NCBI GenBank assembly: GCA_032718475.1
Contig: JAUCBJ010006687.1
Location: 10,635-74,634 of the forward strand
Origin: Nemertoderma westbladi
Lineage: Eukaryota; Animalia; Xenacoelomorpha
Direction of reading: 5' to 3'
Length of the DNA: 64,000 nucleotides
The notes below the pieces were generated by a model. The model saw only the letters and a list, made by a program, of their open reading frames with translations. It was not told the DNA's origin and did not search any database. Both the position numbers and the translations under genes were made by a program. Below, one piece after another: positions 1 to 64,000 of the stretch. Each line of letters begins with the position of its first letter. Positions within the stretch are counted from its first letter, which is position 1.

Positions 1-399
1 CTCGCTTGTAAATTAAGCTTCCGCAATTGGGAGACAACCTAGCCCCCTGCCCCCTCCCTTCTGTCTGTATAATAAATAAACACCCCCCCCCCCCCCCCCC
101 TCCAGAGCTCCCCAGGGCTTTCTATCCACAATACCTGGAACTTTTATTTATAACGAAACTGTCTTTAGACGGGGTAATTTGGTCTACAGTACAGCTGAGA
201 CCGGCAAAAACACGATGGATGTACTGTATATTTATTTATCTATTTATAATATGTATAACCACTTGTCATCAGGTTGTAGAAAAAAAAAGTTGGGAACGAT
301 TCAATGTGAGACATCATTAATAGTTGCATAATATCAACATAAGGGAACCAAAATTAAATACCCACAACTACCCTTTGATCTACCTAAGAAATCATATAC

Positions 400-830
400 T
401 GTAAAGAACAACATTTCACTAACTGTCAATTGGAGTTACGTAGTATCAAACATTTTTAAGGCTGAGTGCACAGATCGTAGATGTTATCATTCGAGGAAAA
501 TAGAAGGGGCCATGAATCAAATTTTAAATTGCAGTACTTCTTCCGTAATTTATTGCACACAATGCAACAAGGAACAAGACGTGTGGTTCATACGGTAGGC
601 CTACTGAGGTGCCATCGCAAGGACACACTCTATTTTCATGTGGCACTCTGGACCACCTCTCTTTTTCCACCAGCAAATTGTGTGACATGAGTCTCAGCCG
701 CGTTACTGTCACTCTTGCAGTACATAATCCGGGATGTGTGATGTTTTATGGAATTTTGTGGAAGAGTTTGGTGTTGTTGTTGTACACAAAGGTGCGTTTT
801 AGAAATCCTGCATTCATTTTAAGTACCCGC
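400..830 (-). mobile_element. Degraded 3' end of a non-LTR retrotransposon ORF2
   Basis: ORF 524-712(-) reads TRLRLMSHNLLVEKERWSRVPHENRVCPCDG, resembling the RLRxSxHxLxIExGRW...RxC C-terminal motif of LINE ORF2 proteins; boundaries approximate. Confidence 0.5.
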
Positions 831-1899
831 GTTTTCAAAGATGGTAGACCGGCTTCTACCAAGCAAAGGTATATCGGTGTCTGCCCACTACTGCCCACGG
901 ACACCCAACAACGACCTTGTTCACGGCCATTTTAAGACTTCGATAATTTTCACAACCAGTTTTTATTATCACAGAAATCTTGCTTATTTTTTCCAACTTA
1001 TTAACATCAGATATAATCCAAACTAGCGCGCCGTGTGACCCAAGGGGAGTCTAAATATATCGGCCGACAAAAATGGGCTGTTTGTTTATGTATCACTCGA
1101 TTGATTCTCGCAATATAATTCCTAACAACTATGCCAACGTACAGGGATAGTATTAACAGTTCCGTTTCAGATGTTGTGTTGTAGATAACAAACAGGTCTA
1201 CAGTATGTCTTATGGTAATTACAATAGATTGCTAACAATAATAATAGTCTGCACACCCCTTAGGTGCGTGGTATATTAAATCCGGCTGAAATACACTCTG
1301 GTGCCTGAATCAGTGAATTGCTGACTTGTGACAATTTTGTTCATGAATAATGAGTTAGTAGGCTCACACACGTTGGGGCTATGAAATAACATACTGTATA
1401 CAGTATACTCATACACTCCAATTGGTATGAACCAGAATCGCTAATTTACCCAAAACCAATGCTTACCTCTTTTGATATAAATAACAATCAGTTAAGGTGC
1501 AATAGTTATTGATCTCGCGATATCTCCATTTATCATAACAAATATTTACATAAGTCTAACCAGTAAATATTATATACAAACAGCAGTAAATCAGTCCAAT
1601 TCAGTTGTATACAGCCATTTGTTTCAGCCATTTGATAATTTACTAGGATTCTACGCATTTCTGCCTACAGTAGATGTTACTTAGGCAAAACACGTCTTGC
1701 TGCTCTGAGTAGAACTCAAGAATGAGCTTCCGGCCTAGCTGATATCAACGAATATACGAAATCCTGACGTCATAGCGAGTCGTTTACCAACTTCCAATAA
1801 AAAGCTAACAGGTGTCATTGTTTACGTTCCAACAAAGACCAGCTGGGTTAAGAAAATGAAAAGTAGCTTCTATTGGCTGTTTAGATTTGGCAATTTTAC

Positions 1900-2960
1900 C
1901 AAGTTTTACTAAGTTTTAAGTTTTTCTAAGTTTGGAGTAGACTTGCTTTCTTATTGCTACTAAAATGTTGATATAAGGTTGTCTGCTAACCAAATTTCCG
2001 CCCCATATAGCCTAGCAGTAACTACTCCCGCCTCAAAGATACTTCTCTTTAAATGAAAAGGGATATCAGTATACGGTACAAAGAATAGATCACTTATTTG
2101 GTACCTCTTCTAGGCGATTACTGTTAAATGCAAAACACCTTTAATTTTCCCGTCCTCGGTGAAAACAATACCTAAATACACACAACTTGTACAATGGGGT
2201 ATCACAAGGTTATTTACAATCAATTGTTCTTTGTCTGGCTTATTATCATTTACCACGAAATTTTTACATTAATTTACCATTCCACGTATTGCACAAAATT
2301 TAGCGAGTGCGCAAAATTTTTCAATACACGTTTTCCTATTGGCTGATAAAATTACTACATCATCCATCAGTAATAATTTTGTAGTGCCCCCAGAAAACCG
2401 TTGTATCAGGCAGCTAATACTACCTCGAAAATATACTACGGTAGTACAGTACCTGGTGCCTCGGCACTCAGTACTACCGTAGTACAACATGCACTACCGT
2501 TATATTAACCGCCTAGGCAACTGGTAGGCCTACTAACTAGCGGCAACAGTCTAGCTGTAATTCGTAATTATTTCGCGTTGTCCCGTCAAAAATTTCACTG
2601 TAACCTGCATTATTGACTCTCGTTTATTGTTTTGGTTATAGAATAACGTGCCACTGTAACCTGCCCCTTCCCTCAATTAATTATTTAGCATTGTAAATTC
2701 TACCTATTCAGACCTTCATCCCAATTAAACCTTCGTATTCTACGGTAGTATCTGGTACCTAGGCACTTTGTACTGTACCACGGTATTACCTGATGCCGGG
2801 TAGTACCTGATGCCTCCTACACCGTCACTAGCAACAGCACCACGTATTAGTGTGACTAACTTGTTCATATAAACACAAAATAATAAACATGATGCGGCTG
2901 AGCATTGCCTGACCCCTCCTATAGAGGTACTAGTGATTGTTAACGTTAAAATACTGGCGT
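1900..2960 (-). mobile_element. Degraded LINE reverse-transcriptase fragments, probably the same old element as 400-830, interrupted at ~2390-2830
   Basis: Minus-strand remnants GVRQCSAASCLLFCVYMNKLV (~2850-2915; GVxQG motif) and LLMDDVVILS (~2340-2375; YADD-equivalent), followed by YLGIVF; many stops. Confidence 0.45.
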
Positions 2961-3080
2961 TACATTTGTTGCTCCATGAAAAGCCAATAACATAACGCGC
3001 GCGCCCACAACCTATAATTTCTTCAATTGCTTAGACAAATTATTCCTAGGTAAATTATCGTGGGCTTTCGAGAAGTTATA

Positions 3081-3356
3081 GTTTCTATAACAAAAAACCT
3101 CCAATCAGATTTGTTTACCGACTTTTGCAAACTCGTTCGAACGACTTTGCATACCGCAGGAAAACGTTTTTTGTAATCGTTTTTTGTTGCCCCGACTTTT
3201 GCATCGGGGAAACAAACTTGATTGGATGTTTGTTGTTATAGAAACCACTACAGCCAATAAGATTTGTTTCCCGAGTTTTCTAACGTCGTTCGAACAAGTT
3301 TGTAAAAGTCGGAGAAACAAACTTGATTGGATGTTTGTTGGTGGTATAGATACCAC
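3081..3356. repeat. Short foldback/tandem repeat
   Basis: AAACAAACTTGATTGGATGTTTGTTG..TATAGA occurs at ~3210 and ~3315, with an inverted copy at ~3081-3115. Confidence 0.55.
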
Positions 3357-6130
3357 TCAAGTCAAACATTTAATAATTCCGCCTAGCAGGCCTACAGTAG
3401 CTATTCATACATAAACAAAATGTTCCAGAATGTGGAGTATTTATTGAATCAAATAAATGAATAAGTGGTCTGCAGCGGATGCAAAAACATTTAATATTGC
3501 AAAAATGGGGGGTGAGGGTTATATTTTCTGGGGTACGGTGTCCGGGTGTCGTAATCTAGCTAGAGTTGTAATGTGCAATATTATATACGACAATTTGGAA
3601 ATAAACGTAACATAAAGTATGTAAACTGTTCTAATTGTATCAAGTTTCCAATATCCATTAGCGCCCAGCTGCTCTTCTGTAGTAGACTATAGGCCTATAA
3701 AGTAACTTTAAGTGACGCAACAAGAGTCCAACCTGCGAATCAAATGCCATTGCTCCGTGACAACATCAAACTCATGAATACCTTCATAATTACCTAAAAA
3801 ATACAAAGTTATTTGAATTCATTTCACTTTTAATTAATTACACATATTTTACTTTGGTTTATCACGAATCTGCTTTTATTTTCAAGGTTCCATCTTGTCG
3901 AAGGTAGTGGTATATACTGGAAGTACAATAAATCGAATATAAATTTGTTTTGTGTCGAATATAGGCATATATAGGCATGCATCTCACTTCTGCACTGCAT
4001 GATTCAAACTGCACGATTTATTTTATAGTATTTTAATAGGTGACAAACTGGCACCATCAGTGTTGAAATCGGAGTATAACATTAACATTGCAACCCGTGC
4101 GAAATAAGAACGAGAAAATAGACTTTGTAAAAAAGCGGATTGTTTTATTTATTTCATTATGTTCAATTTATTTCTTCCCCCAAACCCCTATTTAATCTAA
4201 ATTCTGAAGGACAATTATTATTCAACATACTGCCCCAAGAAATCAATACATTGCGGAAAACTTAATTTTCCTTAGATCAAGTGGTAGTTGTGCTCTAAAC
4301 CACCCCCGACTTGATTCCCCTGCGGGATTGGTCGTTGTGGAAACTAATTGACGTGACAGAACGCACTCTCAGAGAGAGGCTGAAGCAAATCACCAATGAC
4401 GGCAGTTGCGCAGATGCAGTTGCAATAAAATTGGTTGAGCAACATGGCTAATAAATGGTCCACCAATAGTGTTAACGGCAGCTGTTGTCAGGAAGCTGGT
4501 ATATCTCAGCAAATCCAACAATTTGGATCCGGTAGCTTCCCTCTATTTGCTTTGTGAAGAAAACAAATTGACTGAAAAAGCTGGCTAGTTTTATAGCTAT
4601 CTTATCTGTATAATATATCTAATCTCAGTACATGAATGTACATGTAGCCTACATGTCGTTTTCCCACAAGATAATTAATTGCATGCTCTCGTATAATAAT
4701 TAAAAATATAATACGAATAATATAGTATAATATTGAATGTACTGTATAAGTAAGATACTATAAATATTAATTTATATATTATATATTACTAAAAATATGG
4801 CTGTCCTACAAATAATTAATTACGAAGTCAATTCAGCTGTATAGTAAGTTGTGAGATAAAGTGATACATAACTTCATACGACCATGTGATTGGCTGAATG
4901 AAAATAAAGTTGGGCCACTAAATAATTCATTATTATCTATTTATATAATTATATATGGCGGATTATATCTGACGAAAAGGTTACCCGTAGCATTGAAAAT
5001 CGATAAATTCGTTTAATAACAAACATAGTTTCTTGTAAAATAATGTTCAGTATAGAATTAATCTACGTAATTCCTAGTGAAATCTACAACCGATTGTTTA
5101 CATTACAATCAACACTACGGCCGGATAAACAGCGTGGAAGTGAGGAAATACTCGCTATGAGTAAATAGTTTGTAATCGTAAGGCTATGAGTTAGAAAGCA
5201 AAACTGGACGCAATAAAAATTCATCCCTCTCCAGGGGAAATTCGACGCAAATAACAGCTGATTATTCTCAAAAATAAAACTGTAACCTGTTGTTTATTGT
5301 TTTGGATAAAATGACGTGCCACTGTAATCTGCTCCTTTCCCTAAATTGAGAATTTAACATTGAGGCGGGATATTAATTCGCCAAGGCGTGATTTGCGTCC
5401 AGCCCCCCCGTCTCTATCACGAGACTTGCACACACTACAATATATCGACGTATTTTTAACTCCTATTTAATTTATGAAAAGTCTTGAGTTGTCATGGTTT
5501 CCAGTGACGGTGTGAGAGTGATCCCGTTCGTATTTTACTCACGCCTTTCAGTTGCGTGGCAGGGGAAGAAATGCAAAATGGTCTATCGATCAGTGACGAT
5601 TTCCTACCCTACACTATACACAATGCAGTCACTCAGCTTGATACCAAAACCACTGTGAGTATTGCTATTGAGTGACTCATGAATCCCATATTGATTCTTT
5701 ATTGTGATGCATTCTTGCTGGAATATTAAATAACTAGCACCTATTATTGTACTTTATTTAAACAGGTTCCTTATATTGTAAAACTAAAAACAAATAGTAT
5801 TGTTGTTCTGTTTTAAGTTCTATACAGTTAAGTTTAATTTAATTTGTTAGATGTTCCTATGCTCTAATTGTTTTGCTAGTATAATATATTTCCATATAAT
5901 AAATTTACTGTGGTCGTATGGCGTGTAGAGAGTGCCGTACAAACAAACAACGACGCAATTATTGGTTATTGAGTAAGTTAATGAAATTAGTGGTTAACGA
6001 AATTGTGTTGAAAACTCTTTCCGCTGCATAAACGATAAAACTTTAATGGCCAACTTCAAAATACGTGGAAAATTCCTTATGCCTTGTAATAGTTGGTAGT
6101 AGGCCTTAGGCGGATGCTACTTCTGGTAAG

Positions 6131-7603
6131 ATGTCTAAGGATGACATTGAGAAGGTGTCATCAGTGAAAGACGAGAATCATAAAAAGGCCACGATATTGC
6201 AGGATGAGGTTTACTCCATAGAACAAGCTGTAGATCAAATTGGATTTGGTCAATTCCAAGTAAAAGTCTCCCTCATCGCAGGATTGGCCTGGACAGCTGA
6301 TGCCATGGAGATGATGATTCTGAGTATTTTGGCCCCGGAGTTGTTGTGCAGATGGCAGTTGACAACTATCGAAGAAGCTTGGATCACTACTGTTGTGTTC
6401 ATTGGGATGATGTCATCTTCATCATTATGGGGTTATGTTTGTGATAATTATGGTCGCCGGGTTGGTCTTTTCATAAGTTCAGTGGTGACATTTTACTTTG
6501 GAATGGTGAGCGCTTACGCTCCATACTACGCGTGGATATTGCTGCTACGTGGTCTCGTAGGTGTCGGAATAGGTGGGGCCCCTCAAGCAGTAACACTTTA
6601 CGCGGAATTCCTACCGAAAAAGGCGCGAGCACGTTGTATCGTTGCTATCGAAGTCTTCTGGGCGATTGGAGCATGCATAGCAACATTAATCGCTCTACTT
6701 GTCATGCCCACTCTTGGATGGCGGTATTTATTGGCAATATGCGCCCTACCTATTGGCATATTCTGTTTTATAATTTTCTGGCTTCCAGAAAGCCCCAGAT
6801 TTGATATCCTTTCTGGAAGAAGGGAGCGAGCAATAGCTACACTGGAGCGCATAGCTAAAGATAACAACAAGTCCATGCCAATGGGTACATTAGTGTACAC
6901 CCCGCCTGAGACGAAACGAGGGAGAATATCAGATTTGTTTTCGGAGGAGTACATGCGAACGTCAGTGTTACTTATATATATTTGGATGTCGTGTACATTT
7001 TGCTATTATGGGATCGTTCTTGTAACTTCCGAACTCTTCCAATTAGCTGGGGAGAAGTGCTTGACAGAGAGTAGTTTTGGAAACCAAGATGCGCTGTCAT
7101 GTTATGCGGACTGCCATTTATTAGATAGTCGAGATTATGTGGACATATTGTGGACTTCAGTGGCTGAGTTTCCAGGTTTACTGCTGACCTTGTTGATAAT
7201 CGAACCAATTGGTCGTCGCTTTACAATAGCATCCTTGATTACCCTATTCGGAATATTTGTACTGTTTCTATTGATATGTTCTACTCGGACAGTTACCGTG
7301 CTGCTCTTGTTTTGCGCTCGTGCTGTCATTTCTGGGAGTTTTCAAGCTGTGTTTGTTTACACCCCCGAGGTCTACCCAACAAGCGTGCGCGCTCTATCGC
7401 TAGGAATGTGTTCTGCTGCCGGCCGTTTGGGGGCGATCATCACTCCTTTTGTCGCCCAAGTTGCTTTGCAAAAGAGTATCTATTTAACCGTCGGAATATA
7501 TGCTGGAGTGGCGTTCACGGCTGCTATAGCTGCTTGTTGTCTTCCCTTTGAAACAAAGGGAAGAGATTTGGTTGACGTCAGAGCTATAAAGTACACTGGC
7601 TGA
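6131..7603 (+). CDS. SVOP: Synaptic vesicle 2-related protein (SVOP)-like MFS transporter, paralogue 1, single coding exon
   Basis: 490-aa ORF with about 12 hydrophobic helices and the motifs AVDQIGFGQFQ, WTADAMEMMILSIL, DNYGRR, LPESPRF, EFPG, YTPEVYPT, LPFETKGR typical of SVOP. Confidence 0.9.
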   Translation: MSKDDIEKVSSVKDENHKKATILQDEVYSIEQAVDQIGFGQFQVKVSLIAGLAWTADAMEMMILSILAPELLCRWQLTTIEEAWITTVVFIGMMSSSSLWGYVCDNYGRRVGLFISSVVTFYFGMVSAYAPYYAWILLLRGLVGVGIGGAPQAVTLYAEFLPKKARARCIVAIEVFWAIGACIATLIALLVMPTLGWRYLLAICALPIGIFCFIIFWLPESPRFDILSGRRERAIATLERIAKDNNKSMPMGTLVYTPPETKRGRISDLFSEEYMRTSVLLIYIWMSCTFCYYGIVLVTSELFQLAGEKCLTESSFGNQDALSCYADCHLLDSRDYVDILWTSVAEFPGLLLTLLIIEPIGRRFTIASLITLFGIFVLFLLICSTRTVTVLLLFCARAVISGSFQAVFVYTPEVYPTSVRALSLGMCSAAGRLGAIITPFVAQVALQKSIYLTVGIYAGVAFTAAIAACCLPFETKGRDLVDVRAIKYTG

Positions 7604-10600
7604 TAAATGGGAAAGATCATGTCAATATAGGTACTTATGTGCACCAATATATATATATATATATCCTGTATGTATGTACTTAACCGTGTACCAATATATA
7701 ATAGATGTACTTAACAGTGTACTTATGCTATCATTGGAACTAATTATTTACGCCTCACCATTCATTATACACCATCTCCTGGAATATAATGTCGTAATTC
7801 AATAACATGCCCAACTCCTCCCACTCCCAATACTGCAGTTCATTCAACCTTATAGCAGTATACTGTAGTGATTTGTTTCTAGCAATGGAAAGATGGTCGG
7901 TCATGCAAGATTTCAAATATGAATAAATGTGAATTTGGTTGGGAATTCGAATATTGCATGTATTAATTTCCGCTAGAGGCCATTTATTATATATAATAAT
8001 TAAACCATGTTCGAGAATATTTAATGTCGTACTGAACTAGTATTGTTATTTAGGCATTGCATTGTTGCCCAGCTACTTATGAGATAAACAAAATCTTGCA
8101 GAATATTGTGCATTTTTATTAAAATAAAATCTGCAGGGGAAAGAAATACATGCATCTTTCGAACGCCCATATCTCAGCTATTTATCAACCAAATTCAAAT
8201 ATTGTTACATTTGGAATTCTTCACCTTCAACGCCCAGATTTCCAATGAGTCCGCCGATACCATTAAGTCTCTAAAAGGTTGAAGAATAACTTCGGTGTAA
8301 CTATGGTTCAATATCAACCGAGACACATTTTTCAAACGCTTGTAGATGAAGAATGAAAGTTAAAATAAAAATTCTGACTCCCCACGGAGGAGAAGTTAGG
8401 TGAAAAGAAAAAAAAGATAAGAATCATCTTTGTTTTAAATTTCGTGCAATCTCATTAAGATTTGTATAAAAAAATTGGGGGGGGGGGGGGGGGGGGGGGG
8501 GTCTTGTCACTAAATTACAACACTTTTATTCCAGGACATACATGGTGTAATTAGGTATAAATTAATTGTTGCTTCTTGTGAGATACAAACAGCATATAAA
8601 TCATTTACATATCTAAACTCCATAGACAATAATAATTATAGTTGTTAATTATATTAACCAATCCATATAAATTATATATGTAAATATAAATAATAATCAA
8701 TGTTCGTTAAATTAACCAGTTTCCCAGCTTCCATTGTCGTAATGGAGAAAATCTTTCAATAATGGATTTGAATTATTATTATTAGATTTGAATCAAATGT
8801 TCCCCGACGGAGATTTGAAAACTGAAGTCATTAAATTAGTAATGTCGGATTAGTAATGTCGGATCGACACATTCAACAGGATCCCGATCCCCCCCACCCC
8901 CCCCCCCCCCACATTTTGTTAAAAATTATTTAAGTAACCAGGCCCCTATTAAAATAATTTTAAATGCTAAATTTATTTAAATTAAATTCAACAATGTTAT
9001 TAAATTAAATTCACCTAGCAATATTAATAAATTAAATTGACCTAACAATATAATATTACACCTACTAGGCCGAGTGAGTGAGCTCGGACAGTAGAAATGA
9101 AGTCCTTCCAGGCTTCCATGGTTGCTCCAAACCATTCCTCGTTTCTCCAAAGTCCAGTATCCCTTTCAAGATGTTCTACGATATAAGTTCGGAACAGGAA
9201 AGTTCCTGTTCGTTGAGTTAAAATAACCGGAAAAATACAAAATATCATGGTAATAAATATAGACATTATTTGGTATCACAACAGCCAATATCCAATAGTC
9301 ACATGCGCGTACAGTTATGTTCACAATTAACGTCCATTCTTCAATCTGTTCAATCTTTTAAATTCCCCCAATCTGGAAAACTCTTTCATGGCACCGCAAG
9401 TTTCTAGTCTATTGAGTGATTGACAGACGGTCGTGGTTGGCTCCCCAAAGTACAGCTGTTGAGGTTGGGATCAGATAAATTTTGGGGCACTTGCAACGCA
9501 AATAAAGTAAATGTAAATAGTAAATAGTAAGCATTATTTATAACCATTACATACAACTGAAATGTTTTACTAACTGATTACATTTAACATGGTATAGTAA
9601 ATAAAGAGATCATACCATAAATATAATTCATTATGAACAATTATTTTTTGTTTGAATATTATTTATAGGTAACAACCAATCTATCAAACATTCTCAGGGG
9701 TCTGTTGTAATATTGAATGCAAGGGATATAGGGCGGTAAACTTTTCTGTGTTGAGTGAAAATGATATTTAATATCTAATGTACCCAATTTAACCGCGCAT
9801 GCCTAACTTTACTTCCTACACCCACATCAATCTATCTATCTATACATACGGCCCTCTGAAAGGACAAGTTTTTCATACAGTACTTATCAATTTCCTCTCC
9901 CACAGTCTATTGTCTAAGCAAGGGGGTCTATTCTGTTACACGTTACTCAGTTTGTACAGTCAACACCGCTGATTTCTGAAATTCAATAGGTTAATAGGTA
10001 CGTAGAGTACGATGTGTAACCCATGGCCATGGCATCATGCACTTGGCGAATGACGACCAAACAAACGTGGCGGGGAGAGGGGGTTTCATAGTCCTTGCGA
10101 TCCAATTTGCACTGTTCGCTACGGCCTGGCCTCTGGAGGTTCATTGGAGCAGGTGCCTCTATACCGTAGTCTATATTAATTTCGATTTAATATTTCTAAG
10201 AAGGTCGTAGGGCCGTAGTAGCTCCTCTCTGTCGTTGCTGGCTATTGGAGGTTGAAAAGCTGGCAGCGCCAGCCAGATGGAACCGGTCTGGGTAATGTAA
10301 TATATGCGCTTATAGCGTGGTGAAATATAGTGGTTAAACTACAGTAACTGAGAAACAAAGGTTAGTGCATAACCATTAAACTAACTGAGAAACGAAGGTT
10401 GACATAAACTGCTTTAGTTTCAGAACATTTATAATATTGCTTCTGCTTTTAAATTGGTTTATGTCTGGTGGACAATATTTATAAAGTATACTGTAGCTTG
10501 AATAAATGTGGCATAAATGTATAAAGGCATTTTATAAAGGCTTAACTTGGTGGCATATTGCAGTAATACAACAAGGCGGGTAAACGTGCTGCCCAATGAC

Positions 10601-11017
10601 AATGTTAAACTTACCGCAGGTGTACTGACACTGCAATTCAGAAAGTACACCACGCACCATCTGGATTGTTACAGTCTCTGTCAATCATTCTAAGGCTCTG
10701 AGGGATATATTTTCTGGTCTATTGTTTTCCGCTATTCTTCATTAAAAATGTATTTTGCTTGCTTGAAAAATAGTAGCCTGGCCTATAGATGACGTGTTTG
10801 AAGCAGCCGCCCTGCTATTTGAGCTTAGTCTATTCTTCATAGTTCTAGTCTTCATAGGTACAGTAGATCCGTGCCCCGGTCACTGTTCTAAATTGCGGTG
10901 TAGGTGGGGTAAATACACGTCGCTTGGGTAAATACCAATACAAGTGACATATAAAATAAGTTTGTTGCGATATTTCCGCCAATAGGCTATTATTCAACTT
11001 CCTAGGGTAGTACTGCT

Positions 11018-12225
11018 TGTTCGCGCTTTCAGACCTTTGGCAGTTTAACCCGCCAAATTAGGATGTCTTTTAGATAATAAATCACTTTTAGCCTATGACA
11101 AGTATTTGATTCACTACACTAGTCGAAACCAATCTGTGCGCGATCATTCACCCGCTGGATATACCCGGGAGATTGGGTTCGACGGCTTAATCTTATTGCT
11201 ATGTAAGCCTAATGTATTATTCGACTGACAGTATTATATAATCTCTGACAATATTATTCACCTTCGGGAAATATTAACAGTTCCTTTAGGACGTGGCGCT
11301 CTATCTATATAAACAGAGTTATGACTTAAACTACTCACAACGATATGGCTTAGTTATAATTCACATATATGGCGCATTCTTTAGGAAATGCTTCGTTATC
11401 AGACTCACTCATACACAATGCTGCACAATACTGCACACTGATCTGCCGATCTTCACTGATTTTAGCCACATATAAAAGGAACACGGACCGACTCATGTAG
11501 GGTCTATCAAATAACATTAGATTCACTTCAAACCACTTTAACATAAGTCACAATCGTTATATGTAACCTTTCTCTCTTACCTTCGGTATATCAAGAATAT
11601 TGGGTTTTCGGGGTTATTTATCGTTATTCCAAATATAATAATTCATCAACCATATTATGAAGAACTGACAGTAAATAGCAGTATAACAATATAAAAGTAT
11701 GCACAGGTTGTTTGATTAGGTATGGTATGTTATGTTTAGTTCATCAGTGATCAGACATCAGTTAAGTATGGATTGATAACGGATATATGTCCTTATAATT
11801 AAGCCTACTAGTGTAAGGCTAAAACAGAAAAGCACAAAAATATTCCAAAGCCGCTCTCTCCTGGCTTAGGACAGAAAGACCAACAACACTGAAAACTGAT
11901 AAGAATAACCTTATTTACAAAAGATTCCACCCACCACAGAGAAAGAGCATACAGATAGGAAAATTCAGTTCAGTAGATCTGTGATAGGTCGAAATCAAAA
12001 TCAACTCAAATCCTATTGGCAGATACAGAAAGCAGGGCTGTGGGGCAACTTTCCCAAGCTGGTTGGACAATCAAACGTAGCCCAGATCCCTTCGCACAGC
12101 AAATCAGCCAATCAGCCGGTAGCTTGCGCTATTCGAGTTATAGATCCCTTTTAGAGTATTCCAGCGCCTTGGGGGGAACTGGTTAGCAAAGCAAACGAAT
12201 CAGTTATCCCACAAAAGCTTTTACA
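11018..12225 (-). repeat. 3' LTR of BEL copy 1
   Basis: Sense ends TGTAAAAGC...GCGCGAACA; near-identical to 25995-27202 (3 substitutions noticed by eye); preceded on the sense strand by PPT-like GGGAGCGG (12226-12233). Confidence 0.97.
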
Positions 12226-12249
12226 CCGCTCCCAGAAAATGGGATTTAA

Positions 12250-13804
12250 GTCTATAAAATATACAAAATCACAGTTTCTAAAATACGAGAATACTCTAAA
12301 CAGTTAGTCTTTCTTGCGCAGACGGCGTTTACGCAGTTTTTTAAAGCTAGCAAGAGTCTTTTTCTCTTTGGGGCGAGCCACTTTACAAGGAGGGCTATCA
12401 CTCCTGGGTGAAGGGTGCAATATGATTGCATCAGAAGGCGTGGGATTATAGTCGGGGTATCCGCCGTTTCAATATGTTTCTCCTCGAGCTGATTTTCCTC
12501 CGCTCATCGTTGGATACGTTCGTCTAAAACTCTCGCCGAGAATAGGGTCGTCCAAGTTCAATATCGTCTTAGAGACTATGGATTTCCCAATCGAACTGGG
12601 ATAAAGCCAATCCGTTTACCGCTTGGACTTGCTGTTATAATTTAGGTTTATCTGAGCAAACGTAGATTTCTTTTCTGATCTTTGTAGAATAGCGTCTATC
12701 TCTTTTCGTACAACGCTCTCCTCCACCTTGATGACAGGTGGTATCGTGTTAAACGGGAATGATTCCGATTATACGATTGAATGGCGATATCGGGTGCCCG
12801 TGCCCCAATCCGGCCAGGTAAGATGGGCGGATATTTAGGGAGCCCACAACCTGAGTGCCACCGACTAACGGTTCGGGTAACACTGGATCTCTGAACGGTA
12901 AGTACAGCTCGGGAGGATCCGTAATACTATTAGGATCGAGAGTTTGAGGTATCACTTGGGAATGAGGAGGTCTGACCGAGTATTCCGGAACTCTGATCAT
13001 GGGTTTATTCAATGATCGCTTAAGGCGCGCGACCGTAGGTGATACGTCGAAAAGGTTTCGCTCGAAACTCCCATAAGTATATCGCGTAAAACTGTGTTTA
13101 GCGCAACGTCTCCGCGGATGTTTATGCCTTTCGATTTGCTGGTTAGGTCTGGGGCATTCGTCACAGTAATACCAAAGACGCACGTCTTGAAGGGGAAACG
13201 CGGGTGATCGCTCTCCAGTTTTACAATATTCCTCCATCTGTTCGAAGCTATCTGGAACGACAGGTAGCGGTCGATCGGCGGTAAGATACATCATCGTAAA
13301 ATAGAGCCGTTTGAGTTCCATCATAGGATCTGGATGTATACCTTGAGGATATCGAGTTTCGAGGTTTTGTTGACTGGCAACATTGAGATAGGTCTCTCTT
13401 AGGAATTCTAGATAATCGTTGAAACCGTTACGTTTATCAGGTTCTTCAACGTCTTCTCTTTCGAGTTTGTTTCGAATAGGATTTTCGCATTAGAATTTTG
13501 GTTTATCGTTTCGACTCCTCTGGGTAGGATATGTTCGACATAGTCCGTATCGTGTAAATCGATAGAATTGTCAATGGTTAAGAAGTCCATATACATACCA
13601 TTACAATGCGTGTATCGAGCGGTGAATTTTCCATAGTCCAATTCACGCGTAAGTTACTTCCAGGAAATCGTAGGTTCGATATAACAACCATCATCCTTCG
13701 TAGTAGTTGGACTAGTATCACTGCGTATCAAGCTATCAACAAACGCTTGAAAGTAGATTATATCGCTCCCTGATACCAAGACCAGCTTCTATCAACTCCG
13801 TCAT
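12250..13804 (-). pseudogene. Decayed additional ORF (ORF3, unknown function) between pol and the 3' LTR of BEL copy 1
   Basis: Sense-strand ORF pieces 13408-13641 and 12749-13324 plus downstream remnants align at protein level with pieces in copy 2 (e.g. FERNLFDVSP..RL.RS..KP.IRVPEYSV; PKRKRLLLA.KNC.NAVC.RK.NC). Confidence 0.6.
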
Positions 13805-15457
13805 ATCTGCTATATATGAGTTTATTAATATTATAATGAGTTTATATTAAAGGCCAGCGAGCGTCGCTGCCTACCCCAATCCGCCCCCGGACAGTGCGAG
13901 ATCCTCAGCACCGATGTGTCGTCGCCGCTGTACTTTCGCCAACGACGTAGCCACACAACGACAATGACAACCGGTACAAGTCACTCGACTGTCCGTCCCA
14001 AAGGCTTAGATACACCTCAGGTTCTTACTGGAGAGTTAGGGTTACTTTCACAATTGCGACTCACTACTGTAAACACACCTTAGTAGTAACATTCGCCTAT
14101 AAACTCACAAATACCACACACACAACTTGTCATAAATTACACACATTCGGGCCATTTGTCTGTTAGTCAATGCCTTCCAGAATGTCACTGTATTATTATG
14201 TATCCTTGGATACTAGCAGTGCGCTATTTATTCCCTATGCTATTCAATGGGACAAGCTTTCTATTGTTCTTTTAACTCAATTCTAATTCTAGCGTGGTTG
14301 TTGCTATGGTGACATTATGTAAAGCTAGCGGTAGAATTAGGGTAATTCCAATGCATACAGATCTGGGATGTTATTTAATAGTAATTCTTTAATAGTCAAT
14401 GTCCTGTTTTATACATGACTTTATGAATTTTATCGGCTATTGACTATGTTTGGGAGACTTTCGCACACTCATATGCATAATAAGATAAATCTCCGCTCCC
14501 TTGATCTATTAATTAATGGAATTTTGGGAATGTTATAAATTGCGTAAAAATGGCAATTTATTAAATTCATTAAAAGGCATGAATTTAAATTATTCCCTGA
14601 AATTTTATTATTTGATAATTAAATGGACATATTTTGATTCTAGAACATGTCTGGGGACACAAGATTCTTAATTCTATGACAATTGTCTTTTTAAGAATAT
14701 CGGTAAATGCTACGATATCTTAATTGACTAGAATTGTTGAAGGATCTGAATTTTACAGATTTTGATTTATTAGATTTGCAAATATTAAATAATTAATATT
14801 TGAGATGGGCACCGATTTATTCCAGAACTTGTCTGGGGACGTTAACCACTGATTCTAGAATTTGTCTTTCAAGTATATCGGTGGGTGCCGCGATATCTTA
14901 ATCGACTAGAATTACAGATGGTCAAAGGGTTTAACAGATTTATTTTGCGTTATACGCTACTGTTAAAGGGACATCACGCTACTATATGTATTATTTAATA
15001 TACGGTATGAGAGCAATATCGCACGAAGCAATGTCAGTGTGAAGAGGCAAGTCGTTTCCAAGGTCTACCCAGAGCTTGGTTTAGCCGAGACACGAGGATC
15101 TGAACTTTGCATTCCTAATACTCTGCCTACCAATAATACTTAAATATAGTAGTGGCTTTATTGTACTTTAATAAGTACGGACATGTCATCTTACTGTAGT
15201 TACGTATTTATAATATAATACGGACAGTAAGGAAAGAGAAAAAGAATTGTTTCTCGCCGTCGCACTAAATATAATATAAGTAATTACGTACGCAATGAAT
15301 ACGAACATATTGCAATATTCTACTAAATAATCGCTAAATAATATTCTACTAAATTAAATAAAACGATTATAATAAAATTACATAGTAATACATACATAAA
15401 TATAAAAATAATAAAATAATATAAAATAATAGAGTCACACGCCCACTCCGAACGATA

Positions 15458-18400
15458 TTAAGTTGGGGAGTCCCTAGATGTCGGTTGGATTAGGGAAGTG
15501 GTCGTGGGAAGAGTTTCTTGCCTTCCATAGTTTCCGGAGAGCTCTCTGTCTCTTTCCAGTAAACATAAACGACCCACTGGGCGATTGAGCTGTTGAGTCT
15601 CAAAGACTATCCCTGGTTTCTTAAAGTTACGCCGCATGACGACGAGCTCTACTGATCGCACCAAACCATCGCTCGAGATATGAGTCTCGATGATACGTCC
15701 TGTTTGCCATCGCTTACGTGGGAGATCGGGGTCCACAATAAGCACCATGTCTCCAGCGCTGACGTTTTCTTGCTGCGCAAACCACTTAGTTCGAAGTTGT
15801 AGAGTGGGCAGGTAATGTTTCTCGAAATGGTCAGCGAAACGACGGGATAGCAACTGCATAAGTTGCCAGGTTCGACGGCAGTACTCGTCTCCGTCTGTGA
15901 TCTCCGATCGTGGGAGCATGGCTACGGGTTTCTTCAGTAGAAAGTGCGCGGGTGTTAGCGCTTCCAGGGAATCAGGACTTGAAGAGACTGGCATAAGCGG
16001 TCTTTCGTTGAGATAGGCGGCGATTTCCTCCATTAACGTCCGCAATAGTTCGTCGGTGAGATAAGCGCGACAAGGTACAATAAAGTGGAACGCAGTCTTC
16101 ACGCTCCTAATCAATCTCTCCCAACTTCCTCCCCACCAAGGGGCGTCGGCGGCGTTGAAGGTCCAGCTAGACGCTGTTATCTTTAGCTGATCGTCCACCT
16201 GTCATTTGTTCCAGTCCTTTACGTAAGCTTGAATTTCGTTGTTGGCGCCAATGAAGTTCGTTCCCTTATCCGATCTCATCGTGTTACTGGTTCCGAAACG
16301 AGCGATCTGTCGTCGTAAACTCAACACGAAGCTGTTGGTGGATAGATCGTTTACCATATCGAGATGGATAGCTCTACAAGTCATACAAACGAAGATGACA
16401 CACCATCTCTTGACTATAGTCCGGGCACGATATACTTCAATAGGGCCAAATAAATCCACACCGGTATTAGTAAAGGGTGGTTCATAGAAGCTTACTCTTT
16501 CCCTAGGTAATTCTGCCTCTCGCTGTGTTAAAGGCCTACTGAATGCTTTCCTACAGGGTATGCAGTTCCTAAGAACTTGGTTCAGAGCGCTACGGGGTTT
16601 ATAAAAATAGTAGCGAGTTCGAATTTCGCTCAGAACTCGTTCTCTTCCAGCATGATACAGTTTGCTATGAACATCTACAATCATCTTGATTTGTATGTCA
16701 AGATTTCTAATGAGTATGGGAAACTTAGTGTCAAAGGATAAGGGGGCATTGGTGAGCCTGCCTCCAACACGTATTAACCCATCTATCATGGTACTAGAGA
16801 AGCGATCCCTTAAGCGCATCTGCGGATTTCTTAACAATAGGAAATACTTATCAGGATCCTCATAGCATTGTAGGAGTCTCAGCATCTGTTTGTTGGTTTC
16901 ATCATGCTCCTGGTAACTGATCTTCTCCTTTAGAAACCTGTCGGATATCTTGTATTGGGGAAGGTCTTTAACAACATGGACTCGTGCAGATGTTGATGGA
17001 GCATCATCACTATTGGTCTTTGTCCCGGAGTAACGATGATGAAAACATCGTTTTAAATAGGTGACGGCTTTGCAGAGCCGATTCCAGGAGCTGTAGTGAC
17101 ATATCGCTCTCTGCAAGAGGGGTGAGAGTCCTTGCGCGATATCTGGTATTCCAGATTTCCAATCCTTGTCACGGATTTCCAAGACTTCTTTAGTCGTGGC
17201 GGTGGGTTTCTGATCCAAAGCATCCTCTCCGGAAGTAAATAATACAGATAGATCAACCGCAGGTTTAAACAACTTCGATTTACTCGCTCGAGTTTTGGGT
17301 TTAACTTTCTCCGCTCCCTTGGCCTGTCTGATCTCTGCTGTTGTGAGATGGGGAGGCCATTCTTCTTCTTCTTTGTAGAGAAAGTCGGGTCCACCTAACC
17401 ATTCGGGAGTATTTACCAATTCCTTTGGAGTCGCTCCTCGGGAAGCGATGTCTGCTGGATTAATCGTTCCGGGGCAATGTCTCCATTGGTCCATCGTCGT
17501 GCGACTAAGTATGATGGCTACCCTGTTGGTAACGAAGACGCTGAACTGACAGACTTCATTGGTTATATACTCTAACACGAGTAAAGCGTCGGTCCAATAG
17601 ACAGTTTTCTCTAATGGATAGTCAATCTGTTCTGTTACATTCCGGCCGATGGCTGTAGCGTATAGAGCCGCTTTTAACTCCGCTCGAGGAACTTTCAACT
17701 TGTTGTTGATTAATGCCTTAGAAGTAACCAAGGCGACTTTGATTCCATCCGGAGTTTCCACTCTTAGATAGGCTACTATACCTATTCCCATATCGCTGGC
17801 GTCTCCAAACACATGGAGTTGATAGGAATACGTAGGGAGAACATGACCAAAATATGAACGGGAAATTATAAAATCCTCGATAGCCGGCAGAGAATCTTCC
17901 CATTTCATCCACTTCTTCAATAATTCTCCCTTAAGTGGATCGTCCCATGAGTGGTTTTCAAGCCACATTTGTTGTACCAAACTACGAGCAATCAATATAA
18001 CTGGGCTAATAAATCCCAATGGATCGAAATAAGTGCTCAGTATACTTAAGCAAATCCGTTTGGTTCGAACTGGATTATCTCGCTGTTTTAGCTGGAAAAA
18101 CAGAATATCTCGCTCTGTGTCCCATTTCAAGCCGAGTGTCTTGGTTTCTGGCAGATCATCTTTGATCAAATCTAGATCTTTCGCCCCTCGATCTTCCGCA
18201 GGGATCGACTCCAGAAACTCACGGGAGTTGCTGGTGAATTTTGTTAATCGAAACCCACCTCTTTTTAAGCACTCTACTGTTCCCTTAGCGACCTCAATGG
18301 CTTCCTCAACTGATGGGAGGGACTTCAGATTGTCGTCCATGTATATGTCTCTCTTGATGTTGCCGATCACTTCCTTAGAGAATGCCTCTCGGTTGTCCTC

Positions 18401-21400
18401 TGCAGTAGTACGCACTACCGAACAGGCATTGGAAGGGCTTGAGATTATCCCAAAGGCCTGGATGGTCATCCAGTACTCCACCGGTTTCTGGTTGAGGTCT
18501 CCTTCGGGCCACCACAGAAATCGTAGACTATCTCGATCCCTATCTAGCACCTTGACTTGTAAGAACATGCCTTCTATATCGGAGGCGAAAGCAATCGAAT
18601 ATTGTCTCAATCTTAAAAGAATTCCCAACAAAGATTGAAGTAAGTTGGGTCCGGGTAACAATTCAGAGTTAAGGGATTGACCCATGTAAAGAGCGGAGCC
18701 ATCAAACACTACTCTCACTTCATGTGGTTTACCGGGTTTAGGAACGTAATGGTGAGTTAAGTAATACGTTCTTTCAGTCACAGGTGTTTCTTCCGGTACT
18801 CTCTCCGCGTATCCCTTACTAATAAATTTCTCCAGCTGTGTTTGATACATTGCTTTAGCTGAAGAATTAGCCGTAAGGCGTCGATGGAGTTGCGCGATTC
18901 TTTTTTCCGCCAAGGGTCTGTTATTGATGAACTTCGGTTCTCTCTTGCGGAAAGGTAGACCGACTTCATACCTACCTTGATCTTTGAGGAAACGTGTAGT
19001 TGTCTCTTGGATCTGCTTGGCCCTTTCCTCTTCCACCGACAAGGCTTTATCGTAGGAATTGGGCTCTACCGCCTCTTGCGTAAAGAATCTTACGGCATGT
19101 TCATCTCGAGTCTTGGCGTTACAACGCTCAATGACGTCATTTAACTCGTCGTTATAAGCTTCTCGTTCAGTTGGATAAAGAAGTTGACATAAGTTCACTT
19201 GGTTTTGCCAAGCTTCGTTTTCCGTAAGGAGATCGATGGTATTCTCCTCATCAAAAAGCTGGTGAATGTTGTCGTTATCTGAGGAGTATGGGGTTCCCTC
19301 AGTTAAATCGTCTCTCTCACTAGTATCATCTTCCCATTCACTCACCTGGTAGACGCGCTCTTGCGGTAGTCTTTCTCTGAGTGTTCTACGGGAAGGGCCA
19401 GTAAAGTACCAACCTACTCTAGTTCTTACCGCATAGGTCTGTAGTGGCTGCGGTTGAGCAGGCCGTTTCTCCAATGTCTCCAGCGCCTCATGCGCGTTTT
19501 GGCCGATGAGTATTTGCACTCCAGGATAATCAGTCTGGAATCGAGGTATCTTAAGATGTTGGATGCTCTCATCCTCGTCCCAATTATAAAGGTCTGCTTG
19601 AGTAGTAGCGAAGTTCTTTATAGCCACCATTTTCACCGACCTTATGCTATGTTCTCCTAGTTCGTCTTGTGGGGTGGACAACGCGCCTATATAATAATCA
19701 GCTGTTACTGTAGATTTCCAAACTTGCATAATGCCGGACATGTTTAGCTTAGTTCGGAACTTGGGTTGTCCAATGAAGATGTCTTCGGCTAGTTCTTTAT
19801 CAATGAATGTTCCTGTGCTGCCGGAGTCCAGGAGGGCGTTCACTATATAGCTCTTCTGAGGTCCATGGACCCGTAACTGGACTACAGGAAATTCTCGGAT
19901 TCCTACATTGGAAGTTGGTGCTTTCCACGATGGTTGTCGCTCAGAAGTAGTTAGAGTGAAGTCGTTGTCTGTATCCTTTTCATATGTGAGTGCTCGATAC
20001 ACTGCGGTATTTATCATGTAACAGGAATCGTTTTCGTCGGAGAACTCGTCCGTATAGAATCCTTCCATCTCAGATTGATCAGTGTCGTTCACATCACTGA
20101 ATTGGACATGTAGTTCGGAATCACTTACCTGATTAGGACTATTTCGATTGAATTCAGCGTGCAACAAGATATGATGCTTCGCACCACACTTTGCACACCT
20201 TATGTCTGAGTAACAGGTTCGCCATTGATGTCCTTGTCTGAGGCAATTATAACACAACCGCTTGTCCCACATGACTTCACGTCTCTCAGTTAATGATTTC
20301 TTTAGAAATTCATCACACATATTCAAGCGATGGGTCCCATCACATAGCGCACATTTTGGTTTGATGTTACTCACCTTAATCTGAGTCACATTGTGTACAC
20401 TTGCCTTTTCTTCGGGCTTTCTCACTGGAATTCTCTTGGGAGACGTGGGAGGAGTTTTTCTTACCTGTTCTCTCCTGTCATTTGCTCGAGACTTGAATTT
20501 ACTTACCTGATCTTTAGGCATTTTATTGACATAATAAGATCTATCAGTGTCTTTCCCGCTATCTTCTCCTTGAGAAGTCTGGCTTTCGCCGTCGTCTGTA
20601 TAACACACTGGTGTTACCTTTCTCCTAGAGACGGGTTTTTCACTTACCTTGTTTTCCGGTGTCTTCTCTCTGGACAGTTTCAGGAGCTGTAATTTCACTT
20701 CTCCATCTAGGAATGACATGAGATCAGCCATGGTAGGTGTTGTGGATCTCGTCGTTGTTGTTCCATCATATATAACACTTTCTTATCCCAGCGTGTACCT
20801 ACTCCACCCTTCGGTAAAGTAGAAGCCACTGCTCTAATAACCATAGCATTCTGATACTCCTGAGACTTACCTAGCCAATCTAATTGTCTACAGATCTCCT
20901 GAATCTCATCGGAAAACTCGATAATTCCGCTGCTAATAAACTTTCGGGGCGCTACCAACTTTGCATACAAATACCCAGCGATGTTATTCCTATTACCATA
21001 CCTGATGTTTAGTGTATCCCAAACTTGTCTTAATCCGTCTGGATGTCCAATATACTTTAACGCCATTAATTTGGGAGATCCTTCCAAGCACTCGATGAGG
21101 AATCTAAGTTTCTCTCCATTAGATAGTACAGAGTTCTGTATGTTATCTTTGTAATATTCATTAAAAGGTAACCATTTCATCTCATCTCCATTGAACTTGA
21201 CGATCTCTCCCACCTTCACCGCTTGCCGGGCTTCAGTTCTAGCCATTTGACGCGTAAAACTTTCTTGGGCCATCGTGTTATTTAATATCGAGTTATCGGT
21301 ATATAAATTTCTCGGATTATGATCAGGTCTATAGGGAATGTCATTATCAACAGGTCTATAATTACCCTTAATAGGGTTCACTATAGGAGTTTCTACTTCG

Positions 21401-23655
21401 CTAGCAGTATATATGCGTGTAGGCTCCACACCTTGCGCATGAGATACTTCAGACCTAACAGGTTGACACATTGTTACCGAGGGTGGTGGTATACCCCTTT
21501 GAGTATTTACTAATTTATCGCGTTCTAGCGCGATACTTTGCTGCACTTCTTGCAACTCTAGCCTACTTTCCCTTACTGTGCCCTTGAATTGCTGAACAGT
21601 CTCCTGCATCTGCCCGAGCAGGAGATCCATCCCCCGCCGTCTCTCGTCCACCCATTCGACCGCCGAAACGGGAGTCGCCAACGTTGTAGCGGGTGGACGA
21701 GGGACAACGGGCGACAAATCATGAATATTTCGCTCGGGGTCCAGGACCTGAACTGTCTCCTGGGCAGTTCTACTGGGCACAGGTAGCTTAGTGCTATGCA
21801 GAGGGAATTTAGAGGTAGCTTCAGGGAGCACAGGTGTGTCTATCACCGAAGGGGTGATTTCAAGAACAGGCCTAATTATTTCAGGCTCATCTACTATAGT
21901 AGGGAGTCTTTCTATTTGAATTATTTGGTCTGTGGGCTCTGTACTACCTAAGTTGGTGTTATTTAGTTGTCTTCTAACAGCTGGAGGCAAATCAGGCAAT
22001 TTCTGACGATGGAATGTTCTTTTACGTCTGCTTAGACGAGATCTATTTCCTTTGCCTTCAGTATCGGTAGTATCGCCTTCCTCAGATGATGTATACCCCT
22101 GTCTTTTGGGAGTAGATCGACTCATCATCTGCATATTACTAGCTGTTAACTGTTTATTGAAGTTGTCTTGCCTCTCTTGAAGATTTTCCAACTCTAGTTG
22201 GGTTGCCTCTTCAGATGCCCTCCGTTCTGCTTCTGCCACTGCCTCTGCTGTTGCCAGTGCCGCTTTTCTTTCCGCTTCGGCCTCTGCCACTGCCGATGCC
22301 GCTTTCCTTTCCGCTTCGGCCTCTGCCACTGCCACTGCCACTGCCGCTTTTCTTTCCGCTTCTGCCGCTGCCACTGCTGCTGCCACTGCCGCTTTTCTTT
22401 CAGCTTCTGCCGCTGCCACTGCTGCTGCCGCTTTTCTTTCCGCTTCTGCCTCTGCCACTGCTGCTGCCACTGCCGCTGTCTTTCTATCTTCTATACGTTT
22501 TTTCTTTACTTGTTCTTCTTGGTCTCTAGCGATGCGGAGTTGTTCATCGAATTTAGCTTAGTTCGCCGCTAACCTATCCACATCAATTGCATCCAACACA
22601 CGCTGGGCTCCTTCACTATTAGGGCTAAGTCCATCTAGCCTTCTCCTCAACTCTTCATCTCCCAAAAAACGCTGATAGTCTGACAGATAGATGTCAATGG
22701 CATCCCTCTTATGCGGTTTCTCTGCCGTCGCTTCACTTTCCACTTGGGAAAAAGTAGCGTCCGTTGATTCTCCATGGGTTGAGCACTCCTCCAGCTGAGC
22801 TTTCCACTGAGCTGTTCCTTGAACCTGGCGACTCACCCGTTGAAACCAAGTCTTTACGGCAACTTGCAACGACGTGTCTTGTCTTCTTTTAGAAGCCTCT
22901 TCAAAGGCTGATAATATTAGCCTGATTCGCAGAATTCTTTCTCTAACTTGATAAAGCAGTTGTCCCTGCTCTTGAGGTCCTTTAGGTTGTTGAAACAGTT
23001 GTTTTTCTACTCTCTCCATAGAGCTGAAGAATCCCTGTGCGTATCCGGCTGCGGACCTCTTCCACACAGCTGGATCGATGGTTTCCTTGGCTACTCCCAT
23101 CCGGTGTATGTCTTCCCAGGCAGCTTCTGATAAATCGAACGGGAGTCCGGGTCCGGGGAAGTTCCATTGCGACTCGACCATAGATTTCAGTTCTTCCTTT
23201 GTGTATCCCGCATAACTATCTTTAGTTGAGCGCTTACTTCTCGCCCAATCGATCTGGTGTTCTTCCACCGCGATCAATAGCCTAGTGAGTACGGCTGCAG
23301 GAAGGATGAGAAGGGGATCCGAATAAACCGCATCCGTCATCCTTGCTCCGCGCTCGGGTGTCAGTTCTACAGTATCTTCACTACTGGAGCTGTCGGGCCG
23401 CTGAGAAATAAGTTCTTGGCTCGCGGGTTGTTGCTGTTCCGCTGCTTCTTGGTCCCGCTTGACCTGAGCTCGAGTGCCTATGATAGACCTACGATGTTGG
23501 ACCAGCCTAGGTTCTGTTATTACTACTGGAGGGATGACCTTCCTCACAGTGGGAGGTGAACTGAACTTAGGACTAGACGGTTCTACACCTCTGTCTGAGT
23601 CGCAGATAGTTACATCTAATAAACTGTCTGACAGGTTCTGTTTAGTGTCAGACAT
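15458..23655 (-). pseudogene. gag-pol of BEL copy 1, with three lesions
   Basis: Colinear with copy 2. Nonsense TAA at 22558-22560, 8-nt insertion frameshift at ~20740, nonsense TGA at 16202-16204. Contains DUF1759-like KFNGDEMKWLPF, Zn knuckles, LLDSGS protease, YMDD RT, HVFGDAS RNase H, HHCC/DDE integrase. Confidence 0.93.
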
Positions 23656-25982
23656 GTTGGTTTGCACAGTTGAATGCCTACTGCTATATTACAGTTTAAG
23701 CAAGTCTAGTAATTCAGAGTTAACTGCTAGCCTAGTAATTAATTACCGATACTGCTACTCAGTGTAGCGTGATATATATAATATATTAGAATACCGGTAT
23801 GCTTATTGTATATATAAGTATTATTACAGACTAGGTTTTTCACAGAAACCGGTATATAATTTTAGCGCAAATATATATAAATATATAATAGGCCTATCGG
23901 GAATACCGGTATACAGCTTACAGTTTGTAGTATATATAATTCTGGACTAGAATTAATTACAAGTACCGGTATAATTTCAGCCTAAATTTATAGAAATAAA
24001 GATAATAGGCCTATCGTAAATACCGGTATGCAGTTTACACTTATAGTGTATATATATAAGTATAATTACAAACTAGAATTAATTACAGAATACCGGTATG
24101 ATTTCAACCTAAAATTTATAGAAATAAATATAATAAGCCTATTGTAAATACCGGTATGTCAATTATTTTAAATAACTGAATTTCTGAATTTTAAGGGTTA
24201 CTTGGTTACCTTAACTTACTTTATTGCCGTTATTTAAGCAGTAGTCCAACTGATATTGAGACCTAATTGTTGTATGGCAGGCCTACTATTTATAAATCGT
24301 TTGAGTTGATTTATAATATATATATACCCGTTTAATGGGTTTTGTCAATGTTGAAATAAATGTTATTATTTCTGGGGAGTAATCACTACACAAAGCGGTG
24401 CGCTTTCAGTGAAGTGTTACTTATAGGACACTAAAACAAATAATGCTAATTTACCTAAGTTACTTAATACTACAAATTACGTACGATTCGGGTTGAGATT
24501 ACAATCTCTAAATAAACACAAAAATTTACAAAAACACAAATACGAATTTTCAGGGTAATTGTACAAGATGTCTACAAACCAGCCTAACAAAGGGTTAGTA
24601 TCTGGTTATTACAACGGACAGGGTACTACGGTATTTGAAAATAATAAGTAGTAGTAAATACACTGCGTTGTCCAGATAGGAAAATACCACCGCCTGACGA
24701 CCTATAGCCGTATCGCTATAGGTACTACGTTATGTATCACGGAGTGTTCCTACCTAGAAGTTAATAGAGCTAATCGAACGTGCCTATCAACCACTTTACA
24801 ACACAAATATAATGCCTACACTAATTACTTTCGGAAAGCACTGTACACTAAACCCTAAATTAGGTACGAGTACTTGTACAACAAATAATCAGTAGTTAAA
24901 TATACTTGAACAGCTAAAAGAACCACGGCATCTGCTGGAGTGACCGGTGCACAAAATCACCAGTCTTTACCTACGCCAAGCAGCCCGTGTAGTACCGGGG
25001 TTAGTTTAACTATAGCGGTATGTATAACAAACACAATTATTGTAGGAACAAACTTGGGGAATGAATGTTGCGAATAATCGCATAAACTCTGAATAATAAA
25101 TATTACGCTACGCGTACAAACCACTCAAACAAAATGCAGACCAAACACTGACAGACTACTATCAAGCCTAAATAAACTACAGGACATGCAGACTCCGAAA
25201 TAGTTAGGTAGTATGCGTTCTAACCCAGTAGTACGACTTATTCTTTAGATGGGGGTTTACCTTACAGCATTGGCTGCCCCTACTTCCTAACCGTTCTTTA
25301 TCGGACAGAGGCTCTACACACACTGCAATCCGTTCAGACCTAATAACAGCCAGACAACTATCCAGCCTACAAATTATCTAAATAAATATTATACGCTACC
25401 TGTACAGACTACACAAACAAAGTACAGACTAAACGATGGCAGACTACTCTCAAGCCTAAATAAACTACAGGACATGCAGACTCCGAAATGATTAGGTAGT
25501 ATGCGTTCTAACCCAGTAGTACGACTTATTCTTTAGTTGGGGGTTTACCTTACAGCATTGGCTGCCCCTACTTCCTAACCGTTCTTTATCGGACAGGTGA
25601 TCTACACACACTGCAATCCGTTCAGACTTAACAGCAATCAGACAACAGCCCAGCCTACAAATTGTCTGTACTATCTGATCAGGCTTACACGCCTTCTGTT
25701 CAATACTGGCCTACAAATAAATAAAACTGACAGAAATAAGTAAGCTCCAAAAGAAACAAGGGGTGTACAGTCCCTAATCTCTTAAACAGCCTACCGGTAT
25801 ACAATAATCAAATCGAATAATACTAATGTACTTATACGGGAAGTACCGGTTAGGACAGTTAGGCCTACGGACCTACAGAAGTACCGGTTCTGGCAGTTGG
25901 ACCTACTGACCTACAGATGTACCGTTCAGGTTTACCGGTTGACCGGTACTTTCAACTTTATTGCTTACTGCAATAAAGAAGC

Positions 25983-25994
25983 TATATCCGTTAT
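25983..25994 (-). promoter_or_regulatory. Non-tRNA primer-binding site of copy 1 (sense ATAACGGATATA), complementary to LTR segment 26753-26764
   Basis: Directly abuts the 5' LTR end; no TGG; perfect 12-bp inverted match inside the LTR. Confidence 0.7.
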
Positions 25995-27202
25995 TGTTCG
26001 CGCTTTCAGACCTTTGGCAGTTTAACCCGCCAAATTAGGATGTCTTTTAGATAATAAATCACTTTTAGCCTATGACAAGTATTTGATTCACTACACTAGT
26101 CGAAACCAATCTGTGCGCGATCATTCACCCGCTGGATATACCCGGGAGATTGGGTTCGACGGCTTAATCTTATTGCTATGTAAGCCTAATGTATTATTCG
26201 ACTGACAGTATTATATAATCTCTGACAATATTATTCACCTTCGGGAAATATTAACAGTTCCTTTAGGACGTGGTGCTCTATCTATATAAACAGAGTTATG
26301 ACTTAAACTACTCACAAGGATATGGCTTAGTTATAATTCACATATATGGCGCATTCTTTAGGAAATGCTTCGTTATCAGACTCACTCATACACAATGCTG
26401 CACAATACTGCACACTGATCTGCCGATCTTCACTGATTTTAGCCACATATAAAAGGAACACGGACCGACTCATGTAGGGTCTATCAAATAACATTAGATT
26501 CACTTCAAACCACTTTAACATAAGTCACAATCGTTATATGTAACCTTTCTCTCTTACCTTTGGTATATCAAGAATATTGGGTTTTCGGGGTTATTTATCG
26601 TTATTCCAAATATAATAATTCATCAACCATATTATGAAGAACTGACAGTAAATAGCAGTATAACAATATAAAAGTATGCACAGGTTGTTTGATTAGGTAT
26701 GGTATGTTATGTTTAGTTCATCAGTGATCAGACATCAGTTAAGTATGGATTGATAACGGATATATGTCCTTATAATTAAGCCTACTAGTGTAAGGCTAAA
26801 ACAGAAAAGCACAAAAATATTCCAAAGCCGCTCTCTCCTGGCTTAGGACAGAAAGACCAACAACACTGAAAACTGATAAGAATAACCTTATTTACAAAAG
26901 ATTCCACCCACCACAGAGAAAGAGCATACAGATAGGAAAATTCAGTTCAGTAGATCTGTGATAGGTCGAAATCAAAATCAACTCAAATCCTATTGGCAGA
27001 TACAGAAAGCAGGGCTGTGGGGCAACTTTCCCAAGCTGGTTGGACAATCAAACGTAGCCCAGATCCCTTCGCACAGCAAATCAGCCAATCAGCCGGTAGC
27101 TTGCGCTATTCGAGTTATAGATCCCTTTTAGAGTATTCCAGCGCCTTGGGGGGAACTGGTTAGCAAAGCAAACGAATCAGTTATCCCACAAAAGCTTTTA
27201 CA
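25995..27202 (-). repeat. 5' LTR of BEL copy 1
   Basis: 1208-bp direct repeat of 11018-12225; TG...CA ends; followed by the TSD. Confidence 0.97.
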
Positions 27203-27215
27203 CTGCTATACTGTT

Positions 27216-27256
27216 ATATTGACACCCCCCCCCCCCCCCGGGTTTAATAGGGTTAA
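27216..27256 (-). mobile_element. piggyBac-like terminal inverted repeat remnant
   Basis: Reverse complement TTAACCCTATTAAACCCGG(G)nTGTCAATAT matches 60152-60183; TTAA followed by CCC is the piggyBac end signature. Confidence 0.5.
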
Positions 27257-28597
27257 TAGTCTTTTCAGTGCTTTCGGTTGCGCATATTAATGGGTGCGTG
27301 TGTTGGTGTTCGGGTATCGGGTACATACATAATTGCGTACATACCGATAATGGTGTCTTTCGGGTGTTTGTCAGTAAAGTGTTGTCCTACTGAGTTGTTC
27401 TTCGCTTTGTTTTTATTACGAAGGAGTTGCGGTGTCTAGCTATATGTTCTCTCACTGGTCTTACAGTCTCTCCAATATAATCTTCTTTACAGATATTACA
27501 CTCAACGCGGTGTACTACACGTTGGTTTTTCGATGTGCACATCTTAATACCGTGGTTGCATGTGTAACAATTAGTCGGTGCTTGATGCTGAAGGGCATCT
27601 TAGATTAACAGTGTTGGCAAATTAGTATATTACGGAGTTTTGGTCCGGTGGTGGTCAGGTGGTGGTGGATGCAACCCGCGTGACGTCGGCGAATGGCGAC
27701 TCTCGTATGGCTATGGCTGTCTTAACTTTGCGTGGAGGATGTTTTTGTCCAGATAAGGAAGGGTTTACAAGTGGAAACATGCGCGTGATGTATGTGTATG
27801 CATGCGTGTTTAGTGTTTTGGTTGTCGTAACCTGCTGTATTAACAGGACCTGAGCTTGAGAACTTTCCAACTAATTATTATTTATCACCATACCCTTATG
27901 TTTATTTACTTTAAAATTAAACCATGGAAGTATCAAAGACAATTTATAATTATTCAATAATAAGAAATAATCTAAATAAATCAATTCACAGAAAAACTTT
28001 CAATTGATTTAATGAAGCGGCAGATGTACTCTAAAAAACCACCTCCCGGAACTTCAAACCTCACCGTGATTGGTAGTTGTGGAATCTTAAGACTCATAGA
28101 AAGGAGGTTGGGGAAAATTACAATGGCAGTTGGACTCTTTAAATATGGAGATGAACAGATGCCACGGCAATACATGATACAACAACACGATGGTCTGACC
28201 AATAAATTACGAGAAAGGAATCAATGGAAACCCCAGGCAGGAAGCTAGAGATTTAAAATATCAAAGTGGACTTTGGTTTATATATATAATATAGCGATTA
28301 TTTGAGTTGATATATTTATTACAGGCTGGCACTGTTTATTTACGAAATTTGATTATTATTATTAATTTGATTGAAAATTACGAAACATTAAGATTTTCAA
28401 TAGTAAATTTGCTAAAAATATATTTTCAATAAAACTTGGGCGATGAAGCAGAACTCTTTAAGGTTGCATATTTTTATAAAACCATTTGGTGATAACGTAG
28501 GGCACAATGTTGTTGCAATTCTGGTGTACAAAGAATATGACCAATTAAAATTGTGAGAAAACCTTATCCTTTGTATGTTATTACTTGGTACAGTAGT

Positions 28598-30085
28598 ATG
28601 GCGGATAGAACTGCAGTTGAAATACCAAAGGACAATATAGAGAATGTATCGTCAACTCAAGACGATTACCGCAAAAAGACCACGATATTACAGGATGAGG
28701 TTTATTCTATAGAACAAGCTATAGATCAAATTGGATTTGGTAAATTCCAAGTGAAAGTCTCCCTCATCGCAGGATTGGCCTGGACTGTTGATGCCATGGA
28801 GATGATGATTCTGAGTATTTTGGCCCCGGAGTTGTTGTGCAGATGGCATTTGACAACTGTCGAAGAAGCTTGGATCACTACTGTTGTATTCATTGGGATG
28901 GTTTCGTGTTCATCATTGTGGGGGTATATTTCTGACTATTATGGTCGCCGGGTTGGAATTTTCATAAGTTCACTTGTCACATTTTACTTTGGAATGGTGA
29001 GCGCTTTTGCTCCATACTACGCGTGGATATTGCTGCTACGTGGTCTCGTAGGTGTCGGAATAGGTGGGGCCCCTCAAGCAGTAACACTTTACGTGGAATT
29101 TGTACCCAAAAATACTCGAGCTCGTTGCATCATTTTATTGGAAGTCTTCTGGGCAACAGGGGGATGCATAACAACATTAATCGCTCTACTAGTCATGCCT
29201 ACTCTCGGGTGGCCCTATTTCTTAGCTTTATGCGCACTACCAGTTGGCATATTTTGTTTTATAATTTTCTGGCTTCCTGAAAGCCCCAGATTTGATATTC
29301 TTTCAGGAAGAAGGCAGCGAGCAATAGCTACACTGGAACGCATAGCTAAAGATAACAAAAAGCCGATGCCACTTGGTACATTAGTGTACACCCCGCCTGA
29401 GACGAAACGAGGGAGAATATCAGATTTGTTTTCGGAGGAGTACATGCGAACGTCAGTGTTACTTATATATATTTGGATGTCGTGTACATTTTGCTATTAC
29501 GGGATTATTCTTCTAACTTCAGAACTCATGCTATTAGCAGGAGACAAGTGCATGATAGAGAGTAGTTTTGGAAACCAAAATTCGTGGACATGTCATGCAG
29601 ACTGCAATTTGCTAGACACACGAGATTACATTGACTTATTGTGGACTTCAGTGGCTGAGTTTCCGGGATTACTGTTAACAGTTTTGATAATTGGACCCAT
29701 TGGGCGTCGGTATACCATATCTTCTTTGATTGCCCTGTTCGGAATATTTGTACTGTTTCTATTGATATGTTCTAGTCGGACAGTTACTGTGCTGTTGTTG
29801 TTTTGCGCTCGAGGTGTTATATCTGGGAGCTTCCAAGCTGCATATCTTTACACCCCCGAGGTTTACCCAACAACCGTGCGAGCACTATCGCTTGGAATGT
29901 GTTCCGCTGCCGGGCGAGTGGGGGCGACCATCACTCCTTTTGTCGCCCAAGTTGCTTTGCAAAAGAGTATCTATTTAACCGTCGGAATATATGCTGGAGT
30001 GGCGTTCACGGCTGCTTTAGCTGCTTGTTGTCTTCCCTTTGAAACAAAGGGAAGAGATATGACAGATGTTAGACTAAGAAAGTAA
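28598..30085 (+). CDS. SVOP: SVOP-like MFS transporter, paralogue 2, single coding exon
   Basis: ORF highly similar to 6131-7603 with the same motifs; first in-frame ATG at 28598 (the track start at 28553 is GTG). Confidence 0.9.
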   Translation: MADRTAVEIPKDNIENVSSTQDDYRKKTTILQDEVYSIEQAIDQIGFGKFQVKVSLIAGLAWTVDAMEMMILSILAPELLCRWHLTTVEEAWITTVVFIGMVSCSSLWGYISDYYGRRVGIFISSLVTFYFGMVSAFAPYYAWILLLRGLVGVGIGGAPQAVTLYVEFVPKNTRARCIILLEVFWATGGCITTLIALLVMPTLGWPYFLALCALPVGIFCFIIFWLPESPRFDILSGRRQRAIATLERIAKDNKKPMPLGTLVYTPPETKRGRISDLFSEEYMRTSVLLIYIWMSCTFCYYGIILLTSELMLLAGDKCMIESSFGNQNSWTCHADCNLLDTRDYIDLLWTSVAEFPGLLLTVLIIGPIGRRYTISSLIALFGIFVLFLLICSSRTVTVLLLFCARGVISGSFQAAYLYTPEVYPTTVRALSLGMCSAAGRVGATITPFVAQVALQKSIYLTVGIYAGVAFTAALAACCLPFETKGRDMTDVRLRK

Positions 30086-30349
30086 AAATGGTGATGGTTT
30101 CTCATGTAAATATACTAAACTGTCATTTTACTCAACTAAACATAAACATTTACTTTGGGTTAATTGTTGCTTCGTGTGAGATACAAACTGCATAAGTTAT
30201 TTACATATGAAAACATCCTTAGATAATAAAAATGATAGTTGTTAATTATATTCAGCAAGCCAAATATAAATACTATTTACTTCAAGATCAAGACTTATAA
30301 TCTAGCACTTTATAAAGATTACGGTCTATAGTAGATTTTAAAATTCACC

Positions 30350-30579
30350 TACAGCCATGACTTTAACATACAGTATATGAGAACTACAGCCATGGCTTTA
30401 ACAAATATGAGAATTACAGCCAAGGCTTTAACATATATTTATTTGTTTGTTTGTTTGTTTGTTTGTTTGTTTGTGTTTGTGTTTGTGTTTGTGTTTGTGT
30501 TTGTGTTTGTGTTTGTGTTTGTGTTTGTGTTTGTGGTTGTGTAGGTGTTTGTGTGTGTGTTTGTGTTTGTGTTTGTTTG
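30350..30579. repeat. Three-unit minisatellite (TACAGCCATGGCTTTAACA...) followed by a (TTTG)n/(TTTGTG)n microsatellite
   Basis: Directly visible; microsatellite at 30442-30579. Confidence 0.9.
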
Positions 30580-31928
30580 ATGTGTGCATTATACTTGACA
30601 CAATGAACCCGGCGTAGCATTGTTGTGAATGTGCCATCCAGAGATTTGGCGTCCTCAGCAGTTAGAGCCCAGCATGGACTCCCATATAGGAGTAATGGAA
30701 CTACTGCTGCTCTAAATAATCGGACCTTAAGTTTCCGATTAATTCTCGGTGACTTCCAAATCCTGGAAAGCCTATTCAAGGCTGCCCATGCCTTTCCCTT
30801 ACGTATTCGAAGGTCATTACCTGACTTCCGGATCCATGATCCCAGGTAACAGAAGTCGTCCACATGCTCAAGCACACCATCCTTTGAGCTTATGCTCATC
30901 CGACCAGAGACTTGCTGAGGACTTTCAAAGTTAACTGTCAAAATTGTGGTCTTTCTGGGGTTAATAAGAAGACTAGCACTAGAAGCAGCATGTTCTAATG
31001 AGCTGAGGAGACGTTGGGCTCCCTCTAGTGATTCTGAGAGTACTCCTAAGTCATCAGCAAAGTCAGATCAGTTAGGTACTTGGCAGGATTTCCTCGATTT
31101 CTGGAGCCAGTAGGTGGAGTTATCATCACCCCATCATCATTATGATGATCTAAAGACATGCGTAGAACATAGTCAACCACAATTATGAACAAGAATGGTG
31201 CAAGTGTGTCTCCTTGGAGGACGCCCCATAACACTTCAAATGGTTCTGTGTCACCGTCAACGGTAGACACAAATGTTGTCGAACCATCGTATACTGATCT
31301 GATTGCTGCAATAATTTCATCAGGAATCCCATATAATGAAAGTATGCTGAACATACGTGAGCGAGAGACTGAATCAAAGGCCTTGCAGAAGTCAACAAAG
31401 AAAAACAGCCAGATGCCTGTCTTTCTTTTTTGATTAACTCTTAAATTATCCTTCTAAGTGCCAAAATGGGCTCCATGGTCCCACGACCTTTACGGAACCC
31501 ATTCTGATTTCTACGGAGCAGTCTCTCAATGGGATCCCTGATGCGATTTAATATAATTCTATTGTATAGCTTTGCAGCAATCGAGATCAATGAGATTCCC
31601 CGAAAATAACCATAGAGTGTTAGGTTGCCCTTCTTGGGAACTGGCACCAACTTATTTGTTTTCATTTCTTGTGGGACTCTTGTTGTTCGGTACATGTCTA
31701 CTATGATGGGATAGATGAGTTTTAAACATTCAGGTATTTTAAAGACCTCAGGGGGAACACCATCTACTCCACTGGCACAATTGGTCTTAATGCTCTTTGC
31801 AGCAGCCTTCACTTCTGCAAAGGAGATATCGCCAATGGGAATATCTGGGAGTACAGACTCAGACACTTTTACTTCTATAAAGTTATCAGGCAACAATACC
31901 CTGTCATTATTGAGGAGCTTTTCAAAGT
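30580..31928 (-). mobile_element. Truncated, frameshifted RTE-clade LINE RT fragment
   Basis: PVPKKGNL, RGISLISIAAKLY, QNGFRKGR, GVLQGDTLAPFLF, FCYLGS; nearly identical to 50990-52700. Confidence 0.9.
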
Positions 31929-32276
31929 ATCTTTGTGATATGTTTGAACATTAATTGGACATTATTGGATGTGCTTGTCAATAAACTAACTAGGCAATTA
32001 ATATACTGTAGTGTATAGTAGAATAAGAATGGCAGTGATTTTTTATGTCCTTTCTTTAGATTTTTTTAGTCCGTAATTTTTTACGAATTTTTCATAATGA
32101 ATTTTTTGATTGTCAAAAATTTGATTGATCATTATGACTTTTTATGTAGGCCCTATATATGCATTTCATCAAAATCAAAATGTCAGACTGATAATTTCTG
32201 GACTGTCAGACAATTGATTTCACCATGCCCCGGTGCCTGTGTCAAACCAAGGGGTATAACTTTTGCGTAGAGGTTT

Positions 32277-33487
32277 TGTAAAAGCTTTTGCTGAATTGTC
32301 CGGTTATTTTTCCTTATTTTTCCCGTAAAGTACTCTGTAGTTGGTTTACCAGGCATAAAAAGGCCGTGTCCTTGCTGTACTGGTGTTTTAGCGGACATAA
32401 AAGCTATTTCTTCTGTATTTGTACTTTAGAGGACATAATCCGTAATTCCGTGACGTAAAAGCTCGATACTCTTGAAAACAGTGTCGCTACCATGACGACG
32501 GCTAGCAGCTGATATTGCCACGTCGACGTTTCTTTGTTTCTCTGTTCTCTCGTTGTTCAGGTTGACCAATCAGAGCGTTTGTTGTCTCTGTGTTGGAGGT
32601 ATATACAGAAACTCAGTAGTTCAGTGTTATGTTTTTGCCCAGAGCTTAAGAACCGGCTTTGGCACCTCCGTGTTTTCAGTTTTTAGTCTTACACTAGTAG
32701 GTTTAATTATAAGGACATATATCCTTTATCTACCTGGCTTTTAATCGCTGCTAACTGATCATACATACTGACTGCTGAAACATTGCAAACTCATAACAAT
32801 CAGTGTTCAGTTGTTGTTTTATACTGCTATTTACTGTCAGTTCTTCATAATATGGTTGATGAATTATTATATTTGGAATAACGATAAATAACCCCGAAAC
32901 CCAATATTCTTGATATACCGAAGGTAAGAGAGAAGGGTTACAGATAAACGATTGTGACTTATGTTAAAGTGGTTTGAAGTGAATCTAATGTTATTTGATA
33001 GACCCTACATGAGTCAGTCTGTGTTCTTTTTATATGTGACTAAAATCAGTGAAGATTGGCAGATTAGTGTGCAGTATTGTGCAGCATTGTGTATGAGTGA
33101 GTCTGTTAAAGAAGCAATTCCTAAAGAATGCGCCATATATGTGAATTATATTTAAGCCATATCGTTGTGAGTAGTTTAAGTCATAACTCTGTTTATATAG
33201 ATAAAGCGCCACGTCCTAAAGGAACTGTTAATATTCCCGAAAGTGAATAATATTGTCAGAGATTATATAATACTGTCAGTCGAATAATACATTAGGCTTA
33301 CATAGCAATAAAATTAAACCGTCGAACCCAATCTCCCGGGAATATCCAGCGGGTGAATGATCGCGCACAGATTGGTTTCGACTAGTGTAGTGAATCAAAT
33401 ACTTGTCATAGACTAAAAACCGATTTAATATCTAGAAGACATCTTAATTTGGTGGGTTAAACTGCCAAAGGTCTGAAAGCGCGAACA
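32277..33487 (+). repeat. 5' LTR of BEL copy 2
   Basis: Direct repeat of 46997-48207 (3 substitutions noticed by eye). Confidence 0.97.
32560..32630 (+). promoter_or_regulatory. Candidate LTR core promoter
   Basis: CCAAT at ~32566, TATATA at 32600-32605, TCAGT initiator-like motifs at 32613 and 32621; copy 1 has TAAATA...TCAGTTTTCAGTGTT at the equivalent place despite otherwise diverged U3. Confidence 0.4.
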
Positions 33488-33488
33488 T

Positions 33489-33499
33489 TAAAGGATATA
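33489..33499 (+). promoter_or_regulatory. Non-tRNA primer-binding site of copy 2 (TAAAGGATATA), complementary to LTR segment 32718-32728
   Basis: Starts 1 nt after the LTR end; no TGG; perfect 11-bp inverted match inside the LTR. Confidence 0.7.
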
Positions 33500-33860
33500 G
33501 CTTCTTTATTGCAGTAAGCAATAAAGTTGAAAATACCGGTCAACCGGTAAACTTGAACCGGTACTTCTGTAGGTCAGTAGGCCCAACTGCAAGAACCGGT
33601 ACTGCTGTAGGCCCGTAGGTCCAACTGCCAGAACCGGTACTTCTGTAAGTCCGTAGGCCTAACTGTCCTAACCGGTACTTCCCGTATAAGTACATTAGTA
33701 TTATTCGATTTGATTGTTGTATACCGGTAGGTCTTAATACTTAATCAGGGAATGGCCGCCCTGGTTTTTTATTGAGATTTTACTTATTTCTGTCAAGTTT
33801 TATTTGTTTGTAGGCCAGTATTGAACAGAAGACGTGTAAGCCTGATCAGATTGTGCAGAC

Positions 33861-34430
33861 AATTTGTAGGCTGGGCTGTTGTCTGATTGCTGTTAAGTCT
33901 GAACGGATTGCAGTGTGTGTAGATCACCTGTCCGATTAAGTACGGTTAGGAAGTAGGGGCAGCGAATGCTGTAAGGTAAACCCCCAACTAAAGAATAAGT
34001 CGTACTACTGGGTTAGAACGCATACTCCCTAATCATTTCGGAGTCTGCATGTCCTGTAGTTTATTTAGGCTTGAGAGTAGTCTGCCATCGTTTAGTCTGT
34101 ACTTTGTTTGTGTAAGTCTGTACGGGTAGCGTATAATTTTATTTAGATAATTTGTAGGCTGGATAGTTGTCTGGCTGTTATTAGGCCTGAGCGGATTGCA
34201 GCGTGTATAGATCACTTGTCCGATTAAGTACGGTTAGGAAGTAGGGGCAGCGAACGCTGTAAGGTAAACCCCCAACTAAAGAATAAGTCGCACTACTGGG
34301 TTAGAGCGCATACTCCCTAATCATTTCGGAGTCTGCATATACCGTAGTTTGTTTAGGCTTGATAGTAGTCTGTCAGTGTTCGGTCTGCATTTTGTTTGAG
34401 TAGTTTGTACGCGTAGCGTAATATTTATTA
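33861..34430 (+). repeat. ~288-bp tandem duplication in the BEL 5' leader (copy 1 equivalent ~25095-25665)
   Basis: Units start AATTTGTAGGCTGG at 33861 and 34149. Confidence 0.9.
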
Positions 34431-35364
34431 TTCAGAGTTTATGCGATTATCCGCAACATTCATTCCCCAAGTTTGTTCCTACAATAATTGTGTTTGTTAT
34501 ACATACCGCTATAGTTAAATTAACCCCGGTACTACACGGGCTGCTTGGCGTAGGTAAAGACTGGTGATTTTGTGCATCGGTCACTCCAGCAGATGCCGTG
34601 GTTCTTTTAGCTGTTCAAGTATATTTAACTACTGATTATCTGTTGTACAAGTACTCGTACCTAATTTAGGGTTTAGTGTACAGTGCTTTCCGAAAGTAAT
34701 TATTGTAGGCATTATATTTGTGTTGTAAAGTGGTTGATAGGCACGTTCGATTAGCTCTATTAACTTCTAGGTAGGAACACTCCGTGATACATAACGTAGA
34801 ACCTATAGCGATACGGCTATAGGTCGTCAGGCGGTGGTATTTTCCTATCTGGACAGCGCAGTGTATTTACTACTACTTATTATTTTCAAATACCGCAGTA
34901 CCCTGTCCGTTGTAATAACCAGATTTCTAACCCTTTGTTAGGCTGGTTTGTAGACTTCTTGTAAAATTACCCTAAAAATTCGTATTTTGTGTTTTTGTAA
35001 ATTTTTGTGTTTATTTAGAGATTGTAATCTCAACCCGAATCGTACGTAATTTGTAGTATTAAGTAACTTAGGTAAATTAGAATCATTTGTTTTAGTGTCC
35101 TGTACGTAACACTTCACTGAAAGCGTACCACTTTGTGTAGTGATTACCCCAGAAATAATAACATTTATTTCAAACATTGACAAAACCCATTAAAACGGGT
35201 ATATATATATTATAAATCAAATCTAACGATTTATAAATAGTAGGCCTACCATACAACCATTAGGTCTCAATATCAGTTGGACTACTGCTCAAATAACGGT
35301 AATAAAGTAAGTAAAGTAACAAAGTAACCCTAAAATTCAGAAATTCAATTATTTAAAATAATTG

Positions 35365-35655
35365 ATATACCGGTATTTACGATAGGCCTATTATCTTTAT
35401 TTCTATAAATTTAGGCTGAAATTATAACGGTACTTGTAATTAATTCTAGTCCAGAATTATATATACTACAAATTGTAAGCTGTATACCGGTATTCCCGAT
35501 AGGCCTATTATATATTTATATATATTTGTGCTAAAATTATACCGGTATTCTGAGATAAACCTAGTCTGTAATAATACTTATATATACTATAAGCATACCG
35601 GTATTTTAATATATTATATATATCACGCTACACTGAGTAGCAGTATCGGTAATTA
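35365..35655 (+). repeat. ~58-bp-period TACCGGTA minisatellite just upstream of gag (copy 1 ~23790-24160)
   Basis: ACCGGT or a variant recurs at ~35369, 35427, 35486, 35541, 35597. Confidence 0.8.
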
Positions 35656-35739
35656 ATTACTAGGCTAGCAGTTAATACTGAATTACTAGACTTGCTTAGA
35701 CTGTAATATAGCAGTAGGCATTCAACTGTACATACAAAT

Positions 35740-38700
35740 ATGTCTGATACTAAGCAGAACCTGTCAGACAGTCTATTAGATGTAACTATCTGCGACTCAG
35801 ATAGAGGTGTAGAACCCTCTAGTCGTAAGTTCAGTTCACCTCCCACTGTGAGGAAGGTCATCCCTCCAGTAGTAATAACAGAACCTAGGCTAGTCCAACA
35901 TCGTAGGTCTATCATAGGCACCCGAGCTCAGGTCAAGCGGGACCAAGAAGCAGCGGAACAGCAACAACCCGCGAGTCAGGAGCTTGTTACTCAGCGGCCC
36001 AGCAGCTCCAGTAGTGAGGATACTGTAGAGCTGACACCCGAGCGCGGAGCAGAGATGACGGATGCGGTTTATACGGATCCCCTTCTCATCCTTCCTGCAG
36101 CCGTACTCACTAGGTTATTGATCGCGGTGGAAGAACACCAGATCGATTGGGCGAGAAGTCAACGACCAACTAGAGATAGTTATGCTGGATACACAAGGGA
36201 AGAAATGAAGTCCATGATCGAGTCGCAATGGAACTTCCCCGGACCCGGACTCCCGTTTGATTTATCAGAAGCTGCCTGGGAAGACATACACCGGATGGGA
36301 GTAGCCAAGGAAACCATCGATCCAGCTGTGTGGAAGAGGTCCGCAGCCGGATACGCACAGGGATTCTTCAGCTCTATAGAGCGATTAAAAGAACAACTGT
36401 TTCAACAACCTCAAGGACCTCAAGAGCAGGGATTGCTGCTTTATCAAGTTAGAGAAAGAATTCTACGAATCAGGCTAATCTTATCAGCCTTTGAGGAGGC
36501 TTCTAAACGAAGACAAGACACGTCGTTGCAAGTTGCCGTAAAGACTTGGTTTCAACGGGTGAGTCTCCAGGTTCAAGGAACAGCTCAGTGGAAAGCTCAG
36601 CTGGAGGAGCGATCAACCCATGGAGAATCAACAGACGCTACTTTTTCCCAAGTGGAAAGTGAAGCGACGTCAGAGAAGCCGCATAAGAGAGATGCCATTG
36701 ACATCTATCTGTCGGACTATCAACGTTTTTTAGGTGATGACGAATTGAGAAGAAGGTTAGATGGACTTAGCCCTAATAGCGAAGGAACCAAGCTTGTGTT
36801 GGATGCCATCGATGTGGAAATGAGGGCTGCGAATCAGGCTAAATTTGATGAACAACTCCGCCTGACACGAGTCCAAGAAGAACAAGTAAAGAAAAAACGT
36901 ATAGAAGACCGAAAGGCAGCGGCAGTAGCAGCAGCAGTGGCAGCTGCAGAAGCAGAAAGAAAAGCGGCAGCGGCAGAGGCAGCGGCAGAGGCAAAAGCGG
37001 CAGTAGCAGCAGCAGTGGCAGCTGCAGAAGCAGAAAGAAAAGCGGCAGCGGCAGAGGCAGCGGCAGAGGCAAAAGCGACAGTAGCAGCGGCAGTGGCAGC
37101 TGCAGAAGCAGAAAGAAAAGTGGCAGCAGCAGAGGTAGCGGCAGAGGCAAAAGCGGCGGAGGCAGTGGCAGAAGCCGAACGGAGAGCTACTGAAGAAACC
37201 ACTCAATTAGAATTGGAAAACATTCAGGAGAATCAAGACTGCATAAATAAACAGTTAACAGCCAGTAATATGCAGATGATGAATCGATCTACTCCCAAAA
37301 GACAGGGATATACATCATCTGAGGAAGGCGATATCACCGATACTGAAGGCAAAGGAAATAGATCTCGTCTAAGCAGACGTAAAAGAACATTCCACCGTCA
37401 GAAATTGCCTGATTTGCCTCCAGCTGTTAGAAGGCAACTAAATAGCACCAACTTAGGCAGTACAGAACCCACAGACCAAATAATTAAAATAGAAAGACTC
37501 CCTACTATAGTAGATGAGCCTGAAATAATTAGGCCTGTTCTCGAAATCACCCCTTCGGTGATAGACACCCCTGTACTCCCTGAAGTTACCTCTAAATTCC
37601 CTCTGCATAGCACTAAGCTACCTGTGCCCCGTAGAACTGCCCCAGAGACAGTTCAGGTCCTGGGTCCCGAGCGAAATATTCATAATTTGTCGCCCGTTGT
37701 CCATCGTCCGCCCGCTACAACGTTGGCGACTCCCGCTTCGGCGGTCGAATGGGTGGACGAGGGACGGCGGGGGATGGATATCCTGCTCGGACAGATGCAG
37801 GAGACTGTCCAGCAGTTCAAGGGCACAGTAAGGGAAAGTAGGCTAGAGTTGCAAGAAGTGCAGCAAAGTATCGCGCTAGAGCGCGATAAATTAGTAAATA
37901 CTCAAAGAGGTATACCACCACCCTCTGTAACAATGTGTCAACCTGTTAGGTCTGAAGTATCGCATGCGCAAGGTGTGGAGCCTACACGCATATATACTGC
38001 TAGCGAAGTAGAAACTCCTATAGTGAACCCTATTAAGGGTAATTATAGACCTGTTGATAATGACATTCCCTATAGACCTGATCATAATCCGAGAAATTTA
38101 TATACCGATAACTCGATATTAAATAACACGATGGCCCAAGAAAGTTTTACGCGTCAAATGGCTAGAACCGAAGCCCGGCAAGCGGTAAAGGTGGGAGAGA
38201 TCGTCAAGTTCAATGGAGATGAGATGAAATGGTTACCTTTTAATGAATATTATAAAGATAACATACAGAACTCTGTACTATCTAATGGAGAAAAACTTAG
38301 ATACCTCATCGAGTGCTTGGAAGGATCTCCCAAGTTAATGGCGTTAAAGTTTATTGGACATCCAGACGGATTAAGACAAGTTTGGGATACGCTAAACATC
38401 AGGTATGGTAATAGGAATAATATCGCTGGGTACTTGTATGCAAAATTTGTAGCGCCCCGAAAGTTTATTAGTAGCGGAATTATCGAGTTTTCCGATGAGA
38501 TCCAGGAGATCTGCAGATAATTAGATTGGCTAGGTAAGTCTCATGAGTATCAGAACACTATGGTTATTAGAGCAGTGGCTTCTACTTTACCGAAAGGTGG
38601 AGTAGGTACACGCTGGGATAAGAAAGTGTTATATATGATGGAACAACAACGACGAGACCCTACCATGGCTGATCTCATGTCATTCCTAGATGGAGAAGTG

Positions 38701-41700
38701 AAATTACAGCTCCTGAAACTGTCTAGGGAGAAGACACCGGAAAGCAAGGTAAGTGAAAAACCCGTCTCTAGGAGAAAGGTAACACCAGTGTGTTATACAG
38801 ACGACGGTGAAAGCCAGACTTCTCAAGGAGAAGATAGCGGGAAAGACACTGAGAGATCTTATTACGTAAATAAAATTCCTAAAGATCAGGTGAGTAAATT
38901 CAAGTCTCGATCAAATGACAGGAGAGAACAGGTAAGAAAAACTCCTCCTACGTCTCCCAAGAGAATTCCGGTGAGAAAGCCCGAAGAAAGGGCAAGTGTA
39001 CACAATGTGACTCAACATAAGGTAAGTAACATCAAACCAAAATGTGCGCTGTGTGACGGGATCCACCATTTGAATAGGTGTGATGAATTTCTAAAGAAAT
39101 CATTAACGGAGAGACGCGAAGTCATGTGGGATAAGCGGTTATGTTATAATTGCCTCAGACAAGGACACCAACGGCGAACCTGTTTCTCTGACATAAGGTG
39201 TGCAAAGTGTGGTGCGAAACATCATATCTTGTTGCACGCTGAATTCGATCGAAATAGTCCGAATCAGGTAAGTGATTCCGAGCTACATGTCCAATTCAGT
39301 GATGTGAACGACACTGATCAATCTGAGATGGAAGGATTCTACACAGACGAGTTCTCCGACGAAAACGAATCCTGTTACATGATAAATACCGCAGTGTATC
39401 GAGCGCTCACCTATGAAAAGGATACAGACAACGACTTCACTCTAACTACTTCTGAGCGACAACCATCTTGGAAAGAGCCATCTTCCAATGTAGGGATCCG
39501 AGAGTTTCCTGTGGTGCAAGTGAGGGTTCACGGACCTAAGAGGAGTTATGTAGTGAACGCCCTCCTTGACTCCGGTAGTACAGGAACATTCATCGACAAA
39601 GAGCTAGCCGAAGATATATTTGCTGGACAACTCAAGTTCCAAACTAAGCTCAACATGTCTGGCATAATGCAAGTTTGGAAATCTACAATCACAGCGGATT
39701 ATTATGTAGGCGCGTTGTCCACCCCACAAGACGAACTAGGAGAACACAGCATAAGGTCAGTGAAAATGGTGGCTATAAAGAACTTCGCTACTACTCAAGC
39801 AGACCTTTATAATTGGGACGAGGATGAGAGCATCCAACATCTTAACATACCTCGATTCCAGACTGATTATCCTGGAGTGCAAATACTCATCGGCCAAAAC
39901 GCGCATGAGGCGCTGGAGACATTAGAGAAACGGCCTGCTCAACCGCAGCCCCTACAGACCTATGCGGTAAGAACTAGAGTAGGTTGGTACTTTACTGGCC
40001 CTTCCCGTAGAACACTCAGAGAAAGACTACCGCCAGAGAGCGTATGCCAGGTGAGTGAATGGGAAGATGATACCAGTGAGGGAGACAACTCAACTGAGGG
40101 AATTCCATACTCCTCAGATAACGACGACGTTCACCAGCTTTTTGATGAGGAGAATACCATCGATCTCCTTAAGGAAAATGAGGCTTGGCAAAACCAAGTT
40201 AACTTATGTCAACTTCTCTATCCATCTGAACGAGAAGCTTATAACGACGAGTTAAATGACGTCATTGAGCGTTGCAATGCCAAGACTCGAGATGAACATG
40301 CTGTACGATTCTTTACGCAAGAGGCGGTAGAGCCCAATTCCTACGATAAAGCCTTGTCGGTGGAAGAGGAAAGGGCCAAGCAGATCCAAGAGACGACTAC
40401 ACGTTTCCTCAAAGATCAAGGAAGGTACGAAGTCGGTTTACCTTTTCGCAAGAGAGAACCGAAGTTCATCAATAACAGACCTTTGGCGGAAAAAAGAATC
40501 GCGCAACTCCATCGACGCCTTACGGCTAATTCTTCAGCTAAAGCAATGTATCAAACACAGCTGGAAAAATTTATTAATAAGGGATACGCGGAGAGAGTAC
40601 CGGAAGAAACACCTGTGACTGAAAGAACGTATTATTTAACTCACCATTACGTTCCTAAACCCGGTAAACCCAATGAAGTGAGAGTAGTGTTTGATGGCTC
40701 CGCTCTTTACATGGGTCAATCCCTTAACTCTGAATTGTTACCCGGACCCAACTTACTTCAATCTTTGTTGGGGATTCTTTTAAGATTGAGACAATATTCG
40801 ATTGCTTTCGCCTCCGATATAGAAGGCATGTTCTTACAAGTCAAGGTGTTAGATAGGGATCGAGATAGTCTACGATTTCTGTGGTGGCCCGAAGGAGATC
40901 TCAACCAGAAACCGGTGGAGTACTGGATGACCATCCAGGCCTTTGGGATAATCTCAAGCCCTTCCAACGCCTGTTCGGTATTGCGTACTACTGCAGAGGA
41001 CAACCGAGAGGCATTCTCTAAGGAAGTAATCGACAACACCAAGAGAGACATATACATGGACCACAATCTGAAGTCCCTCCCATCAGTTGAGGAAGCCATT
41101 GAGGTCGCTAAGGGAACGGTAGAGTGCTTAAAAAGAGGTGGATTTCGATTAACCAAATTCACCAGCAACTCCCGTGAGTTTCTGGAGTCGATCCCTGCGG
41201 AAGATCGAGGGGCGAAAGATCTCGATTTGATCAAAGATGATCTGCCAGAGACCAAGACACTCGGCTTGAAATGGGACACAGAGCGAGATATTCTGTTTTT
41301 CCAACTAAAACAGCGAGATAATCCAGTTCGAACCAAACGGATTTGCTTAAGTATACTGAGCACTTATTTCGATCCATTGGGATTTATTAGCCCAGTTATA
41401 TTGATTGCTCGTAGTTTGGTACAACAAATGTGGCTTGAAAACCATTCATGGGACGATCCACTTAAGGGGGAATTATTGAAGCAGTGGATGAAATGGGAAG
41501 ATTCGCTGCCAGCTATCGAAGATTTTATAATTTCCCGTTCATATTTTGGTCATGTTCTCCCTACGTATTCCTATCAACTCCATGTGTTTGGAGACGCCAG
41601 CGATATGGGAATCGGTATAGTAGCCTACCTAAGAGTGGAAACTCCGGATGGAATCAAAGTCGCCTTGGTTACTTCTAAGGCATTAATCAACAACAAGTTG

Positions 41701-43938
41701 AAAGTTCCTCGAGCGGAGTTAAAGGCGGCTCTATACGCTACAGCCATCGGCCGGAATGTAACCGAACAGATTGACTATACATTAGAGAAAACTGTCTATT
41801 GGACCGACGCTTTACTCGTGTTAGAGTATATAACCAATGAAGTCTGTCAGTTCAGCGTCTTCGTTACCAACAGGGTAGCCATCATACTTAGTCGCACGAC
41901 GATGGACCAATGGAGACATTGCCCCGGAACGATTAATCCAGCAGACATCGCGTCCCGAGGAGCGACTCCAAAGGAATTGGTAAATACTCCCGAATGGTTA
42001 GGAGGACCCGACTTTCTCTACAGAGAAGAAGAAGAATGGCCTCCCCATCTCACAACAGCAGAGATCAGACAGGCCAAGGGAGCGGAGAAAGTTAAACCCA
42101 AAACTCGAGCGAGTAAATCGAAGTTATTTAAACCTGCGGTTGATCTATCTGTATTATTTACTTCCGGAGAGGATGCTTTGGATCAGAAACCCACCGCCAC
42201 GACTAAAGAAGTCTTGGAAATCCGTGACAAGGATTGGAAATCTGGAATACCAGATATCTCACAAGGACTCTCACCTCTCTTGCAGCGAGCGATACGTCAC
42301 TACAGTTCCTGGAATCGGCTCTGTAAAGCTGTTACCTATTTGAAACGATGTTTTCATCATCGTTACTCCGGGACAAAGACCAATAGTGATGATGCTCCAT
42401 CAACATCTGCACGAGTCCATGTTGTTAAAGATCTTCCTAAATACAAGATATCCGACAGGTTTCTAAAGGAAAAGATCAGTTACCAGGAGCATGATGAAAC
42501 CAACAAACAGATGCTGAGACTTCTACAATGCTATGAGGATTCCGATAAGTATTTCCTGTTGTTAAGAAATCCACAGATGCGCTTAAGGGATCGCTTCTCT
42601 AGTACCATGATAGATGGGTTAATACGTGTTGGAGGTAGGCTGACCAACGCCCCATTATCCTTTGACACTAAGTTTCCCATACTCATTAGAAATCTTGATA
42701 TACAAATCAAGATAATTGTAGATGTTCATAGCAAACTGTACCATGCTGGTAGAGAACGAGTTCTGAGCGAAATTCGAACTCGCTACTATTTTTATAAACC
42801 CCGTAGGGCTCTGAACCAAGTTCTTAGGAACTGCATACCCTGTAGGAAAGCATTCAGTAGGCCTTTAACACAGCGAGAGGCAGAATTACCTAGGGAAAGA
42901 GTAAGCTTCTATGAACCACCCTTTACTAATACCGGTGTGGATTTATTTGGCCCTATTGAAGTATATCGTGCCCGGACTATAGTCAAGAGATGGTGTGTCA
43001 TCTTCGTTTGTATGACTTGTAGAGCTATCCATCTCGATATGGTAAACGATCTATCCACCAACAGCTTCGTGTTGAGTTTACGACGACAGATCGCTCGTTT
43101 CGGAACCAGTAACACGATGAGATCGGATAAGGGAACGAACTTCATTGGCGCCAACAACGAAATTCAAGCTTACGTGAAGGACTGGAACAAAAGACAGGTG
43201 GACGATCAGCTAAAGATAACAGCGTCTAGTTGGACCTTCAACGCCGCCGACGCCCCTTGGTGGGGAGGAAGTTGGGAGAGATTGATTAGGAGCATGAAGA
43301 CTGCGTTCCACTTTATTGTGCCTTGTCGCGCTTATCTCACCGACGAATTATTGCGGACGTTAATGGAGGAAATCGCCGCCTATCTCAACGAAAGACCGCT
43401 TATGCCAGTCTCTTCAAATCCTGATTCCCTGGAAGCGCTAACACCCGCGCACTTTCTACTGAAGAAACCCGTAGCCATGCTCCCACGATCGGAGATCACA
43501 GACGGAGACGAGTACTGCCGTCGAACCTGGCAACTTATGCAGTTGCTATCCCGTCGTTTCGCTGACCATTTCGAGAAACATTACCTGCCCACTCTACAAC
43601 TTCGAACTAAGTGGTTTGCGCAGCAAGAAAACGTCAGCGCTGGAGACATGGTGCTTATTGTGGACCCCGATCTCCCACGTAAGCGATGGCAAACAGGACG
43701 TATCATCGAGACTTATATCTCGAGCGATGGTTTGGTGCGATCAGTAGAGCTCGTCGTCATGCGGCGGAACTTTAAGAAACCAGGGATAGTCTTTGAGACT
43801 CAACAGCTCAATCGCCCAGTGGGTCGTTTATGTTTACTGGAAAGAGACAGAGAGCTCTCCGGAAACTATGGAAGGCAAGAAACTCTTCCCACGACCACTT
43901 CCCTAATCCAACCGACATCTAGGGACTCCCCAACTTAA
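35740..43938 (+). pseudogene. Single-frame gag-pol of BEL copy 2 (~2730 codons) with one internal stop and an RT active-site change
   Basis: ORFs 35740-38520 and 38560-43938 share a frame, split by TAA at 38518 (CAA in copy 1); YMDD is YMDH at 41053-41064; PR LLDSGS, RH HVFGDAS, IN H..H...C..C and D,D,E motifs present. Confidence 0.95.
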
Positions 43939-45586
43939 TATCGTTCGGAGTGGGCGTGTGACTCTATTATTTTATATTATTTTATTATTTTTATATTTAT
44001 GTATGTATTACTATGTAATTTTATTATAATCGTTTTATTTAATTTAGTAGAATATTATTTAGCGATTATTTTGTAGAATAGTGCAATATATTCGTGTTTA
44101 TTACGTACGTAATTACTTATATTATATTTAGTGAGACGGCGAAGAAATAATTATTTTTCTCTTTCCTTACTGTCCGTATTATATTATAAATACGTAACTA
44201 CAGTAAGATGAAATGTCCGTACTTATTAAAGTACAATAAAGCCACTACTATATTTAAGTATTATTGGTAGGCAGAGTATTAGGAATGCAAAGTTCAGATC
44301 CTCGTGTCTCGGCTAAACCAAGCTCTGGGTAGACCTTGGAAACGACTTGCCTCTTCACACTGACATTGCTTCGTGCGATATTGCTCTCATACCGTATATT
44401 AAATAATACATATAGTAGCGTGATGTCCCTTTAACAGTAGCGTATAACGCAAAATAAATCTGTTAAACCCTTTGACCATCTGTAATTCTAGTCGATTAAG
44501 ATATCGCGGCACCCACCGATATACTTGAAAGACAAATTCTAGAATCAGTGGTTAACGTCCCCAGACAAGTTCTGGACTAAATCGGTGCCCATCTCAAATA
44601 TTAATTATTTAATATTTGCAAATCTAATAAATCAAAATCTGTAAAATTCAGATCCTTCCACAATTCTAGTCAATTAAGATATCGTAGCATTTACCGATAT
44701 TCTTAAAAAAGACAATTGTCATAGAGTTAAGGATCTTGTGTCCCTAGACATGTTCTAGAATCAAAATATGTCCATTTAATTATCAAATAATAAAATTTCA
44801 GGGAATAAATTTAAATTCATGCCTTTTAATGAATTTAATAAATTGCCATTTTTACGCAATTTATAAAGTTCCCAAAATTCCATTAATTAATAGATCAAGG
44901 GAGCGGAGATTTATCTTATTATGCATATGAGTGTGCGAAAGTCTCCCAAACATAGTCAATAGCCGATAAAATTCATAAAGTCATGTATAAAACAGAACAT
45001 TGACTATTAAAGAATACTATTAAATAACATCCCAGATCTGTATGCATTGGAATCACCCTAATTCTACCGCTAGCTTTGCATAATGTCACCATAGCAACAA
45101 CCACGCTAGAATTAGAATTGAGTTAAACGAACAATAGAAAGCTTGTCCCATTGAATAGCATAGGGAATAAATAGCGTACTACTAGTATCCAAGGATACAT
45201 AATAATACAGTGACATTCTGGAAGGCATTGACTAACGGACAAATGGCCCGAATGTGCGTAGTTGTGACCAGTTGTGTGGTATTTGTGAGTTTATAGGTGA
45301 ATGTTACTGCTAAGGTGTGTTTACAGTAGCTAGTCGCAATCGTAAAAGTAACCTAACTCTCCAAGGAAAACCTGAAGTACATCTAAGCCTTTGGGACGGA
45401 CAGTTGAGTGACTTGTGCCGGTTGTCGTTGTCGTTGTGCGGCTACGTCGTTGGCGAAAGTACAGCGGCGACGACACATCGGCGCTGAGGATCTCGTACTG
45501 TCCGGGGGTTGATTGGGGTAGGCAGCGACGCCCGCTCGCCTAAATATAAACTCATTATAATATGGATAAACTCATATATAGCAGAT

Positions 45587-46990
45587 ATGACGGAGTTGAT
45601 AGAAGATGGTCTTGGTATCGGGGAGCGATATACTCTACTTTTACAAGCGTTTGTTGATAGCTTAATACGCGGCGACGTTAGTTCAACTGCTGCGGAGGAC
45701 GATGGTCGTTATATCGAACCGCCAATGTCCCAAGAGCAGCTCACGCGTGAGTTGGACTGTAGAAAATTCGCTGCTCGATATACGCAGCGTAATGGTACGT
45801 ATATGGGCTTCTTAACTACTGGTCATCCTATCGATTTACACAATACGGACTATGTCGACTATATATCCTGCCCAGCGGAGTCGGAACCATAAACTGAAAT
45901 TCGAATGCGAAAATTCTATTCGAAATCGACTCGAAAGAAAAGACACTAAAGAAACAAATGGACGCGGTAACTCCAACGTATATTTGGAATTCTTGATAGA
46001 AGCATTGTAACAACAAATAAATATCACCCGCGTTTCCCCTACCAGACGTGCGTCTTTGGTATTATTACGATAAATGTCCTAGACCCAGCCAATAAACGGA
46101 AAGACATAAACATCCACGGAAACATTGTGTTAAACACAGTTGTGCTCGTTATATTTACTGGAGTTCGAGCGAAACTTGTTTGACGTATCACCTATGCTCA
46201 CTCGGCTCGAACGATCCTGGAGTAAACCTACGATCAGAGTCCCGGAATACTCGGTCAAATTTCCTCATTCCTTAGTTGGACCTCAGACCTGCGATCCTGA
46301 TGGTGTCGCGGATCCTCGCGGACTGTATTCACTGTTCAAAGATCTAGTGCTACCCTAACAATTAATCGGTAACACTCCGACAGTGATTTCTAGCTAGCCG
46401 CCCATCTTACCTAGCCGGATTGTGACGCGGACACCTAATATCACTATCCAACCGTATGGTTGTCCCCGTTTAACGCGATACAACCCCTCATCAAGGTGAA
46501 GGAGAGCGTTGTACGAAACGAGTTAAACGCTATTCTATAAAGATCAAAAAAGAAACCTGCGTTTGTTCAGATAAACGTAAGTTATAACAGTAAGTCCAAT
46601 CGATAAACGAATTGGCTTTATCTCAATTCGATTGGGAAATCCAGAATCTCTAAGAAGTTATCGAACTTGGACGATCCTATTCTCTGCGAGAGTTTGTGGA
46701 TGAACGTATCCAGCTACGAGCGGAGGAAAATCAGCTCGAGGAGAAGCATATCGAAACGGCAGATACCTCGACCACAATCCTACACCTTCTGATGCAATCA
46801 TATTGCACCCTTCACCCAGGAGTTATGGCCCTCCTAGTAAAGTGGCTCCCCCAAAGAGAAAAAGACTCTTGCTAGCCTCAAAAAACTGCATAAACGCCGT
46901 CTGCGTAAGAAAGCCTAACTGTTCAGAGTATCTTTATGTTTTAGAAACTGTGATTTTTATATTTTATAGACTGAAAATCCCATTTTCTGG
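45587..46990 (+). pseudogene. Decayed additional ORF (ORF3) of BEL copy 2
   Basis: Pieces 45587-45892, 46140-46358 and 46803 onward are homologous to copy 1 12250-13804; multiple stops, frameshifts and a ~0.2-kb deletion near 46020. Confidence 0.6.
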
Positions 46991-46996
46991 GAGCGG

Positions 46997-48207
46997 TGTA
47001 AAAGCTTTTGCTGAATTGTCCGGTTATTTTTCCTTATTTTTCCCGTAAAGTACTCTGTAGTTGGTTTACCAGGCATAAAAAGGCCGTGTCCTTGCTGTAC
47101 TGGTGTTTTAGCGGACATAAAAGCTATTTCTTCTGTATTTGTACTTTAGAGGACATAATCCGTAATTCCGTGACGTAAAAGCTCGATACTCTTGAAAACA
47201 GTGTCGCTACCATGACGACGGCTAGCAGCTGATATTGCCACGTCGACGTTGCTTTGTTTCTCTGTTCTCTCGTTGTTCAGGTTGACCAATCAGAGCGTTT
47301 GTTGTCTCTGTGTTGGAGGTATATACAGAAACTCAGTAGTTCAGTGTTATGTTTTTGCCCAGAGCCTAAGAACCGGCTTTGGCACCTCCGTGTTTTCAGT
47401 TTTTAGTCTTACACTAGTAGGTTTAATTATAAGGACATATATCCTTTATCTACCTGGCTTTTAATCGCTGCTAACTGATCATACATACTGACTGCTGAAA
47501 CATTGCAAACTCATAACAATCAGTGTTCAGTTGTTGTTTTATACTGCTATTTACTGTCAGTTCTTCATAATATGGTTGATGAATTATTATATTTGGAATA
47601 ACGATAAATAACCCCGAAACCCAATATTCTTGATATACCGAAGGTAAGAGAGAAGGGTTACAGATAAACGATTGTGACTTATGTTAAAGTGGTTTGAAGT
47701 GAATCTAATGTTATTTGATAGACCCTACATGAGTCAGTCTGTGTTCTTTTTATATGTGACTAAAATCAGTGAAGATTGGCAGATTAGTGTGCAGTATTGT
47801 GCAGCATTGTGTATGAGTGAGTCTGTTAAAGAAGCAATTCCTAAAGAATGCGCCATATATGTGAATTATAATTAAGCCATATCGTTGTGAGTAGTTTAAG
47901 TCATAACTCTGTTTATATAGATAAAGCGCCACGTCCTAAAGGAACTGTTAATATTCCCGAAAGTGAATAATATTGTCAGAGATTATATAATACTGTCAGT
48001 CGAATAATACATTAGGCTTACATAGCAATAAAATTAAACCGTCGAACCCAATCTCCCGGGAATATCCAGCGGGTGAATGATCGCGCACAGATTGGTTTCG
48101 ACTAGTGTAGTGAATCAAATACTTGTCATAGACTAAAAACCGATTTAATATCTAGAAGACATCTTAATTTGGTGGGTTAAACTGCCAAAGGTCTGAAAGC
48201 GCGAACA
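46997..48207 (+). repeat. 3' LTR of BEL copy 2
   Basis: 1211-bp direct repeat; preceded by PPT-like GGGAGCGG at 46989-46996. Confidence 0.97.
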
Positions 48208-49025
48208 AGTGGGCCTTCCTGACCCCTGCACCATGCCAGGCTAACAGTCCTGCGTGAGTCCTTCCCACCATATGGGGTGGCAAGGTTGAACTCCCTGGAC
48301 TGCCCTGGCCACAGGCTGCAGGCTAGACACCATCCCCGTCAGCTCTCTGGGACTGAAGCTGACAGACTCGCAGTTCCGGATCTCAGTCGGCACTCGTTTT
48401 GGGTGCAGGTTGACTGAGCCCCACAGCTGTGCCCGGTGTGGCAAGGATGTTATGTCGGATGGCATTCATGGTCTTTCCTGCTCAAGGAGCCTCGGCAGAC
48501 TTGGACCAACTCAATGTTGAACAACATTGTGCGCCGGGCGCTCATCAGCTGTGACGTCCCCGCTATGCTTGAGCCACTAGGCTTGTGTAGAGGGGATGGG
48601 AAGCGAGTAGATGGCGTCACCCTGGTCCCGTAGAACTGCAGACGGTTCCTCACATTTGGCCGCGATGGTGGCGGACCCACTGGCGCCCAGCCACCTTTCC
48701 CAGACGCTATCCACTGGAGGCCACACTGCAGAGGAAGCAGAAACTCGAAATATTCGCTAGTACCAGGAACTCATGGACCGGGGCTACCTCTTCCACCCGG
48801 TAGCCTACGAGACCTTTGGCCACCCCGGCCCTGAAACATCTGAGTTCCTGAAGGAGATCGGGGCAAGACTCCACTCTGTTACCCAGGAACCCCGATCTCA
48901 CCGCTTCCTCATGCAGAAACTGGCTGTTGCCATATCCTGATCGGCAATGCGGCCTCCATTATGGGGACCGTGGACCCCTCACACACTAACAATAAGGGAC
49001 TATACGAGGTGGTCCATGGTCCCTA
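48208..49025 (+). mobile_element. 3' fragment of a CRE-like non-LTR retrotransposon (restriction-like endonuclease region), degraded
   Basis: IPVSSLGLKLTDSQFRISVGTRFG...CARCG...GIHGLSC; LNNIVRRAL...LEPLGLCRGDGKRVDGVTLVP; KY.ELMDRGYLFHPVAYETFG; GC-rich. Confidence 0.75.
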
Positions 49026-50730
49026 GTGCACCCCCCACCCCGACGGAACAGACTAGCATACACCCACCCCCCTCCCTCCCCAATGAAACAGACTAACTTT
49101 CACACACCCTCCCCCTAGCTTTCTTATTTTGCTATTATTGTTTTATTTGTATTGTTTTTATCTAATAATTTGAACGGCCCAGTGCTTAAGATTAAACAAT
49201 TTATAAGATAACATTGAGTATGAGTAACATCAGCGAAGTTTGTAATATATATGAGAATGGGGCAAATTTAACAAGCGGCAAGCGCTAGATTAACTTGCAG
49301 TATGAAATTAAATTTAACATATACTCGTATAATTAATAATTAAATAATGCTAAAAGTTATGTGTTTCCCAAAATGATGGTAGAGCCGTCCTACTCCTCCC
49401 TGGCGGTTATATTTATTATGTTTACCGGCAATCATGTCCAATAAACACCTCTCCAGCAAAGACCTATGTATTAGTATATACCATGAGCTTTTTTATGAAT
49501 ACGCTAGAGATGTTTAAACACTAAGATATATATCATTTATTAGGTAAAAAACAGCAATGTGAAAGTCATAATCACACCCATATCACTCATCTTTGTGGAT
49601 TAAAAAATATCGCTATGTACTGTAATATTTTTGGTGAAGTATAAACCTGTCTTAAACAGGTTAGTACTTAGATACCAATACAGTAAGTACTTGTATAATT
49701 AATTAAATATATATTGTTAATAATATTATAAATTTGAAGAGGAGCCGTCATTAAATAGAGAAGGTAATTTTTTCCACTTCTGAACAAACCCATAATAATA
49801 CACCTTTAATTACTGATATTAAACCTACCGGATATCATAATATTACAGTATTACCAGGTTAATTAGTTATTTTACGAGATATTTACCCGATGGTTAAGTT
49901 ATAAACCCGAGGCGTAGCCGAGGACTTATAAGAGTAAATATTTATTTTTTTACTTAATGAACTATTTACTACACAATATAATCATATTGATACTTATTTT
50001 CATATCATTGAGTAAGTTCCTGGTGCATACTGATTATATTATGTATATATTATATGTATATATTATGTTTATCTTTATCAGTTTACGAGTTTTTAAAAAC
50101 TCGTAAGTATCTCGTAAAAATATTCATTACAAGGTAAATATTATACAGGTTGTAGTTTATATCGGGATATCTAACCTTCAAATCAATGTTGTTATATTTT
50201 ACGCATAGTAGTACTCTATGGCTATTGCAATTTGATATGATTATTTTATGCCGTTGTGGGTGGGTAATAAATAAATATATAAGATTTGTTTGTATTGCAA
50301 CCGAGAACATTTTTAAAGGCAAGGATCTGATTCATTGTATAAAAAGAACTAGTCTTACAGCTGTAAACACTACTTTGCTTCGCTAATAAATGTACAAATT
50401 TGAAGCTGCTATAAATATTAACGGCGAAAGTTAATTTAAATTTTTTGAATAAATTTATATTAAAAATTCATGCAACATCACTGGACACCGACTCTCATTA
50501 TCTTATAATATCTAAGGCAATATTCCTCACAAAAGTATGCCATATGTTCTTGTTATTTTGATTTGTTTGCCTAGGCGAATGTGTATCACATTAGACGGGA
50601 GGCAGCGTGTTTGGTTGGTGAAAGTCATTGTTGGTTTGCATCTTCCAATCCCATCTGTTTCTTGGAGTCCATGTTAGACAGGTTTGTTTAATATAACTTT
50701 TGTTGGGCACAGCTTTGCCAAAGTCGGCTA

Positions 50731-50771
50731 TGACGTCAAGGTGGGATCGAACTGGTAACCTTCGGGTTGGA
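50731..50771 (-). mobile_element. Partial tRNA-derived SINE head (B-box)
   Basis: Reverse complement TCCAACCCGAAGGTTACCAGTTCGATCCCACCTTGACGTCA matches 53061-53076 joined to 58743-58767. Confidence 0.65.
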
Positions 50772-50864
50772 TAGGAAACTCCATGGGGAGGTAAATTGCG
50801 GACATATAAGGTATCAGGTAGTATTTCCAGGTTTATCTTATACCTGAGCCGCTAGCTGAATGGT

Positions 50865-53039
50865 GACGACAGCAGACAATCATCCCATGCATGGAAATCG
50901 ATCAACTTGCTTAATGGGCGGAAAAGCCAACCAACCACCAAGGTTAAGGCTGAATCACCAGCCGATCGCCTCAATGGTTGGAAGGCCCACTTTGAAAAGC
51001 TCCTCAATAATGACAGGGTATTACCTGATAACTTTATAGAAGTAAAGTGTTCTGAGTCTGTACTCCCAGATATTCCCATTGGTGATATCTCCTTTGCAGA
51101 AGTGAAGGCTGCTGCAAAGAGCATTAAGACCAATAGTGCCAGTGGAGTAGATGGTGTTCCCCCTGAGGTCTTTAAAATACCTGAGTGTTTAAAGCTCATC
51201 TACAGTATCCCATCATATAGTAGACATGTACCGAACAACAAGAGTCCCACAAGAAATGAAAACAAATAAGTTGGTGCCAGTTCCCAAGAAGGGCAACCTA
51301 ACACTCTATGGTTCTTTTCGGGGAAACTCATTGATCTCGATTGCTGCAAAGCTATACAATAGAATTCTATTAAATCGCATCAAGGATCCCATTGAGAGAC
51401 TGCTCCGTGGAAATCAGAATGGGTTCCGTAAAGGTCGTGGGACCATGGAGCCCATTTTGGCACTTATAAGGATAATTGAAGAGTTATCAAAAAAGAAAGA
51501 CAGGCATCTGGCTGTTATCTTTGTTGACTTCTTCAAGGCCTTTGATTCAGTCTCTCGCTCACTTATGTTCAGCATACTTTCATTATATGGGATTCCTGAT
51601 GAAATTATTGCAGCAATCAGATCAGTATACGATGGTTCGACAACATTTGTGTCTACTGTTGACGGTGACACAGAACCATTTGAAGTGTTATGGGGCGTCC
51701 TCCAGGGAGACACCTTGCACCATTCTTGTTCATAATTGTGGTTGACTATGTTCTACGCATGTCCTTAGATCATCATAATGATGATGGGGTGATGGTAACT
51801 GCACATACTGGCTCCATAAATCGAGGAAATCCTGCCACGTACCTTACTGATCTAGACTTTGCTGATGACTTAGGAGTACTCTCAGAATCACTAGAGGGAG
51901 CCCAACGGCTCCTCAGCTCATTAGAACATACTGCTTCTAGTGTTGGTCTTTTTATTAACTCCTGGAAGACCACAATTTTAACAGTTAACTTTGAAAGTCC
52001 TCAGCAAGTCTCTGATCGGATGAGCATAAGCTCAAAGGATGGTATGCTTGAGCATGTGGACGACTTCTGTTACCTGGGATCATGGATCCGGAAGTCAGGT
52101 GAGGACCTTCGAATACGTAAGGGAAAGGCAAGGGCAGCCTTGAATTGGATTTCCAGGATTTGGAAGTCACCGAGAATTAATCGGAAACTTAAGGTCCGTG
52201 TGATGATATACTGTACGCATCTACTACGCGGACGCAGCCCGCGCTGCTTATACCTAGAGATACCCGCGTGACACGCGATGACGTCACAGTCAGACTACTG
52301 CTACGCGCCCTATGCAGCCCATAGCCTAGCGCTCTGCTTATCTGGCATACTGGCATATACTGTCTCTGCACCGTACTGCTGTAGGGGTCCTTCAAGGACA
52401 CAGGTCTGGACTCGGGACTCTGTCGAACACTGCCACACTATCGTTGTGTGTACCGCGTTGTATTCCTCATACATTATATTCTACATTATATGATCGTGAT
52501 TTATGTTGATATTTCTCCACCTCATATTCTCATATGCTCAGTGCATATCCCCATAGTCCGATTATTTAGAGCAGCAGTAGTTCCAGTACTCCTCTATGGG
52601 ATTCCATGCTGGGCTCTAACTGCTGAGGACACCAAATCTCTGGATGGCACATTCACAAGAATGCTACGCCGGGTTCATTGTGTCAAGTACAATGCACACA
52701 TCTCCAAACAGACACTATATAACATTGGAGGTGTCTCATTGGTTCCCCCAAGCTTGACACTAGAACAAAATCGCCTCCGCTTTGCAGGACATTGCTTTTG
52801 CCGTGAGGACCAGCCAGTGCATAATCTTGTACTTTGGCAGCCTCATGGAGTGAATAAGCATGGTGGACAGCCCATGACTTTCTTGAGACGCATCTTAAAG
52901 GACACTGGCCTTGAAGATGCGGATGATCTAGCAAATGTCATGGGTGATAGGGAATTGTGGCGGCGCAATTTTGTCGACAAGCCGGCACAGTATTCTTAAA
53001 AATGCAGCTGCATGCAGCATGCCAATCCTAGTAGTAGTA
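50865..53039 (+). mobile_element. 5'-truncated RTE-clade LINE with (GTA)n tail and 7-bp TSD
   Basis: RT motifs (DFFKAFDSV, GVLQGDT, LDFADD, FCYLGS), RTE C-terminus RLRFAGHC.R...DRELWR; tail at 53029-53039; GAATGGT at 50858-50864 and 53040-53046. Confidence 0.9.
52199..52555. mobile_element. Solo LTR (357 bp) inserted in the RTE
   Basis: Absent from the other RTE copy (~30720); 5-bp TSD GTCCG at 52194-52198 and 52556-52560; starts TG; imperfect terminal IR TGTGATGATAT...ATATCCCCATA. Confidence 0.8.
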
Positions 53040-53609
53040 GAATGGTTGGAGCGTCGGACTTCCAACCCGGCGGTCAATCAATCAATCCGGGATGGCCCGG
53101 TCCATTGTTATTACCAATCAATAATAAGAATAGCTTTAATATGTAGCACCCCAACACCAATAAACAGAAGATACAGTGTAATTGGAAAGAATACTGGTAG
53201 GGTGAATAATGAGACCACCCGGTTGCTTAGCTGTAGCAGTGCTAGTATAGCTAGCAACCGGGCGTTTAATCTTAAGCTATTGGGTTACATTGATAGAAAT
53301 AAGCGAAAAAAGAGGAGGGGGGGGGGGGGAATCTCGGTAGTATCAAATTTTAAATAAAACTTATATACAGTTGGATATGACAGAAATGTGCGGGAATCTG
53401 GCTAGATACAGTATCTATATAGTGGGATAGTAGATTCCTAAAAGGAGCGTAGGTACTGTGGATAGGATAGCAAGAAGTTTAAAACTGTAGTTTTCATATT
53501 ATTATTAATAGCCTACTGTAATAAAAGCTGAGTATGGAGGTGAAACCTATGAAGTTTTGGCCATCGGATATTTTTGGGGATGTGACAGGTAACAGCTTTA
53601 GGGAGGACA

Positions 53610-56600
53610 TTATAGAAGTGATTCCAAATATAGTTTTTTTAAACGAGAAGTGAACATAACTTTGTTTTTTGAGGTTTTAATTTCGAGTGGTAGATCGTTC
53701 CAAATTTTAGGTCCAGTAAATTTTAGTGATTGTTGGGAAATTTGTAACCGAACTCGGGGAATAAAAAAATTTTGTGCTGACGCAGAACGGGTATTGTAGT
53801 GGTGTATTGAGGATGTGGCTTTAAAAATATTTACTAGAGCTTCAGTTTTGGTTCTATTTTTGATGTCGAACATGAACTTTGCGGTCTCCAATTCAAAAAG
53901 TTTATTAAATGGCAAAATATTTAGAGATTTGTATATCGGGGCCGCATGTTCTCGGAAGTGGTTAAAAGTTATTGCTCTAATTATTTTGTTAACTTTAGTT
54001 TTAATTTTGTTGGTATAAATATCGTAGCTGTTTCCCCATAAAACTAAGCCGTACAATAGATGTGGGTGGACTAGCGCAAAGTATAATGTTCTTAGTATGT
54101 GTAATGGGAGAATGTGCCTTAATTTGAAAAATATTCCTGTAAGTTTTGAGATTTTGGATAAAATATATTCACAGTGTAATTTCCAGTTAATTTTATTATC
54201 TATGTAAATACCTAAAAATTTAGAAGCTATTTTTTGTGGCAGCGGGGTGGACTGTATATTAACCGTAGGAATCTGTGGTTGTCTAGAGTTGTGGAATACG
54301 ATATACTCAGTTTTTTTTAAATTTAATGATAGTTTGTTGTCTATAAGCCAGTCGTGTAGTTTCTCGAGTTCTGTGTTAACAGTTGAAATAAGCGTATTGG
54401 TATTGTTATTGCAGTAAAGTAATGTCGTATCGTCAGCGAAGAGTGTTGTCAGTAATTTAGTGCAATTCGGTAAGTCATTTATGTAGAGTAAGAATAATGT
54501 GGGACTGAGTATGGCTCCCTGAGGAGTTCCACAAGGTGAGCTAGTTGTTGCAGATGTAGTGCCGTCAATGTGTACGACCTGTGTTCTATTGTTTAAAAAA
54601 CTGCATATTAATTGATGTGGGAGTCCGCGTATGCCGTAACAGTCTAGTTTTTTTAACAGTATGTCGTGGTCAAGGGTGTCGAATGCTTTCTTAAGGTCTA
54701 CTGAAATAAGACAGGCGGAGCTTTGGTTGTCCAGAGTTTCTTGCAATTGTTCAGTAATGGTTAGTATGGCGTCAGTAGTGGTAATTTGTTTACGGAATCC
54801 GTGTTGAGCTGAAGAAAGTAGGGAATATTTATTTAAGTATGCCATTAATTGAGTATTAATTAGTCTTTCATAGATTTTAGTGAAGATTGGTAAAATTGAA
54901 ATTGGACGGTAATTATTTTTGTCTGTCGGATCACCTGACTTATAAATAGGTATTATTTTAGCCTTTTTTAGAATTTGCGGATAAAATCCATTTAAAATAG
55001 ATAATTTAATTAAATATGTGAGGTGTGGAGCTATTATGTGTGCTGCTAATTTAACCAGTGAAACGGGAAATTCATCATAAGTAGATACATTATTGTCTAT
55101 GTCAAGTAAAAAATAAACAATTTCTATTTCACATGGTTCTAAAAGAGAAAAGGAATTATATTTACTATTTTTAATGAAGCGAGTTGGTTGTCTATTAGAT
55201 TTTGGAATTTTGTCGGCAAGTTGAGGTCCTATAGATGAAAAATGAGAATTAAAAATATCGGCAATTAATGCACTATCACTCGTGGTTGTACCGGATGGGT
55301 CTGTTTTGATTTTGATTGGGCTAGATAACTTTTTTGATCGATGTAGAGCTGAGTTTATGGTTTTCCACGTTTTTTTCGAGCTATTTCTGTTTTTAATAAA
55401 TTCATTTTCATAAAAGTTTTTTTCTGCAGCACGAAGAGTTTTTGTTAATTTATTTCTATAGCAGGAGTATTGCGATAATTTTAAGTTAGATGGGTTTGAC
55501 ATTAACGCAGCGTATAAATTATTTTTTTTTATTACACATTTTACTAGATTTGTGGTCATCCATGGCTTTTTGGGAATAAATTTTGTTTTAATTTCCTTTT
55601 TTGGTAAGTGTTTAGTGCACAATGAGTTGAAGTTTTCATAAAAAATTGAAAATTTATCTTCCTTTGCTATTAAATCTTCGTTATAAGTCCAGTTATTTTT
55701 GTTTTGAAGATCCGCTAAAAAACTTTTTTGGTTGAATTTTGTGTAATCGAATGTAGTACGTTTTGGTTCAGATGAGGTTAGGTAGGAATCAAAATCATTA
55801 ATTAAAATAAAGGTGGCCAAGTGATCCGTGGTACCTATTTGAGTCAGGAAAACTCCGGCGGAAACGAACTTGTCGGTAATATTTGTGGATATGTGGTCGA
55901 TCAGTGATTTTGAATATAGAGTGATTCTCGTTGCCTGCTTAATTATCTGTTGAAACCCGTATGTGTGTAATATGTTATTGTAGTTTTTCGTTGATAAGTT
56001 ATGTTTTAAGGTATCGATGTTTATATCACCTGTAATAATTGTATCGTATTTAAGATCAGAAATAATGTTAAGATTGCGGTTTAATTCGTCTAAGAATTTA
56101 ACTTCTGGGCAAGTATCTGGTCGGTAAATTGTTCCTATGAGTAATGGTTTTCTGTTAGTGTTGTTTACTCCGCCTGGTTTCAGTAGTACCCAAGAAGATT
56201 CACATCCATCCAAATTAAATTTTGTCTGTATAGAATATTGTAGTCCGTCTTTGATATAGATTGCGGTTCCGCCCCTGTCCAATTTCCCGTATAGTCTATT
56301 ATTTGTGAGAGGTCCACTGTATCCGTCAAGTTTAGTTAAAGAGAGGTCTGTTTCGTCAGTAAGAAATGTCTCTGTAAAAGTTAATATGTCAAACTGTTTA
56401 TTAAGTAAATCTAAATGAGTTGTTGTATCCTGAAAGTTTTTCCGGAGACTTCTGCAGTTTAGGTGGAAGACGGATAGTTGCTTCTTGTTACTGGTCTGTT
56501 GGTCTACTAGGGTATTGAATGAGTCTTGATTATAGTAGTCAGAGCTGTTAATTGTAGAAAGTAAATTACTGTCTGGGTCAATCGAATGAAAATGGTTATT

Positions 56601-56869
56601 TGAATCTGTGAAGTCGGTATTGTCATTATTGTTGTCGTCATTAGATGGGAATATATCAGTTATGCAAAGGGAAATAAATCAGAGTAGCAGTGAATACAAT
56701 AGGTTGTGATGGAGAGGTCAGATTTCGATATGGAGAGATCAGATAAATCAAGACAGGTCCCGCACGGGAAGTGGAAAGTGTTTTTACAAATTGAGCAATT
56801 TAGCAATAAATCAGACGGGGATACTACCGAGAAACAGAATGAACAAGAAGGTGGAACGGGAGGGGACAT
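53610..56869 (-). pseudogene. LINE ORF2: N-terminal PHD finger, APE endonuclease and RT; one frameshift at ~56662
   Basis: The frame stays open upstream of the track start (IDPDSNLL...FHLNCRSLRKNF...FDILTFTETFL...RGGTAIY); GDINID, SLIDHI, DLKKAFD, GTPQG, FADD; PHD C..C...C..C...H..C...C..C at 56660-56869. Confidence 0.9.
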
Positions 56870-57711
56870 ATAATATACAAATTTATAGCTATAATAATAG
56901 ATAGTTTAGACTGTACCCATATATATTTGAAAGGGTAAAAAACTAAAAAACCCAATATTGAATAAGTAATATTCTTTTACCTAAAGAACAAATAATATAT
57001 CATATTTTGGAAAGTGCCAATTACATATACCAGTAATATATATCATATTTTGGAAAATATATGGGTGATTCCATATGAAGGATAGGATAAGCAAAAAACA
57101 TAACTCAATGAATAAATTATATACTTGCGAAAGGAAAGGAAACTGTGGATCTAAATTAGAATGGATTTGAGTATCTAGTTTTAAGTTTCTATACCAATAA
57201 TATATATGTCATATTTTGAAAAAAGAAACTGAGGGATAAGATAAACAAAATAACGTATCTCAATGAATTATTATATATACTTTCAAAAAAGAAAACGAAA
57301 TTTTTTTTTGTAAAACTGCGGATCCAGTTGAAGTAGATAGAATTGAATATCCATTTTAAGTTTATGAGACTATATAATGAGACAGCCAATTACATACCAA
57401 CTAGTGACGGGCATTGAAAAAAGTCTGAAATATAAGATAAAAAGAAAACATATCTCAACGACATACTTGCAAAAAGAAAAAAAAAATCGTCTAGAGTTGT
57501 TATATGTATCAATATTTTGAAAAATTAAGCTAAGCTTTAAGTGGTCGATCTCAAGAAAGAAATGGGCTAATAAACAGAATGACCATCACCAATAATTCCT
57601 CGTTACAGGTTTTAAGAAAACGGGTCAGAACCATTGACCAGGGTGACCCGGTTTGACGGTAACTGGGTGGGTTCATACAGATAACATGGGTATGGCGAGC
57701 CAATCCCCATA

Positions 57712-58540
57712 CTAGGATGATAAGTAGTTATATCGGTTGTTGACAGCGTCGTTACTATTCGAAGTATCCGCCATCGATTGCGAGCCGGAACGTACGTTCG
57801 CATTCCGACGACTGGTTCTTCTTTCTGATACTTGATGGTAGGTATTCGGATCAACTGGTTGGTGGAGAAGATCGAGGATAGACTGCTCTATACTTGGTTT
57901 GGGTGCGACGCCAACTATGGAATTGGCAGTATTCTCGTCGACTACGTGCAGCGGTCGAGAAGATTCTGTCTTCTTCATATAGACTTCGCCATTACGGGAA
58001 TAGGCTGCGTGTATCGATCCTGGATTTTTCTTTTTATACTCTCTTAGTTGGCGTAAGATAGTGGCACGTCGTGGTGTTAGATGGTCAGACACGTAAGCGG
58101 GCTCAATTTTGCGTTGGTTCATTAAAGCGGACAGGCGGTGGCGATGACCTAAGAATTTGATCAGAATAGGACGTAGTTTGGCCTTTAATTGAGATGACTG
58201 GCCTACTGCAGTCCCATCCGAATCGTTTGATATAGGCCTACTCGGTTTCGGCTCCTAAGCGGTGGAATACATCTACGCTTTCGAATGTTATACCTAGTTG
58301 TTCCACAACTTTCTGAACTTTGCCTCTTTCTTCTTCTACAGTTATTGATTCCGGAACCGCATGAATAAGTACATTGTAGCGTCGGATGTATTGCATAAGG
58401 GAGTCGTTTTCAAGTTTAAGCTGGTGGTTTTCGGTGCGTGTTTCAACTAATTGTTGCACGATTATCGGGATCAAGGCAGTATCTTTTTTTATTTGTTCTA
58501 ACCTAACGTTTCCATCAGAGTTGGTCCGACGTCTTTCCAC
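57712..58540 (-). pseudogene. LINE ORF1 (coiled coil plus RRM/Transposase_22-like), frameshifted near 58240
   Basis: QYIRRYNVLIHAVPE, VFHRLG, RPILIKF, YVSDHLT, AYSRNGEVY motifs. Confidence 0.8.
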
Positions 58541-60151
58541 GCGACAGACATAATAGGGTACGCGTATGCGGAAGCGTAGTACCGGTATAGTAACTGGTTT
58601 AAAGTCTTAAGGTCTAAAGTCTGATGTATGGGTCAGTTGATTAGGGTAGGCCTATCTAACTACTACTGAGCTATAGTTGCATACTGCAGTACTGCAGTAT
58701 CTCTCTTATCTCAGTATCTCAATGCATCTCAATGTTCAGTCACCAGTTCGATCCCACCTGGACGTCATTACAGACTCAAATATATTTTGCTTTAGATAAA
58801 CTTTTATAACTACAGTGCAAACAAATTGATGGAGTTTTCAATTTATTAACTAAACTCGTTTGAAATGTTAACCTATCTACAACCTGGGACACAGCCGCAA
58901 AGATCAGTTTATTCCACGAAGGGGGTCTTTCTGTATTAGAAAAATAAAATAAAGAACACTAATTATTTATACCTAATACATTCTCAGTTAGCCTAATTCA
59001 AACATCGGAGCAACCAATATAATGTACATGTACATGTACAAGCCTCCTATGAAAGTTTGTGAAATCTTCCATTACGTCTACCGCCCAACAGCCGTTGGTA
59101 CCCGGCTGGTAATCGACAGCTGTTGTAAACGTCCCAGATATACAAACCCTACTAAGCCTTTACATTATAATTGAGCTTAGTCTGGGATGATGACAGTATT
59201 ATAACGATGACAATAAGCCCTACTGTATAAATACATACGATATATAAATGATGTACTGCTTGACATTACACTAACTGACTGAATAGATGAACAATAATTA
59301 ACGATATAGTTAATGTGTAACTCCAATTAACAATAATTAGTGAAATGTTGTCCAATGTTCCCCTAGTATATATGACCTGCCATTAATTAGCAAGTGGCTC
59401 ATCTGACAGGCCTTATATACAGTATCACACCCCGGCTGCATGTGCAACTTGCAGTAGAACACGTAGGCCTACATTCATATTTCATGCTCAAGGTACATCC
59501 TAATACTTGACCAAACATTAGTTGTAATTTCCATAATGCAGAATACAACACAACTTTTTCGTCTGGAACTGTCTCTCATTCACATGAATGATTGTAAAAC
59601 CAGGTAAAGGACTATTATTCGATAAAAAAAAAAGTAAGCGGAAAACACCGCTTTTTTACTCATTTTCAATTTAGCGAAATTCAACTATTCTGTCCGAGTG
59701 GTTGAGTTTTACAAGAGTTGGCAGGTTTATAGCACGAGTGAACCGAGTGTTAAAATGCCAATTCGTTTTTATATCGAATACATTGTTTTATTTGAAAAAA
59801 ATATCACCAGCGTTATCAATGTTTACGACATTGACTATATTGACTATATTTTAATACGGAATCTCAAATGTCAAACAAATATATATCTAGCTGTACAGTA
59901 AGCTACCCGACAAGTCTCAGTCTACATAATATAATCAGTATGCACCAGGACCAGGAACTTACTCAATGATATGAAAGTATGTATCTATTTGATTATATTG
60001 TTTTAGTAAATAGTTCATTAAATAAAAAAATAAAAATTTAGAATAAAAATAATTAACTCAATTTTAAAAATATTAGTGAGAAAAATAGCCTTTTTCAAAT
60101 AAAATATATTATAGTGAATTAGTTATTAAACCCACACTTAGTACTGTAATT

Positions 60152-60200
60152 TTAACCCTATTAAACCCGGAGGGGGTCAATATGAGACCCCCCGTGGTTT
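60152..60200 (+). mobile_element. piggyBac-like terminus
   Basis: TTAACCCTATTAAACCCGGAGGGGGTCAATAT; inverted match at 27216-27256. Confidence 0.45.
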
Positions 60201-60830
60201 TTTTGTTATAACTCTGAAACAAAGAACAAAAAAACCAGCACCAAATTTTTTAAAATAAGCAAATTGATCAATAGATAGTATCATCTTGTTTCTTGCGTTA
60301 TACGGATTTATGAGGGTCTTGAATCCGATGGAATCAATAAAAACAGAACTGGACATCTGAAACTTGTACTTTTAGGTGATGGGTACGAAATTTGGTGCTA
60401 GCACCAACATTTGCCATATTACGCCGAAAAATACGCGTAGCAATGATCTGGCAAATTAAAAATGTATTCCATTAGAATCAGCGCGCCAGAAAACCTGAAA
60501 ATGCGAATTTATAGCATCGTATAAGTGAATCAAATTTTGTGTTCAAACTGAAAACTGCTGGTTAGTTGTTTTTTTCATTTTTTGCCTACGTAGAGGACTA
60601 AAACAGCCATTTATAGTAATCAGATTATTTTGAAATATTTTCCAAGGGATTTTGCGCCCCAGAAAACATGTATTCAAATGCTAATAAACTATAATTTTAA
60701 TAGAGATGTGCCGAGTCGAGCCAGGTATAGGCAATAGGTTATTACCAATATAATCAATTTCAATTTGGGGAATCGAATGTTTGTAGGTGTATAAAGTTGT
60801 TAATGCACAGGAATGTGCAAAGCCCATCAT

Positions 60831-63005
60831 TTAGGCCAATTGTTTGACATCCGCTGTGTTTGCTAGACATGTAGACTTTATTTCCAATGATTCAGTGAAA
60901 CCATGTTTCTGCAATAATGGCCCCTTATTGTCTTCGATATTATATCTTAGAATATTTCGGAAATTCTTATTCCCAGAGTCATTTGTAAACATTGCCACTA
61001 AGTAAAAAGAGTTACTGGTATTTCCTGTACGAGTAGACCCTCTCCATCTTATACGCGAGCTTCTCTGTAGAAAAGTCCATTTATTGGATTCCACCGCAGC
61101 TACTTTAACCGCATCAGGAATTACCACATCAAAGGAAACTAATGAATTTGGAAGAACAACCCCACATTTAGGGGTGTTTACGCGACACCCATTGGACCAC
61201 ATTCCGTATGCTTTAGGAAATGTCCACTGACTCAAATCCGGCTCGTAGCAGCAAATAATGTAATTCCAGATGTTAGGCATTGGTCCATCTGAAGTTTTCG
61301 GTTGGGCAAATATTGAGAAACGATAAATACCACGATGAGGAAATTTCAAATGGAAAGTTAATTTACCTCGATTACATTCTTTGAAAATATATTTGGTCAT
61401 AGAATTTATAGAATCATTTCCAAGTTTATATTTTAATTTCTCTGAGATTAACATTTCTTTTTTCAAGTAAAACTCAATCGTTAGTTTCTTTTTAACCTTT
61501 ATAAATGAGTAACTATGAGTAAGTGGCACTAAGAGACTTGCGTGATAATCTTTAGTAGGACCATAGTTACCTACCGATGGTTGCGGTATAGGCTGCGTAA
61601 TTCTACCAACGACATTACAAAAAACTAAATAACTGCACAGAAACACAAGAGAATGATCTTCATTTTCTTCCTTCTTGCCGAAAATCTCCATTATATATTC
61701 ACCTTCAATTGGGGCTATAAAATGTATGGCCGATTTGTAAGGGATCCGGGATTTGTTATCCCTGATAATGGCTGTGTGATTAAATTTGTAGTCATCTGAA
61801 ATAGCGTTATGGAATAATTGTACATGGTATTCCATGGGAAACTGAGAATTAAGCACCAAGTGCAATTCGCCCTTTTTCGTCTTCAGGATGGGATTTCCTT
61901 TGGAAGAAACAATTGCATTTTGAGTCAAATGAAAACCGGGCCCCAACCCTTTGAAGGAAACCTCTCTGGGAAGCAACGTCCTCAAAATTTTACAGGAAGT
62001 GTTTTCTATTATAAATGTTGCGATAACTACAGGGTACGTCTGCTTGTCTCCTCTATGTACCTCATTCAAACATTTCACATCGAGGAAAAAGCTCCCCTTT
62101 TCAATCATGCGTACGACGATGTGCAACATTCTTCGCCTACGTTTTTGATCGATATAGTAGTAAGCGCATCTATTATCGAATTCCTTACCTCTCGAAGACG
62201 TATTGTTGGGCCCAGAAACTCGGCGAAATAAGCTGCATTCAAAGAAATACGCCGTTCTTTTGGGAAGTACAATGTTTACTTTAACTAGGTTATCCTTTAC
62301 TTGAATATGATCACCATATATCTCTCTCAGACGAAATCCGAGCTTAAAGAAATTATAACGCAAGCAAGGAAGTCGACGCCATTCTTCGAAGGTCACACTA
62401 TGTGCGATAAGTTGCCATGCTGGATCGTTTGGATAATGCGAATATATCATATGGGCAGGATTAGTTAGAAAAAAATAATCGTTAGCAACTCCGTTCTGAG
62501 CCGCCAAGTGTCCCGAAGGCGTGAGGCCAACTCCAACAGAAGCCAACCACATGTCAATTAGATACCAATTGCCATTGATACTAACTGCCGTCCATTCGTT
62601 GTTATTTTCATCGATATCTATTGCATCGCCCGGAAGGAATGTTCCTTCTTTCACGCATCCCTCCACTTCCCTTGCGGAGATCCCAGCACCTAAACACAAA
62701 GCTGAGAAGATCTTAGAGTACGAAGCCTTATTATCTCGCAGTAGTCGCAGTACCGACAGGGGTGATCCCGGATCATCGTTTACCTCGGCTCGAGGCAAAT
62801 CCGACAAACTGTTGCTACTCAACCATCGATAAACGGCCCTCACTTTCTCTAAATCGTTGACGCAAGGAAGTAAAAGATAGCCAATAAGATTCGCAAAATT
62901 GTATAAGCAATCCGTAGGAATGCATTGGACGTGATCGTCTATTATTTGAAAATCATGGTATTGGTGCAATAGCGACGATTTATATCTTTTCTGAACTAAG
63001 GCCAT
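60831..63005 (-). CDS. Hillarin/kyphoscoliosis-peptidase (KY)-like protein: transglutaminase-like domain plus Ig-like repeats
   Basis: 724-aa ORF; DLEKVRAVYRW, Y..IF..LC..AGI....VEG..K...F.PG, W.AV.INGNWYLID, DYFFLTNP...IYSHYP.DP.WQL; repeated G.Y...IF beta-sandwich units; an upstream exon cannot be excluded. Confidence 0.8.
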   Translation of the reverse strand: MALVQKRYKSSLLHQYHDFQIIDDHVQCIPTDCLYNFANLIGYLLLPCVNDLEKVRAVYRWLSSNSLSDLPRAEVNDDPGSPLSVLRLLRDNKASYSKIFSALCLGAGISAREVEGCVKEGTFLPGDAIDIDENNNEWTAVSINGNWYLIDMWLASVGVGLTPSGHLAAQNGVANDYFFLTNPAHMIYSHYPNDPAWQLIAHSVTFEEWRRLPCLRYNFFKLGFRLREIYGDHIQVKDNLVKVNIVLPKRTAYFFECSLFRRVSGPNNTSSRGKEFDNRCAYYYIDQKRRRRMLHIVVRMIEKGSFFLDVKCLNEVHRGDKQTYPVVIATFIIENTSCKILRTLLPREVSFKGLGPGFHLTQNAIVSSKGNPILKTKKGELHLVLNSQFPMEYHVQLFHNAISDDYKFNHTAIIRDNKSRIPYKSAIHFIAPIEGEYIMEIFGKKEENEDHSLVFLCSYLVFCNVVGRITQPIPQPSVGNYGPTKDYHASLLVPLTHSYSFIKVKKKLTIEFYLKKEMLISEKLKYKLGNDSINSMTKYIFKECNRGKLTFHLKFPHRGIYRFSIFAQPKTSDGPMPNIWNYIICCYEPDLSQWTFPKAYGMWSNGCRVNTPKCGVVLPNSLVSFDVVIPDAVKVAAVESNKWTFLQRSSRIRWRGSTRTGNTSNSFYLVAMFTNDSGNKNFRNILRYNIEDNKGPLLQKHGFTESLEIKSTCLANTADVKQLA

Positions 63006-64000
63006 TATTCATGGATAGAGTTCAGTGTTAGTGGATTATTATAGTAATGAGAGTTAATGTCGAAATATTACTGCAATCACCGAGCTTAGTAGGTTTAAAA
63101 AAACTAATTTAATATAATTTAAAACATTAAGGGAAAGGAGCAAGTTATACACTGGCGGTGATTTTTAACCAAAACAATTTACGAAACTACATTTCACTTG
63201 CAGCCACTTTCGGCCGTTATCTGTGGAACGAAATATTGCTTATTGATATCAATAATTCAAATCAAATTAACTCTTACGGCTAGCCTTATTGTACTGTATA
63301 CGTATATATAAGGGAAACAATTAATGAAATAATTATTGTATATAATATTAATACCCTAAATAATATATTTTGGGCAACCATCAATTCGGATTATATGTAC
63401 AGTACTAAGTAAGTATATACTAATCAACAGAGTTTATTCATTATACTGTAAGTATCCATGCTTAAATGAGTTTGAGTGTAAATATTAAGCGACATAACAA
63501 TTGCCGCATTGGAGGACGACTGCAGGGTAATTATTATTGTGTACCGCAATTCAATTATTATTGCCAATACTGCGGCCAAATGGCTTTTATTATTATCAAT
63601 TCACTAACTATTACATTCACTATTACATATATTGGGAAGGCTAGCTTTATTTAATGCAATGGTTATCTGTATGCGGTGAGTTTAATTGTATGATGCATTG
63701 ATACAAAGCTGTTGACAAGGTTACAAAATAATTTCACGTAATTTCTCTCACGCAATAAAAAATTCCAGCATCAAAAATATCCAATTATTATTACAATAAA
63801 CATAATTCCTGTAAGTAATTGCGGATAAAAAAATAGAGCTCATTCAAATGTAAGGAGAGAGGGGAGAGAGGCGGGAAGTCGGCAGACAAGAGATGAAGCA
63901 GTTTTCTAGAACTTTATATTACCTTTTATAATGTACTTCAAAGTAGGCGTATTCTATAATTTTGTCCTGTACTGTAACTTTGTATATGAATAAAAGGCGC

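What the first reader, a model, noticed from the sequence alone, without database searches (positions are those of the whole stretch)
32718..33499. BEL/Pao element with no tRNA PBS: the PBS position is complementary to its own LTR (candidate self-priming)
Seen: after the 5' LTR end (...GCGAACA, 33487) there is no TGG, the complement of tRNA CCA. Instead 33489-33499 TAAAGGATATA is the exact reverse complement of 32718-32728 TATATCCTTTA inside the LTR. In copy 1 both sites are changed together (PBS ATAACGGATATA, LTR TATATCCGTTAT; an A-T pair becomes C-G). The duplex 3' end points into U5, as a minus-strand primer must. Known: self-priming by an ~11-nt transcript segment is established for Tf1/sushi-group Ty3/gypsy elements, while BEL/Pao elements are generally described as tRNA-primed; I know of no self-priming BEL but cannot search. 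Inference: the element's own RNA, once cleaved after this segment, primes reverse transcription. Unlike Tf1, the primer appears ~95 nt downstream of the candidate TSS rather than at the cap, so the mechanism may be a new variant.
Basis: partly seen in the sequence, partly recalled or inferred. Interest (0 to 1): 0.93.

Follow-up and report, generated by a model that had tools for sequence, protein, structure and literature searches.

The report
Self-priming clade of BEL/Pao retrotransposons
A BEL/Pao jumping gene has no tRNA landing site; that spot instead matches 11-12 bases of the element's own terminal repeat and changes together with it, and nine related elements show the same kind of match (eight only across a predicted splice joint), so this group likely starts copying itself with a piece of its own RNA.

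Summary
Observation confirmed. In both window copies the primer-binding position lacks TGG and is complementary to the LTR: 11 nt in copy 2, 12 nt in copy 1, with one two-sided compensatory change; shuffled LTRs match about 0.2% of the time. Of 40 related BEL loci, 9 show an 11-12-nt self-match (8 only across a predicted GT-AG junction in the LTR, 1 contiguous); 8 carry a TGG tRNA-type site; 1 was negative, 1 untestable, 21 not tested. On a quick RT-RNase H tree the window copies and 8 self-type loci share one branch (support 99) that excludes all 8 tRNA-type loci. Self-priming is the best reading (about 0.85) but is inferred; no RNA ends were seen. New here: a third LTR site (33106-33115) mirrors both PBS changes. 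Ten literature searches found no self-priming BEL/Pao; ICTV lists host-tRNA priming. This scan noted the same signature before on other genomes (7 notes), including the splice-junction form.

The parts
32277..48207 (+). BEL/Pao element, copy 2 (15,931 bp); no target-site duplication
   Evidence: LTR pair and flanks; Pfam DUF1759, Peptidase_A17, Integrase_H2C2, DUF5641
32277..33487 (+). 5' LTR of copy 2 (1211 bp, TG...CA)
   Evidence: 3 differences from 46997-48207
32600..32625 (+). Candidate TATA-like box (copy 2 only) and TCAGT initiator-like motifs (both copies); start site inferred, not shown
32680..32731 (+). Island conserved between the copies (4 substitutions) between poorly alignable flanks; holds the primer segment; begins with a pyrimidine-rich AG that may be a splice acceptor
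32718..32729 (+). Site A: predicted self-primer, complementary to the PBS (11 nt; the 12th base mismatches in copy 2)
32924..32929 (+). Strong splice-donor-like site (AAG|GTAAGA) downstream of the primer; use not shown
   Evidence: sequence; no such joint among the contigs laid
33106..33115 (+). Site B: third co-varying site; repeats the first 6 PBS bases in both copies, so it is complementary to the primer's 3' half; also pairs 9 of 10 with 33500-33509
33358..33366 (+). 8-of-9 complement of the last 9 LTR bases (U5-IR-like stem); weakly formed in folds
   Evidence: duplex -10.3 kcal/mol; at most 2 bp in the ensembles
33488..33499 (+). Site C: primer-binding position without TGG, complementary to site A
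33504..33526 (+). 9-bp hairpin just 3' of the PBS, holding an AATAAA in its 3' arm; identical in both copies
35707..43938 (+). gag-pol region of copy 2; broken by an in-frame stop at 38518-38520 and an altered RT catalytic motif
46989..46996 (+). Short purine-rich tract before the 3' LTR (candidate PPT)
46997..48207 (+). 3' LTR of copy 2 (second copy of site A at 47438-47448)
11018..27202 (-). BEL/Pao element, copy 1 (16,185 bp, TSD AGCAG); gag-pol broken by stops near 22558 and 16202 and a frame change near 20780
26753..26764 (-). Site A of copy 1 (12-nt perfect complement of its PBS)
26367..26376 (-). Site B of copy 1, carrying the same two changes as its PBS
25983..25994 (-). PBS of copy 1

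Best explanation
This BEL/Pao family has, at the primer-binding position, a 11-12-nt complement of its own LTR in place of a tRNA site, and it likely primes minus-strand DNA synthesis with that piece of its own RNA, as does, most likely, the clade it belongs to. Shown: complementarity, position, orientation, co-variation, absence of TGG, and the same signature in nine relatives. Inferred: (1) the transcript covers 32718-32729 and folds back so that it pairs with 33488-33499; (2) the RNA is cut just 3' of the paired segment, by analogy with Tf1 most likely by the element's RNase H, giving a 3'-OH aimed into U5; (3) strong-stop DNA runs from 33487 back to about 32730 and transfers to the 3' R region, so the primer segment is re-copied from the 3' LTR; (4) copying of the primer during plus-strand synthesis would keep PBS and LTR matched, which would explain both the co-variation and the constant 11-12-nt length. 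The primer is probably internal to the transcript rather than at the cap (about 0.6), because in eight relatives it exists only across a predicted splice junction. That would need a second cut or a polymerase stop at the primer's 5' end. Site B probably pairs with the primer's 3' half at some step (gate or cleavage helix); its role is a guess.
For: 11- and 12-nt exact matches at offsets 1 and 0; about 0.2% in shuffles. Two-sided compensatory change inside a 52-nt island conserved between otherwise poorly alignable LTR halves. Loose-end rows of run X1 (14 and 5 records, not linked to a PBS) show an LTR variant complementary to all 12 bases of the copy-2 PBS. No tRNA gene or Rfam RNA in the window; the LTR site is the longest complement of the PBS anywhere in either element. 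Relatives: 9 of the 19 loci examined (of 40 fetched) have a self-match of 11 nt (8 loci) or 12 nt (1), each with its own sequence; background per position 0-0.0005. L014 and L015 differ in 2 of the 3 exon-1 primer bases and their PBSs follow. 8 loci have TGG sites, 6 sharing one 16-mer, and the 5 of them tested show at most 6 nt of self-match. The types separate on the tree: one change, support 99, 0 of 500 shuffles. With the RNA starting at 32718 the helix forms 10.7 and 11.6 bp in the ensemble. Tf1 uses an 11-nt self-primer cut by RNase H (PMC7175516, passages).
Against: No RNA end, cut site or RNA-DNA junction was observed. The host tRNA set could not be searched. The helix is weak (-11.4 and -13.3 kcal/mol). 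With an RNA starting at 32623 it is not favoured in copy 2 under any of six splice models, and in copy 1 only under two of them. Flanking 'pretzel' helices are no better than controls (Fisher p 0.22 and 0.55 against shuffles; 0.09 against natural LTR 15-mers). Copy 2 has a mismatch at the first base after CA. Covariation in this family rests on two copies; allele frequencies at sites A, B and PBS across copies are not known. For L011, L012, L016 and L017 the LTR end was set by eye; L019 and L034 lack a full second LTR to fix it, and L034's match lies 8 nt from the repeat end; L016's TATA-like boxes fall inside its predicted intron; L020, in the same branch, gave no match above 8 nt (LTR incomplete). 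Splicing in the relatives is predicted from consensus only. The tree is the quick version, midpoint-rooted.
Confidence: 0.85

Rival explanations
1. Sub-variant of self-priming: plain Tf1 type. Transcription starts at about 32717-32719, so the primer is the capped first 11-12 nt, and the upstream TATA/TCAGT motifs are not the start used for genomic RNA.
For: Folding from 32718 gives the full helix in both copies, whereas a longer 5' end hides the primer in a local hairpin (copy 2) or in the A:B helix (copy 1). Copy 1 lacks the 32600 TATA box. A capped 11-mer explains the fixed length without a second cut.
Against: No TATA box about 30 nt above 32718. In relatives with junction primers exon 1 supplies only 3-9 primer bases and TATA-like boxes lie 100-225 nt above the donor in L011, L014, L015, L017 and L019, so the clade's primer is internal if the splicing is real. 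TCAGT motifs are kept at 32613-32625 in both copies.
Confidence: 0.3
2. Sub-variant of self-priming: the primer comes in trans from a short LTR-derived RNA (solo LTR, 3' LTR or early polyadenylation in the 5' LTR) packaged with the genome.
For: In L014, L015, L019 and L034 an AATAAA follows the primer within about 0-12 nt, so a short spliced LTR RNA could exist; a trans primer avoids folding across 760 nt.
Against: In this family the nearest downstream AATAAA is about 580 nt from the primer and is altered in copy 1. Nothing here separates cis from trans.
Confidence: 0.15
3. A host tRNA fragment or other small RNA primes, and the LTR match is incidental or a decoy.
For: ICTV describes Belpaoviridae as primed by host tRNA (PMC8742986); half-tRNA priming is known in Ty1/copia (PMC6317226); the host tRNA set was not searchable.
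Against: No TGG; the complement of the PBS fits the anticodon-loop pattern Y32-U33-N-N-N-R37 in only 1 of 40 registers tried, with a UUA anticodon, and in none for copy 1 (pattern from established tRNA structure). The window copies and nine relatives carry many different PBS sequences, each matching its own LTR, which a shared host RNA would not explain.
Confidence: 0.06
4. The pairing is a structural switch (packaging, dimerisation, suppression of 5' polyadenylation or splicing control) and priming happens by some other route.
For: Several mutually exclusive helices surround the site (A:C, A:B, B with 33500-33509, the 33504-33526 hairpin over an AATAAA); the third co-varying site is not part of the Tf1 model.
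Against: The match starts 0-5 nt after the LTR end in both window copies and 8 of 9 relatives, points into U5, has Tf1's length, and takes the place of the tRNA site found at the same position in the outgroup loci.
Confidence: 0.07
5. Chance match plus shared ancestry.
For: AT-rich LTR; only two copies in the window.
Against: About 0.2% per family, a compensatory change, and repetition in nine other loci with background of 0.0005 per position or less.
Confidence: 0.02

Closest known systems
Tf1/Tf2 (Schizosaccharomyces pombe), Tj1, Tosmo1-3 and the Tf1/sushi and Tcn1 chromoviruses (Ty3/gypsy)
   Same: PBS directly after the 5' LTR that is complementary to about 11 nt of the element's own LTR; no tRNA site (PMC7175516, PMC4600332, bioRxiv 10.1101/2022.12.06.519325; passages seen).
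   Different: This is BEL/Pao, not a chromovirus. In Tf1 the primer is the first 11 nt of the RNA; here it is probably internal, and in eight relatives spans a predicted splice junction. The two flanking 'pretzel' helices are not statistically supported here, and a third site co-varies with the primer.
TAR lineage of Ty1/copia (Houba, Osr-1)
   Same: Self-priming predicted from a PBS-LTR match of 10 nt or more starting 0-5 nt after the LTR (PMC6317226, passages); both window copies meet this criterion.
   Different: Different superfamily and plant hosts; a separate origin is likely.
Belpaoviridae / BEL-Pao elements as described by ICTV
   Same: Gag DUF1759 and zinc knuckles, PR-RT-RH-INT order, Peptidase_A17 and DUF5641 domains, TG...CA LTRs, 5-bp TSD in copy 1.
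   Different: ICTV gives an 18-nt PBS for host tRNA-Arg or -Gly and a 4.2-10 kb genome (PMC8742986, whole text); this element has no tRNA site and is 16 kb. Nearest proteins are 41-45% identical, from cnidarians, echinoderms, fish and other aquatic animals. Assignment to a named sub-lineage (Suzu, Sinbad, Sailor) was not tested.

Membership tests
Belpaoviridae (BEL/Pao) | BEL-type Gag and Pol domains in the order PR-RT-RH-INT | tested here: met
   Pfam DUF1759, Peptidase_A17, Integrase_H2C2, DUF5641; the 120 listed RT-RH homologues all carry PF05380
Belpaoviridae (BEL/Pao) | LTRs of 0.2-1.2 kb with TG...CA ends and a target-site duplication | tested here: met
   1208 and 1211 bp; TSD AGCAG in copy 1; none in copy 2
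Belpaoviridae (BEL/Pao) | 18-nt PBS complementary to a host tRNA 3' end (ICTV description) | tested here: not met
   No TGG within 40 nt. The element is BEL/Pao by its proteins but departs from the described priming.
Belpaoviridae (BEL/Pao) | Genome 4.2-10 kb (ICTV description) | tested here: not met
   15.9 and 16.2 kb
Tf1/sushi group (membership) | Ty3/gypsy chromovirus Pol | tested here: not met
   Pol is BEL/Pao; no chromodomain hit. Not a member; it may work like one.
Tf1-type self-priming (works like) | PBS adjacent to the 5' LTR complementary to about 11 nt of the LTR | tested here: met
Tf1-type self-priming (works like) | Primer is the first 11 nt of the transcript | not testable with these tools
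   Only contigs were on offer; indirect evidence is mixed
Tf1-type self-priming (works like) | Three-duplex 'pretzel' with two flanking helices | tested here: inconclusive
   Candidate helices exist (33358-66 with 33479-87; site B with 33500-09), but the direct extensions tested do not beat controls and the candidates are weak in folds
Tf1-type self-priming (works like) | RNase H cleavage of the RNA duplex at the primer 3' end | not testable with these tools
   Needs end mapping or biochemistry
Half-tRNA priming (copia, Osser, Bianca type) | PBS complementary to a tRNA 5' half ending in the anticodon arm | tested here: inconclusive
   Anticodon-loop pattern not met except one register with a UUA anticodon; host tRNAs not available

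The most novel reading that the evidence does not exclude
A whole aquatic BEL/Pao clade abandoned tRNA priming for an 11-12-nt primer cut from inside its own R region, and ties priming to host splicing: most members build the primer at an exon-exon joint in the LTR, while this family keeps a contiguous primer but masks it with a co-evolving anti-primer (site B) that sits in a predicted LTR intron, so only spliced 5' ends could prime and the unspliced 3' R copy could not.
Probability: 0.3. Interest if true: 0.92.

Novelty: new variant of a known kind. Interest (0 to 1): 0.8.

Why it matters
Self-priming is proven only for Tf1 and predicted for its chromovirus relatives and one plant copia lineage; the ICTV profile has BEL/Pao primed by host tRNA. 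A self-priming BEL/Pao clade would be a further independent origin, in the third major LTR superfamily and in animals. An internal or splice-built primer would be a way of starting reverse transcription that I did not find described. It would also free these elements from control by tRNA fragments (inference) and explain why PBS-based LTR annotation leaves them blank. The predicted ends are exact to the base, so the claim is easy to test.

Tried and rejected
No whole genome is held for this window, so other genomic copies and host tRNAs could not be listed. Sequencing-run search: no RNA holder listed; two-thirds or more of the words are held by three DNA runs of two studies. Contigs laid on 32560-33600: none of the 40 shown variant rows lies in sites A, B or the PBS, but 92 rows were hidden, so this proves nothing. 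The joint 32712-32804 in run X5 has GG..AG ends with unknown letters between and lies over a hypervariable stretch; I rejected it as an intron. No joint at the candidate intron 32924-33001 was listed; X5 is only guessed to be RNA. Metagenome scan with an 18-nt LTR-end pattern: 10 of 10 hits were chance matches. Two scans of viral contigs found no relative. A splice-junction primer in the window element itself was rejected: best canonical junction match 7 nt in copy 2 and none in copy 1. Helix extensions 5' or 3' of the primer were not significant. A self-encoded tRNA-like primer (recalled for C. elegans Cer7, not confirmed) was not found. Seven loci were dropped from the tree for best single alignments under 300 aa, L034 among them.

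Full report
1. Observation. The 11-mer at 33489-33499 is the exact reverse complement of 32718-32728. The window holds two copies of one LTR element in opposite orientation: copy 2 at 32277-48207 (LTRs 1211 bp, 3 differences, no TSD) and copy 1 at 27202-11018 (LTRs 1208 bp, 4 differences in the stretch compared, TSD AGCAG). Pfam domains DUF1759, Peptidase_A17, Integrase_H2C2 and DUF5641 make it BEL/Pao. The RT-RNase H region is 41-45% identical to its best relatives, those with names coming from cnidarians, echinoderms, fish, a tunicate, a clam and a ribbon worm. Both copies have broken coding regions. Neither leader has TGG in its first 40 nt. Copy 1 has a 12-nt perfect match starting at the first base after CA; copy 2 has 11 nt and a T-T mismatch at that base. 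One pair changes on both sides (32725 with 33492). Shuffled LTRs give an 11-nt match at offsets 0-5 in 9 of 5000 and 7 of 5000 trials. The LTR segment lies in a 52-nt island (32680-32731, 4 substitutions) that is conserved although the sequence on both sides aligns poorly. Loose-end rows of run X1 show an LTR variant complementary to all 12 bases of the copy-2 PBS (14 and 5 records, unlinked to a PBS, possibly the source sample).

2. Relatives. A profile of 29 proteins retrieved 40 BEL loci from prokaryote assemblies, most likely host contamination. I applied one test: the longest exact complement of the leader, either contiguous in the LTR or across a consensus GT-AG junction inside it. The junction idea came from earlier notes e1-7811049 and e1-7882409, whose own genomes I did not check. 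With two LTRs: L014 and L015 match 11 nt only across a junction (3 bases from exon 1, 8 from exon 2; 2 of the 3 exon-1 bases differ between them and the PBS follows), and L018 matches 11 nt contiguously. L027, L030, L038, L040 and L041 have TGG sites and at most 6 nt of self-match. None of 150 control leaders per locus reached 11 nt, except 2 of 150 for window copy 1. Where the LTR end is not fixed by a full second LTR, L019 (11 nt) and L034 (12 nt, 8 nt from the repeat end) match across junctions, as do L011, L012, L017 and L016, each 11 nt, with the LTR end chosen by eye. Background is 0-0.0005 per position. L042, L044 and L045 carry the same TGG 16-mer as L030, L038 and L041. L020 gave at most 8 nt with an incomplete LTR and L021 could not be tested. 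The other 21 loci were not tested for a self-match. Totals: 9 self-type (8 junction, 1 contiguous), 8 tRNA-type, 1 negative, 1 untestable, of 40.

3. Tree. A quick maximum-likelihood tree of 35 RT-RNase H segments (7 dropped as too short, including L034) puts both window copies and L011-L022 except the dropped rows in one 14-row branch with SH-aLRT support 99. It holds 8 self-type loci plus L013, L020, L021 and L022; all 8 tRNA-type loci lie outside. For the 6 self and 5 tRNA rows labelled at the time, one change suffices and 0 of 500 shuffles do as well. The careful search did not finish and the root is the midpoint, so one origin is allowed, not proven.

4. Where the primer sits. In L011, L014, L015, L017 and L019 a TATA-like box lies about 100-225 nt above the predicted donor, and exon 1 supplies only 3-9 primer bases, so the primer cannot be the capped end if the splicing is real. 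L016's boxes fall inside its predicted intron, and L012, L018 and L034 show none upstream. In the window element the TATA-like box at 32600 is present only in copy 2; TCAGT motifs at 32613-32625 are in both. Folding cuts the other way: from a start at 32718 the primer-PBS helix forms 10.7 and 11.6 bp, but from 32623 it is absent in unspliced RNA of both copies. It returns in copy 1 for 2 of the 4 modelled introns that remove site B (10.0 and 10.6 bp; 0.6 and 3.2 bp for the others) and never in copy 2. These folds exclude pseudoknots and protein chaperones. Extensions of the helix on either side do not beat controls. I put an internal primer at about 0.6 for this family.

5. A third site. Copies 1 and 2 differ at 30 of 707 aligned positions in 32822-33530. 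Only two are A-to-C (33110 and 33492) and three T-to-A (33106, 33151, 33488). So 33106-33111 repeats the first six PBS bases in both copies, in register, with both changes. It is complementary to the primer's 3' half; in copy 1 the helix is 8 bp (-9.4 kcal/mol), crosses the predicted cut and forms in the ensemble, whereas in copy 2 it is weak (-3.0). The same site can pair 9 of 10 bases with 33500-33509, but that partner did not change, so B follows the primer, not the leader. This was found after the fact and rests on two copies; its frequency across other copies is open. Site B lies downstream of two donor-like sites (32924, 33097). It may gate the primer or hold the cut site; neither is shown.

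6. Mechanism. Most likely the element's RNA folds so that 32718-32729 pairs with the PBS, is cut 3' of that segment (RNase H by analogy with Tf1), and primes synthesis into U5. The segment is restored from the 3' LTR after strand transfer, and plus-strand copying of the primer would keep PBS and LTR matched. These steps are inferred from the general LTR replication cycle and from Tf1. Rivals are listed with odds: cap-proximal and trans versions are sub-variants within the 0.85; host-RNA priming, a non-priming switch and chance share the rest.

7. Comparison with print. ICTV (PMC8742986, whole text) describes an 18-nt PBS for host tRNA-Arg or -Gly. Self-priming is described for Tf1 (first 11 bases, RNase H cut; PMC7175516, passages), Tj1 (PMC4600332, passages) and Tosmo elements with the three-duplex pretzel (bioRxiv 10.1101/2022.12.06.519325, passages), and is predicted for Tcn1 and TAR lineages (PMC6317226, passages). 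The BEL/Pao survey PMC3118150 and the Sinbad paper PMC554778 have no occurrence of 'PBS' or 'tRNA' in their main text (passages). PMC2864245, PMC3601003 and PMC13524379 (passages) report no self-priming BEL. Ten searches (listings) showed no paper on self-priming or splice-built primers in BEL/Pao. The library lacks most subscription papers (Levin 1995 and 1996, Lin and Levin 1997 and 1998, Butler 2001 and the Suzu description were not read) and Repbase entries, and I opened no supplements, so an earlier annotation cannot be excluded. The reading of the TGG strings as tRNA sites rests on established knowledge, not on a tRNA search. Seven earlier notes of this scan report the same signature in other genomes; they are unchecked leads, not support.

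8. Verdict. Real, not chance, and part of a clade-wide pattern that I could confirm on independent DNA. It is a BEL/Pao element that likely works like Tf1 without being a Tf1/sushi member: a new variant of a known mechanism. Interest 0.8; the splicing-gated reading would merit 0.92 and has about 0.3 probability.

Noticed in passing
window 32277-48207 flanks: Copy 2 has near-identical LTRs (3 of 1211 differ) but no 4-6-bp target-site duplication, suggesting recombination between two insertions or an assembly join.
   Followed up: partly
window 32296-32650 versus 27183-26830: The U3 halves of the two copies are unrelated or barely alignable while the rest of the LTR is about 96% identical; the 3' internal region next to it is only 83% identical. 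Looks like a promoter-module swap.
   Followed up: no
window 33488-35706 and 43939-46996: Very long non-coding regions (2.2 kb leader with 38-nt and 288-nt tandem repeats; 3 kb 3' region) make the element 16 kb, above the 4.2-10 kb range given by ICTV.
   Followed up: no
window 12749-13489 (-): A 246-aa open frame without Pfam match in the 3' region of copy 1, fragmented in copy 2; a possible accessory gene remnant.
   Followed up: no
window 35707-38520 and 20707-23688: Gag has a long N-terminal extension with an Ala/Glu-rich tandem repeat that differs in unit between the copies.
   Followed up: no
window 32690-32698 and 33381-33389: A further 9-10-bp LTR helix, kept in both copies and dominant in folds from the upstream start.
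   Followed up: partly
window 6110-7603 and 28541-30085: Two intron-free SV2/SVOP-like MFS transporter frames, 89% identical, on either side of copy 1; a KY-like transglutaminase frame at 60831-63008 is also uninterrupted.
   Followed up: no
window 30414-31950 (-) and 50989-52999 (+); 53610-56678 (-): Two 95%-identical non-LTR RT fragments in inverted orientation on either side of copy 2, and a separate endonuclease-RT LINE frame.
   Followed up: no
L011-L050: Forty animal-type BEL/Pao loci, several with intact LTR pairs, sit in prokaryote genome assemblies, most likely host DNA contamination.
   Followed up: partly

Follow-up and report, generated by a model that had tools for sequence, protein, structure and literature searches.

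A single island of about 60 nt in the long terminal repeat (LTR) of a Bel/Pao-type retrotransposon carries complements to five distinct sites, which lie in the distal LTR and at the primer-binding site (PBS). As judged by shuffling and by changes between copies of the element, this pairing is real, goes beyond chance and reflects selection on RNA pairing. The reading that we favour, at somewhat better than even confidence, is that the island would form an RNA scaffold docking the element's own 11-12-nt primer on the PBS, with a protein nuclease cutting just 3' of the primer. Together with six distant relatives, the element suggests that priming without tRNA extends through a broad lineage of marine animals, in a layout outside the Tf1 model: the primer is apparently internal, its helper sequences all lie 5', and the distance to the PBS would be closed by either an intron or a scaffold of four stems.

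The element, its two copies and their setting

The window, by which we mean the whole 64,000-nt stretch of DNA analysed, is animal DNA with one 15.9-kb LTR retrotransposon in two copies. Copy 2, delimited by LTR comparison, occupies 32277-48207 on the forward strand. Its 5' LTR (32277-33487, 1211 nt, TG...CA) is 99.75% identical to its 3' LTR (46997-48207), and a short purine tract stands just before the latter. Copy 1, the source of the covarying letters discussed below, lies on the reverse strand (11018-27202) with a 5' LTR at 27202-25995, a 3' LTR at 12225-11018 and a 5-bp target duplication, which was seen in this copy only. Since the LTR pair within each copy is 99.7% identical, both insertions are young. 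Between the copies, identity is about 95% across most of the internal region and falls over a single block that begins near 45300 and takes in U3 and the linker following the island.

Several features of the setting were recorded. In comparison with copy 1, the U3 (32277-32660) and the 3' internal end (45300-46996) are a mosaic of subfamilies, and one family contig changes from copy-2-type to copy-1-type U3 at 32523. The flanks of copy 2 (32272-32276 and 48208-48212) do not match as a target duplication despite the 99.75% identity of its LTRs; this copy may stem from recombination between two insertions or from a join made in assembly. On either side of it lie LINE fragments in inverted orientation, 95% identical (30721-31928 and 50989-52198). 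Two MFS transporter genes, long single open reading frames (ORFs) of 87.5% mutual identity, flank copy 1 (6110-7603 and 28541-30085), and a transglutaminase/KY-like gene forms a single ORF at 60831-63008.

The gag-pol of copy 2 (35707-43938, forward strand) includes PF03564, a protease motif, reverse transcriptase (RT), a PF05380 region with RNase H motifs, PF17921 and PF18701. It is disrupted by an in-frame stop (38518-38520) and a non-canonical RT catalytic motif, and the coding region is broken in both copies; the RNase H motifs are intact in copy 1 and copy 2. The four Pfam domains, in a motif order of protease, RT, RNase H and integrase, are ones that we take to be typical of Bel/Pao elements. 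The best protein matches are 38-44% identical and carry PF05380; the closest proteins, at about 40% identity, belong to echinoderms, cnidarians, molluscs, a nemertean and fish. On the basis of these domains and nearest proteins the element is of Bel/Pao type. Direct TG...CA LTRs, a purine tract and a short target duplication (copy 1), structural features of Bel/Pao elements, were also found. The assignment is one by proteins only, and the predicted priming departs from that described for the group. In a tree that included no named reference elements of the Bel/Pao clades (Suzu, Sinbad/Sailor, Tas), the element sits on a long, unplaced branch.

Outside the conserved domains, the 2.2-kb leader ahead of gag holds tandem repeats of 38, 288 and 117 nt (33555-33679, 33857-34436 and 35366-35605). 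An Ala/Glu-rich low-complexity repeat at 36900-37200, in a long N-terminal part of Gag, differs in length between the copies. The 3-kb region from integrase to the 3' LTR (43939-46996) contains a small ORF without Pfam match (45488-45892 on the forward strand; 13489-12749 on the reverse strand), which could be a remnant of an extra gene.

Contigs of public sequencing runs show a family of high copy number and diversity. Of the contig sets, X1 and X2 represent one sample, and the best-matching set may be the window's own source.

Pairing of the LTR island

Nearly all of 32669-32729 is paired (all coordinates of the island and its partners are on the forward strand of copy 2). The first-pass annotation of this DNA had proposed three long-range stems, and these are present where it had placed them. 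P1 joins 32679-32689 to 33410-33420 with 11/11 Watson-Crick pairs, P2 joins 32690-32698 to 33381-33389 (9/9) and P3 joins 32700-32708 to 33312-33320 (9/9). The distal arms of P3, P2 and P1 thus span 33312-33420, including a side hairpin (33321-33382) and a small hairpin (33390-33409). The side hairpin, likewise proposed earlier, pairs 13/14 between 33321-33334 and 33369-33382. Within the three-way junction that had been described, P2 and the hairpin both claim 33381-33382. P2 is invariant between the copies, as had been claimed, and so has no covariation support in the window; 6/9 of its bases are palindromic.

Two further stems were absent from the earlier description. A two-sequence fold of both copies yielded P0, a G-U-rich helix between 32669-32677 and 33475-33483, the latter arm lying 4 nt before the PBS. 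In addition, 32709-32715 can pair with 33503-33509 just past the PBS, and this 7-bp extension prolongs the primer helix beyond an internal loop; its 5' arm shares positions with a TATA-like motif and with a local hairpin that is weak. The loop closed by P0 contains a U5 hairpin (33448-33469), and a short hairpin upstream of the island (32639-32662) recurs in copy 1 with a different loop and 6/7 pairs. The pseudoknot-like topology suggested by the first reading holds, since the PBS helix crosses P0-P3.

To estimate chance, the island was held fixed and the downstream 800 nt were shuffled 5000 times. Copy 2 has four perfect helices of at least 9 bp against a shuffle mean of 0.31, and four were reached in 3/5000 shuffles; its helices of at least 8 bp cover 43/55 island bases, a coverage reached in 0/5000. 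The corresponding values for copy 1 are three helices (13/5000) and 41/55 bases (0/5000). When 55-nt windows were moved along the LTR, those over the island ranked highest. In nested folding of copy 1, pair probabilities are only 0.01 for P3 and 0.56 for P2. P3 of copy 1 is present in the two-sequence fold, though not favoured in the single-sequence ensemble. P0 has pair probabilities of 0.99 and 0.89 in the sense strand against 0.00 and 0.01 in the antisense strand, a bias that points to plus-sense RNA.

Another 8 nt complementary to the P1 5' arm were noticed at 33038-33045, where 33039 changes in step with 32687 between the copies; the adjoining 33031-33037 matches 32715-32721 over 7 nt. 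Pairing at 33031-33045 could provide an early conformer hiding the primer. In the full fold this alternative at 33038-33045 has a pair probability of 0, and its chance probability is about 3-4%, reckoned after the fact.

Changes between the copies and across the family

Three compensated substitutions, counting one in the PBS, had been reported, and all three were found: 32687/33412 in P1, 32702/33318 in P3 and 32725/33492 in the primer-PBS helix. P3 carries, in addition, one G-U-consistent change. In P1 the two-sided change is real, but the outer two pairs are lost in copy 1, so that the conservation of this stem is less complete than first stated. P0 differs by three one-sided changes, and 9/9 pairs are kept through G-U. 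That both exact partner changes, in P1 and P3, arose by chance has a probability of about 0.001, by arithmetic on one pair of sequences; A>G changes between the copies occur at 7/239 A positions in 32826-33530. In retroelements, the new PBS receives a copy of the primer during plus-strand synthesis. The two-sided PBS change, which such copying can produce, therefore shows that this stretch is the primer and does not show selection on the stem.

Only two full copies are linked across both arms, and contig variants are unlinked between arms. Family contigs were compared over 33295-33535, with shares given as summed contig depth and not as copy number. Among the 25 variant rows found there, 14 fall in stems. 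Half of these (33369, 33381, 33412, 33419, 33453, 33454 and 33488) keep the pair with the copy-2 partner, including the two in the U5 hairpin (33453 and 33454), and one (33376) falls on a standing mismatch. For the remaining six, pairing requires a change in the partner, and for three of them such a change was observed, though unlinked: 33492 (in copy 1), 33420 (in loose ends before 32680) and 33372 (in a loose end). For 33380, 33385 and 33409 it was not seen among the family contigs. No variant row, at a share of 3% or more for the P0 3' arm, occurs in that arm or in 33493-33532; the P3 distal arm lies at the edge of the compared stretch, where a blank carries no meaning. The side-hairpin loop bases 33341 and 33360 vary at high share.

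These patterns bear on the idea that the island is a core promoter and a patch of template-switch homology, its inverted matches being functionless relics of an old inverted duplication. The distal arms are indeed ordered as a reverse complement of the island would be, a TATA-like motif lies within the island and mosaic breakpoints flank it. However, the matched two-sided and G-U-consistent changes need ongoing selection on pairing, P0 forms on the sense strand only, and the PBS would be left without any primer. We consider this explanation highly improbable. Island conservation could nevertheless be in part a matter of promoter function, the TATA-like motif being located at 32708-32714.

The primer and the primer-binding site

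The predicted self-primer (32718-32729) is complementary to the PBS (33488-33499), over 11 nt for copy 2 and over 12 nt for copy 1, and its 3' end is predicted to lie at 32728-32729. The PBS helix of the first-pass annotation, 32718-32728 with 33489-33499, is present with 11/11 pairs. The duplex of primer and extension amounts to -16.9 and -18.8 kcal/mol, against -3.4 and -2.0 for the competing local hairpin. No TGG occurs in the 43 nt after the LTR, that is, there is no tRNA-type PBS, and no tRNA genes were found in the 64-kb window. Two main letter types of the PBS exist in the family, with 33488 and 33492 each varying in about 26-43% of summed contig depth (X1-X3), and these match two primer types in the copies and in loose ends. 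A spliced, longer primer was considered for this element and rejected, as the contiguous match scored best in the splice-junction test.

These observations weigh against the view that a host RNA primes, the PBS match being a by-product of helices with a role in packaging, in dimerisation, in strand transfer or in the control of translation. LTR elements generally have long-range 5' structures, and the palindromic hexamer in P2 could serve dimerisation; tRNA priming is, moreover, what the ICTV, the international committee for virus taxonomy, describes for Bel/Pao (PMC8742986). Yet the PBS has no TGG, its letters vary with those of the LTR primer across copies and families, as a fixed host RNA would not, and the complement stops exactly at the LTR boundary. 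Such a role with a host-RNA primer appears improbable to us.

The primer lies 759 nt from the LTR end and PBS, and all conserved pairing is 5' of its 3' end. Directly after it begins a hypervariable linker (32730-32825, about 95 nt), which is unalignable between the copies and of which further types occur in family contigs, whose joints leave at 32712-32731 and return at 32804-32819. As to its origin in host or element, BLAST within the window gave no match beyond the LTRs. The downstream linker shows no significant pairing with the LTR end (101/300 and 299/300 shuffles) or with the stretch after the PBS (171/300 and 80/300).

Upstream of the island, an octamer at 32621-32628, which we take to be an Initiator-like motif, is kept in both copies within the unalignable U3, with a TATA-like sequence 23-27 nt upstream. 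It is a candidate transcription start. No conserved AATAAA was found in the LTR of this element. Just past the PBS, a 9-bp hairpin (33502-33526) without any family variant row hides an AATAAA (33520-33525) together with a pyrimidine tract whose last letters are CAG (33514). The hairpin is in competition with the primer extension helix, and polyadenylation or splicing may be switched by it. A strong splice-donor-like site at 32924, kept in both copies, lies in the looped-out region, and the linker upstream of it has many branch-point-like motifs ahead of a CAG near 32840. The element may have an LTR intron or a spliced mRNA.

Self-complementary PBSs in distant relatives

Among the genome contigs scanned, 15 Bel/Pao loci (L107-L121) turned up inside bacterial genome bins; the contigs are most likely host-animal DNA. 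Nine of the 15 were left out because no LTR end was readable (no LTR pair, short contigs or overlapping contig ends). The six readable loci (L107, L110 and L113-L116) come from three records and fall into two separately supported clades, L114 and L116 being sister families. The LTR end of L113 was set by eye and L115 was read from its 3' LTR. The single match of the metagenome scan, L106, was discarded as a chance match in an unrelated AT-rich coding contig. In viral contigs, protein scans revealed no relatives and a DNA pattern scan gave 105 chance 14-mer matches, none extending along the LTR.

None of the six readable LTRs is followed by a TGG PBS, and in five the PBS has a perfect 11-nt complement in its own LTR (0-3/1000 shuffles each). 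In L110 the complement is contiguous (0/1000). In L113, L114, L115 and L116 it is perfect only across a splice junction (1, 3, 2 and 3/1000, respectively), the introns being of the GTRAG...YAG form and 338-1022 nt long. L107 reaches 10/11 across a junction, with only 8 perfect (34/1000). Matched changes at the exon-exon junction distinguish L114 from L116. The spliced primers end 44-149 nt from the LTR end, against 759 nt in the present element. A TATA motif about 215-240 nt upstream of the primer in L113, L114 and L116 indicates that their primers are internal, too.

A P0-like helix, pairing sequence upstream of the primer with the LTR end, is clear in L114 (4/300 shuffles), L116 (8/300) and copy 2 (8/300) and marginal in L110 (16/300). 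In the same 300-shuffle test it is not significant in L107, L113, L115 and copy 1. Pairing 3' of the primer is significant only in L110 (2/300), which counts against a strict rule that helpers mirror those of Tf1. From these comparisons, the upstream helper layout is recurrent and not universal; P1-P3 look specific to the family of the present element.

The relatives also lend weight to a different origin of the primer. The same helices might be made with a primer from another molecule or end, supplied either in trans by a short transcript of the LTR or by the island of the 3' LTR, which would pair with the 5' U5 and the PBS (end-to-end cyclisation); the strand would then be cut, or trimmed back to where the duplex ends. 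We hold this to be possible, though on the unlikely side. One contiguous 60-nt strand makes all five helices, which would form just as well between molecules; no conserved sequence lies 3' of the primer; and a start right after the primer would be expected from the TATA-like motif at 32708. In addition, the primer of four relatives (L113-L116) needs splicing while the LTR keeps its intron, and there an AATAAA comes 0-31 nt behind the primer. All of this would be simply explained by a short LTR RNA that is spliced. Against this, no AATAAA lies near the primer of the present element, the exchanged block runs through the linker, suggesting an RNA 3' end beyond the equivalent of 32826, the Initiator-like octamer is conserved upstream of the island with no shared start motif after it, and folding in cis would be kinetically favoured.

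A more specific version is that a discrete RNA of about 60-110 nt from any LTR, solo LTRs included, would act in trans as a substitute for tRNA, wrapping U5 and PBS by five helices in a tRNA-like manner and ending at the PBS duplex. Such an RNA would be ready-made here and spliced in the relatives. We think this unlikely; if true, LTR priming would have a third mode, in addition to host tRNA and to self-priming of the Tf1 type from the 5' end.

A proposed scaffold for self-priming in cis

According to the scaffold reading, which remains the one we prefer, transcription would start upstream of the island, near 32623. This position is suggested by the octamer at 32621-32628 and the hairpin at 32639-32662, both kept in an otherwise unalignable U3, and by the position of the TATA motif in relatives. 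The island copy in the 5' LTR would act in cis. P0-P3 would tie this 5' strand to U5, bridging the unusually long 759 nt between primer and PBS, and would hold the primer's 3' end up to the terminal CA. Cutting at 32728-32730 would then provide the 3'-OH for minus-strand synthesis. R would reach past about 32826, and the minus strand would be transferred within R downstream of the linker. Such a transfer fits the single diverged block from about 45300 to the linker, which is as expected if it derives from the 3' end of an RNA, and the joints near 32820. The earlier proposal that the fold acts as a scaffold, looping out about 600 nt to bring an LTR-encoded primer to the PBS, is strengthened by P0 and by the relatives.

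The nuclease would most likely be the element's own RNase H, the best candidate because its motifs are intact in both copies and because RNase H does the same job in Tf1. There, the primer is known to arise through cleavage by RNase H, according to the accessible text of PMC7175516. In the literature as available in part, cleavage of RNA:RNA by RNase H has been demonstrated for Tf1 only, where duplexes flank the cut on its 3' side, which is not the case here.

The first-pass annotation had also raised the possibility that the fold itself is the catalyst, i.e. that the three-way junction and pseudoknot form a ribozyme cutting itself after the primer. The junction is compact, conserved letters adjoin the predicted cut, and LTR-borne hammerheads are known in retrozymes from the accessible portions of that literature. 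This part of the proposal was not borne out, and the chance that it is right seems slight. In neither copy did Rfam give a ribozyme match at E values up to 10, only unrelated matches below threshold, and both strands of both copies proved to have no hammerhead core. The copy-1 linker has a heptamer resembling that of a hammerhead, which was dismissed, as it is missing in copy 2 and has no partner core. No bases are conserved 3' of the cut, where the copies are unalignable, and the side-hairpin loop bases 33341 and 33360 are variable. Relatives carry the primer without the junction or elaborations of the size of P1-P3, and the RNase H motifs are intact in both copies. Small ribozymes, in the accessible text of PMC8782182, leave a 2',3'-cyclic phosphate and not the 3'-OH of a primer, so that their product could not prime without repair.

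If the scaffold reading is true, the element would offer a defined 900-nt RNA for asking how a 3'-OH primer end arises without flanking 3' structure. Elements of this kind would probably escape control by tRNA fragments, and LTR finders that require a tRNA PBS would under-call them.

Comparison with known systems

With the Belpaoviridae (Semotivirus) the element shares a gag-pol with protease, RT, RNase H and integrase and TG...CA LTRs, here of 1.2 kb. It differs in its self-complementary PBS and its length of 15.9 kb: the ICTV gives for this family an 18-nt PBS for tRNA-Arg or tRNA-Gly and a genome of 4.2-10 kb, and calls Bel/Pao replication poorly understood (PMC8742986). In the openly accessible literature searched, we found no report of Bel/Pao self-priming; a term look-up in the accessible text of PMC554778, PMC3118150, PMC8556966, PMC8220671 and PMC3601003 gave nothing on Bel/Pao priming.

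Retrozymes resemble the element in carrying a structured RNA inside the LTR and differ by their hammerheads, of which no core is found here. They are non-autonomous and tRNA-primed. Closer in function are the plant TAR elements (Houba, Osr-1) of the copia superfamily and Tcn1, for which self-priming has been predicted (PMC6317226). As far as the accessible text of that paper goes, they also have an LTR segment complementary to the PBS and stand outside or at the edge of the Tf1/sushi group. They belong, however, to another superfamily and kingdom, and no upstream multi-helix scaffold is described for them in that text (PMC6317226).

The nearest parallel is with Tf1, Tf2 and Tj1 of the Tf1/sushi group. 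In the accessible portions of the sources, these lack a tRNA PBS and possess an 11-nt LTR complement to a PBS adjoining the terminal CA, as does the element described here, and Tf1 likewise has extra duplexes beside the PBS (PMC7175516, bioRxiv 10.1101/2022.12.06.519325). Tf1/sushi elements are Ty3/gypsy chromoviruses, whereas the present element has Bel/Pao proteins and no chromodomain match. It would work like Tf1 but is no member of the Tf1/sushi group. In Tf1, as the same portions describe it, the RNA begins with the primer, its first 11 nt, and two helper duplexes use downstream sequence. Here, by contrast, the helpers P0-P3 and the extension are all upstream of a primer that probably lies internally and is separated from the LTR end by 759 nt, so that the predicted layout is a mirror image of the Tf1 'pretzel'.
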